DNA of 62,578 bases, taken from contig NC_068984.1 of assembly GCF_001194135.2 (NCBI RefSeq), forward strand, positions 87,602,424 through 87,665,001, given 5' to 3'. The notes beneath the pieces are model-generated. The model did no database searches and was not told where the DNA came from. It worked only from the letters and a program-made list of their open reading frames with translations. Shown piece after piece: positions 1 to 62,578 of the stretch. A program made the position numbers and the translations under genes. The stretch is from Octopus bimaculoides (lineage: Eukaryota). Numbering within the stretch: the stretch's first letter is position 1; each line of letters begins with the position of its first letter.

Positions 1-97
1 CTTTCAGTTTCCGTCTACCAAATCCACTCACAAGGCTTTGGTCGGCCCGAGGCTATAGTAGAAGACACTTGCCCAAGGTACCACGCAGGTACCATGT
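1..97 (-). mobile_element. tRNA-derived SINE family A (CORE-like), truncated copy
   Basis: Reverse complement of the head seen intact at 12200 (CCTTGGGCAAGTGTCTTCTACTATAGCCTCGGGCCGACCAAAGCCTTGTGAGTGGATTTGGTAGACGGAAACTGAAAG). Confidence 0.85.
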
Positions 98-127
98 GGT
101 TATATATAATATATATATATATATAGT

Positions 128-520
128 TTTAGGGTAAAGAACCAAGGTTCATGAACTCATCGATGAAAATCCACTGTCACATATAGAAAAATTAATAAGT
201 AAAAGCACAATAAATAAGTATAATATAATACAAAGTAAATATCATAACATAAAGATAATAAAACGACTACACGTGTTTCATAACCAATTTTCAAATAGAA
301 AGAAAATTTAAATCGATTAAAATCGATTAAAACTATCGAAAATCAATTCTATTCAAAAATATAGCTCATCTTCATGTCAAAATACAACAATAATAATAAA
401 AGAATGTATATATCAACCAACAATAAATAACAAATGAATGTATATAAAATACTTATTATATTAAGCTAGAAAGATATTATTAAAAAATATCAAAATCATA
501 AACATTCCATAATCAACCCT
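128..520 (-). mobile_element. Penelope-like element terminal-repeat remnant with a degenerate hammerhead motif
   Basis: The minus strand reads GAC-ATGAAGA-TGAGC...GAAACACGTGT-A-GTC, a PLE-type minimal hammerhead layout with palindromic helix III, in AT-rich sequence. Confidence 0.45.
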
Positions 521-526
521 ACGTCC

Positions 527-634
527 TATGAAGACAAGGAAAGCCTCCGGCCCATCAGGAATCACTGCAGAGATGCTCAAAATATCTGGCAGTGTCGGCT
601 ATAGCCTAGTCACCCGTATAGTCAACCAGGTGAT
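527..634 (+). mobile_element. RTE LINE reverse-transcriptase fragment (inverted copy of 1539-1647)
   Basis: Translates MKTRKASGPSGITAEMLKISGSVGYSLVTRIVNQVI and is nearly identical to the reverse complement of 1539-1647. Confidence 0.85.
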
Positions 635-856
635 AATATATATATATAATATATATATATATTTATAATGTATATACAATATATCATGTTGATCATCATC
701 ATCATCGTTTAACGTCCGCTTTCCATGCTGGCATGGGTTGGACAGTTTGATAGGGGACTAGTGAGCCAGATGGCTGCACCATGCTCCAATCTCATCTGGC
801 AGAATCTCTACAGCTGGATGCCCTTCCTAACACCAACTACTCCGAGAGTATAGTGA

Positions 857-1180
857 GTGCTTTTACGTGCCGCCGGCACGAGGGCCAGTCAAGAAGTACT
901 GGCGACAGCCACGCTCAAATGGTATTTTTTATGTGCCACCTGCACAGGAGCCAGTCCAGCGGCACTCGCAACGACCTCGCTCGAATGTTGTTTTCACGTG
1001 CCGCCGGCACAAGTGCCAGTAAGGCGACGCTGGTAGCGATCACGCTCGAATGGTGCTTTTTATGTGTCACCGACACGAGAGCCAGTCAGCAACCCTGGCA
1101 ACGATCACGCTCGGATGGTGCTTTTTAACGTTCCACTGGCACGGATGCCAGTCAGGCGTTGCTGTCATCGGCCACGTCAG
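857..1180. repeat. About 65-bp tandem array (about 5 units) in the RTE 3' UTR
   Basis: GTGCTTTT-(A/C)-GTGCC-N3-GGCAC-...-GCCAGTC recurs near 857, 921, 986, 1052 and 1117. Confidence 0.75.
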
Positions 1181-3265
1181 CGAATTTGATTTTGATTGTG
1201 ATTTCACTTGCCTCAACATGTTTCGCAAGCAACGCATAAGTAGGCTGGTTACACCGCTGACATAGGCCACGGGTTATGGTCTCACTTTCCGGGTCTTCTC
1301 AAGCACAGCATATTTCCAAAGGTCTCGGTCACTGGTCATTGCCTTGGTGAGGCCCAATGTTCGAAGGTCGTGCTTCACTACCTCATCCCACTTGGGCTAC
1401 GAGCCTCTCTGTGACTTTCATTACCTGATTCAACAGCTTGATACCTGTGTAATTATTTGTATCTAATGCGTCACCTTTACTTTTGTAGCAGTTGACTATG
1501 GTGCTGCTAAACCAGTCATTGGGTATGACTTCTTCGTGTATCACCTGGTTAACAATACAGGTGACTAGGCTATAGCCGACACTGCCAGATATTTTGAGCA
1601 TCTCTGCAGTGATTCCTGATGGGCCGAGGACTTTCCCTGTCTTCATACCCTTAATTGCTTTATCTACCAAAGCACTGCCAATTCGGATAGCTGGTCCCTT
1701 TGTTGGGTCGGCATTCGACAGGCTCTCTTTCTCCCGTTCATTCTCTTTATTTAGTAACCTTTCATAGTGGCGTCTCCATACTTCTGTCTTTGCAGCCTCG
1801 TTTAATGCAAGAGAACCATCATCCATGCGAACACATTTCTCTCCTATCACATCACGATTCTCTCTCACACACGTCTCGCGACACGAAATACTTCAAGTCT
1901 TTGGTCCTCACGGCGCAGAACATTGGCAAATTTTTTTTATCTGCTTCCCCTCTGGTTAAATAAACCTGTCTCCTAGCTCCCCTTTTGGCAGTCAGATACG
2001 ATTCCCTGCTACCACTGTTCTTCCAGTCCTTCCAAGCCTGTTTCTTTTCCCTAATGGCACTGTCAATAACATTGTTCCACCACGTTACCTTGGGTTGAGA
2101 GGAGACTTTGCACCATGCACAGATCTGATCAGTAGCCCTCAGCAGGTTGTCCCATAGAAACCTCCAGTTGTCTTCCACGTCATGTGATGCTATATCCCCC
2201 TCTATTTCGTCAAAAGCTTCGATTAATACGTCTCTAAATTTCTGTCCATTCACAGGATCTTTAAGCTTCCAGACCCTTCTCTTCGATGCTGGTCGTCTTC
2301 AAGGCATCCATTTAACCCTGATCCTGTAGTCGCTAACTACTAGTCTATGTTGTGGGGTACATTCTTCGCCATCTTTCCCTTTTCCTGGTGAGGATGTAGT
2401 CAATCTGACTAGTGTGTCTACCAGATCGGTAGGTGACTAGGTGACTGGCAGGTTTCCTGAAGTTAGTATTGCAAACCATAAGATCATTTGCATCGCAGAA
2501 CTCCAGCAGCCTGGCTCCCTCCTCATTGCGGGAACCATAACCATAGCCTCCATGTATGCTATGGAATCCCCCTGCATGTTGTCCAACATGTCCAATGAAA
2601 TCACCAGCCACAAAGAGAAGGTCCCTGTCATTCGTCGACGAGGTAGTCAGCAAGAGGGTACCATAAAATCGGTCTTTCTGTCCATCAGGTAGCCCCGGCT
2701 GAGGGGCATAGGCCAAGATAATGGTTGCTAACCCATAATGTAGCACTAATCTAATGTTAAGTATTTTATCGCAGACTCTGACTACCTCAATTACCTTATC
2801 GACCCATTTCTCTGCAAGAAGTATACCCACGCCCCCGACCCCGTCAGTATTCCCTGCTCAGAAGATATTGTATCTATGTTCTTTGCCTGTAAGGAATCTA
2901 GCAGAGCCTCCTCTCCACCTTACTTCTTGGATGCAGTACAAAGCTACACATCTCCGTTCAAGCATCTCAACAATCTCACCAGACCCACCTTTCAGTGTGT
3001 CCACGTTGAGTGTGCCAACCCTGAGGGTGTGGGAGGTGTGGGCCCGTGTGACCCTGGGATGGAGACAGCAGCGACATGTACCTGAAAAGAAAGCTCGCAT
3101 TTGGCAGAATTCACAAACAAACAATAGCCTTCAACCTGCATACACTAAACCATCATTTTTATGCGCCGTATGATCATAACCTTACATAGGAGATAGACCC
3201 TAAGTGGGGGTGGGGATGGCATTAAGCCTTCAGAAGTGTTCATGGGAGACAATCGAAGGCTGTCA

Positions 3266-3372
3266 GAGGATAGGGACTTCCAGTACTGGTGGTGGGGGTG
3301 AGAGGATACGGACTTCTGGTACTGATGGTGGGGGTGAGAGGATAGGGACTTCCGGTACTAGTGCTGGGGATG
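3266..3372. repeat. About 36-bp tandem repeat (3 units) in the RTE 5' region
   Basis: GAGAGGATA(G/C)GGACTTC(C/T)(A/G)GTACT(G/A)(G/A)TG(G/C)TGGGG appears three times. Confidence 0.75.
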
Positions 3373-3556
3373 GGAGGACGGGAGAATCGCGAAACAGCAA
3401 TACCTGTGTTAGGAATGGCATACTAATGGTAGATAGAATTTAAAATTCTTAGAATTTTCGGTCAGCCAATCTGTGACAAAATTAGAGAAATGAATAATTG
3501 ACGATGTGACAAAAGTAAATAGATGCATGAATGAGTGACTTTGTATATATATTATT

Positions 3557-4400
3557 CGTTTTCTGTTTTTGTTTTTCGTTTCTCATTGTATTTAATGTTT
3601 TTTTGATGTCCTGTACCCATATATGCATGTATGTATACATATAGATATAGGTATTTACATATATGTATGGATATATGCATATATCTATATATTTATATTA
3701 TTATATGATCGAACGCCACGCATCCTTTTCCAAGTAAGTTTTATCTTAATATTACTATGCACACTCTTCTACTATCTCTCTCCCTCTCTTGTTCTTCATC
3801 CTTTCTGTTTTTCTCTCCCACCCTTTCCTTATTCTTCTTCTCTCCCTTTCACCGTTTCTTCTCTCTCACTCCTCCTCTTCCTCCTTGACCCTCTCGTCGC
3901 TGACACGTGACAAAAGGGGTTCTTTCTGCCCACTGGTCTTCCTAAAGAACAGATGTGAATTTTTCTGTCTCTTCTACTTAGCGTTCATAATAATGTTTCT
4001 ATCGTCTTGGCCCAACAGCCATCACCGTTTGTTTTTACTGTTTTTTATTATTTTTACTATTTTTATTCTCACTGTGCTGTTCTTGTTAACACTTTCACCC
4101 TCCGCAAAAAATTCCAAATTTTATTTAATTTGCTTTGCGGGAAGGACTTTTCCAATGAAGTCGCGTATTGTCCTTGCCTTCGAAACGCGGAGTAGATGGA
4201 CAGGGACAACTGACGAAGGGATATACTCTTTATGTTGCATGTCTCGTTTCTCTGTTTGTGTTTTTTTTTCGTTTATCGTTTCTCATTGTGTTTAACGTTT
4301 TTTGATGTCCTGTACCCATATATGCATGTATGTATACATATACATGTAGGTATGTACATATATGTATGGATATATGCATATATGTGTGTATATATATATT
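3557..4400 (+). mobile_element. Penelope-like pseudo-LTR, partial tandem (direct repeats about 3557-3700 and 4240-4400)
   Basis: An about 140-bp direct repeat (CGTTTCTCATTGT...GATGTCCTGTACCCATATATGCATG...) flanks a pyrimidine-rich block and a hammerhead-core cluster. No ORF. Confidence 0.55.
4161..4220 (+). ncRNA. Candidate hammerhead ribozyme with non-circularly permuted strand order
   Basis: CUGACGA at 4210-4216, GAAA at 4182-4185, GUA site at 4165-4167. Helix III is 4161-4166/4185-4190, helix I is 4168-4176/4201-4209, and a weak helix II is 4179-4181/4218-4220. Confidence 0.55.
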
Positions 4401-5454
4401 CTGAAAGGGAATGAGAAAGATTTCTGACGCAGTTACTAAGCCAGAATTTTCTAGTTTCTCGACACCCGAAAAACGAAAAGCGAAGGTAACCATGTGACTT
4501 TGCTGAGATTTGAACTGAAATCGTAAAGAACCGAAATAAATATATATTTGTAACAATTGTGCCTGAAAAGAGAACGGCAGTTTAAGCTGTTAGCACTAGC
4601 AAGTTTAGCATGAGTCAACTCATTAATTCTAGATAGGAAGAGAGGGAGAGAGAAGTAGTTGCTTGACAGAAACATTTCCTTGCAACTAATTGGATAAGGG
4701 AAGTTGTCAGTCGTGACTCGCATTCGGACATAAAAGTGAAAACCTCGTTTGAAGTTTGCTTCTGAAAGTTGTTGGAAAGGAAATATCTCGGAGATTAGAC
4801 ATGCAATGAATAACGGTGGAAAAAAAAATTTGAAGAAAATGCTCATTATATTAGCATACATATATTTAAAAGATAGTGAATAGAGAATTAGTATAAAGTC
4901 ATACATTTTACAATTCTTAATTTGTCTCCTACCTCATTCATTAAAGGATTAATTCTGATTAAGGAGAGACGAATCTCTGGATTACACGCTCCTTTGGCGC
5001 AGGTAAATACTCTAACTACTCTATATACAAATATTTAGATATGTCACCTTCTGTTTGTGATCATACTTATTTAAACATATCAATCAACAAGTATTTTTTA
5101 AACCAATGCTACTTGAATTCTGAAAGTAGAGATTAATACATTTCATGAAGTTTGCTTTAAAAAACAAAACACAAACAAGAAGTAATACCACAGGCAAAGT
5201 ATAACAGGAATAAATGTTTGATGTCAGTACGTACTTTGCTTAATTTAGAATCGGTAAATAGTTCGCGTTAAGGATGATTATGTTATTTACCTACATTTAA
5301 TTGCTACAAATTATATGTATTCATTCTTCCAGTGTCTTCTCCCTCTATTTTTTTATTTGGTTTAACACACATAGCTACCGTTCATAATTTACATTAAGCA
5401 GAAATAACGTCAAATGCAATGGCATGTGTATTTTCTACGTTATTAAAGGCATAT

Positions 5455-5812
5455 CTGAGGCGATAAACTGGCAGAATGCTTAACGGCATTTCGGGCAAAT
5501 GTTTTGACGGTATTTTGTTTGTCTCTCCAGTTGTGGCTAAAAGTTTGGAACATTTTTGTAAAAATTAAAATTATGCCCGATATACGTTCCGACCAAATAT
5601 AACTTTGAGCATTAAATATAAAAATTCTATTTTTCTGACTCGTGTTCCTAACTTTTGGTCACGACTGTAAGCTCTGAGTTCAAATTGCGCCGAGGTCGAT
5701 TTTGCCCTTCATCCTTTCGATGTGAGCACTGAAGTCGATATAATCGATTAACACCCCCACTGCCCCTAAATTTCAGGCTTTGTGCCTTTAGTAGAAGGGA
5801 TTATTAAAACCA
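5455..5812 (+). mobile_element. SINE family B (Meta-domain-like) interrupted by a Tc1-like end fragment (about 5530-5670)
   Basis: The head CTGGCAGAATGCTTAAC continues after the insert as CTGAGTTCAAATTGCGCCGAGGTCGATTTTGCCCTTCATCCTTTCG. The insert ends in CCTAACTTTTGGTCACGACTGTA, which resembles a Tc1-type TIR. Confidence 0.6.
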
Positions 5813-6574
5813 TAATTGTGGTCTAGTTTTGGCATTTTTATTAAGGATTTGCTTCGAATAATGGTTTTAAGCTTGAGCGAAAGCAACCATTGGGGATGTT
5901 GAGAGCTCACATTAGGGCAAATGAAGCAGATACTAGAAACAAAATATTTAAACCAGGTACAATACTTATATTAAAAACTCAATATGTTTGAATTAAATTA
6001 TGAACTGGACATTGTGCTATCAGTAAGCAAAACATGTGACTGATGATGCGTCAAAGTCCAATAATTTCGTTATATACGTCCTCACTTTCATTAGAAGTAT
6101 CTATAAAAATTTACATAGGTGGGGTACACAAATAAAGAGGTGCACATACTAGATGGGATAGTATAATTAAAATATGGATAATAAACCACCATTCAAAATT
6201 AGCTTCTGTCTAGTTAAAAAATCTTTTTGTTTTTATAAAACATGTGGAGAAGCATTCATAAACGCTATTCTGCGAAAAGAGGTGCTGGTTTCGATTAAGT
6301 CTGAGTAAAATAAATACCAAACTTAAATATGTACTGAATTCGATATGATGGACTAAAAAATTTCCATTTTTTTACTTGATTTAATATTTAGATCTTTATT
6401 TCGATAGAAATCGTTTGTCCGATTTTGGTTTAACATTTTATATTTCATTATCAACCGCGAAAGTCAGTTTTAAAATATGTATAAAAAAAATTAACTTCAG
6501 TGCTACTTTGCAATTGCTTGAAAAATCACGGTCGATCGAAGCTTTTCCACTCACTACATTATAAAAGGCTAAAG

Positions 6575-6795
6575 ATCCTTCTCGACTCATAGGGCCGGTT
6601 TCCATGGTGTATATATTCCCCACCTGAATGGAATGCCAGTCCATCGCAGGATTATTCATTTTTGCCAGTTGAGTGGTCTGGAGCAACGTGATATGACGTA
6701 TTTTACTCAAGAACAACGCATTGCCCGGTCCAGGAATCGAAACTACAATCTTACAATCATGAGTCCAACATGCTAACTACTAATTGCCGCGCCTC
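6575..6795 (-). mobile_element. tRNA-derived SINE with a V-domain-like core
   Basis: The minus strand has a B-box-like GTTTCGATTCC and CCACTCAACTGGCAAAAATGAATAATCCTGCGATGGACTGGCATTCC. Confidence 0.55.
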
Positions 6796-7019
6796 CACAC
6801 TCACTGTTCATGTAACTGCACACGCATACATAATATAGAAATCGTAACATCACCTTCGAGAATCGAACTTCGTGTCCTCTATAAACAGTACCTCTGTACT
6901 ACTAACCTCATCAAAGCGATCATACGTCTTCAACCACCAAATTAGAAGTTGAGAATCCTCATTCATGTACGTATCATTCGCATGTATATAACATAGTTGG
7001 CGATAATAGCAAGTGGAGT

Positions 7020-7450
7020 CATAAGATCGAAAATGATTTTATCCTAAGGCCTGAAATTTTGAAGAGGGGCTCTTGCTGATTACCTCGACCCATGTACTCA
7101 ACTGAACCCCGAAAGACAAAGTCGATTTCGGTGAAATTTGAATACAGAACGTAAAAACGGAAGAAATGTCTGTGTGTTAACGGTTCTGCCAGCTCGCCGC
7201 CTTCTAGGTCAGAAAAGGTCGACATTAGTCGATATTGATTTCAAATTTTGGCACAAATCCAGAAATTATGGGGGAGGGGCGTAAGTCTATTACATCGACC
7301 CCAGCGATCAACTTAGTACTTATTTTATCGACCCCGAAAGGATGAAAGGCAAACTCGACCTCGGAGGAATGAAAACTCAGAACGTAAAAGACATGAAATG
7401 CCGCTAACCATTTCGTCTGGTCTGTCAATTCTGCCAGCTCACCGCCTTGG
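7020..7450 (-). mobile_element. Two tandem SINE family B copies
   Basis: Both begin GGCG(G/A)(C/T)GAGCTGGCAGAA and carry GAGGTCGAGTTTGCCTTTCATCCTTTCGGGGTCGATAAAAT-like cores. Confidence 0.8.
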
Positions 7451-7961
7451 AATTTGTAGATATTAATTAACGAGATGATGTAAGGCCGTGTTTTAAAGAC
7501 GGTTAAGGGGCAAACCTAAAGTAAAGGATACCTGAATTTAATTTCTAGTGTTTTCAGGATTAATTTTAATATAGAAGATTATTAAAATGATATAGAAAGC
7601 TTCAATAAACAATGATTGGTTTGATTAAGTTTGAAATTGGCCTGTCATATATTAATAAATTGTATTATTGTGCAACTGAAAGCTGCCTTATTTGAAGGTT
7701 TTGTTTAACATAAAACTGCTAGGAACAATATAACACTCATTCGATAGCGCACAAATGATTACATTCATATGACCTAACTCAACAAAGCTTAGTAATGCTC
7801 ATATTGTCACCAGCCTACATGCTACGCTAGTCAATAAAGGAAGTGTTAAATGAAATCTGTTGTTCGTGCTATGAAAGAATAATTATATAGTTCATTGTTT
7901 GGGTCGGTTGTTTTCTAGAATAATTACATATTTCGTCACGATCTTTTATCTTTCACTTATT

Positions 7962-8228
7962 TCGCTTATTGGGCCGCGCTCATGCTGGAGTATCGCCTTG
8001 AAGGATTTCACTCGAACAAATTCATCCTAGTGTTCTTTTGTATTTTTTAAGCTTGGTACTTATTCTATCTGGCTTCCTTTTAGTTTCCGTCTACAAAATC
8101 CACTCACAAGACTTGGTCGACCTGAGATTGTAGTAGAAGATACTTGCCCAAGTTGCCACGCAATGAGACTGAACCTGGAACCATGTGGTTGGGAAGTAAA
8201 CTTCTTACCACACAGCCACGCCTGCACC
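7962..8228 (-). mobile_element. SINE family A, dimeric form
   Basis: Matches the head and the GGCGGTGCTCCAGCATGG tail of the 12200 copy. Confidence 0.8.
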
Positions 8229-8732
8229 ATAATAATAACAAGGTATTCACACGTTCGATCTACATAACATGCAGTAAATGATTCTAATTGCTTTCTTCCT
8301 CGCCTGATAAATGTTTTCAATTCATAAATTCTCCGTTTGATGATGAGGATGTTGGAATCCCGCTGACTTCCTCAGAGCAAGAGCTGTCGGGAGCTCATCA
8401 ATTATTGGCGATTGTGCTTTATCTTTGAAGCTGTTGTTCTCTTTGCGTAATTTGTCTACATGTATGTATATATGTGTAGATATGTATGTAGATGTATACA
8501 TGTATACGTATACATGTGTACATGACCGAGCTCGATTTGCGCGTTTTAAAAATCTATTTTCCCCATTAAAATTAACAAAAATATAATTAACTCGTTCCAG
8601 TCCGCAAAAGGACCCCAAAATAATTTTTTATGGGTTTTAAAACCGAAAAGGGTGTAGTTACAAGTAAAATGATAATTATAAAAAAGAAAATGCACACGAA
8701 ATATGTAAACTAGTTTTATTAATTGAAATATC

Positions 8733-9101
8733 TCAAAGATGGGACGATTTGTGCTTTAGGAAGACAATAGAGTGGACAAGTTTCTCGCTTGAATCTTCTG
8801 CTTTGTTTTCTTGGGTATCTACCAAGCGGGGGTGACATCTTTCACCTGCATCCGTGCCTCCATCCTTGTCATCTTTGCTGTGTTCATTATAAAAGATGGC
8901 ATCAAGAGTGCTGATATGGGATCGTATGAGAGCATAGGATCGTGTAAATTCCTGCTTCTTTCGTTCTATCTGTGCTAATGTTCTGGTGTAACCATTGCTC
9001 TTCAGCGCAGCTGTGATTATGTTGTTTGGGTTATCCCCTTCAGCACAGCACCAGGCTCTCAAAAACAATGCCAATTCCATGCTCCTCTAGGTTCTGGACA
9101 T
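8733..9101 (-). pseudogene. Myb/SANT-like (trihelix, MSANTD/Harbinger-associated type) DNA-binding-domain ORF with one in-frame TAG
   Basis: MSRT*RSMELALFLRAW...IITAALKSNGYTRTLAQIERKKQEFTRSYALI fits the trihelix pattern W..E...L..W / I...L...GY.RT..Q...K...L...Y. The TAG at 9087-9089 sits where the first Trp is expected. Confidence 0.55.
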
Positions 9102-9407
9102 TTCTGTGGTTAATTTATTAATTTATCTATCTATTTATTTTTTAAAAATTTTAACAGTGTGATGGAGGGTAGTGAAGAAATAGAGAAAGAATGTCTATAT
9201 ATTGAGAGAGAGAGAGAGGGATAGAGAGTGTTAGAGAAAAGAGAAAGAGTGCGTCTATATATATATATAGATAAATATACACACATAAACACACTATATG
9301 GATAGATATATGTGTCTATATATGTATCAGTATGTATAAGTATGTGTGTATATATATGTATAAATATATATGTGTATATGTAAATCTATATATATATATT
9401 TTTTTAT

Positions 9408-9590
9408 TCTTTTTGTTTCAGTCATTTGACTGCGGCCATGCTGGAGCACCGCCTTCAGTCGAAGAAATCGATGCTAGTACTTATTCTTTGTAAGCCCAGT
9501 ACTTATTCTATCGGGGTCTTTTGCCAAACCGCTAGTTTACGGGTACGTAAACATACACAACATAGTGTGGGGAGGGGACAAGCACAGACA
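9408..9590 (-). mobile_element. SINE family A 3' monomer
   Basis: GTCATTTGACTGCGGCCATGCTGGAGCACCGCC...TTTTGCCAAACCGCTA is the reverse complement of the 12200 tail. Confidence 0.8.
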
Positions 9591-9594
9591 CACA

Positions 9595-9945
9595 TGCATA
9601 TATATATGTATATATATGTGTGTGTGTGTGTGTATGTGTGTATGTATGTATATATATATATATGTGTGTGTGTGTGTATATATGTGTCTGTGTGTGTATA
9701 TGTATGTATATATGTATATATATGTGCAGATGTTTATGTATATATATATGTGTATATGTATTTGTGTGTATATGTATGTATTTATGTGTGTATATGTATG
9801 TATTTATGTGTGTATATGTATATATATATGTGTGTATATGTATATATGTGTGCATATATATGCATATATGTATGTGTATATATACTTTGTGTTTATATAT
9901 TGACACACACACACATATACATATATATATGAGAGAGTGAGAGAT
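9595..9945. repeat. Compound TA/TG microsatellite
   Basis: Directly visible; the source of several spurious YIYI/CVCV ORFs. Confidence 0.95.
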
Positions 9946-10601
9946 GTATTTACATATGTGTACATTATAATGTTATATCAATGTATATGCACGCATTTGG
10001 AGAGAGAGAGAGAGCGAGCGAGCGTATGACCATCGTTCATCGTTCTTGTTTGGAATGAAACAATACACGTAGCAATTTTGATTGGTTATTTGCGTTCTTC
10101 CCGCATATGCTTACTGCGCGCCGTGCGTACGTTTTCCAAGCTGGCATTATTATCTGAGTGAGTGAGCTTTTGTGGTATATCACTGAATATATCTTATCAC
10201 TTCATACTGGCAGTCATTCTGATAACATGTTTCTATATAAATAATTTTCTTAACATATGGAAATTGTATTTTCTGAAGAATTATTTGGATATTTGCCTAA
10301 AGTAAGTTCATAGTTCTTACACTTATATTTACACAAGTTTTATTATCTCTCTCTGTCTAGGCTTTTTCTATACGCTTATATTTTTGCAACTATTCTCATA
10401 CTTTTGTCTTTGTTTTTATATGCAGCTCTGTGCGTCTGTATACATTTATACATGGAACAGGCAGAAAGAGACTCTTACACAAGTGCATATACATGTATAC
10501 ATTCAGACATACATACACACGCCTACATTAAAAAAAGTATACGTGTGTATAAATGTTTATGCACACGCCCCCCACCCTACGTATGAATATATATATATAT
10601 A

Positions 10602-10660
<59 letters not shown>

Positions 10661-10669
10661 GTATATTCT

Positions 10670-11012
10670 TTCAGTCTTTTACTTGTTTCAGTCACTTGAC
10701 TGTGACCTTGCTGGAGTACCACCTGTAGTTGAATAAATCGACCTCAGGACTTATTCTATGTAAGCCTAATACTTATCTTAATGGTCTCTTTTGCTGAAAC
10801 TCTAAGTTCCGGGGACGTAAACACACCAACATCGGTTGTCAAGCAATGGTGGACGCACACACACACACACACACACACACGTATATATATGTATATATAT
10901 ATATACACGACGGGCTTCTGTCAGTTTCTGCCCACCAAATCCACTCACAAGGCTTCGGTCTGCCCGAGACTGTAGCCGAAGACACTTGCCATGTGGTCGG
11001 TAAGCAAGCTAC
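10670..11012 (-). mobile_element. SINE family A, dimeric form
   Basis: Tail, internal CA/TA microsatellite and head core, all matching the 12200 copy. Confidence 0.8.
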
Positions 11013-11699
11013 TTCATTTTATTGAAACTTAAAAAAAATTTCAGTTTCACATTTTTCAGAATGTTGTCACAATTCAGAACAATTAAATAGTTTAAAAGTA
11101 TTTATGTATTCATGACAGCCATCTCCTGAGTAGTGCGAACGGTTACGTGAAACTTTGAGTATCAATTCGTGGAGGTTTTTTTACGCTTCAATAAAACATT
11201 TTGTTTTAGAGTTCTATTTTCTTCATCTTGTCTTGCACCTATATTCTCACATGTGTGTGTGTGCGCGTGTGTGCGTGCGTGGTCAAGTGGTAAGAGTATT
11301 GTGCTGACAATCACAACGGGGTCAGACAGTCTGTTATATACAGGTATGTGTGTGTGTGTATATATATATATATATACGTATACTTTTTATTATAGACGAA
11401 AACAATCTTCACAAACTCTAACTCAGTTTCACGTTAATGTTCGTCGGATAGTTGTGATCATACTGAAAGAAATTTGAGTAACAGTTTGCGAAGATTTTTT
11501 TTTTCTTTAGCCTTTAATAAAATACCATATTACTCTACTTTTGGTATTCGAGTACTATTTTTTTCCACTTTGTTTTGCATGTGTGTGAGTGAGTGCGTTC
11601 GCGCGCATCTCTCTCTCTCTTATTATTATTATTATTATTAGGTATCTATAAATTACATTAACCATATGAAAAATTCAATTGTAAAATAAAGATAAACTT

Positions 11700-12060
11700 G
11701 TTTCCTAACGACATGGTTCAGGGTTCAGCCCTACTGCGTGGCACCTTGGGCCAGTGTCTTCTACTATAGCCTTGAGCGGACCAAAGCCTTGTGAGTGGAT
11801 TTGGTAGACGGAACCTGAAAAAAACCATCGTGTGCGTGTTTGTGTCTGTATCTGGCCTCCACCACCGCTCGACAACCGGTACTGGTGTGTTTATGTCCCT
11901 GTTAATTTAGCGGTTCGGCAAAAGAGACTCACAATAAGTACCAGGTTTTTTTTTAATTAAGCCTATGGGTAGATTCGTTCAACTAAAAATTCTCCAAGAC
12001 GGTGTCCCAGCATGGCCACAGTATAATGACTGAAACAAGTAAAAAAAAAAAAAAATAGAA
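11700..12060 (+). mobile_element. SINE family A, dimeric form
   Basis: GGTTCAGCCCTACTGCGTGGCACCTTGGGCCAGTGTCTT through GGTGTCCCAGCATGGCCACAG. Confidence 0.8.
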
Positions 12061-12199
12061 GATAAGCAAATAAAATTTTATTAGAAACATCAGAAACTTT
12101 TAATAACAATTATTTAACATGCAAAGAAGTTGATTGATGGATCTCAATTTTAATAGGTACAATAAATTATGGAAGTTGTAAAGATAATTTATGGACATA

Positions 12200-12620
12200 G
12201 GCGCAGGATTGGCTGTGTGGTAAATAGCTTGCTTACCAACCACATGGTTCCGGGTTCAGTCCCACTGCGTGGCATCTTGGGCAAGTGTCTTCTACTATAG
12301 CCTTGGGCTGACCAAAGCCTTGTGAGTGGATTTGGTAGACGGAAACTGAAAGAAGCTCGTCGTATATATGTATATATATATATGTATGTGTGTGCATATG
12401 TTTGTGTGTCTGTGTTTGTCCCCCCCCCCACCAACATCGCTTGACAACCGATGCTGGTGTGTTTACATCCCCGTAACTTAGCGGTTCGGCAAAAAGAGAC
12501 CGATAGAAAAAGTACTAGGCTTACAAAGAATGTCTTGAGGTCAATTTGTTCAACTAAAGGCGGTGCTCCAGCATGGCCGCAGCCAAATGACTGAAACAAA
12601 TAAAAGAGTAAAAGAGTACA
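12200..12620 (+). mobile_element. SINE family A, full-length dimeric copy
   Basis: A-box-like TGGCTGTGTGG, B-box-like GGTTCAGTCCC, CORE-like CTTGGGCAAGTGTCTT, an internal microsatellite, a second monomer and a short tandem tail TAAAAGAG x2. Confidence 0.9.
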
Positions 12621-13015
12621 CCCTTCATATATCAGCACGAGTAAGTGATTAAGGGGAACAAATATACTCAGTATGTGGCCGTAAATCATTAAAACGCTTG
12701 CAACGTAATAAGGTACTGGATTCGAGGGGGAAAAACATCTTTCTTTGGTAAGAGCCTCTACACAAGCTCAGATCGACTGTAAATTTGTGTTACAAAGAAT
12801 TAAATAGATGGAAAGTGAAGAATTACGTCGAGTGGTCCATACATAGACGTAATTTGAAAATCTGGCCTCGTCATATTGTATCACGCAAAGTTAACTTGAA
12901 AATTATATGAAGTGTAAATATGTCTGTGGAATACTCAGTCGCCAATTCTTTGAGCACGTTGCCCAGTGTTTGCTCAGTGTCCATTTCACACACATGCACG
13001 CGTGCACACAATCTG

Positions 13016-13053
<38 letters not shown>

Positions 13054-14054
13054 CATACATACGTGTTTATATACAAATGCTAACATATGCATATGTATAT
13101 ACACATGCATACATTTCACATACATGTGTTGTGTGTGCGTGTATTTTTGTACAAGATAGCGCTATCACCGACACGACTATGGGGCTTTCACTGTTTAAAT
13201 ACCTGATTCTTTCGAATCCTGAAATTTTTTTAAGTACACACACACGCATATGTATATATACACAAACACACACATATTAAACAAAAATGATTTAAGAAAA
13301 CGCAGTGTTGCTAGTTGCATAAATTTTGACAAACTACTTTATAAAATGTCATTCAAACTTATTTCTGGTTAGGTCTCCGAGACGGTACACTAACACCGAG
13401 TGGTAACTACAACTGAGTCCAAATGAGAAAAGGGACAACACATTTCTGGCCGGTGGTAATTTGCCAAATTAAGACAGAAATAAGTGAGGAGAAAGAAAAA
13501 CTGAGTTGGCAAGATATACATACATACACACATGCATACACATGCATGCGTACATACATACGTGCATAATACATGCATGCATACATCGTGATTTAGCATC
13601 CGTTTTCCATATATATACATACATGTACAATACTGATGGTCTGAAACTACCTATTATCCGTATTAATTTATGAGTAATAACTTCAAGTTCTCGCGGCATA
13701 CAGACTAATTTACTGGTACTTTGCACCGCACGGTTATTAATGTGTTTTTTCTATTCTGGTACAGGTAACTCTATTTCATTTAATTATGTAAGTATATTTA
13801 ATATATTTGTTTAATTAACGGTGTTGACGAAGTTTCGGAAAAAATCAGTAACCAAGAAAGATATCAGGAAATCGATGTTGTGTGTGTGTTCATACATACA
13901 ATCCTGGGTAAAAAAAGTAATGCACGGGATGTACATGATCTGATCTAGAAGTATCCGGACTGTATTAATGAACAAATGTTTCAATTGATCGAACAGCGGG
14001 ATGATCATCATCGAAATTACCAAAGATCAAATACACACACACACACAAACGTGT

Positions 14055-14093
<39 letters not shown>

Positions 14094-14310
14094 ACCAGGT
14101 CACTCTCGAGTGATAATAGTAACATGTAACCCAGAATAACCGTTGGCCGAGTCATCGGTGACTAAACCGGTAACTCCATCAGTTGCTTGCTAGGAGAGGA
14201 CAGTGATTTATTGAACGAAAAACAAAACTTGTCAAAGGGCAGAAGAACTTAAGAGGCTCAACGGCCATCCAATAATGTATGCATATATTCCGGGCAGGTA
14301 TATATAAACA

Positions 14311-15111
14311 CACGAGGAAATACTAAAAAGTTCCTGGCTTTAAGGGTATCGCGAAAGGATTAGCTGGAGGCCCAATTTTCCGAGTTGTTTNNNNNNNNNN
14401 NNNNNNNNNNNNNNNNNNNNNNNNNNNNNNNNNNNNNNNNNNNNNNNNNNNNNNNNNNNNNNNNNNNNNNNNNNNNNNNNNNNNNNNNNNNNNNNNNNNN
14501 NNNNNNNNNNNNNNNNNNNNNNNNNNNNNNNNNNNNNNNNNNNNNNNNNNNNNNNNNNNNNNNNNNNNNNNNNNNNNNNNNNNNNNNNNNNNNNNNNNNN
14601 NNNNNNNNNNNNNNNNNNNNNNNNNNNNNNNNNNNNNNNNNNNNNNNNNNNNNNNNNNNNNNNNNNNNNNNNNNNNNNNNNNNNNNNNNNNNNNNNNNNN
14701 NNNNNNNNNNNNNNNNNNNNNNNNNNNNNNAGTATATAAAGTATCTGTCATTATGCGGTTCGCTCGCCTCGTATATACCATGAATTACCGCTGCTAGATT
14801 TTAAATACGTTTGTTTCCTTCCCTATTTTTCTTAATTTGTCTTAGTACATCGTTGCTATTTATTTCCTAGTCTATCGATACTACTATTCTTTCACTCACA
14901 CGAATAAGTGGTGGAAAGTTACTGGCTTTGGGTAAAAGAAAATACAGGAGGTTCAGGTAATTATGATTTTATTCAACATATTCCCCTCTCAGATTCACAT
15001 ACTAATTGCAGCGGTCCTTCAGTTTTTCCATACCCAGTAAAAGAACTTGGAAGGGTGGGCCTCTAGCCAGGCCTTTCGCGACACTTTTAAAGCCAGGAAC
15101 ATTTCAGCACC

Positions 15112-15118
<7 letters not shown>
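14311..15118. mobile_element. Mariner/Tc1-type non-autonomous element ends (TIR pair) spanning an assembly gap
   Basis: ACGAGGAAATACTAAAAAGTTCCTGGCTTTAAGGGTATCGCGAAAGG (from 14312) versus the inverted CCTTTCGCGACACTTTTAAAGCCAGGAACATTTCAGCACCCTCTCATA (to about 15119). Confidence 0.65.
14391..14730. other. Assembly gap (others: 15145-15154, 17449-17613, 19882-20344, 29600-29987, 39418-39517, 42582-42591, 49230-50170)
   Basis: Runs of N. Confidence 0.99.
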
Positions 15119-15144
<26 letters not shown>

Positions 15145-15154
15145 NNNNNNNNNN

Positions 15155-15192
<38 letters not shown>

Positions 15193-16739
15193 CCCGTTTT
15201 CCATACAACACTTATATGATGGTTAGATTGAACATGAACCTTGCTGAGTGTTAAAGAAGTTTGGTTCGTAAATATTTAGATTCAGGTTCAACCGTACTGC
15301 ACAGCATGTGTCTTCTGAGGGAGTATTTTTTTTTTTTATCTCTCTTGTCAACCAAAACCTCTTCAGAGTAATTTGAAGACGGTAACTGTGAATTGACTGT
15401 TCTTTATTTTGGGCTGCACATTTAATCCATCTTCTGATTTTACACCACGACTTGCCGTTGTTTGGATTTGCCGTTGTTTGGATTTGCCGTTGTTGGTGTT
15501 ATTAAGGTCCATTCTGTTGTAAGCATTCAGGTCTGCTCGCTGGTATACACATAACTGATCTTTCTGTCTTTCCGTTTCCACGTCTCCTTTACCTTCTACA
15601 GCTTCTGCCTAAGTAAAATAAGATCATTATTTGTGGTGGATGATTCAGTGAGAGAAAGATAGGTAAAATACTTTGATGTACATCTCCACGCGTTCTAAAT
15701 TCAAATTTCTCTTGATTCATTTTTTACATTTAATCCTGCCAATGTCGATAAAATAAACTGCCAGTCAAGAATTGAAGGATTAGTAGAATCGTTAGAATGC
15801 TGCACAGCATTTTTCCCGACATTTCAAGATTTGTCAACAGTAGCAACGATAACAGCAGACCCCAGTCTCCAGAGCACCACAGGTCACAATTCCAGAGATG
15901 GTGGAAGAAATCACTTGGTGCCCAATCCTTGAAATCAACGACTCACTACTTTGTCCCCCTTAATATAAACTGAAGAGCTTTAGTCTCGTCTTATGACGAA
16001 AGGAATTTGGAGCTCAAAAAAGGTTTCCAAACTGTCGGAAGAGGAAAAAAAATTATAAGAGCTTCATCAAATGAATGTGAATGAATCCCAGCTGAAGAAA
16101 ACTAGAAAGAGTGAGGAGGAGCTCCTCCTTAGGACGAACCCCCAAAGTGGCAGATATTGCCTTGAAGTGTTTATCACGGAATTCTAAGCAGAGCCAGAAT
16201 ACAGGACTTCAAATGCCAGAGCTTTTTGTAAAAGCAATCGCACAATATTGTCACATGCTGAAGTAGAAGCATTCAGAGAACATGGGTTGCTTTTTGTCTC
16301 ACCTCACGCATATGTTAACGTTACCTTTGGGTACACGAGACTCCAGTACAAACGGTAGCAAGCATGGAGAACGCAGGATGCTTTAATTTGACACAACCAA
16401 TGGAATATCACCTTTGGTGCTGGTTGACAACCCTAAATGTCTTTCAGTATGCTATTTAAAAAAAAATTTAATATCCTCTTTTATGTATTATTATGTAGTC
16501 ATCTTTTATATGTATTTGTTTACTTATTTATTTATCATATGTCCTTACTTATACACAAATTTTTTAATTGTCTTCTTTGTATAACGTCTCTGACCCATAC
16601 TGCTTATTTGTACTACCCCATACATTTTGTAAACCACTATTATTAACGTTTCATATTCTGGGTGCATAAATAAATTCAATGAAATTGCTCCCAGTGATCT
16701 GGAAGAATCGGAAGACAGTATGAATGAATGCTTTACGGT

Positions 16740-17110
16740 ATTTCTTGCCACCGTTTACGTTCTGAATTCAAATCCCACCGAGGTTAACTTTGCTATTTAT
16801 CCTTTCGGAGTAGATAAAATCAAACACCAGGCAAATACTGAGAATGATGTTAGCGCTAAACCTCTCCCCTCAAATCTTTTGGACTTGTTCCTAAATTGGA
16901 AACAATTAGAGTAGCGAATTTGCAGAATCATTAGAGCATAGCAAAAAATTATCGTGTGCAATTTTTCCTATGTTTTGAATTCTAATATCTCCAAGGTAAA
17001 CTTTGCCTTTCATCCTTGCGGAGTCGATAAAATAAAGTACAAGTACCTAGAACGACGTTATCGATTAAAATCTCTGGTTTTGTGAGAAGTGGTAAATCGA
17101 TAACAGAATC
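16740..17110 (+). mobile_element. Two degenerate SINE family B copies
   Basis: CTGAATTCAAATCCCACCGAGGTTAACTTTGC...CCTTTCGGAGTAGATAAAAT, and a second core near 16995. Confidence 0.65.
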
Positions 17111-17398
17111 AATTATTATTAGAAATCATCATTATCAAAAGATATTGAAATAATTATTGTTCGTAGTAATATTATCCTGTTAAGGAACCACGTATTCTCC
17201 CAGAGTTCTTTTGTCAAGAACTCAACTATCACTTTAATACATTTTGGAATCTTAGTAGGAACATATGAAAGTGCTAATTGAACTTTATGAACATTACAAA
17301 ATACTTTTTTAATGTTTAACACACTTCAACATTGTAAAAATTATTTTTAAATACTATAATAAAAAACGTGAAAACCAATGTTTTAACTTTATTCAACT

Positions 17399-17448
<50 letters not shown>

Positions 17449-18191
17449 NNNNNNNNNNNNNNNNNNNNNNNNNNNNNNNNNNNNNNNNNNNNNNNNNNNN
17501 NNNNNNNNNNNNNNNNNNNNNNNNNNNNNNNNNNNNNNNNNNNNNNNNNNNNNNNNNNNNNNNNNNNNNNNNNNNNNNNNNNNNNNNNNNNNNNNNNNNN
17601 NNNNNNNNNNNNNCACACACACACACACACACACACACACGTAACAATTTATCTCTGCTCTATGTAACTTAGTTTCGTAGGCTGGTAGACCGAACCTAAC
17701 TCGTCAAGCATCTGTAACAGGTTATGAGACAAATCCAAGATGTTAGACAAATTCTAGATGTTAAGACCATATCAGTTAACTCAGGACTAGTGGTTTTATA
17801 AGTTGGGAAAAGACATCACTAATTTCCTAAAGGCCGGTTAATTAAACCCTGTAAGAGCGAAATAAGAATAGTAAATAAGTGTTTTTTCGGTTCGCTCTTA
17901 GAAAAGCCGCGGGGTTGATCCAATGAGATTGCAGCATCGCAGTAATCGATTGGTTCAGAGGTATCAAAATAAAGCAGTCTGCAAATTCACCCACTTCAAT
18001 ATCATAGATTTCTACTTTTCAGTGTTAAAATCTTTGTCTCTGAAGGCTTTAGGTAATTCAACTATATCAGCGATATTAGAATTATCATGAACGCTAATAA
18101 GTCAATATTAGTTCACGAGGATTCTTACTAGTTGAAGAAGGAAGGCAACCCATTGGCGTCAGAAAACTCCTAGCTACGCTGCTTGAAACGT

Positions 18192-18409
18192 CTAGATTGA
18201 ATGGTGGATTGTACCAAATTATCTTTCTCTTTCTGACTCTCTTCAAGTTCAGGGTGAAGTTATGGTGTCCTCCATATATAGGGAAGCATTAGCGAGGAGT
18301 GAATTCAGTGAGAAGATAGTATATATGGAGGACACCACAACTTCACCCCCGAACCTGAAGAGAGTAAGAAAGAGAAAGATAATTTGGTACAATCCACCAT
18401 TCAATCTAG
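18192..18409. repeat. Long inverted repeat built from a Penelope ORF fragment
   Basis: Arms 18192-18280 and 18320-18409 with a 39-nt spacer. The + strand reads EALARSEFSEKIVYMED...RKRKIIWYNPPFN, a PLE motif also seen degenerate near 51030. Confidence 0.85.
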
Positions 18410-18587
18410 GAGTTTCCTGATGCCAATGAAAAGCATTTTCCTTGAACCTGTAAGTACGCAAGGGGACGGAGTTTCCTGATGCCAATGAAAAGCATTTTCC
18501 TTGAACCTGTAAGTACGCAAGGGCACGTAGTTTCCTGACGCCAATGAAAAACATTTTCCTTGAACCTGTAAGTATTCAAGGGCACGG
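18409..18587. repeat. 59-bp minisatellite, 3 units
   Basis: Units start at 18409, 18468 and 18527 (GGAGTTTCCTGATGCCAATGAAAAGCATTTTCCTTGAACCTGTAAGTACGCAAGGG(G/C)AC). Confidence 0.95.
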
Positions 18588-19569
18588 TACTTAATCCCTT
18601 CCACCTGTATAAACTACTGCTCCCTCCATGCTGACAAACCAATCTAATACCACCATATTTAATCTCACATCATCAAATCTGGTTACTCTTTCGGAGAGAT
18701 AGTTGCCGCTTATGTGTTAGTTTTCCACTAACCTGCGACAACTATCGCTTTGCCATGTGTAGTGTCAAATGCAATGAACTGATGTTCCTAAAGAAATTAA
18801 ACTGCTGTTTCTAGACATAGCGGTGACAGATACCTACCAACATCCTGTCCGATCACGCGAATCTAAAAACTTAAGAAAAGAATTGATGTCATCCGGACGG
18901 ACCAATAAAACTTCGAGACCTGAGTTGACCAATAGAAGCCCACCTTGAATTTGTCTCGTATCTCCTTAGTAGTCCGACAAGTTAGGTTCGTTCTACGAAA
19001 CTAAACTGCATGGAACTGGATCAAACTATTATTAAATGATATACGTAACTCCAATCAAATGTGTTGAATGCCACTTTCTTTCGTCTGTGTGTGTGTGTGT
19101 ATGATGCACACACACAATTGTTGTACTACTGTTTGGTCAAGTTAACTTTGACTGAGCAGTCCTGTGATCAAATCTATTCCATCTTTAATCAACTCGTCTT
19201 TCCTGGGAGGAAAAGATGTAATTTGAGGCTACCATTTGGCTAGTTGAGATTATGATTTAAGTATTTAGTTTGTATGTAATGCAAAAATATTTTAATACCA
19301 ATTCAGTAAACTGTAGTGCACATTGTGTAATAACCAACAATTGAGTAACTTAATATACGTCTATCGAATAGCAATGTCGTATTCGTTTAAGCCAGTGTAA
19401 GCCAAACTGTGTGCCGCGGAAAATATTTTCAGGATTTTCGGGAAACAACGATCCAAGAACATTCGCAAAGATCGAGCGAAAACATAAATTTATATAAATC
19501 GTAAAATATGGTAAATATAAATTACGTTACACGACGGACAGCAGTTTTGCTACAATATATTACACTTCC

Positions 19570-19720
19570 CTTTGCGTTCTGAGTTCAAATTCCGCCGAGG
19601 TTGACTTTGCCTTTCATCTTTTTGGGGTCGATAAATTAAGTACCAGTTACGTACTGGGGTCGATCTAATCGACTGGCCCCCTCCCCCCAAATTTCGGCCC
19701 TTGTGCCTTGAGTAGAAAAA
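19570..19720 (+). mobile_element. SINE family B
   Basis: CTGAGTTCAAATTCCGCCGAGGTTGACTTTGCCTTTCATC...GGGGTCGATAAATTAAGTACCAG. Confidence 0.85.
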
Positions 19721-20344
19721 TATATATTACATTTCCGCATGTAAACCGAGATTGTAAGTAAGTTGTTTGGTAGTCCAAGAAGATTTAATTTTTGATTTAT
19801 TTATAATTTACATGAATTATTTTACGTTAACTTCATTCGATTTTCAATTTTAGATTTAAACATGGACGAATTTTTATTGAGNNNNNNNNNNNNNNNNNNN
19901 NNNNNNNNNNNNNNNNNNNNNNNNNNNNNNNNNNNNNNNNNNNNNNNNNNNNNNNNNNNNNNNNNNNNNNNNNNNNNNNNNNNNNNNNNNNNNNNNNNNN
20001 NNNNNNNNNNNNNNNNNNNNNNNNNNNNNNNNNNNNNNNNNNNNNNNNNNNNNNNNNNNNNNNNNNNNNNNNNNNNNNNNNNNNNNNNNNNNNNNNNNNN
20101 NNNNNNNNNNNNNNNNNNNNNNNNNNNNNNNNNNNNNNNNNNNNNNNNNNNNNNNNNNNNNNNNNNNNNNNNNNNNNNNNNNNNNNNNNNNNNNNNNNNN
20201 NNNNNNNNNNNNNNNNNNNNNNNNNNNNNNNNNNNNNNNNNNNNNNNNNNNNNNNNNNNNNNNNNNNNNNNNNNNNNNNNNNNNNNNNNNNNNNNNNNNN
20301 NNNNNNNNNNNNNNNNNNNNNNNNNNNNNNNNNNNNNNNNNNNN

Positions 20345-20620
20345 CGTATTGAGAGGGATGCAGTGGAAAACTTATATTAGCGTTCGCACTGATGGCGCCC
20401 CATCCATGCAGGATCGAAAAAAGGCTTTCGTGGCTCATGTATTATAAAAAAACTTCACAAGTTAAAATTGTACATTGCTTGATTAACCGAAGTTTTGGTG
20501 TCAAAATCTCTACCTGCTGGTCTCCTGAAGACGAAGGACAACGTTGTGGTGAATTACATAAAATCGCATTCCCTATAGTGCAGACATTTTGCATCTCTAT
20601 GTGAGACTATAGATTCTGAT
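20345..20620 (+). mobile_element. hAT (Charlie/Buster-type) transposase remnant
   Basis: Frameshifted WKTYISVRTDGAPSM..RKKAFVAHV / VKIVHCLINR / VLVSKSLP...VNYIKS...HFASLCE matches the hAT catalytic-core pattern TDGA..M / HC..HR. A possible N-terminus MDEFLL lies at 19862, before the gap. Confidence 0.75.
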
Positions 20621-20839
20621 TTTAAGTGTTTATAGCTTTATACAGAAGTGCGATGGCTCTCGAAAGGAAAAGTGCTCTCTCGATTTATCTCTTTGCGAAC
20701 TGAAATATGTTTCTTCAATGTTGAAAATTCTGGATTTGAATTTCTTAACGATAATAATTGTTGAATTAAAGTGAAGTAAACAATTTTGTGCTTGACAGTA
20801 TGAAGCATGCAGTTGTGTGAAAAGTGGTAGCTTAGAAAG

Positions 20840-20879
<40 letters not shown>

Positions 20880-23091
20880 GAGTGGAACTGAATGCAAAAT
20901 AGGTAACAAATTCCAAGATGCTAAAATTAAGAGGATTCGTTAAAGTTAGTAAAAAATCCCTTTTCAACCCAGAAAGCTAGGTTACAATTTGTGAGACGTG
21001 GAAACTCATGAATCATGCGATGTTTTCTTGCTGGCTATCTTCTATGTTTTGAAATGGAGCTGATGCTTTCCAGTTACGGGTAGTGGGGAAGCTTCTTCCT
21101 GGTGTGGTACGTAAGTTCAGTGCATGTACAGCCGGATATTTGAGAGATACGAAGAACAGTTAGTTGTACCTGTGAAATGAATATCAAGACAAAAGTTAAA
21201 CAGATCCCTATTTCTTGCATTATAAATATTTATTTCGGACCAACATTCGATTTGAAAAACAGAGGTAGGCAACAGTCAGACAGAGTTGGACAAATGACTT
21301 GCGATTTTTAATTACGTTCCGAATTCAAATCCTGATGTAGCATCGTTACCTTTTATCTCTCTGGAGCCGACAAAATCAATGCTTGGTTGATTTAATCAAT
21401 TGTTTTTTCCAATAAATTTCATTCTTTGAACAAATGTTAGAAATCAATATTTACTTAGAATAATATATTATCTTGTGAACATCAAAGAAAATAACGTTAA
21501 GAATTTATACACGAGTGTCTATTTCAACAGCAATAGTGGCCATGTGTTGCTTTTCAAACTAGAATATTATTGCAATTTAAGTTCTATTTTCATTAATTGT
21601 TTTAAAATCTCTTCTAAAAGATATTTATTTCGTTGTAAAATTTATTTATTCTAATATTTTGTTTTTATAATTAAGAAACATTAAAGAGATTTACATTGAA
21701 TTATTCTATCTATATTTAGAAGTGGACAGGACTGGAAACAATACTATGTTGTTGATCGAACATTAAATGAATAGCACTACTATTCAGCTACCGTTTTAGT
21801 TTCACATTAGATTTGCGATAATTTTAACTGCAGCGCAAAATATAGTCGCATTTATTTCGAGTAACGCTATCTTACATTCTTAGTTATATAAATATATATG
21901 TAAAAATTTTACCTTGGTTGTTTATTGAAATGTGCGAAGATATCAGATTTGCATAGTAGTAAATTGTAGTAAATGAATGGTCGGTAAGAAAATCCACTAG
22001 AAAATTTCTATCCCGTGAATCCCTTTTTAATATAAGAAAAATCAATATACGCTTTCTATCGGAGGCTGAATGCGTTGATTTCTGAGTAGGAAATTGAATC
22101 TAATGAAACGGAACAGAAAAGAATGAGACAAAGATTTTCACAATAAACGTCTCTATTTCATGATTGGTTCCCTATTTATTGCATGATGTCAACTTCTTTT
22201 TGGTTAGGTGCAAGACATCTGATTTACACAAGAAGGGAGGGGGTTACTATGACTTCCAAGCCTTTTCCATGGGCATTAGCAGTATAAACCAAGTGGAATT
22301 GCTTTTATGGGAGATTCGGTTCACGATCAATTGGATTTAATATCAGAGTTGTTAATTGAAATAATCTTAGCAAACAATCTTAATTTACTCGGCATGTTGA
22401 CATACACATTTTAGAATTTTCTGTGAAAACAAAACAAGTGGGGAACTCTGTGTGTAAGTGAGGGAGAGAGAGAGAAGGAGACAGACAGAATGTGATGAGA
22501 GGGATAAGATAAACAAGTTACTATGTATTAGATATTTTCTAGCAGCTTATCTCGGGGATGTGAATTATTTTTCTCCTCTCACACTTCCCAGTATTTATCG
22601 CTTTAGAGCTTCATCTAAAGGACATAGAAAACAGCGTTGTTCTGGGTTCGTCTGAGAAGTAGAATGGATAAGGATGCAATGCCGCTTAATCAAAAGCTCG
22701 ATTTAACAGAGCTGGGCAGAGTCTAAGCAGAAGCCGCAATTCACGAAAAAAGGCGAGAAGGTCGCATATGGGACGCCATTTATCATAGGCCTGATCAAGC
22801 AGAACTGAATTGGGGCTAAATAACAACAGAGTTCAAAGAAACACAGTATTTCAAAATGCTGGGCGTTTTAGGGCGGGGACGTCTTTACGACGTGAGAGAA
22901 TTTATAAATTAAGATCTATTCAATTTTCCAGGTTTTAGATCGATATTTTATCTAACAGGAAGACCTGCTAATTTTCTTTACTGAATATGTGTTTAAAGAA
23001 CCGAATTATGCATAGACGCATCCATTAATGTTTAGCATACACACATAATGTGTGTGCGTGTGTGCGCGCTAACGACTGTTCATCCACACAA

Positions 23092-23137
<46 letters not shown>

Positions 23138-23144
23138 TATATAG

Positions 23145-23176
<32 letters not shown>

Positions 23177-25849
23177 GGTGATATGAATCATGATTTGAGG
23201 TGTTAAGTGTGTCCACGTCAGAAGTCGTGCTAATGCGCATGTGTAATGCAAACATTTTTATAGCATGCCAATATCTGAAAAGTGGAAGTCTTGGTAAGTG
23301 ATTACGCCATTTTTGTTGTTGTAATTTATTAATTATAATACGAATACTGCAGTTACTGTATATTTTTAAATAAGAAAAATATTGTTTAAACCTTTTCTCA
23401 TGGCCCTTGTATTATGCAAAGTAATTCAGTGCTGATTTTCATTTTCCTGCGGCAAAGTGAACCAGGATGGATTTTCTCTTGCATTTTTTTTACCTTTGAG
23501 TTTTGCTTGGTTAAATTTATTTAGGGCACTTGCTTATCCATTTGTAAACTAAACACAATTTCTTATTGCGAGATAATAATTGTGTATGGCATAGCCTCGA
23601 CATTATAAAGTCCTTTGTCTAACGTTTATTTTGACGTTTCTGTGAATTTAAAGAAATATTTATAAACGTGATATTTCTTGAATAGCTTCATATTTATTTC
23701 TGATAATTTTTACCAAGATGTCGATCCTAAATTATCAAAAGTATCTTTCTCTGCCCTCTCTCTCTCTCCGTGTGTATATTTATATACATATATGTATATA
23801 TATACACTTTGTGTATATATGAGTTAAATTCAATGTTAGCCACCTTGTTTTGAGTGTTCTACAATTACAAAACTGAATGTGTGTGTGTGTGTGTGTGTGA
23901 GAGAGAGTGAGTTTCGTGTTTATTCACTATTTTATGTCAGATTTAATACACAGCATGTGGTTCCTTTAATTTTCATACTATTCTACATAGTGGTTGGCAG
24001 GTCGTCTGATTGAAATTTAAAAATGCTAGAAAAATACTTACTGTACAAGTCTTCTTAAGTGATACAGAACCTCGGAAACGATACGCTTTGCAAATGCACC
24101 AACTTATATGTTGTACGGTATTGAATAAAGTTTCCACGGACATGTACAGATCATATACGGACGTTTTGAATACTAAAGACTTCAGTTCCTTTTTTTTTTC
24201 ATGATAATAGGGGTAGGTGGGATAATACATCACATGGCTATGAGCCGCATCCGTAACAAGTAGTTATATGCTTTACTGCAACAGAAAGCTACATATATAT
24301 ATGATCACGCTCACACACACACACGCTAATAGTTACACAAAATAATTTACAGTATTCAATTTTTAACTCCAATATTTCTAAATTCAAATTCTTCTGGTTC
24401 ACTTCAGTTAGTACTGATTAATATTCTATACTATATAATTTCAAATAATTTCGAATAACAAAGTGTGAAGACATCATTGTTCAGTTGCTAGGTGAATGGC
24501 TGCAGTTTTGTGTTCCATAAATAATTTAGAATACATTTTTAAATGGGCAAAAAAGAGAAGGCGAAAATTGTTGATTGAAGGGCACTAAATTTCGAAAATT
24601 TGAAATATTTAGGAAAAAAGAATTACCATGATCTGTTATTAAATCTTAACACATCTGATTTGGATTAACGAAAAGCTATAACCTTGCGGAAAAAAAAAAA
24701 AAAAATGGAACACTCAGGTATTCATATTTTCTTCAGTTAACCCGCTGGTGTTTGGTTAAATATAATATGTAACTAGAAAACGGCCCATTCTACAAAGCTA
24801 CAAGGTGGTTATGGTTCACTGATGCAAAAATACGACAGGACTTTAAAAACTGTCGAGGTTCGTTGGTTTGCCGTGTTTAGTATACATGGATCTATATAGG
24901 TAAGTAGCAGTAGCTACTTCAACCTTACATATATGAAAAAATAACAGGTTTAGTCTTTCTCTTAATACCCTGCTAGCATTACAAAGAATACTTTTGTAAG
25001 TTTCAATATCTCATGTAAGGTATGCATTAGGTCTTGCGAATATATAAAAAAAATATAGAGATGTGTGTATATATATATGTGTGTGTGTGTATATAATTCG
25101 CCTATTTATTATCTAGTCAGTATGAATGCGCTAGCTCTCTTTAAATTGAGGAAAAAAGTAAAACAAAAAATAAGCTCAAGTAAATATATAAAACACGCCT
25201 TACCACAGAAACTGAATAGTCCATTTGACAAAATAATACTTATTCACGGCTTTCTAAAGTTGAGTAAAGACATTCACGCTTGTGCGCATATCTACAAATG
25301 CATAGAAAAATAATATATTTCTCTCCGGAAAAGCAACTTGTACACATACAACTAAGTATACACTAAAAATAAATCTCTTTCGAGTATCCATGAATACAAG
25401 ATAACAAGAAACAGGACTGCGAATGTTTTTTTTCTTTTTTGTTTGTTTTTTTTATAATCTCTGCCAATTTCGGAAGCTTGTAACGTCTGCTATTAGCTTC
25501 GGAAAAAAAGTTCGACGCTGATAATGTGTATTATATTTTTACTTCGCCAGCAGCGCTATCGTTTATTAATAGTAATTAACTGTAATATTATCGGTTTTAC
25601 ACTAATGGACGGCACCAAGGTAGGTGAGGTTGAGTTTCTCATCCAAACACTGAAGGTAATCTTGTCCTTGGAAATATGACTGAAAGGAAACACACACACA
25701 CGTATATATATATATATATATATATGTTTATATATATATATATATATATGTTTATATATATATATATATATATATATGCATATATGTGAGTGCATATGTG
25801 TGCATATATATGCGCATATATATACATATATATATATATGTGCATATAT

Positions 25850-26111
25850 ATCGGTCTCTTTTGCCAAACCGGGGACGTAAACAGACCAACATAGATTGAC
25901 AAGCGATGTGTGGGTGGGGGGTAACAGACACTCAAATATGTATATATATGACGAACTTCTTTCAGTTTCCGTCTACCAAATCCACTCACAAGGCTTTGGT
26001 CGGCCCAAGGATATAGTTGAAGACACTTGCCCAAGGTGCCACACAGTGGAACTGAACACGGGAGCATGTGGTTGTGAAGCTAGCTTCTTACCACACCACC
26101 ACTCCTGCGCC
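25850..26111 (-). mobile_element. SINE family A
   Basis: Complete head ending ...CACTCCTGCGCC and part of the second monomer. Confidence 0.85.
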
Positions 26112-26211
26112 TATATAATATGTATATATATGTATATATACATATATACATATAGACATACATATATGCATATTACATATATACATATAGACATACATAT
26201 ATGCATATTAC

Positions 26212-26291
<80 letters not shown>

Positions 26292-26867
26292 CTATATGTG
26301 GGAGGTGTTCACACACATATATATATAGTTTTTTTTTCTGTGTGCGTGAATAGGAATGCATATGTGCGTGTGTGTGTATTTTTTGTATACAATTATGTGC
26401 ACGTGTGCATGAATGTATATAAATGTATGCACACGCACACATATACGAGAAAAGATTGCCAGGGTCGTGGTCGTGGACATGGCGGATAAAATGGTATATT
26501 TTTATTTTTTTCGGCTCCTTACGTCCTGTGCTCAAATCCCACCGAGGATAGCTTTGTCTTTCATCCCTCCGCATCTATAAAATTAAGTACCAATCGAGGT
26601 GAGTGAGTGTCATTCTGTGCCAATATGCAATGGTTAACCTAGCACAGCAGAGCCGAAATCTGCACCCAACCGTGGTATTTCCGACAATAGAATAGAGAGC
26701 AGCGGTAAGTGTACACTATGATCATATCAAGTGTCTCACCATTTATTACTGACTACGTAACTCACTGCTCCACAATCATTCAATCACACATATCCTCTTT
26801 CTGTCTCTACCTCCCTTCTCTTTCTCTCACTGAAACGCTTTCCATTAGAAATTTATATCCCCAAAAG

Positions 26868-26899
<32 letters not shown>

Positions 26900-27246
26900 A
26901 CAGGCATACTTCAACTTACGTCGTTTTACAGACTTCACCACTCCGCCAACTTCCTTTTCTTTTTTGAGAAATAAGCCTCAACTTCAGTGGATTTATCCGA
27001 TTTTATGTCGGTCTCACCGAACATATTTAGAGAATAGCAGAAAATTAAAGCTGAAGTGGAAAATGAAATCAAATGCGTGTGAAAATAAATATAAAACGGA
27101 TGTTAGGTAACTAATTTTTAGAAGTGATTTTTTTTTTTCGTGTTACGTTGTTTCCTTTATGTCGCATGTGTTGTAACTAATTACATGTAAGTGTTATGTG
27201 TGTGTATGTATGTATGTGTGTGTATATAGAGATGTACACTTGTTTA

Positions 27247-27322
<76 letters not shown>

Positions 27323-27331
<9 letters not shown>

Positions 27332-27442
27332 GAGAAAAGGATACAGAGACCAATGGCAAAGTTAGAAATAGCTGTAAGACTTTATCCATAAAATATATTT
27401 CTAACTTTGCCATTGGTCTCTTTATCCTTTTCTCTCTTTATA
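27323..27442. repeat. Short fold-back (about 47-bp arms, 25-nt loop) beside a (TA)n tract
   Basis: AGAGAAAAGGATACAGAGACCAATGGCAAAGTTAGAAATA versus TATTTCTAACTTTGCCATTGGTCTCTTTATCCTTTTCTCT. Confidence 0.85.
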
Positions 27443-27581
27443 CATACACACGCTAATACATGACCTATGTTATATTCCCCACTCATGTTTATACAACGAC
27501 AGGGGAAAAACTAGCCGGTATACACCACTTACTCGGTATTACCTGTATCTCTGGGTTTGGTTGAATCCAATACCCTTCATA

Positions 27582-27620
<39 letters not shown>

Positions 27621-28109
27621 AATCACGCTATTGACCAGACTATTGGTTATTATTATACATCGCTGGTCACAATGCTCCTCGAATAGTTTTAGCTTTCGAA
27701 TGATGCCACATCGCTGGCCGGGCGGACAGGTCAACATTTCCCCTGATCGGAAGGCTATTCCGTTGTAGGCGTAACCATTTTCAGCTGAGTTGACTACAGC
27801 GATCGTGAGTGCAACACGTTTACCACTAGGCTATACGTCTTCACCACCACCCACACTGCGCGCGTGTGTATTTACAAATACATACTTTTACGTGCGAGCG
27901 CATGCATGCGTGCGTGTGTGAACACCTGTCAGTTTCAGTGTAGTGTAGTCAGTTGTATCAATGAAACTTTTTAAATGGACGTGTACTTAGCAAAATATTT
28001 CACGAAGACTAATAGCATTAAAGTAATTTTTACGCCGCACGAACTGGATGCAGGCCATTCGAAAAGATTCCAAACAACTTTGCCTGTTTCTCGCTATCTC
28101 TCGTATATC

Positions 28110-28796
28110 TTTTACTTGTTTCAGTCATTAAACTGCGACAGGCTGGAGCAGTGCCTTCAAGGAATTTTGGTCGAACGAATCGAACACAGTATTTTTTGTT
28201 TTAGCCGGATATTTATTCTGTCGGTATCCTTTTGCCGAACCGCTAGGTAAAGGGGCCGTAAACATACATACGTGTGCGCGTGTGTGTAACGAGCTTCTTT
28301 GTTTCACCTAAATCCACTCATAAAGATTTGGTCGACCCGAGGCTACAGTTGATATTTGTTCAAGGTGCCACGCAGTGAAACTGAACCCGGAACCACATGG
28401 TTGGGAAGCAATATTATATATATATATATTCTTTTTGTTGCCGTCATTTGACTGCGGCCATGCTGGAGCACCGCCTTTCGTCGAGGAAATCGTCCCAAGT
28501 ACTTATTCTTTGTAAGCCCAGTACTTATTCTATTGTCTCTTTTGCCGAACCGCTATGTTTCAGAGAAGTAAACACACCAACATAGGCTATCAAGCGATGG
28601 TGGGGGACACACACACACACACACATATATATACGACGGGCTTCTTTCAGTTTCCGTCTACCAAGTTCACACACAAGGCTTTGGTCGGCCCGAGGCTATA
28701 GTAGAAGACACTTGCCCAAGGTGCTACGCGGTGGGATTGAACCCAGAAGCAAGTGGTTGGTAAGCAAGCTACTTACTACCCAGCCACTCCTGCGCC
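28110..28796 (-). mobile_element. Two tandem SINE family A copies (about 28110-28405 and 28425-28796)
   Basis: Two successive tail-microsatellite-head units; the second ends CAGCCACTCCTGCGCC. Confidence 0.85.
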
Positions 28797-29346
28797 TATG
28801 TATTTTTTCAAACACACATACACTCACGTGTGTGTGTGTGTGCTTCCTTGCTTGCTTGCATGCATACATGAGTGCATATTATGCAAAATAGAAACTGATG
28901 ATCAAGTTCCGTTTGGAGCGATTTGTTGAAACGAACGAGTTAAATATGCTGCTAAGCAGGGATTTTAAGGACCGTGTTCACGCAATATTTATAATAAATT
29001 TATCTCCTAAAAGTACTAAGACCTATTAATACATTTTAAAAATTAACAATTCCAATATTAACACATGTACGCATTCCTCTGTTGGTATACGAGCGCGCGT
29101 GTTGTTGGTAGATTGTGTAGACAGTTAGACAAGATACTCGGTGGTAATCAGTTCACGTTTCTTTCCTGTACGAGTTGTAATTCCGTCTGCGTTGGTATTT
29201 GCCTTGAATCGATCCAGAGGCCGACATAAAGAAAATATTTCTCGGCATACCAACAATCAAGTGACAACACTAAAAATACATAAAAGAAAAATATACAAAT
29301 AAATTTAGTTTTGCATAACAAATGTATTAAGAAACGTTTCGCACTA

Positions 29347-29406
<60 letters not shown>

Positions 29407-29987
29407 GCAGACAGGTAGAAAAATACGCTCATATTGGTTGGCTGTACAGATAAATATATGCACGTCTGTTTGCATGGGTGTACGCATGTCTGTCTTTGTC
29501 AGTCTCTCCCCACCCTCTGTCTGTCACTGCTCAAAATTAATCGTTCGTGGTTATCAGCTGGAGAGAGAGTACTACAATAGAGCTTTGATTAAATACGCCN
29601 NNNNNNNNNNNNNNNNNNNNNNNNNNNNNNNNNNNNNNNNNNNNNNNNNNNNNNNNNNNNNNNNNNNNNNNNNNNNNNNNNNNNNNNNNNNNNNNNNNNN
29701 NNNNNNNNNNNNNNNNNNNNNNNNNNNNNNNNNNNNNNNNNNNNNNNNNNNNNNNNNNNNNNNNNNNNNNNNNNNNNNNNNNNNNNNNNNNNNNNNNNNN
29801 NNNNNNNNNNNNNNNNNNNNNNNNNNNNNNNNNNNNNNNNNNNNNNNNNNNNNNNNNNNNNNNNNNNNNNNNNNNNNNNNNNNNNNNNNNNNNNNNNNNN
29901 NNNNNNNNNNNNNNNNNNNNNNNNNNNNNNNNNNNNNNNNNNNNNNNNNNNNNNNNNNNNNNNNNNNNNNNNNNNNNNNNNNNNNNN

Positions 29988-30015
<28 letters not shown>

Positions 30016-30019
<4 letters not shown>

Positions 30020-30165
30020 GACGGGCTTCTTTCAGTTTCCGTCTACCAAATCCACTCAAGTCTTTAGTCGGCTCGAGGCTATAGTAGAAGACACTTGCCC
30101 AAGGTACCACGCAGTGGGACTGAACCCGGAACCATGTGGTTCGTAAGGCAGCTACTCACCACACA
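30016..30165 (-). mobile_element. SINE family A head
   Basis: CGACGGGCTTCTTTCAGTTTCCGTCTACCAAATCC...GGAACCATGTGG. Confidence 0.85.
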
Positions 30166-30642
30166 AAAATGCTAGTTCTAAAATCTCTCTAAGAGATCAA
30201 CGCAATAGATGTACTGAGAAGTAATATTCGTAGCCACTTTAACATTGCTATCCGTTCGAACGGACTCTACTGCAATTTTTTAAGCCCAAGAGGGCATTTC
30301 CTCTAGCTGGTTAATGATGCACGGCTACTTCCGATAAATTGCGAGCAGGGGAGCGAACTTCTACCACATTCTAACGACGGAACCAGTAGACTAGTTCTGG
30401 TTTCGGGCTATTTCTGCCACTCCTCAGTACTGGATACCTCGTCTGCTAGAGATGGTAGCAGCTCACTTCTGCTCGCAGTATACATATTTCAAGTGAACAC
30501 ACAGTTGCAGATTTTGCAACAAGCAAAAATCCTAGTTCTAAAATCTCCTTACGAAATCAACGCAGTAGTTGTACTGACAAGTAATAGTTGTAATGACTTT
30601 AACATGGCTGTCCGTTTGATCGGACTCTACTGCGATTCTTTA
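30166..30642. repeat. Diverged direct repeat, about 120 bp (about 30166-30285 and 30525-30642)
   Basis: AAAAAT(G/C)CTAGTTCTAAAATCTC...CAACGCA(A/G)TAG...GGACTCTACTGC occurs twice. Confidence 0.75.
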
Positions 30643-30978
30643 ATATATTATATATAGCATGTGTGTGTGTGTATATATATGTATATATATATATGTATAT
30701 ATATATACATATATATATATATATGTACGAGAGAGTGTGTGTATGTATGTATATATAATATAAAATGTTAGAAAAGGCCGGTTTATGAGATTACCTTTGG
30801 TTTCACGTCCATCATCAGATCCAAAGACCTGTTGGCTTAAGGCCTCTCAACCTCTTATAGTCTGTGTATTTATGTACATCACACACGCACAATATATATA
30901 CACACACGATGGGTTGCTTTTAGCTAGTCAACTAAATTTACTCAAAAGGCTTTGGTCATCCAGGGGTTTGACACTTAA

Positions 30979-31028
<50 letters not shown>

Positions 31029-31810
31029 TGTGAGAGAGAGGGAGATAGAGTTTGTGGTGTGCGTCAGTATTTGTATAAAATGTGTGTCTACACACCCCTA
31101 CATCACTTTGAGTCATGGTGGTCTTTTTGTTTCCGTGTCAGTCTGTTTCTTTCTATCTTTGTCTGCTCCCTCTCTTTCTCTCTCTAATAGGCCCTTGTCT
31201 TGTATTTCATTTATTTCAAATTAACTTCAATATCTTATGTTCCAGATCTAAAATTTCGATGAAATATTTTTACTAGTATTCGGAAATGACCTCAAATACT
31301 ATGGAGGGCGTCAGCTCTCGCTATTGTTTGTTTGTTTTTTTTTTCATGCAAGTAGGTCATTCAGAAAAGTGAATAAATCGTTCAAAAGTATATGAAAAAA
31401 AAAAGGAAACTGGTTTTTCGGTGCAAAATGAGAAAAAATGCATATTTTGCATTACACCTCATGAAATAGTTTTTTATATTGCACTTTCTATACTGAATTT
31501 AAATAGCAGGAAATGGATATGATAATCTTCTTTTAAATAAATAGACATTTAAAATATATTGACACGAAACAATGTAGTGAAAATAGATTACCCTTTTGAT
31601 ACTTAGAAGGGTTTTAGAAATAGTTTAAAATGTAAATCTTCAACACATTCTTTCAATTAGTATTTTTCTGAGAAAAAGTAGAAAATTTCTTGCACAACTT
31701 GAACTGAAAAATCTTAAATAATATCAAGGTAAATTCACCATTCCAATTAACATGCGCAAATTAAAATTTGCAATGATTATGGAAACTTCATGCTCAAAAA
31801 ATGACTTCAG

Positions 31811-31849
<39 letters not shown>

Positions 31850-31866
31850 GAGATGATCTAAGATAT

Positions 31867-32011
31867 ACATTGCACAAATATTTCTTTTAGATGATAACTC
31901 ACTATATAATTACATTGAATTTAGATAATTATGTACGAACATTGCACAGATATTTCTTTTAGATGATAACTCACTATTTAATTACATTGAATTTAAATAA
32001 TTATGTACGAA
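31867..32011. repeat. 72-bp tandem duplication
   Basis: Units start at 31867 and 31939 (ACATTGCAC(A)(A/G)ATATTTCTTTTAGATGATAACTCAC...TATGTACGA). Confidence 0.9.
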
Positions 32012-33194
32012 TATACAACACAACTCACTTGTTTCTAACTCCATGTATAATAATGGACGTAAAATTTGCTCCACGCATATCAAGAATGTTCATAACAAAC
32101 TAAATTTTAATTATTTTGTAAAATATACAATACCTTCTTATGTATACTCATACATTTTTTAAAGATTAAAAATATACAGAATTAAATTTATACATCATAA
32201 ATACGTATGTACACATATCTGTGTTCTCTCAGAAATATTACTTACCTCTTATCTCTCGTTGTACGTAAGTCAACTGAGATTTTTCCCTTATAACTTAGAA
32301 CAAATATATTTCCCATAGTGCTTATGGTCGGAAGTAAGAACTTTACGCCTATTTTAAAAAAATTCACTTTTTACCTATAGTTTTCGATTTGTCAGCTGTT
32401 TAAAATCAATTAAAAAAATTGTAATTTTCAACAAACTGATCAAAAATAAAGCAATAAGCAGAATAACTTGAAACGAATCTTTCCAAATTAATTTACTGAC
32501 GGAGGATTTGTGGCATGTATAGTTCTTATTGGATTTATACTGTAACTTTTGAACTATTCTGCAATCGTACTACCACAATTTTTCGATTCTTAAATTCATT
32601 TGCTGTTATCTTGTCTTTCCTGGTGTTTTCACACACCTCATTTGATATCAAACAATTAACCTATTTGTCTTCAATACCCTTGCTTATTTTTAAAGCAGAG
32701 CATTTTCTTGTTACACACATAGTAGTTAGATCTAGTTGATTGTCTCTGAGTGTGGTTAAATGAGTTTATAAACTTCATCCATTGTCGTATTTTCTGTTGA
32801 CTATGCGATATATTTATCAGCATTGAGTAAGGTTTGCTTGCACCAATAAATGCAAATACTTATTAATTTGCAGACGACCAACAGAATAGTAAGGGGAATA
32901 CTAGTACATAAACCCAACATAGATTTCAATACTATAAACTGTGTATTACCCAGAGCGGAGTTTTAAACCACATTTTAAGCAGTTTGGGTCTCACACTCTC
33001 AAGATGACCTGCTAAAAGATCTTGAATTGGCTTCACGTATGATATTTGAAGTAGTCATCTCTGTTGAGTCGAGACCTATTTGCCTGTTATATGTTCATAA
33101 AGTTTCGTTAGTCTATATAATGTGTGTTGGTATTCTTCCTATGAAGACCCAACTCAATAACAGATTACTACATGAACATTATTGTGGGAATAAA

Positions 33195-33415
33195 TACGGC
33201 AAGCTGGTAGAAACGTTTGGACGCCGAGCGAAATGCTTACCGGTATTTCGTCTGTCTTTACGTTTTGAGTTCAAATTTCGCCGAGGTCGACTTTGCCTTT
33301 CATCCTTTGGGAAGGGTGCCAGTCGATTAGATCGACCCTAGTTGCGTACTGGGGTCGATCTAATCGACTGGCCCCCTCCCCAAAAATTTCGGGCCTTGTG
33401 CCTAGAGGAGAAAAA
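33195..33415 (+). mobile_element. SINE family B, near full length, CpGs intact
   Basis: CGGCAAGCTGGTAGAAACG...CGCCGAGGTCGACTTTGCCTTTCATCC...GGGCCTTGTGCCTAGAG. Confidence 0.9.
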
Positions 33416-34336
33416 GAATAAATCGTATATAAATAAGAGGTCTTCCGTCACTCCTACATGATCATAAGGGCCACAGAATACCTCGATTGGAACAACGATC
33501 CCTCTGTCCGATACCGCAACAATGGTAGCTTGTTTAAAATTAGACGAATATTATCCCACACCAAGACACTAGAGCAACCCATCCGCAAAATACTCTTTGT
33601 TAACGACGCTGTCTTTGTTGTCTATACAGGATCAGCACTGCAAGGTATAACTCCTGCTTCTCAGGTGCTATCGAGCTCTTCAGTCTGGAAGTCAGCTTAA
33701 AGAAAACAGAAGTTCTTCATCAACCCATGTCTCATGAAGGTTACGACATTTGCTGCATTTCCATTGGTGAGTCAGAGGTAAAGGCAGTTCATCAGTTCAA
33801 CTACCTGGTGTGCAGTGTGCATCATTTCATCAGATGCAATGATCGACAAAAATGTCAACAGACTGGCAAAACAATAGAGCATTTGGTAGATTGTACATAA
33901 ATATCTGAAACTGTAAACCCCTTAGGAAAAGCATAAAGATCAGCGTATATAGAAACTTTCGAGTGATCTCCTCCTGTACGGCTCCAGGCCATGAATTCCC
34001 TACCATCATTAACGAGGGCACTTTGAGCTTATCCTCCGGCGCTGCTTCCGCACTATCCTCAATATCAACTGGAGTAATTTCAATGCTGGTGACTCTGTTG
34101 CTGATAACTTCGTTACCTACACCGAAATCTTCAGTTAGATGGAGGTCACGAACAAGGTCATGCTGCTAAAATATCAGCCGCACAAGGTAGGACAAATTTT
34201 CTGTGCTGCATAATGAACTAGCCAGTAGTCACCATGTAACATGGACAACAAAGATACAAGGGCACTCTGAAGAAATCCTTTGGTGTCTGTCATATTTATC
34301 ATTACCGTTGGTTTGCCATTGATACAATATTTACCA

Positions 34337-36206
34337 GGCGGCGAGCTGGTCGAAACGTTAGCATGCCGGTCGAACTGCTTAGCAGTATAACGGCTCCGTG
34401 AAGTTAATACGTGGTGATTTTTGAATAGTTTTCTTTGTGCTGCTTTGCAGCGGTTTAGGTGTTTACGTGTGTAATTTGTTTGAGCTTTCTCTTCTTGTAA
34501 GAGAAGAGACAGCTGGTTGAAGAATGTCTGAAGACGGTTATAGTTGCTCAGAGGAGGAGTTGCTGGAGGCAGTTAAAACAATGGACCAGAAACTGATAAA
34601 AGAGAAGCGGAATTTTGCTGATGTAGCAAGGTGTAAGGAAACAGAAGTGGACATTAGGGAATTCGGAAGACACAAAGAAGAAATGAACCGAGATGGGTTT
34701 GAAGTGAAGCTGTCGCCCCCGCAACAGGTTAAAAACAGAATAAGGAAAAGACAATAATCTATCGAACCTTTTCGATAAATAAAGGAAGAATAGACGTCGT
34801 CACAACAGAACAAATAGAAAAGGCGTTAAAGCAGATTTGGGAAGACATAATATACCTGACTAGAGGTTCAACATTTGGAACAGTAGAAGTGAGGTTTTGT
34901 AATGAAGCAGCAGCAAGGAAACGTGCAGCGTCGACAATTCGGGCCAAAAAAAAAAGTGGTGCTGTTGCCCACGTATAGACACATGAGAGCAACAAGGGTC
35001 ACGGTTGAAGGAATCCCACCGGAGATTGATGTGACCTGGGTGGCAGATGCTGTCCTCTTTGGTAATGAGGACAACATAGTAGTGCTCCAGGCCAAGAAAA
35101 AAGTGTGCGTCAACTGGATGGGGTCAACAACTGGAGATGATAGTCCAAGGTTCAAAAGAAACGATGGAAAAGATTACGGAAATCATAATTATGGAAGAAA
35201 CAATTATGACTGTCAGGGTGGAAGGAAGAGTTCCAAATTGCTTTAAATGTGGCCTGAAGAGACACATAAGAGCAGAATGTACATCAAAGCCAAGGAAAAA
35301 GCGACCAAAAAATACGGAAGAGAAGATAGAAGAGAGCTGCAGAAAGGAAGTAACCGAAAAAGAAAAGGAAGTAGCGGAAATAGGAAAAAATAAATGGCAA
35401 AATGTAACAGGAAAAAAATGAAAAAAGGCAAGTGAGCTAAACTGTAAACCACATTCCACACCCATTCCACCCACACCCTCCCAGACCCACCCACTCCCTG
35501 CAGACACTAGGCCTAACCATTCCCATCCGACACAAAAACAAGAGGCAAACACATACAAAGAAACCCAAAACCCCTCCCCCAAATAAAAAAAGAGAAGGAA
35601 AAATGTAGGATTTATATGTTGCTTAGCGACGAACTGTTAAGGGATACGGCAGAATGGGACATAAAGTGTATTGGAACTGCGGGGTATGATAATGTGGAGG
35701 AACATCACTTGTGTGTAATACCAAATAAGAAGCAAGAGGGAAAAATACAAGAGTTTATGGTTGGATTTTATTTTTAGGAGGTGGACTGCAGCTGGAGCTC
35801 ATTCCCAGGATTTACTACGAACGATGGGTGGTTGGAGGAAACAGGTATCGATGTGTTAGAAGGTTCAGGATTTAAATAAAGTAGAAAATGAGGCCACTCG
35901 TAAGTGGGGCGAGTGGTTCCATTTCCATTTTATCATTTTCATGTCTTCATACGTTATAACATTCATTTCCATTTTTATATGTTTTATGTCCCACATGTTT
36001 TGTTTGTCACCTATGTTAGCCCGCATGGGTAATAAAGAAACAGGTATTTCATGTCTTTTAAGTTCTGAGTTCAAATTCCATCGAGGTTGACTTTGCCTTT
36101 CATCCTTTTGGAGTCGATAAATTAAGTACCAGTTGCGTACTGGTTGATCTAATCGACTGGCTCCCTTCCCCAAAAATTTCGGGCCTTGTGCCTAGAGTAA
36201 AAAAGG
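34337..36206 (+). mobile_element. SINE family B split into 34337-34388 and about 36041-36206, flanked by a 12-bp TSD
   Basis: ATATTTACCAGG occurs at 34327-34338 and 36207-36218. The two halves reconstitute the consensus seen at 33195. Confidence 0.85.
34390..36040 (+). mobile_element. L1/Tx1-like element carrying only a decayed ORF1 and a 3' UTR
   Basis: ORF1 from ATG 34524 has an RRM-like segment (GTVEVRFCNEAAA, TRVTVEGIPPEI) and a CCHC knuckle CFKCGLKRHIRAEC, then a Pro-rich linker. It ends GCCCGCATGGGTAATAAAGAAA. No EN or RT motifs were seen. Confidence 0.7.
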
Positions 36207-37019
36207 ATATTTACCAGGCTGCTTCCTTAGAGATCATATGCAAAGGTTATATCGAAGACAAAGCATAATAATGGAAAATTGTGACACACTAGCACCTAAC
36301 CTAGCACAGAATTTCTCTTGTAGCTACTGCAGCCACATCTGACAGCTCGTATTAAAATCTTCAACCAATAGCTAGCAAACGTATAGCCGGCGTAGATGGC
36401 CCACGTCATGGATTTTCCTTGCTAATCTAAGATTATGATCGAAAAATTAGCGGTAAAGGTTTAATTTCGTAAGATTTTCAACTGGAGTCAATATTTCCTG
36501 ATTTTTAATTAGTACATTCAGCTTGAGATTTTCCTCTTCCTGTGTAATGTCTTCCACAAATGGCAATCACACATGTATGTATACATGACTACTTGTTAAG
36601 ACGGTTTCAATATTGCTTAAAAACATGTTTAAAAAGAAAGTGGGCAAAGTTCGGTACACACTGAACTATATACTTCTGAATCTGAAGTGAATATGACAAT
36701 TATCTCATTATCCAAATCATGAGAAAAATTATATGTAAAACATTATACGAAAATTCCATTACAGAACAAAACTATGGAAAGATAGTTTCACATGCCTCAT
36801 CAATACATTGTTAGTACTTCGACAGTGGGATTTAGATTTTTGCTGAACACTTCTAATTTTATTTTGTTCAAGAAATATTATGAAAAAATATTATGATATA
36901 TGCATAAATTGTTTATATTCATATAGAATTCGTTGTCATGAAAACTGACTTGAACACTTAATATTCATGTGACAGGCTTGGAATCTAGTATTTCAAATGC
37001 TAACTTACACATATTGATT

Positions 37020-37580
37020 TGTCAGTTAGACACGTGAGGATTAATTGACCCAAAAGGACAAAATGCAAAGCCGATTCCAGTGGGATTTGAACTTTGAAAG
37101 AGGGAGCAACATATTCCGAAAAATACCCACCAACTCCCTTCTTTACATTTTAGTACTGTTAATACATTAAGGACGGTGGATGGTAGAATCAGTAGAATCC
37201 CAAACAAAAATGTCTTCCAATATTTGAACAGGGCCAGAGCTGGCAGAATCGTTAGTCGGTCTTTCCGTTCTGCGTTCGAATTCCGTCGAGATTGACTTTG
37301 CCTTTCAACTTTTATGAGTCGATGAGATAAGTATCAGTTAAGCACTGGGATCAATGTTATTGACTTAACTCCTTCCACAGAAATTACTGGGGCTGTGTGA
37401 AAATTTGAAACCAATATTTGAACAGGTCTTCAAGATCAACTCCCAGAAGTGTTGACTTCGCTTTTCATCTCTCTAGGGTAGGTAAAACATGTTCCAGTAA
37501 TGGAGTGGAGTCGACTAGATCGAATGAGCTCCCCTCTCTATAAATGCATGTCTTGGCACTAATGTAAGAAATCAATATTG
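37020..37580. mobile_element. Cluster of degenerate SINE family B copies in both orientations
   Basis: Minus copy at about 37020-37205, plus copy starting GAGCTGGCAGAATCGTTAG near 37237, and a third core near 37455. Confidence 0.65.
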
Positions 37581-37949
37581 ATTTGACATTGTTAATTTAG
37601 AAAACATAAAGCTGTTGAATGCAAGTAATGAACGTAAACCTTGAGATGGACGAAGTTTTTAATAATAATCATTATTCCTAGGTTTGTCCTATTTAAAGAA
37701 ATTACAGTGTTATTAAATTCATATTAGAGATTCCAATGCTTTTAGCATTGGAAATTTTGATATCAATTCCTGTCAAAGGATCGATAATGTACGAGCGATT
37801 TGTTTGTGTCGAGTTAAGTGACTTCCTACAGAAAGGGCTTGTGTTTAAAGGATTGTTGCTGCATAGTCGCAGGTCCGTCCTGACTAAGTAGATGCGTTCC
37901 AGCTGTGATTATCACTTCTTTTATTCAGTCATGGTATTTATGATACCAT

Positions 37950-38935
37950 GTTATTCAAATGTAGTCATAAATATCAACTTGTTTATGACAGTAAGTGGAA
38001 TTGAAAGGAAATTTGGTTATTACAAGCAGGTCTGCATCCTCTATATCAGGCCTAAGATGAGTTTACACGAGTTCTATGCATAGGGTTTGATTGCAAGCAG
38101 CAAAGTCTCTCGAGAAAAACATTTTGCTTTTGCGATGCAACAGGCCTCCAATATTTAGTAAAAATATTGGCGTAACGACTGTGCAGGTGTTAGAGGAGGC
38201 TATCCCATGTCTGTTGATTGTGGTGGTCTTGTGCAGTGGTGTGCAAGGTTCTGTGTTTGCGCTTGATGTTGCCAGGTCATCTGCTGCAGAATCCTTTACG
38301 CCATGCACAAAAAAGATACTTGCTCAGCTGCAGTCTTGCGCATAACATCTGAAGAGCGCACTGCATTTGCATACTTTCTCTTTCGAGACAACTGGTATCT
38401 TTCCTCGGGGAAGTATTTCTCCTTAAGGCCCCTGCACTTTTGGCGGGTCTCGAGTGAACAAACCGGCAGTTTGTACCGTCTTCCCCATAGCAACGTTTGT
38501 CTTGCAGTGCTTGCATGTCCATGTCTTCACTCCGAATATATTCTCCCCTCTAAATTTCGGATACTATTGGAGCCTCCATATTTGAGTTACATTTTCGTTT
38601 GGTAGTTTGAGGTTTCGGTTTTAGTTGTTTCATCTTTCCCTTTCTCACCTCTTCTTTGTGCTCGTGGTCTTTCCTTCCTTTACAAGAGGTAGCACTTGCA
38701 ATCGTCTGGTTGTCCATAGGGATGAAGGCTCCATTCTTTTATGGGACAACCGGCACAGAGGGACGTCCGGTTGTTGATTCTCCATCTTCCCTATCCTTAT
38801 CAGTTTGGTTATTCACAGGAATGGGGGATCCATTCTTTTGTGGGACCACCGGATCAGAGGGGCTTCTGGTTTTGGCTTCATCTTCCCTATAGTTATCAGC
38901 TTTGCCACTGTTATTTTTCATGATGACATAAAGCG
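37950..38935 (-). mobile_element. LINE fragment: Cys/His-rich ORF1 3' part plus APE endonuclease N-terminus
   Basis: The minus strand gives IFLLNIGGL...CIELV*THLRPDIEDAD (EN-type N-terminal and (T)ETHL motifs), preceded by frameshifted C..G.NC.FVH.RP zinc-finger-like segments. It contains a diverged about 97-bp tandem duplication near 38718-38910. Confidence 0.55.
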
Positions 38936-39165
38936 TACCAATGTATGGTATATTTTTATCTTTTTATTTATTTTTATTTTTTTTAAAGTTTCGGCTTAGA
39001 GCTGAGGCCATATCAGTGGCGTGCTGTAGAGACACGTTAATCATGCACTGCATGTCCGTTGATTTTTATGTAAGTCAAAAATCAATTTAAGACGGTAATG
39101 TATTTATAAAAACTTGGAGTGAACTGAAGGACCTGCAAATTTCACCTGCAAGGTCCAAGAAACTG

Positions 39166-39375
39166 CAAAAACTACCGGTTTGTTCACCCGAAATCGCACA
39201 AAAACTACAGGGTATTGAATGAGAAATATATATCTCAGAAAGGGAATCAATCACCGCCAAACATAAACATACAAATGCAGTCCGCTCTTCACATATGCGC
39301 GAGGCAGCAGCTGAGCATTAATCTTGTGCATGGCACAAAAGATTTGCAGCAGCTGAGCTGGCTACAGCGGCTGAC
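39166..39375 (+). mobile_element. Diverged inverted paralogue of the LINE ORF1 segment at about 38270-38470
   Basis: AAACT(A/G)CCGGTTTGTTCAC, CAAATGCAGT(C/G)CGCTCTTCA, TGTGCATGGC and GCAGCAG(C/A)TGA are shared in opposite orientation. Confidence 0.65.
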
Positions 39376-41916
39376 GTTCTTATATATAAATAACATATAT
39401 ATATATATATATGTTATNNNNNNNNNNNNNNNNNNNNNNNNNNNNNNNNNNNNNNNNNNNNNNNNNNNNNNNNNNNNNNNNNNNNNNNNNNNNNNNNNNN
39501 NNNNNNNNNNNNNNNNNGGGTGTGGGCCTGTAGCCTGGGAAGGGGAAAAGCAGTGTCGTGTACCTGTATATATATAATTTATATATATATATATGTATAT
39601 ATATAGATAGATAGGTAGAATTTCTCACCTTGTCATTTTTTACAGAAAAGATGGATATTTTAGCTGTTACTGGGATAATATACAAATTCTTGAATTTCGA
39701 TTCAGTTCATTTGTAGTTGCTCTTTATTACACTTCCATCATTTGTTGTACAACTATAGCTGATTTTCACATTGTTCCTTTTAAAAAACTTATAATTCATG
39801 TTGCTTTCACAAAATTTATTTTGAAAAGGGCTATTTAATGTTTTGTTCTAATCAAGTTTTGCTACTGAAAAGTTGAAAAACCTGGAAGTGTCCCATTATA
39901 TCATATTTGAAGTGTGGTTAGAATTTTTATTCACATGAGCTCATTTGGATTCCTATATGTTTAGTATTTTCTGGCTTAACTTGTAAATTGATGTAGTCTT
40001 GTAGGTCCAGATATATCATATTTTTGTCTAAGAGCCATACTGTGTATCCATCATGTAGTTGTTAATCACATAGAGAACAATGAGCTAATAAGGAAATCTT
40101 TACCTGCTGATTAAAAAAGTGACCAGGACAGAGCTAATGAAAGAGCCTAGAAATAATAGCCAAATCTTCCTTGAACTATACTGGATAACTCAGTACAGTA
40201 AGATTTTATCTTTACTTGTTGATGCTAAAATACTTAGATTCAGAAATGAAATATTCCTTATGTGTAACAAAACTGTTTAATGTTTTCTTGAAAAAGAAAA
40301 AAAACCCAATAGTCACTAAAAATATAAAGATTTTATTGTATCTCTTCAAAATATTGAATAGTGCTTTAGAAAATGGCAGACACAGAATATATCACTTGAA
40401 TGACTGTATATGGTTAGCATAAAAGTTCCAATGTTTGGTATAGCAATGGTCTTGCAATAAGTTAATTGCATAATTTATTATAAATGTAACCTCTTTCATA
40501 GGGATTTAACAATCATAAAATAATTTAATCTCATTCAGGTTAAGGCCTTCATATGCCAGATTATTCATAATGATACCTTTCAGCATATCAAGAGTTTCAA
40601 ATTTTACATTCATCAAGTGTCTTTTTGTTTGGCTGGTTGCCTTTGTTTTAAAGTATTTCTTGGCTAATCAGTTCCAGTCTGCATGTAATCCCATAAACTG
40701 TTAGCTTGTTACATTGATTTTTATAAAAATCATTTATGTGGGGGGGTTTTATGTTAATGATTGATAGAATTCTAAAAGGTCATGTTTATTGAGACTAATT
40801 CTATCAGATAATTTTATAGGGATATGTTATATTTCTCCCCATTGCTGCTTGTAGAACATAAAAGGTAAAATAAGCACTTGAAGTTTTTTGTGTTTCAGCC
40901 AATTTAGTGGTTTTTCTTGGCAGACTTTCTATAACTTAATGAAGTATAGCCTCCAAAAGCCCCAAAGGATTTTATTTTTTAAAAGATATTTTTGCTGAAT
41001 ACAATAAAGGGTTTTTTTTTTGTTCTTTACAATGTTATTAGTAGGTTTCTTGACTGCAACTGCAGACTACTCTTGAAACTTCATTCTTTACTAACAGTTG
41101 AACTTCTGCAAAATTTAAGATATTGTTTGCTTGAAAGGAATAATTAAAATTTTTTCATATTCACAAAGTAATTACCACCAATCAAGAGAACCAAGATGTT
41201 AGTTTGTTGATATCTTCTGGGAATATGCCAGTGCCATCATTATAACATATGCCAGTGCTGTCATCATAAAAAGTCTACAATATTTCCATGCGGCATATTA
41301 GTTATAAATGGAGTAAACAGTTTTATGTGATGAGTGATATAATTCATTATTTCTTCCACACAAAAGCAAATGTCTTGGTTACACTAGATGCTAATGCTCT
41401 TTTTACAAATGATTCTTTCTAACTATAGAGTTTGAAGTTTTTGTAATAATTTCTTAGTGGAAGTGTATTGAATGCTATGGACTAGTTTGCATATATAACA
41501 TGTGTTTTGTGTCACTAATTTCACTGCAAGTTGTGTATAAGAAATCCATGCTATACTTTATGTACAACACTTTGTGTCAGACAACAGAATGGATATTTTC
41601 TCATGGGAGATTTTGATCCCTTCTTGTGGAAATTGCAAAACTGGATATATTTTCCCTTTCAAGTAAAACAGCTTTTTTCTGATTTATTATGTAGGATAAA
41701 CTTAATCTCAGATTTGAAATCAGAACATATAGTACTATAAATACATACTGCAATGCATTTTCTCCAATTCTCTAATAATTCTGACAAACCACCTCTTTTC
41801 TTCATTTTAACATATAGAATTTAATTTTTTAGACTCCTTATTTTAAAGTAGTATTTCCAACTACATAATTTGTATTTGTTTTTGAATGACGATATATATA
41901 TATATATATATATATA

Positions 41917-42365
41917 TACTAGCAGAGAAACCTAGCCTTGCTCTTGATTAAAATAGTTTATAACCCAATTTCATTTGAGTCTACGCAGGCCACATTTTAA
42001 AAGATGAGGAATTTTGCCCTAGAGGCTTTGCCTTTCAATTGAGCAAACTCAAAGTTGCCATGCAAACTCGCCAGCACTTTTGACATAGGTGTGCAAATTT
42101 TCAGCTCAATACTAACACTTTTGCCTGCACAACTGCTTGTGAGACAACGTCCGTCCTTTTCACAAATATGTAGTAGACATACAGAGATAGCTGGCCTTGC
42201 TCGGAATTAAAATGGCATAATTTTTCATTGTTTTACTTGTTTGGTTATTATAACCTGATTTCATTCGGGTCTACTCGAGTCACATTTTAAAAGATGAGGA
42301 ATTTTGCCCTAGAGGCATGCAAACTCGCCAGCACTTTTTAACATAGGTGTCCATGTTTTCAGTTC
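41917..42365 (+). mobile_element. Helitron/DINE-like non-autonomous repeat with an internal direct duplication
   Basis: Starts TACTAGCAGAGAAACCTAGCCTTGCTC after (TA)n. CACATTTTAAAAGATGAGGAATTTTGCCCTAGAGGC occurs twice, near 41992 and 42282. Confidence 0.4.
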
Positions 42366-42498
42366 AATCCAACGACATATGCGCACATTATATATATACA
42401 TATGCATTAAATATATATGTTCATTAAATATATATATGTTCACATATACACATTATATATATATATATATATAACATATATATAACATATATATAACA

Positions 42499-43105
42499 AG
42501 TGAGACCTAAATCCAAGGCCTCTGCCAGGGGTGTAGCCAGCCCACTTATGCGTACCTTTCCTTCATTGGACACTAAACTCCNNNNNNNNNNCCTTTCCTT
42601 CATTGGACACTAAACTCCGCTTGCGAAGACCTGTTGAAGCAAGTGAAATCGAAATCGAACTAAATTCGACGACTGGCATCCATGCCAACGTCGTCTCCTT
42701 CGTTTGACACGAAACTCGGCTTGTGAAGACCTGTTGAGGCAAGCGAAAGCGAAATCGTGATGGCACCTGTGCCCAGCGTCGCCTTTCTGGCACTTGTGCT
42801 CGTGGCATGTGTAAGGACTTTCGAGTGAGATCGTTGCCAGTGTCCCTGGACTGGCTCTTGTGCGGGTGGCACATAAAATACACCATTTTGAACGTGGCCG
42901 TTACCAGTACCGCCTGACTGGCCTTCGTGCCGGTGGCACATAAATACACCCACTACACTCTCGGAGTGGTTGGCGTTAGGAAGGGCATCCAGCTGTAGAA
43001 ACTCTGCCAAATCAGATTGGAGCCTGGTGTAGCCATCTGGTTCACCAGTCAAATCGTCCAGCCCATGCTAGCATGGTAAGCGGACGTTAAACAATGATGA
43101 TGATA
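42499..43105 (+). mobile_element. RTE 3'-end copy (same family as 693-1380)
   Basis: Shares the hairpin-unit array, GGCGTTAGGAAGGGCATCCAGCTGTAG and the end AAGCGGACGTTAAACAATGATGATGAT. Confidence 0.85.
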
Positions 43106-43208
43106 TAACATATATGTACGCATTATATATACATATGTATACACATTATATATATACACATATATATAAATATAGATATATACACTTTATATATATATAT
43201 ATACACAC

Positions 43209-43276
<68 letters not shown>

Positions 43277-44364
43277 TTATGTATATATAAATTATTTATA
43301 TATACACACATATATATAAATTACACAATAAATATCTGATCAATAATATCTGTTATCATGACTGTATGGTGGTAGTGGGTAATAATAATTCACCATTCTA
43401 GAAGACCTGTGGTGGGAGGATTGTGTGGTGGTGGGTGATAATAATTCACCGTTGTAAAATACCTGTAGCGAGAATATTTAAACCTTGGCAGCTGTCAATG
43501 CTTTCTCTCTATAGATACAAATAGACATACAGAGAGAGAGAGAGAGAGAGAGAGGTGGTGGGAGAAAGAGTGACAGAGAGATGGCGAAGCTGGAGAGGGA
43601 AAGAGAGTGGAAGCTGTCAAACGTCATTATAGAGAGAAAGTGGAAGGAAGGGAGGAAAGAGAGACCGAGGAAGACAGGGTGATATCCAAAAGAGAGAAAC
43701 GACAGACACTTGTCAAAGTCTGAGTTTTGTTGCCCTAGTAACCACAGCTTTTGAGATGGAGATTTCTAACATAGTCCAGTCACTTTCTCGTCTCATTTTA
43801 CATGTCCCTGTAAATTTTCACCACACTCCAAGCACGCCTGCTGCCATTGAACCCTGCATAACCACTAAATAAGACATGCAAACATACAACTTTCGGCCAT
43901 TTCACTTTTATATATAGATCGTCGTCGTCGTCGTTTAACGTCCGCTTTCCATGCTAGCATGGGTTAGAGCATAGAAACCTAGTTGACAACAATGTATATA
44001 GTTCTGAATGTGAATTTTGAAAAGGTTGTTTCACATTTCATTGTTGGAATTCAAACTTTCAATAAAATACTTCAAGTGTTTAGGTATGCAACTTCACAAC
44101 TATTATTCCCTAAGGGATTATGTAGTCATTTGATTCAAGTAAAATCAAAAATGATGAACAAAAATGCATTTCAAGTGATAGCAATATCTTCTTTCAATGA
44201 TAAAAAAAAACCCCATTTAATAGGTAATTAGAAAAAAACTGCAAGTAACTCTTTAAGATATCAATGAAATGAGTGATATAAAGAATGAAAAAGCATAGAT
44301 GAAAATATTCATAAATTTTACACTCTTCCCATCTTTTTTCAGCCTCATCATTTAAATCCTCAAA

Positions 44365-44601
44365 ATGCCTAAGCACCAAATTGTTGACCTTGAAAGCCTT
44401 GTTAAAGAACGCATAAAGAAATTTCCATTTGACAAAAAGGAACAAGATAATATGGATAAAATTTCGTCCAATGACATAAATTGGAAAAATCTTGCTGTGT
44501 TCCATGGCGAAACAAAATATGATGATACAACTTCCTTTAAAAAGCCTAATTCTCATATATTATTTACAGCAAATTTTGAGAATAGAACCGATCATGTACA
44601 G
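44365..44601 (+). CDS. Coding exon 1 (79 aa) of an aerolysin/ETX-MTX2-like (LIN-24-like) putative pore-forming protein
   Basis: Acceptor TTTTTTCAG at 44342, ATG at 44365 and donor CAG|GTGAGT at 44601/44602 (phase 0). Reads MPKHQIVDLESLV...INWKNL...HGETKY...SHILFTANFENRTDHVQ. Confidence 0.85.
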
Positions 44602-45689
44602 GTGAGTTACTTTCTTTTTTTTTAAAGATTTTTATCATTTTCAAGATATTTACTAAATTCTTAGAAGCCTTATTTTTAGCTGCTTTTCAAAATCTTTTGG
44701 TATTTTTAAATGATTCTTAAAAGCAGAAAAATTATTATTGGAATTCACTAGAGATGTGGTGAGTTAAATAATTTCGTCAGTCCTAAATTATTAAATAGTT
44801 ATTATTTTATTTTTATCAAATATAATCTTCAAAGCTTAAGGTATATCTGCATCTGTAGAAGTTTAAAAAAAAAAGATATGAGGTAAAGACATATCTATGA
44901 GGAAGATTAAAATTCAGTACTTCAAATAAAGTTTATTATTGAAAAATACTTTGTTTGATTCCATTGTAATTCATTTTGATCTTTATTTTTTGCCCACAAT
45001 CTTTTAATATTCTTTTATTCAGTTATTACATACAACTCCTACATAACATTCACAACACATGTAGAACACTTAATAAAGGAGGTAAAATGTCAAACACATA
45101 CTTAGAGTATTCCCAGATGCCAGATTTGGCCAACAAAACCAATAATGTACAATGTATTAGATCAATTGGGAATTACTCTACCCCAGCTTGAGTTCTTGAA
45201 TAAATTAATAAGAGCACAAAACAATGTGCTTCACATCATCATGGGCTGCACACAAGTTACACCTATAGAAATACTACACAATGTGATACAAGTATGAGTA
45301 AAAAAAGATTCTTTAAGGATGCAAAGAGCACAGTTTGTTGCTACACCAAGCTCCAGTGCTAATGGTTTCTATCTCTACATTCACAATTACTCCCAATCAG
45401 AAACATATGCAACACATCTTCTGTATTATCCTCAACAGTATTTCACAACTATCTTAATGCATTATCACTATTTAGCTCACTCAAATATAAAAGATAGATA
45501 CACAAAGAAATAAAGGTGTCATTATTATTAGAGTCCATGCTGAGACACACATCACCAATGATAAGCATGGAGAAATAGCAACTGTTATGATCTGACTGAG
45601 TGCATATCTACTGTGGCCAGCACCAGATTTAGCAGGCATACAGAAATAGTGGACAGTACTGAGAATTCTGTTGCACTATTGTCTCATAT

Positions 45690-45870
45690 GAGTAACCATG
45701 GGCTGTTGAAGGTAGTGAACTGGAATAGTTCTGAGAGTATCAGATTGAATGCCACATGGTGTTTTATCTGACTCTGTATACTCTGAGTACAAATTCCACC
45801 AAGGTCAAGTTTGCATTTTGTCCTCTGGGTGTCAGTAAAAAGTACCAATCCAGACTGGATTATTAGAACT
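45690..45870 (-). mobile_element. SINE family B, CpG-decayed
   Basis: CTGAGTACAAATTCCACCAAGGTCAAGTTTGCATTTTGTCC core with a diverged head region; orientation is uncertain because of decay. Confidence 0.4.
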
Positions 45871-46270
45871 AGTAAGAGTGTTAGACCAGATACTAGCAAT
45901 ATACATTTCAAGTTTGCATTCTAACAGAAATCAACCTGTCTCTTGGACATCATTACCTGTCTCTTGGACATCATCAATGTATGAAATGGAGAGATTTCTA
46001 TGCTACACTTCTTCAAAACTCTTTACATAGACTTATATTTTCAGATGCAAAAGCCCATGATATCAGCCATGACTGAAAAAAGTCCTAGAATGGGATAGGC
46101 AATATTCTTTAGCTTAATGAAATCATGATGTATTTGAAATAATAGATCTATGGATTTCACAATCATTTGTCTGACAGTCTGCGTACCACATAATAATAAT
46201 GCTGATATTTACATTTCCCTTCATTATTTGTGAGTGATATTTTTGACAGTAATTTTTTTCATAATTTTAG

Positions 46271-46480
46271 AAACATTCACTGAAGACTGAGCGAAGAACC
46301 AAATCTACATGTACCTTAAAAACAGAGAGAGGGTATAGTATTGGAAGCTCATTTCAACTTAAATTAGTGCCACCCAATCCAGTCATTGATGCTAATGCTG
46401 GATTCCATGGATCTCTAAATGTTTCAAAGATGGATGAAGAAACATTTGAAGAAGAATTAGTATGGTCAGTGGATAGCCAA
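46271..46480 (+). CDS. Coding exon 2 (70 aa) of the aerolysin/ETX-MTX2-like protein; absent from the ORF track
   Basis: TTTTAG|AAA acceptor and CAA|GTAAGT donor; 210 nt open. Reads KHSLKTERRTKSTCTLKTERGYSIGSSFQLKLVPPNPVIDANAGFHGSLNVSKMDEETFEEELVWSVDSQ. Confidence 0.88.
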
Positions 46481-48549
46481 GTAAGTGATTATTTCAATAT
46501 CGTATATAATTCATGACATAAGCTGTAGCAAAGCCGATAAACTTATCGTAGAACAAGTTTACAGTTTAGGTTTGATTTGTAGTTGTAGCTAATTGTAGTT
46601 CTAATGTCTCTTAGAAAAGCATGAACACTGTATTTCCTATCTCCCACTCTTTGAAATCAATAGGTCTGACTGATCAGCTCTTGATTGATCTTTTAGTTGT
46701 GAAAGTTTAAGCAATTAATTTTATTTATCATATTAGCTCAAGAAATCACACTGTTTTTATGTCATTCATATTTTGATCATAAATATTAAAAAAGGAGAAA
46801 ACTTAAATGTATTCTTATTTCCCATCTATCAATAAAACCTTCTCCTCCTTATCTCTCAATATAACCATTCTTTCTCCAGATGAATATCTCATTAAAATTT
46901 TTGTAGCATCACCATTAAAGTACAAAACATAAAATAAATATGATTATATATATATATAAAGGGAAAAGACATCTAAAAGTAAAGTAACAATGACATATTA
47001 CTGGTTATAAGCTTAAAATCAAATACTGATTTCAGTATCCCAGGCTACACCTATTTGCATCTTGCCATCTGCAGTATTGTTCTTCACCTCAGATCTCTTG
47101 TTGCTAATTTGCATCATAAACAACAATTAACTTTCCAGCTTGACACAGCCCATCCACCTGGGATTAATAAAAAAATGTTGCTTTCTTCTAATAATTCTGC
47201 CTTAACTATTAATGCCCCTTAAATATCCTCATGTGCATTTCAAATCCAACTTCACACTCATACACTGTTATGCCATGCTTGTACTGTCCACACAGTAGTA
47301 TGTTAACCCTACCTCAATTCAACATGCTTCCATTTCCCTATACACACACATATACATACTTCCTTACATATATATGATATGCTCTCACACTCCTTAAACC
47401 CTAGTGAAGCTCTTTAATTATCTTCTATTGTCACAGTTTTAGCAGTAAAAGACCAGTCAACATCTCTCTACTCTGCCTCCTGCCATTCATTTGTTTTCCA
47501 TGCAACCTTAGCTATAAACAACGTTGCTTTTCACATAACATTCTTCTTTTCCTTTCATTTCCTCTCTTTTGGTTTTTGGTGAAGGTATACTGTCCATAAC
47601 ATTGATTTCTCTTCTGTTCCTTCCTTTTGGATAATTATATACTCATTTGTTGCTTTGTTGTATTTCATTTTTATTGAGTCCCTTTGAATATTCCATCATT
47701 ATGCTGATGCTGAACATATGGATTACCACAAGATTTACACAGATAACAAAAGAATTCTTTAGTTTCGGTTTAACCAATTCTAGGGGGTTCAAAACAACAC
47801 TGTAATTGTTGATTTTGAACACTATTCCTATAACATTGTGGTAACATCCTTTATACACAACAAACTTTACTCTTTTATTCTTTAAGAGAGAAATAATTTT
47901 CCAATTATTAACAACAATGTAATTTGCCTCTACTGCTTCTCTTTCTCAAACATGCAACCCAACACAGAGGTAAAGCAGAATGAACATAAATTTAATCATC
48001 TTTCTGTAAAAAAATGCAAATAGAGATACCATCTTTCAAAAAAAAAAAAAAACTGAAATGATTTTGGTAATAGTATGTTTTCTCAAACCAAAAGTAGATA
48101 CAAATGCACATGCATGCACACATACATGCATGCATAAGTGTTCTTAACCTATTGATTTGAAGATAACTCCTGATGGCATTCAGGGTGAAACATTATATGG
48201 GGTCTTTGAGAAAGGATACAGAGAAAATATTTCCTGTTGCTAAAAGAAGTGGTATTTATATATGACAGCAGGATGGCTTGAGTTAGTCTGTTGGAATGAT
48301 AGGAGAGTTCAGACATGCATTAATCTCATTGTTGATGTATGCAAGAAATAAAAATATAAAAATCCTAAGATGAAACATAGAGGATACCTATTTCCTATTT
48401 GAACATAAAACACATGAAGTAAAACACCCGTGCATCATTCTTTTTACTGTTATGATTCACATAACCACACGTGCACAACTGCATGTATATGCATATTTGC
48501 ACATATACAGCCAGAAAAGTATGTGTGTGTGTATAAATGCACACACACA

Positions 48550-48591
<42 letters not shown>

Positions 48592-49191
48592 TACATATGC
48601 AAAGTGGGAGCAGATTTACTCCATTTAACATGACCCCATTTAATATATCACACACTAGCTTTTGTGCATCCCTTGGAGACTGTACAGAAAGTCAAGAACA
48701 ACACCATTCTGCTTCTGACTAAGCTGTAATAAAAAGAGATGTATAGATACTGATAGCTGTATGTATGTGCATGCGTGTGGGTGTGTATATATGTGTGTCT
48801 GAGTGTGCATGTGCACATGCGTGAGTGCATTTAGAAACTAAAGGCCGGCATTTAAAATTGCAGATAAATTGATTTTATTTATCTTTGAGAGCTTAATGTT
48901 GACTAGTCTATATTTCACAGTTACATGTTATTAATACACATACACACAGAGAAACACATGGTTTGGCAGTTGCTTGGATTTTGAAAACCAAAAACCCTGC
49001 TGCTGTGTGGATCAAAGAACATGGTCTTTTTGCAATAGGATCAAAGCTGCTCAGTTCTATTGGAGGGTGTCATACTGTTAGAAGATACCAAACATACTGT
49101 GATCTCCATGATCACAATGGGTTTAGCATACGAAGGGAATATTTTGCTCCGCAAACAATTTTTAAGAGATATGGGAAGTAGACGTTAAATG

Positions 49192-49229
<38 letters not shown>

Positions 49230-50227
49230 NNNNNNNNNNNNNNNNNNNNNNNNNNNNNNNNNNNNNNNNNNNNNNNNNNNNNNNNNNNNNNNNNNNNNNN
49301 NNNNNNNNNNNNNNNNNNNNNNNNNNNNNNNNNNNNNNNNNNNNNNNNNNNNNNNNNNNNNNNNNNNNNNNNNNNNNNNNNNNNNNNNNNNNNNNNNNNN
49401 NNNNNNNNNNNNNNNNNNNNNNNNNNNNNNNNNNNNNNNNNNNNNNNNNNNNNNNNNNNNNNNNNNNNNNNNNNNNNNNNNNNNNNNNNNNNNNNNNNNN
49501 NNNNNNNNNNNNNNNNNNNNNNNNNNNNNNNNNNNNNNNNNNNNNNNNNNNNNNNNNNNNNNNNNNNNNNNNNNNNNNNNNNNNNNNNNNNNNNNNNNNN
49601 NNNNNNNNNNNNNNNNNNNNNNNNNNNNNNNNNNNNNNNNNNNNNNNNNNNNNNNNNNNNNNNNNNNNNNNNNNNNNNNNNNNNNNNNNNNNNNNNNNNN
49701 NNNNNNNNNNNNNNNNNNNNNNNNNNNNNNNNNNNNNNNNNNNNNNNNNNNNNNNNNNNNNNNNNNNNNNNNNNNNNNNNNNNNNNNNNNNNNNNNNNNN
49801 NNNNNNNNNNNNNNNNNNNNNNNNNNNNNNNNNNNNNNNNNNNNNNNNNNNNNNNNNNNNNNNNNNNNNNNNNNNNNNNNNNNNNNNNNNNNNNNNNNNN
49901 NNNNNNNNNNNNNNNNNNNNNNNNNNNNNNNNNNNNNNNNNNNNNNNNNNNNNNNNNNNNNNNNNNNNNNNNNNNNNNNNNNNNNNNNNNNNNNNNNNNN
50001 NNNNNNNNNNNNNNNNNNNNNNNNNNNNNNNNNNNNNNNNNNNNNNNNNNNNNNNNNNNNNNNNNNNNNNNNNNNNNNNNNNNNNNNNNNNNNNNNNNNN
50101 NNNNNNNNNNNNNNNNNNNNNNNNNNNNNNNNNNNNNNNNNNNNNNNNNNNNNNNNNNNNNNNNNNNNNNATATATATATATATATATTTGTGTGTGTGT
50201 ATATATATATGTGTGTGTGTATGTATA

Positions 50228-52547
50228 TAAAGAAACATTGATGATAGAACACACATCAAATTCAAGTCAGCGACTTTATATATAACACCATACCTCAAGC
50301 ATTTGATCATCTATAAATATTACCATGGTTCTAAAACATGTAAAAATATACATATGCAAAAAACACAAGAGGTAAAAATATATGTGAATAAAATACAAAT
50401 ATATAGGATGGCCTATCAAAAAAGTAAATACAAACAACTAACAATTCATAAAAATTCTAAAGCGTGTCATGCAACTAAAAAACTAAATAAAGATAAAATA
50501 AAATATCAATCAACTAAAAGAGGTTTCTTAAAAGATTTCTTTAATCTTAACATTATTTTTGATGTTAACTCCAGAGTGGTGAATTTCTTAGATGTTACCT
50601 TGAATTTGGATACAGGTTTATACTACCCATTTCGTAAGCCAAACAAATCCATTCTCATATATCAATGTCTCCTCCAATCATTTGAAATCTACCATTGATA
50701 GCATCATTGCTGTTATCTCAATCAGAATCTCGAACTTGTCTGCAAACAAAGAGATTTTTGATCAACATGTGCCGGTATACAACAACGTTCTAAAATTAAG
50801 CAGCTTCAAAACTAAAATCTCATATATACCTAACACGAGATTTAAAACAATTTGGTTGGTCTACCACCATGTCATGGATAGTTGTGAGAAATGCAATGCA
50901 TTATTTGATTGCAACCAATATAAGCCATCAATTAGACACGTATATAAAGATGTTAGAAATAGATACTGGAAGCGAAATAGAGGTAGTGAGGATAAAACCA
51001 AGATCTCATGTTCTAGAATACAGGAAGTCATATGGTTTGCCACCCCTTTTTCTCTTAGAGTAAGAAACTTACCCAAGCTGTTTTTTAGGATTCTGAAGGA
51101 GAATTTCCCAAAGAATCATAAATACTACAGCATCTGCAATAAGTCTTCCATCAAATTTTCTTACTCAGTAATGCCAAATTTGGCCTCCATTATTGCATCT
51201 GTTAATAGAAGCAAGTTAAATGGGCAAGTGCACAAGAAGTATTCTTTTGCTGGAAACCCTGGTATTGGGCAGGTAAGCTCTACTACGCCTAAGGTTAGTG
51301 CTACAAGCCATTTGCTCCCACTGATCTTATTGACCCCCAATAATGAGATATGAGAAGCAAAGCACACTGGAAGCCAGATAAGTAATGTTATTATTAGTAA
51401 TAGGGTTAGGAGTGGCTCTGGTAAGTCCTGTAATCATAGAAACCCTGGATTATTCTCCCCTTGATGGGTTCTCTCTCACTACTAATGCCATACATAAATG
51501 TGTTGTTAAAGATGAGGGTAATTTGGATAAGTTTTATAGAGGCAGTACTGTAAATTTTAAGGCTAGGTATAGGGTCCACATGAATTCGTTTTCAAACAAA
51601 AAATATTGTAACTCTACTACACTTGCCTCATATATACATGGCTTAAAGTGGAATAATAAAAGTTATTCTCTTGAACGGTCTGTTATATCGAGGGCCCCTT
51701 ATTTCAGAGTTAATATTAATAAGTGTATGTTATGTGTAAGGGAATCTCTTGCCATCCTTAAGTCTTTTGGGCCTAAAATTTTAAATAAACTTGCTGGGGT
51801 GATCCCTTTTTGCAACCATAAGTTCTCTTCTACTTTTCTGAAAGTGTATAGAAGTAAAAGCAGAAGTAGTAAATATTTAGTTTTACAGGGTTTGAAACTG
51901 GCGGGTTAAAATTTCTATTAAAAACAGCTACCTGCATGTTTAGCATTGAAATAATTCGTTTTTTTTTTTGTGTGTTAGAAAATTTAGACTGGTCTTGTTA
52001 TGGGTTTATCTTTAAATTAGCCATGTGGTGTTGTATGAACTTTTTGGTTTTGCTTTGTGCTTTTCCTGTTCATCCTGATGAGGGAGTCATTGCCGAGATG
52101 CACTTTCAATGTAATCGAACCATGGCAATGAAATCCCGAAATGGCCATTGGTGTGTTTGAATTGATTTTGTGGAACTCTTTTTGCTCCTGGTTTTAAGAA
52201 TTGAACATTTTAAATGTACTGTTGTGTGAGGGGAGTAAAAAACACTTCTTAAAAATTTTTTTAGTCGATTGATATTTTATTTTACCTTAGTTTATTTAGT
52301 AGCATGACACACTTTAGAACTTCTATGAATTTTTAGTCGTTTGCATTTACCTTATTGATAGGCCGTTCTATATATTTGTATTTTATTCACATATATATTT
52401 TTACCGTCTGTATTTTGGTATATGTATATTTTTATATGTTTAAGAACCATAGTAACATTTATACATACTCAAATGTTTGAGTTATGAGGTTATATATAAA
52501 GTTGTTGACTCAAATTTAATGTTTGTTTTACGATCAATGTTTCTTTG
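50228..52547 (+). mobile_element. Penelope-like element, 5'-truncated and decayed (RT C-terminus plus GIY-YIG endonuclease), with an inverted terminal copy
   Basis: NFLDVTLNL..G.YYPFRKPN, IWFATPFS, KENFPKNHKY, IKFSYSVMPN, KFYRGST.NFKARYRVH..SF, NSTTLASYI and C.LCVRE are in frameshifted ORFs at 50303-51909. 50228-50530 is an inverted copy of about 52245-52547. Confidence 0.88.
52071..52153 (+). ncRNA. Type I hammerhead ribozyme of the PLE class
   Basis: CUGAUGA at 52075-52081 and GAAA at 52138-52141. Helix II is GGGA/UCCC extended by UCAUUGCC/GGCAAUGA; helix III is the palindrome AUGGCCAU (52141-52148); the site is AUU at 52147-52149; helix I is CAUC/GGUG. Confidence 0.7.
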
Positions 52548-52859
52548 TCTCTGTCTCAATTACATTTGAGCACTTCTTTTTTGCAGTCCTGTAAACCCTT
52601 TTTTATCCATAAAAAGAAACAAAAATTATTTGTTGTGTGTGTGTGTGTGTGTGTTTCTATATATGTGTATATGTATGTATATATATGTATGTGTATGATA
52701 AGGCTATGGTCATCCCAGGTTAGTGGTTCCAGAAGCATCATCGTCTATTGTGTGTTTTGAAGTAAGTTATAGGGAAACCAATAAAAACAGGTATGGGCAA
52801 CAATGATCCAAAAATCATCACCCCCACCAAGAAAAGATAGTAATATCATTATTATTATT

Positions 52860-53072
52860 AAGGTGGCAAGCTGGCAGAATTGTTAGCATGCTGGGCAAAA
52901 TGCTAAGAGGTATTGCATATCTTCATGTTCTGAGTTCAAATTCCACTGAGACCATCTTTGCTTTCAGCCTTTCAGGGTCAATAAAATAAGTACCAGTTGA
53001 GTACTGGGGTCGATGGAATCAACTTATCCCCAATCTTGAAATTGCTGGCCTTGTGCCAAAATTTGAAATCAA
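52860..53072 (+). mobile_element. SINE family B, CpG-decayed
   Basis: GGTGGCAAGCTGGCAGAATTGTTAGCATGCTGGGCAAAATGC: CG positions of the consensus are replaced by TG/CA. Confidence 0.85.
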
Positions 53073-54149
53073 TACTGTTAACATTATTGTAAGGTGTAAA
53101 CTCAAAGTTGTTTTGTTATAAAACTCCAAAATATACTTGGCAGATAGGAAAATGGTATGGGTAAAAACATTGGGAAGAGGACAACAGACAGTTGTTTACA
53201 CATGACACTTTCACTCATGCGCACGTGCAAGTATTTATGTTTATACATGGAATAGTTAAGGTGAACATTGTTACATAAGAAACTTTATTCTATAATACCT
53301 ATAGAAGCACCAGACACAGGACTTTCATATATCTGTGTGTGCTACTGAAAGTAATACAGGCAATCTTTGAATCAAGGAAGCCATCTTTAACACCAAGCTA
53401 AGGCCAACTCTGAACAACAGAACGAGTTACATGAAGCAAACTGTATTATTAGAGCATCAGTCTACTCATGCTACTATCCTTTCCTACACATCTGAGCAAT
53501 GACTCATTCTTCCTTCCACTTCTCCACATATCCCGAAGAAGTGGTTATAACTCTGAAATATCAAAATACAATGTAAAACTTCAACTGTTGTTCAGTTTTC
53601 CCTTATGTAGTAGTTCACTTTGTATTTCACATTGCTTTGGCCTTGCCATTTTTTATCGGATATTTGTGTGTGTACTTACATGTATATCCTTTTATCACAG
53701 AAATTGTGTCCTACAAGTGGTCTTCATTTGTTTTCTATCTCATATATTACATACTATTCTTTGTAGTTGTATGGAAAACCACCGATAAAATGATTTATTT
53801 CATATTTTCAGGAAGCTTCTACGTTTCATAATGTAAGCAGACCTTCATTCTTACTTGTAAGAAGGAAGTGTCTAATTTAATTGCAGGCAGACAAAATGTT
53901 ACTTTAGTGTAAATAGTTAGTACATCTGTTATGAATACAAATAATATGTGGTTTGAGTCACACAATTATCCTCTGATATTTAACCCCCATTAGTTTTTTT
54001 TTTTTTTTTTACTTAAAGTATTCCATGCTATTATTTTGAGCAGACTTTCAGATACCCCTTTAAAAGACATACATACATACATACACATATGCACACAATA
54101 CACACACACATGTGTGTATATATATGAAGTTAAATATGCTCTTGGTGTC

Positions 54150-55100
54150 ATTAAGCAGATTTATTAACATTTACTGAGTCATTTTCACAATTTCATGGTT
54201 TTGTGAGATGATGGGGACATGGTAACATGTCTGGCAAGACATCTATGTCATAGCTCTGACTCTTCTACGATGCTAGTAATATTGCTCTTATTTTGAAGTA
54301 ACCATGTTTTTGGTTATGTTTTTATGGTCTAAGTGGATGATCTCTAGCTGAGCCTGTCTGTATGCATGTTTCTCTGAATGTGATGGTATATGTAGTGATA
54401 AGGGCAATCAGGGTTGTAGCTTGCTGTAATAAGCTATACCCTTTTTATGTCTTGGTGACACCTTGTTTTTAATATTTTTGTTTCGTTTTCAGTTGGTCTG
54501 TAATTATTTACTTAATGTAGCCTGTGCTGATGCAATTTCATTTTTCTCTTTTTGTAGTTCCTTATAGATATTTTGTGAGAGATTGGTAAAAATCCAGGTA
54601 GGACTGGAACAAACCATGATGAATAAAATGTATTGTCTGTACACTAATGTTTCTGTATCTTTGTATTGGCCAAGTATGTTGCCTGTGGATGTTCTGAGTT
54701 ATTGTTGTTTAACCACAGCTCGGCTCTGCTCATGCAGATCTATGGTCAAAGACGTCCAACCTGTGACCATCTTTACTATTGCTATATCATCCACATTATC
54801 CAATGTGTTTCTTTAAGTTAGTTGTGTGTGATATGGTGGGGAATTTGCCTTCTATATCTAGCAGGTCAAATGGCCTTGTATAAACTCTCTTGCTGGTTCC
54901 CAATTTCTAAGTATGCTGGTGCTGTTTTTGCTTTCTTTACTATATCTTCTATTTTAGAAATGTTCTTCTATAACCCTTATTATTTTTGCTTACTCTGTAT
55001 GTATGTGCGTGTGTGTTTGTGTGTGTGTTGTACTTATGTTACTTAGTATAATGTTTTGCTGTTTTGTGGTCTCTGGAGTTGCTGGTAAAAGGGAAACATA
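54150..55100 (-). mobile_element. Decayed I/Nimb-like LINE RT fragment
   Basis: The minus strand gives NVDDIAI (YADD-like) and GNILGQYKDTETLVYRQYI...SSPTW (resembles WG..KETL..TYK...Y.AP.W). Confidence 0.4.
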
Positions 55101-56399
55101 GAAGATTTGGTATTACAGTAGGTTTGTTACTATGAATTTAGCTGCCTTAATGTTTGTTGTAGAAGCAGTACAGCTGCATATGTAGGAGTGGCAGGAAGAT
55201 GTAAGCTTCAGATTTTGAAATCCCAAGCTCTCACCTTTCTATCACTCCTCCATACACATCTTGAGATTGTCAGCATATTCTATTCTCTTAAAAATATGGA
55301 AAAAGATAATGTATGTATATGAGGGCAAAAGTATTGCCTAAAAAGAGATGGTGAAACAATGGATCTTTGCAGTAGACCAATTAATAAAACTGCATATATT
55401 CTACATGTGTTGAAGGCTACCAAATGTGCTTTTGTTTTAAGATGGTTCATGATTTAAGAAAGATTTTACTGTTATTTCTAGCAGATCAAGTCATCATGTT
55501 AAAACTCCCTCATTGATTCAATGCTTTGTGCCGTTTTTAAAATTTGTTTCTTAAGTATTCTCTACATATGTGAATAGAAGTAGATAGGATTAAGGGCTTA
55601 GCTCTCTACAGCCATGATTGAGTGGTTACTATGCAACCATGTGACTCTTGGTTTTATCTTTCTACATGGAAGCTCAAGCTGGTGCCTTCTATTATAGCCT
55701 CAGACAGATTAAAGCTTTGGTAAACAAAACTATATGGACCCCTATCATGTGAGAGCATGTGTGCATGCATGCGCACATGTGTATGTGTGTATATATTTCT
55801 GTGCTTATCATTGTATCTGGGTTTATGACTACTGGTGTATATTGCATTTTTTTAGGTAACAAAAAAAATGGCATTTTGTGTAAAAAGCATGATTACTGTC
55901 AATCAATAAAAGTCAATGAATTGGAGGCAGCACTGTTGATTAAAATCCTTGAAACTGGTGCCTCAGCATGACAGTAGTCCAGTGATTGAAACTAGTACAA
56001 GAGCGTTTTAATGATTGTTATTATTGTACACATGCGTGTCTGTGTGGTGGTAATGATGGAGATGGAAGTTGGGTGAAACTATATTTTTGTGGAATGTTTG
56101 TGAGTAGTGTAGTGATTTGAATCCACATGATGAAGTAGAGAGAGAAATGTGAGAGTTTGTGATACTGAAGACAAATATTTCTAAAATGCTTGTGAATGTT
56201 CATAGATGGGTGATGAGTCTGATTATACTGCTTTGGTCTGATTATATTGCTTTGGTCTGATTATATTGCTTTTGTCAAGCTCTAGGGAATGACAAAATCC
56301 TAAATAGACAGGTAAATCAACTAGGACCTAAAGGAATTATTTACCTTCATTAAATTCTTCAATTGTTCATGCCATGAGCCAAACTCTACAAATTTCCCT

Positions 56400-57130
56400 C
56401 TTATCATATGCTATCAGTTAAAGAAAAGAAGAGCACAGTGAGTATTGTAGTTCTAAATGAGATAATGTTTGCAAAACAAAATGACTGGATTATCACATAT
56501 GGATTCAAGCCATTCTACTGAAGCTTTATGCAGTTCAGAAAGAATACATACTCGTTTCAACAATATCAAAATGCCCTATGAGCACCATCAGCATCAACAG
56601 TGTTTTACTCCATTCCTCAGTATCCACTTATAAACAAAACTTCCATCATCTAAATAAACAACATGAACTAACAAGGAAGTCTCAGCTTTTAACTGCTGGA
56701 TACACCATGTAAATTCCTTTAAATCATGTCTATCTTATTAAAAGCTGACTCATTGAATTGTGTGATCCTAGATAAAATAACCAGTTTGGAATGCTTTTTA
56801 TTATGGTTTTGCTCAATTAAAGCAAACCTGACTCAAAGAAACAACATAAGTCACAGATTAGTGAACTAAGACCCTAACTCCGTGTAGAATAACAAAATAA
56901 TTTCTCAATGTACTGCAAAAACTGATCTTGTTATGCACTTCTTTTAACATAGATAAAAAAACCTAATTCAGTGACCTTTTTAAAATGTAAATTCACCTTG
57001 CATGCAGATGATACCACAACCATTCTCAACCAGCCATTTTCCAACAGTGTCAACTAGAAAGATTAAAAATAACATCTACCAAATCTATCTCTTCCCTTCT
57101 TATCAACTATACCAATGAACACCAAACATT
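56400..57130 (+). mobile_element. Heavily decayed LINE RT fragment
   Basis: FTLHADDTT near 56995 and NHVYLIKS near 56722; otherwise full of stops. Confidence 0.35.
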
Positions 57131-57146
57131 CAGCACCATAAATATC

Positions 57147-57184
<38 letters not shown>

Positions 57185-58170
57185 AAAAAGAACACTATAA
57201 GTTACATTACTACAGGTTTCTCATCCTATTTTGTAAAACAGTCTAACATAAAGTCTAACAGAATATAAAAAAAAACAACATAAAAAAGCAAACAAAAAAA
57301 GCATTGATAAGCTCATTAGCTCCAAACACAATGCTGTGGTCCATTTAACTAATGGTAAGTGAAGAAGAAAAGCAACTGTTGTGCTTTAGTTACCATACCA
57401 TATTTTTACTATGGTCGCACTTAGAATTTTGACATACAATGAATGAACAAATAAATCTCTACACAGTTGCTAGACTTGCAAGATGCAACAGCTAAATATC
57501 CCTCTAATTACACCTTATTACCTTAAAAAGAGTGGGTCACATGGATAATATAATGCTTGAGAGAAGGGTAGGATGGTTATGGTTGTAATGCCTTTGTTTA
57601 TAGGTCTGTTCCGGGGGTTAAACAACTAGCATACAAAAAAATATTTTGGGTAGTAGAAAATATGTTTGGAATATTACATGACAAACTTCATACAATAAAC
57701 CACTATATCTCAAAGTGCAAGTGTATAGTCAAAGAAGCTTGAAATATCAGGAATAATCAGTCTGAAGATCATCACATCTAGTGATTCAACCAATTATTTA
57801 TGACTATTCAGTTAGAGCTGACTGAGGCAAAATGACAGCAATATTGAGCATTAGAATGAAATGTAATATAGTAATGTTGCATAATGAAAATACCTAAAAC
57901 ATAAGTAAATTAAAACCTGATATATCTCCATAATTTTTGTATATCTTCATTTCATCTTACTAATATTTTACAAGCAACTAACTTTTCTTTATGTATTTAG
58001 TGTTCAATCAGATTTCTTTTTTTCAAATTAACAAAAAGCTAAAAATACATTTACTGGATTCATTAACAAGGTTTTAAATCTGATTATCTATTAAAAATTT
58101 CTTTGCTTTCAAATTTATTCAATGACTGACCATAATGTTTCAACAACTTCTTTCTTCTCTGTATCAAAAG

Positions 58171-58479
58171 GTTTCAGTTCAACCTGGTTATAAAACCTCT
58201 GCAAATCTTGTGATTCGAGAAGAAGAATACATTGGCTCATTTACCAGTGAAACTAGCTTTCAAGGCTTAATACATGTCACATTGCGAAACAAGAAGGATC
58301 AATCTGAGATGAAAACCATGACAATTCCTGTTACTCAAGTCTTCACTGAGGAGAAAGGTTTCACATGTAATGGAAATAGTTCCATCTTTGTCAATAGAGG
58401 AGAGTGTCGATGTCGATTTGGTATTGAGCAAAAACTATCTTTGGCTGAAGAAAAATTAGAAGAAAACACAGAAGATTAA
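58171..58479 (+). CDS. Coding exon 3 (102 aa plus stop) of the aerolysin/ETX-MTX2-like protein
   Basis: A pyrimidine tract and AAAG|GTT acceptor, phase 0. Reads VSVQPGYKTSANLVIREEEYIGSF...GECRCRFGIEQKL...TED*. AATAAA occurs at 59016 and 59041. Confidence 0.85.
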   Translation, partial: VSVQPGYKTSANLVIREEEYIGSFTSETSFQGLIHVTLRNKKDQSEMKTMTIPVTQVFTEEKGFTCNGNSSIFVNRGECRCRFGIEQKLSLAEEKLEENTED

Positions 58480-60835
58480 ACATTGCTTTTATCCTAAAAT
58501 GTCATTTGCATATATCCCAACTTGGTGTCATATTCATTGGTTGCTATTTGAAAAGCAATCATTTAAAGTATTATATCATTTAATATGTAGCCTATACATA
58601 ACCACAGTATATTAATAGGAAAAAAGGAAGCCTATTTTCCATTTTTTTTTGTTTATTTTATTTTTACTGTAGAATGGAAGGATAACTGCACAAATGTATT
58701 TAGTTACATTGTGGCAGAGTTGGTTGACAACATTCAGCAAGCTTAAAATAGATTTATAATCCAGTTGAAGAGAAGATGATGCTTATTTAAATCTTTATTC
58801 CCCAAATTATGGAGCTTTTTTGAAATACAAATGAATCTATTTACATATATTTACTAACTATATTTCTTTTTAAATATTAAAAAAGCATTTATAATATTTA
58901 CACATTTTATGATTAAAAAAAAAATTTAACAAGCTGTTAAAGAATCCCTCACTGATTTGCTTTGGAATTATAGAAGAAAAAAAACAATTTCACAATGAGT
59001 GAATGCCAGCCAGATAATAAATATTTGCTATAATCATCTAAATAAAAGATCACTAATTTATTTAGTGTGTAAAATATTCATCAGCATTGTTCTCCTCCTT
59101 CTCTTACTTCAAAGCATACATATTCACCATAAAACAAAGCAAAATTTGTTGAGCATTGTACCAAGATAAAAGTTACAACCTTTTGTACATTCCATGTTCT
59201 GACCTACATAAGCAGTCATAATTTAACCTTAGGGTGGAAGAACTATTTATTTAGAAAGACTAAACTTTTCTAAAGACAGCATTTTTAGAGTTAGATGGGT
59301 CTAACAAAGAATAAGCTTAAAATAAGCAGAGATAGAAATATTCTCAGTTTGAGAATTGTCCAAGTTAATATGAATGGACCTGTAGAAGTTGAGATTTTAA
59401 AACTCTATTTGAAATCATTGAAGAATGATCAAGAAATTGGGAATGGATGGGTAAGTTTGGAGAGAAATATGAATGGGAATGGTTAATATAACAGGAAAAT
59501 TTTGTTTTTTATATATTGATTTTTATTATTATTTTGTTAAATTATAAACATGACTCAAGTTCAGTATTTTAGGATGATTTTGGAAGGAAACAGACAAATT
59601 AGAAACAAGTGATGTAGTTGAGAGATATTTGAAGGGGTCTTATATTTTTAAAGGAAAATTGTGCTAAACTAAAGGTTTGTGTGGAAGTGTTGAAGTAATA
59701 ATAGTTTTGAAGAGATGAGTTTGCAACTTTTAGTTGTAAATTTGAGAATGAAATCAACTAAAGAGTTGTTGCAAACATTTTTTCTCACTTTCTACGTGCA
59801 AGGTTTGAGTCTTTTAAAGTAAAGCAATCATATTTTGGTCAAAGGATGACCTTATGAGATATCCATAGTTGTAGATTTCATTAGATGAAATCTTCCTCCA
59901 CAGTAACACTTGCCAGACTATAGTTTTGTGCAGTGTCCTACATGGAATGAAGGATCCTAATATGGTATGCCTGCACCCTCTGGTAGGGCACAAAATGACT
60001 GGCTTCTGGCTTGTGTAACAAAGTGGGGATGTATTATTTATCAAAATCACCTTTTAGAATAAAAGTATGAAGTAATTCTTAAGAATAATTTTTTTCTCTA
60101 CAGTATGCAAAGAACTGAGTGTTTAAGCTAAAGGAAATTAACTAGTTATTAAAAGATTGACATTTTCATCTTCAAATATGATATTACTTTTGTAGATGCA
60201 AGAAGGTTAATTTCCTAGTGATGTGGTGAATAGAAAAGGTTGGGAATAATTGACTTTTAAGAAACCTTATTTCAACAGCTGCTGGTAGAAATCTGCAACA
60301 GATATTTTACAGAAACAAGGATTGTGAATGAGTTTAAATGGTAGTGCCTGAAACCTGCAAGGGTGTGAAGGGTCACCCCAGATAGTAGAACCAGACTAAA
60401 TTCCTTGTATCCTTTAGCTGCATAACTTTGTGAGCTTATGTATCAAATATTTAATATTAACCCTTAAATGGTAGACATCATCAATTGTTGCTTCATTAGA
60501 GGACAACAAACATCATCGATTGAAATACATTAGCACAATGTAGGAATCTCAAATGAATTTATGCTGAATGCAAAGCCAAGTGAATATTTTACGGCACTTT
60601 TTGATGATGAAATTGTAAATTTTATTGTGTGAGAGATGAACAATTATAGTTTTTGTACTTAAAGTGAAAATAAGTATAAAAATTACCCTTAAGAAAAATG
60701 TTTTTGTGTTTTTTGCCCATTTGGCACATATATTCATGCAGCCTTTTCCTGCTATTTAGGGATTAGATATTAGGATTGGTAATGTGTTTTATTCCACTGG
60801 AGTAAATATGATAGATATCAGTTATATTTTATTTA

Positions 60836-61190
60836 GGCACAAGCATGGCTGTGTGGTAAGAAGCTTGTTTCCCAGTCACATTGCATGGCACTTTGGGCAA
60901 GTGTCTTCTATAACTTCAGGCTGACCAAAGCCTTGTGAGTGGATTTGGCAGATGGAAACTGAAAGAAGCCTGTTATACGTATATCTATGTGTGTCTTTGT
61001 GTCTGTGTTTGTCCCTACCCACACAGCTACTTGATAATTTAATTGTTCAGCAAAAGAGACCAATTGAATAATTACCAAGCTTAAAAAAAAAAATAAGTCC
61101 TTGGTTTAAGACATTCAACTAAAAATTCAAGGCAGTGCTCCAGCATGGATGCAGTCTAACGACTGCAACAAGTAAAAGGTAGAAGATAAA
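60836..61190 (+). mobile_element. SINE family A, dimeric, CpG-decayed
   Basis: CATGGCTGTGTGGTAAG...CTTTGGGCAAGTGTCTT...GGCAGTGCTCCAGCATGG. Confidence 0.8.
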
Positions 61191-62104
61191 ATATATACAA
61201 ACTTATGAGGAAAATTATTTCTTTTCAATGAAAATTTAGAAACATACCAGGAAATACGAGGAAAGGAAATCAATGTAGGGTGGGGTTGTGAGTTTGAAGG
61301 TGACTAAATAAGAGAAAAATAAAAATAAATATAAATTATAGGTGAAAAAATATTAATACCATTCTCTCACTGGAATTGGTATCTCTATATACATTCATGT
61401 GTCTAAAATAGCATAATATAAATATTTAATTTTCAATACTGATGAAATAAATCTTTTTATGATCAGACATATATATCAATGATTAAGTCAGTTTTTCTCA
61501 AAAGATCTGGTATCTATTTCTGATGGTTATGTGTACTGCCAGAAGCACAATGAAATAAATATTGTTTGAACACGAGATTAATGGTAAAGATATAACATAT
61601 TCATACACAATTATTTCACAGTTACTTTCTTAATTAATATCTATAATACATGTCTGTACAAGGCTGGTGGATTTGCAGAATCATTTGGGATTTAAAGAAG
61701 GTGCCTTCTGGAATTTTGTTATATCTCTTTATGTACTGCTAGGAGAAACTATGCCTTAAAACAATATGGAGTTGATATTAACATCTACTTTCTCTATCTA
61801 AAATTCATGGCTTCTTGCTTTTGCTAAAAATTACTCTACATTTGAATATTCATGCTGACACATAAATAAACATACATTCACAAAGATATATATGCATATT
61901 CATAAAAGGATAAAACCCCCTTTAGTCATGAATGACCATGGGATTACACCTAGAAAGTTCCCCTCCAAGGTACAAGTCCGGACAAGGTCGTTTATGGAAG
62001 ACCATGTAATTTGTTTTAAAGGTTACGCAAGGGTAAAAAGGTTGAAAAAAACTGCTCTAACCACTGATCCAAGTGCCTTCATTATACATATACATACATC
62101 CATA

Positions 62105-62400
62105 TATATCATCATCATCATCATTTAATGTTTCCATGCTGGCATGGGTTAGACGGCTTGACAGAAGCTGGCAAGGCCAAGGGGGCTGCATCAGGTTCCA
62201 TAGTTTGTTTTTGGTTTCATTTCTACAGCTGGATGCCCTTCCTAACCCTAACCACTTTACAGGAGTGTACTTGGTGCTTTTTACATGGCATCAGCAACAG
62301 TGCTTTTTACATGGTACCAGCACCATATATATCCTTGTTTTAATGTCCACTTTTTGATGATTGAATGGGTTGCATAGAATTTATTGAATCAGATTTCCAA
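62105..62400 (-). mobile_element. RTE 3'-end remnant
   Basis: CATCATCAT-TTAATGTTTCCATGCTGGCATGGGTT...CTACAGCTGGATGCCCTTCCTAAC, as at 695-850. Confidence 0.8.
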
Positions 62401-62578
62401 TGCATGAAAGTTTTTTCTGCTACCAACACTCACTTGTTTCCTAGTGAAGTAATATTTCACCATGACCAGACATATTTACAGAGAAGTTTGGAAATAGGTG
62501 ACATGGCTTGTTTGATTGTGCTGTTCATTTACAGCTATCACACAATGTCAAGATACATGTGCACACGTACACATACAT

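Follow-up and report, generated by a model that had tools for sequence, protein, structure and literature searches.

LIN-24 of Caenorhabditis elegans, an endogenous protein of 271 aa that is not a venom, carries an aerolysin-like domain at residues 68-193, has been assigned functions in immunity, starvation, and the death of cells, and is cytotoxic in gain-of-function form (PMC12945463). In the snail Biomphalaria glabrata, the Glabralysins are ETX/MTX2 proteins whose genes contain introns (Lassalle et al. 2020, PMC7016736); they were modeled on the templates Cry23Aa1 (4RHZ) and Cry45Aa1 (2D42), and their tree spans Gastropoda, Bivalvia, Cephalopoda, Brachiopoda, Rotifera, Annelida, and Nematoda (PMC7016736). 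Among vertebrate proteins of aerolysin type, the lamprey protein LIP needs its pre-stem hairpin for killing (PMC6537362).

The stretch of DNA analyzed here (the window, 62,578 nucleotides of Octopus bimaculoides) holds a functional gene, LOC106872336, single-copy within that window. Taken as a whole, the best explanation, to which we give a probability of roughly 0.7, is a leaderless octopod gene of the ETX/MTX2 fold that encodes an endogenous pore former. The find is sound but not new in kind; the family is an old one, present in molluscs, worms, and nematodes. A preliminary description of the locus had supposed the protein to be uncharacterized in cephalopods, which is right in that it is functionally unstudied; an annotation of the gene exists, however, and the published tree already has a cephalopod branch (PMC7016736).

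That description proposed three phase-0 exons splicing to 251 aa (79+70+102) around introns of 1669 and 11690 bp, and its coordinates, lengths, and phases were all reproduced (Table 1); every junction is GT-AG, and polypyrimidine tracts precede both acceptors. The feature had been started at 44343, which is indeed the base following a likely acceptor, but the coding start is the ATG at 44365. The spliced product is identical, letter for letter, to XP_052823174.1/XP_014774768.1, named “uncharacterized protein LOC106872336” (Octopus bimaculoides) in RefSeq; two transcript variants there yield this one protein, which fits alternative 5' UTR exons. Exon 1 encodes a charged, leaderless N-terminus, short helices (9-18 and 24-29), and the first strands, and in the structural model appears to supply the greater part of domain I, the head. 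Exon 2 encodes a long strand with TERRTKSTC, then the putative amphipathic insertion hairpin, plus ETFEEELVWSVDSQ; exon 3 encodes long strands belonging to the sheet and the tail sandwich, the remaining head, and the CRCRFGIEQ motif, ending in an acidic, disordered tail (about 240-251). Motifs quoted earlier were found at residues 144-155 (WSVDSQ|VSVQPG) and 160-164 (ANLVI). Intron 2 is long and repeat-rich.

Table 1. Features of the LOC106872336 locus, in window coordinates
Feature	Position	Strand	Remarks
Exon 1, start of 5' untranslated part	44343..44364	+	after probable acceptor ttttttcag|CC (44342/44343)
Coding exon 1, residues 1-79 (79 aa)	44365..44601	+	donor CAG|gtgagt
Intron 1, 1669 bp, phase 0	44602..46270	+	
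Coding exon 2, residues 80-149 (70 aa)	46271..46480	+	donor CAA|gtaagt
Putative membrane-insertion (pre-stem) beta-hairpin, residues 101-131	46334..46426	+	from hydrophobicity pattern and model
Intron 2, 11690 bp as assembled, phase 0	46481..58170	+	holds assembly gap and retroelement remnant
Assembly gap, 941 N	49230..50170	.	within intron 2, (TA)n/(TG)n microsatellite on flanks
Coding exon 3, residues 150-251 and TAA (102 aa)	58171..58479	+	acceptor ttctctgtatcaaaag|G
Probable 3' UTR	58480..59046	+	poly(A)-signal-like hexamers at 58876, 58912, 59016, 59041; pattern only

The assembly gap, which GCA_001194135.2 carries at the same place (49230-50170), lies 2.7 kb past the donor of exon 2 and 8 kb ahead of the exon 3 acceptor, so deep inside intron 2 that no reading frame crosses it. 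On either side, the window runs collinear at ~90% identity with the O. vulgaris locus, which is gap-free; the counterpart of the gap there measures ~3.7 kb (L001 15196-18916) and contains no extra coding match, and by this comparison the real intron 2 is probably about 2.7 kb longer than the assembled 11690 bp. The Argonauta orthologue of intron 2 is only ~2.8 kb. Both O. vulgaris and Argonauta hians have identical junctions (79|80 and 149|150) and exon 1 in common with O. bimaculoides, and the alignment of all 31 mollusc homologues has no insertion at the exon 2/3 joint. Collinearity, shared junctions, and uninterrupted joints together support exon continuity across the gap. The position of intron 1 (after residue 79), common to O. 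vulgaris and Argonauta, is not that of Babylonia or Bursaphelenchus, and the intron is missing from Lingula, Capitella, and the oyster core CDS.

The Pfam profile ETX_MTX2 (PF03318) matches residues 51-181 of the octopus protein (E = 2.3e-4) at 21.5 bits, 0.5 bit below the gathering score of 22 bits used as cut-off, and matches 30 of 32 orthologues (best 1.5e-8), with nematode members scoring 40-44 bits. A PDB search with the single octopus sequence gave no match; a profile of the family matched Dln1 (E = 1.8e-4) and Cry51. With the AlphaFold (AF2) model (pLDDT 84.3, pTM 0.68), Foldseek returned Cry23Aa1 (1.6e-14, TM 0.65) and Cry45Aa/2D42 (TM 0.68), full-length TM being 0.65-0.68, along with Cry51Aa, parasporin-2, epsilon toxin (1e-8), Dln1, and aerolysin; the probability was 1.00 for the three Cry proteins, parasporin-2, epsilon toxin, and aerolysin. 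As modeled, the 28-kDa octopus protein is complete in all three parts of the fold that marks the ETX/MTX2 branch within the aerolysin family, a family of beta-pore-forming proteins. The profile and AlphaFold-Foldseek searches proposed in the preliminary description thus gave the anticipated ETX_MTX2/aerolysin-type matches, borderline for Pfam on the octopus protein itself, and the fold claim stands on the orthologues and on the Cry, ETX, and aerolysin structures. Its statement that there is no receptor domain does not survive: the model aligns to Cry23Aa1 over 254 columns (the chain has 259 residues), so the predicted head domain should be included, and the protein should keep a toxin-type (receptor-binding) head rather than being domain-less. 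In epsilon toxin, the head domain is the receptor-binding part.

An insertion hairpin had been proposed at residues 100-132 (46331-46429), and the candidate fared well. It is predicted to consist of a strand (101-113), a turn (P114-N-P116), and a second strand (117-131); it lies between the long strands 79-103 and 136-152, has the lowest pLDDT of the model (64-65), and falls inside the profile stretch that pairs with residues 189-320 of the Dln1 chain (aerolysin module). Hydrophobic/polar alternation with a Pro turn was seen over 169 relatives. In molluscs, the tip PPNP(I/V)(I/V)(E/D)ANAGF is almost invariant, which is atypical where alternation alone suffices and suggests that the loop could bind or regulate.

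Homologues of the octopus protein (E = 1e-151 to 1e-44, coverage 96-99%) belong to a family with 690 cluster representatives at E<=1e-3, its named members coming from Mollusca, Annelida, Nemertea, Platyhelminthes, Rotifera, Acanthocephala, Brachiopoda, and Nematoda; motif scans detected no prokaryotic relative of the mollusc family. Judged by sequence, the gene is the octopod orthologue in an old, slowly evolving family of ~250-aa proteins of Spiralia and Nematoda. Identity between octopus and bivalves is about 50%, and the motifs PPNPIIEANAGF, ETFEEELVW, and CKCRFGIEQ are almost invariant. Comparison of O. bimaculoides with O. vulgaris gives a dN/dS of 0.50, with 14 of 17 replacements in residues 1-56 and 211-239 and three in 57-210; the variable segments, which flank the Pfam core and include the N-terminal helices, are presumably the head domain.

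Several other explanations of the locus need to be weighed. That it is an artefact, whether ORFs joined by chance, a pseudogene, or an erroneous join over the 941-N gap that separates exons 2 and 3 in a long and repeat-rich intron, is a reading already effectively refuted by the identity of the product to an independent RefSeq model, the collinear gap-free O. vulgaris locus and identical Argonauta junctions, an intact reading frame with dN/dS < 1, and homologue E values down to 1e-151 over 96-99% of the length. Very improbable, too, is a toxin or immune effector secreted in the conventional way, such as a salivary-gland venom component, with its signal peptide in an unrecognized upstream exon. 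As previously described, the protein has no signal peptide (maximum Kyte-Doolittle 10-residue mean 0.6), and a hydrophobic stretch at the N-terminus occurs in just five of 191 relatives, four of which resemble gene models that are truncated, fused, or aberrant in some other way. Exon 1 does open at a probable acceptor (44342/44343), which makes at least one upstream exon likely, but an in-frame TAA (44353-44355), four codons upstream of the ATG in the same exon, excludes that an upstream exon, such as one for a signal peptide, extends the N-terminus through that acceptor. The RefSeq model, those of O. vulgaris and O. sinensis, and ~186 of 191 relatives share the leaderless start Met, and the Lingula and Capitella genes, single-exon and leaderless, begin at the same aligned Met. 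In favor of secretion are a distant relative in Seison nebaliae (458 aa), whose long N-terminal extension begins like a signal peptide, and the almost invariant cysteines C93, C228, and C230, which might form disulfides and would then favor an oxidizing extracellular setting.

A domesticated ETX/MTX2-fold protein that has lost pore-making, and would serve in soluble intracellular binding, scaffolding, or signaling with the loop as a protein- or lipid-binding site, is unlikely. In its favor are conservation unusually high for a toxin-like protein (the octopus-bivalve identity and near-invariant motifs given above), the absent leader, the deposition of the close structural neighbor 2D42 as a non-toxic crystal protein, and the roles reported for LIN-24 in lipid metabolism and mitochondrial shape, not so far linked to a pore by biochemistry (PMC12945463). 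Against it, hairpin alternation is held over 169 divergent relatives even without sequence conservation, as would be expected if membrane insertion were under selection; all three domains of active toxins are retained in their full arrangement; and LIN-24 can be made cytotoxic.

The analysis shows the gene structure, the fold, the hairpin pattern, the missing leader, and the family with its conservation. For the preferred reading, an endogenous pore former, we infer pore formation, target, location, and physiological role, as well as residence in the cytosol. The octopus protein would be made as a soluble monomer outside the secretory pathway; its head domain (the N-terminal helices and residues around 203-218) would bind a membrane component, whereupon monomers would oligomerize and the amphipathic hairpin (101-131) would detach from the sheet to become part of a transmembrane beta-barrel. 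Having no leader, the protein would act inside the cell, on its membranes, or else once cells had been damaged or had released it by a non-classical route; such action would suit a regulated endogenous pore former in defense, stress response, or cell death, as reported for LIN-24, and not a toxin secreted in venom.

Set beside LIN-24, known here from its published description (271 aa, domain 68-193), the octopus protein has 251 aa with the domain at 51-181, and a Bursaphelenchus member of the family has it at 72-203 in 278 aa. Nematode members (Mesorhabditis, Ancylostoma, Bursaphelenchus, Trichuris, and others) are annotated at 267-319 aa, mostly ~277, and match a profile of the Trichinella domain and its nearest relatives with E down to 1e-115, but have only about 30-32% identity to the octopus protein and different intron positions. 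Because the family takes in these ~277-aa proteins of the same layout, the earlier label “LIN-24-like” is fair, and by published size and domain layout the family very probably includes LIN-24 itself. Matched by taxa and templates, it corresponds to the Glabralysin clade (PMC7016736): the taxa of that tree are those found here, and its modeling templates, 4RHZ and 2D42, are the top two structural matches of the octopus model. Variation is greatest in the head domain among the Glabralysins and likewise, presumably, in the octopus protein. The Glabralysins, known here by description, form a diverging set of five paralogues with tissue-specific and infection-responsive expression, whereas the octopus gene, single-copy in the window, belongs to a slowly evolving mollusc-wide orthologue group; Physella, a snail related to Biomphalaria, has several paralogues at 28-34% identity.

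Further afield, the best whole-chain structural matches are Cry23Aa1, Cry45Aa/parasporin-4, and Cry51Aa of Bacillus thuringiensis (“Mpp” class; Foldseek E = 1.6e-14 to 4e-12, TM 0.60-0.68), similar in size (about 250-310 aa) but just 13-17% identical. These are bacterial toxins against the gut or cancer cells of other organisms, typically after proteolytic activation; as crystal proteins, they would also be expected to have no classical signal peptide. Clostridium perfringens epsilon toxin, the PF03318 archetype, has the same Pfam family, the three-domain elongated beta fold, and an amphipathic insertion hairpin in its middle domain as predicted for the octopus protein, but it has a signal peptide, is secreted, and loses N- and C-terminal peptides on activation, whereas the octopus protein is leaderless with only a short acidic tail. 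The natterin-like and aerolysin-like proteins of vertebrates (zebrafish Dln1, lamprey LIP, toad BmALP1) are endogenous immune pore formers, and the aerolysin module of Dln1 is homologous to the octopus family by profile (E = 1.8e-4) and structure; they are targeted by a separate N-terminal lectin (jacalin) or partner domain, while the octopus protein is predicted to have an ETX-type head only.

Three coding exons of LOC106872336 join in phase 0 at every junction, across introns of 1669 and 11690 bp, into a product of 251 aa, exactly the architecture set out in the preliminary description. The product is identical from first to last residue to RefSeq XP_052823174.1/XP_052823175.1 (earlier XP_014774768.1), which is named “uncharacterized protein LOC106872336 [Octopus bimaculoides]” and is carried in UniProt as A0A0L8H803. 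The three-exon gene is thus confirmed as real, far beyond chance. The motifs quoted from the earlier reading are present at residues 100-132, 144-155 and 160-164, and its start, 44343, is the first base past a likely acceptor (ttttttcag|CC), 22 bases before the ATG; an in-frame TAA (44353-44355) lies between this acceptor and the ATG of exon 1. A tblastn search with the protein found no second copy or paralogue in the window.

Coding exons of the octopus gene and other features of the window
Feature	Position	Strand	Details
Coding exon 1	44365-44601	+	79 codons; donor CAG|gtgagt
Coding exon 2	46271-46480	+	70 codons; acceptor ttttag|A, donor CAA|gtaagt
Coding exon 3	58171-58479	+	102 codons + TAA; acceptor ctgtatcaaaag|G
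Assembly gap, 941 N	49230-50170		wholly in intron 2; flanks are (TA)n/(TG)n microsatellite
Retroelement remnant	50229-52546	+	in intron 2, just 3' of the gap
Three consecutive ORFs	1383-2830	-	resemble a LINE-type retrotransposon fragment
114-aa ORF	34902-35246	+	no Pfam match

Since the 941-N gap is confined to intron 2, with 2.7 kb separating it from exon 2 and 8 kb from exon 3, no reading frame spans it. The locus lies at ~87.64 Mb of chromosome CM046604.1 in GCA_001194135.2, where the gap is present too. In Octopus vulgaris the locus has no gap and aligns collinearly with the window, at ~90% identity on both sides of the gap, whose counterpart there spans ~3.7 kb; tblastn on that locus gives three coding blocks only, matching those of the octopus gene. 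Both introns, at codons 79|80 and 149|150, are common to O. vulgaris and Argonauta hians (in which the second spans only ~2.8 kb), and the exon 2/3 joint (WSVD.Q|.SVP) carries no insertion in any of 31 aligned mollusc homologues. A hidden exon within the gap, or a mis-join across it, is excluded by the O. vulgaris collinearity, the shared octopod junctions and the insertion-free homologue alignment.

Several other features of the window can be described. The remnant in intron 2 looks like a Penelope-like element, with broken ORFs (50303-51909), in which a GIY-YIG endonuclease is matched weakly (E = 1.3e-3, under Pfam's threshold), and inverted arms of ~300 nt (50229-50526 and 52252-52546) that are ~84% complementary; it is an old insertion, since it is common to O. 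vulgaris at ~89% identity. Only one of the three ORFs on the minus strand matches Pfam Exo_endo_phos_2 “Endonuclease-reverse transcriptase” weakly (E = 1.9e-3, below threshold). Eight assembly gaps interrupt the 62.6 kb (14391-14730, 17449-17613, 19882-20344, 29600-29987, 39418-39517, 49230-50170 and shorter N runs). (TA)n/(TG)n/(CA)n microsatellites flank the gap in intron 2 and the long “ORFs” near other gaps; such repeats, for example at 9426-9932, 25639-26574 and 48395-48830, account for spurious YIYI/CVCV reading frames on both strands. Positions 34000-36000 are a compositional outlier (GC 0.42 vs ~0.33, GC skew +0.16, AT skew +0.19); the 114-aa ORF there could belong to a transposable element or be an exon from a neighbouring gene.

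The protein belongs to a compact and widespread family. A profile search of 1.84 billion cluster representatives returned 690 relatives at E<=1e-3, of which 103 reach E<=1e-30, and almost all of the relatives measure 240-290 aa. Mollusc homologues align at E = 1e-151 to 1e-44 with 96-99% coverage, and homology to named spiralian and nematode members is full-length (~245-290 aa), collinear and of one module. Identity drops with phylogenetic distance, from other cephalopods (O. vulgaris 93%, O. sinensis, Argonauta 68%) to bivalves and gastropods (~45-53%); further members occur in Capitella (Annelida), Lingula (Brachiopoda), Lineus (Nemertea), Macrostomum (Platyhelminthes), Seison (Rotifera) and Pomphorhynchus (Acanthocephala), and in the nematodes Trichinella, Trichuris, Soboliphyme, Thelazia, Bursaphelenchus, Ditylenchus, Plectus, Mesorhabditis and Ancylostoma. 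One homologue search that returned many nematodes gave no Caenorhabditis entry, and a profile search with the diverse homologue alignment (A3) added few new named proteins. Motifs from the other alignment (A1) matched 35 times in 185,579 bacterial and archaeal genomes with none confirmed, so no close prokaryotic donor was detected.

Within molluscs there is one conserved orthologue, to which the octopus gene belongs, together with divergent paralogue expansions, for instance in Physella, where several genes sit together on two contigs, and in Saccostrea (P0099, 28%) and Patella (20%). Tandem or clustered paralogues are common in the family outside cephalopods, and the gene is single-copy in the octopus window. 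The Lingula locus has a second weak match at 5129-5329, 2 kb downstream, and Sinanodonta ACJMK2_040518/040519 are a pair of loci whose tags are consecutive, both on the same 143-Mb contig. Long models from Trichinella zimbabwensis, T. pseudospiralis and T. papuae (781-1171 aa; P0088 and relatives), named “DNA excision repair protein ERCC-6 / RAD54-like,” carry the ETX/MTX2 module as their C-terminal ~250 aa; they are probably merges of adjacent genes by one annotation pipeline, with true fusion the less likely alternative. Intron positions differ between lineages: after codons 79 and 149 in octopods, after 43.7, 112 and 167 in the gastropod Babylonia, and after 48, 123.3, 217 and 248 in Bursaphelenchus, while no intron interrupts the coding sequence in Lingula or Capitella, nor the core of the oyster gene. 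The simplest reading of this pattern is an intronless ancestor with lineage-specific intron gains.

Assignment to the aerolysin clan draws on both sequence and structure. Against Pfam PF03318 (ETX_MTX2) the octopus protein is borderline, scoring 21.5 bits (E = 2.3e-4, residues 51-181), just under the gathering score of 22 bits; 30 of 32 aligned orthologues match at E<0.01 (best 1.5e-8), nematode relatives score 40-44 bits, and several homologues have a precomputed PF03318 match. [quoted passage not shown] An AlphaFold2 model built on a 32-sequence alignment (mean pLDDT 84.3, pTM 0.68) has an elongated, mostly-beta three-domain fold that superposes on solved ETX/MTX2-type toxins. Its top Foldseek match in the PDB is Cry23Aa1 (E = 1.6e-14, TM 0.65, 254 alignment columns vs a 259-residue chain), followed in order by the Cry45Aa-type crystal protein 2D42 (TM 0.68), Cry51Aa, parasporin-2, Sip, Clostridium perfringens epsilon toxin (1e-8), Dln1, aerolysin (5e-7), lamprey LIP, LSL and BmALP1. 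Because the orthologue Pfam matches, the profile matches and the confident model with its Foldseek matches agree, the fold proposed in the preliminary description is established as far as a model allows. That gene and fold are both as described is very probable.

The claim that the protein has no lectin or receptor domain stood in part. The Pfam search found no separate lectin domain (jacalin or DM9), and the profile aligns to the aerolysin module of Dln1 only; unlike the natterin-like and other lectin-aerolysin proteins (Dln1, LIP), in which an N-terminal lectin module is fused to the aerolysin module, the octopus protein has no such module. The whole-chain match to ETX-type toxins means, however, that it should include their head domain (domain I), which would comprise, in the model, N-terminal helices 9-18 and 24-29, the strands next to them and residues ~203-218. 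The head is the receptor-binding part in epsilon toxin, according to PMC7016736. The O. bimaculoides-O. vulgaris comparison gives a dN/dS of 0.50, from small counts (11.5 synonymous and 22.5 non-synonymous changes), and 14 of 17 replacements fall in residues 1-56 and 211-239, with three in 57-210. The two replacement-rich stretches presumably make up the head domain, since they border the core matched by Pfam and take in the N-terminal helices.

The alternating hydrophobic/polar hairpin first noticed in exon 2 recurs well beyond the octopus sequence. In the model, residues 104-135 form an excursion of lowest confidence (pLDDT 64-65) between long strands 79-103 and 136-152, and hydrophobicity averaged per position across 169 full-length relatives alternates residue by residue in both arms: 107/109/111 hydrophobic and 106/108/110/112 polar in strand 1, 128/130 hydrophobic and 127/129/131 polar in strand 2. 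The two runs are separated by a turn at P114, which is near-universal, and by a stretch of less regular pattern (117, 118, 120, 122 and 124 hydrophobic; 119, 121, 125 and 126 polar). The result is a predicted amphipathic insertion hairpin, residues 101-113 and 117-131, between two long strands of the middle domain and inside the profile stretch aligned to the Dln1 aerolysin module. The alternation, kept even in divergent paralogues with unrelated sequence in this stretch, has the signature expected of a membrane-spanning beta-hairpin. In lamprey LIP, killing is abolished when the equivalent hairpin is deleted or locked (PMC6537362). The tip, PPNP(I/V)(I/V)(E/D)ANAGF, hardly varies within the mollusc orthologue group, a conservation that exceeds the needs of membrane insertion alone.

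Two further features may bear on regulation. The C-terminal tail of ~12 residues is acidic and disordered in the alignment and the model. Near-invariant cysteines, C93 and a C-x-C at 228/230, are seen in this leaderless protein (alignments A1/A3); across 169 relatives, 103 have both C93 and C228, 20 have neither and 46 have one only, an odds ratio of ~4 that is not corrected for phylogeny. These cysteines could have a structural role, pair in a disulfide, coordinate metal or serve as a redox switch, or they could point to an extracellular life. A redox switch is reported for toad BmALP1 (PMC7995273).

A signal peptide for secretion, a typical trait of ETX and aerolysin, is absent from the octopus protein, as had been proposed: within its first 40 residues (MPKHQIVDLESLVKERIKKF...) the maximum 10-residue Kyte-Doolittle mean is 0.6. 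Of 191 relatives with an initial Met, just five have an N-terminal stretch above 2.2, and four of these seem to be faulty gene models (truncated, fused or otherwise aberrant). The remaining one, Seison nebaliae KAI3381756.1 (P0089, 458 aa), has an apparently genuine signal peptide (MLRQVLFITIFSLILCLSSGQ...), the only convincing one seen, and ~245 aa of extra sequence ahead of the ETX/MTX2 module; in an otherwise leaderless family it may represent a secreted branch with an extended domain make-up. A conventionally secreted toxin whose leader exon was missed is very improbable: both the stop codon that precedes the ATG in frame and the genes of Lingula and Capitella, which are leaderless and of one exon, speak against such an exon. 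These observations and the lack of a leader indicate that the octopus protein bypasses the secretory pathway. Protoxin secretion with proteolytic activation is typical of ETX and aerolysin, not universal, and does not define the family; crystal-protein members of ETX_MTX2 are likewise not known to carry leaders.

The best explanation, to which we give a probability of about 0.72 as a whole, is that the protein would be a soluble, leaderless monomer whose variable head binds a membrane component; monomers would then oligomerise and insert hairpin 101-131 to form a beta-barrel, in the service of a regulated endogenous effector role like that of LIN-24. Action might be on intracellular membranes, or follow non-classical release or cell damage. 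Taken singly, actual pore formation by this putative pore former is rather probable, and the odds of a putative intracellular site of action are about even. A non-lytic derivative that retains the fold would fit the invariant hairpin tip and the strong conservation, and is an unlikely alternative to the pore-forming effector; an artefact or pseudogene is least likely of all. A bolder extension of the effector reading is speculative and rather doubtful: the mollusc orthologue group and nematode LIN-24 would together represent an ancient protostome cell-intrinsic pore-forming executioner or regulator, cytosolic and signal-activated, that permeabilises the cell's own plasma or organelle membranes. 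The signal may act through the redox state of the conserved cysteines, through loss of the acidic tail, or through a partner protein, for example one like LIN-33. If true, this would be a functional analogue of gasdermins on an aerolysin fold.

Animal aerolysin-fold proteins are usually regarded as secreted toxins or immune effectors of bacterial origin. Octopods retain a leaderless member under purifying selection, in a family that spans Spiralia and Nematoda; LIN-24, controlling cell death, infection resistance and starvation responses, is very probably a member, and no other is known to have been studied genetically. Octopus-bivalve identity of ~50%, the invariant hairpin tip and introns that differ between lineages (none in brachiopod, annelid and oyster coding sequences, different positions in octopods, gastropod and nematode) mark the family out as a candidate for an endogenous, conserved function, in contrast to a toxin in an arms race. 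Cephalopod biology gains one concrete candidate for cell-intrinsic or unconventionally released membrane attack; the main value is likely to be a cephalopod entry to the question of what leaderless aerolysin-fold proteins of the LIN-24 type do inside animals.

This is not a new class of system; gene and family are already in databases and literature. Five intron-containing ETX/MTX2 genes, the Glabralysins, have been described in Biomphalaria glabrata and modelled on 4RHZ and 2D42 (Lassalle et al. 2020, PMC7016736), templates that are the two top structural matches of the octopus protein. In VectorBase the five are BGLB026501, BGLB039443, BGLB027009, BGLB033262 and BGLB021987. The phyla in the published Glabralysin tree are those found here, and a cephalopod branch is included, so the family was already recognised. 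Our search found no literature on the octopus gene, and only that paper for ETX/MTX2 in cephalopods; the suggestion that the protein is probably uncharacterised in cephalopods is thus right in that it is functionally unstudied, but the gene is annotated and the family published. Glabralysins combine a variable head with a conserved pore module (PMC7016736), like the octopod replacement pattern. LIN-24 (271 aa, aerolysin-like domain 68-193) is constitutively expressed, mainly in the intestine; its gain-of-function alleles are cytotoxic, and the wild-type gene aids resistance to infection and starvation (PMC12945463, PMC11860826). Its size and domain position match nematode members such as that of Bursaphelenchus (domain 72-203 of 278 aa). 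Length, domain position, modelling templates and the phyla in the tree together make a strong case that LIN-24 and the Glabralysins belong to the same family as the octopus protein.
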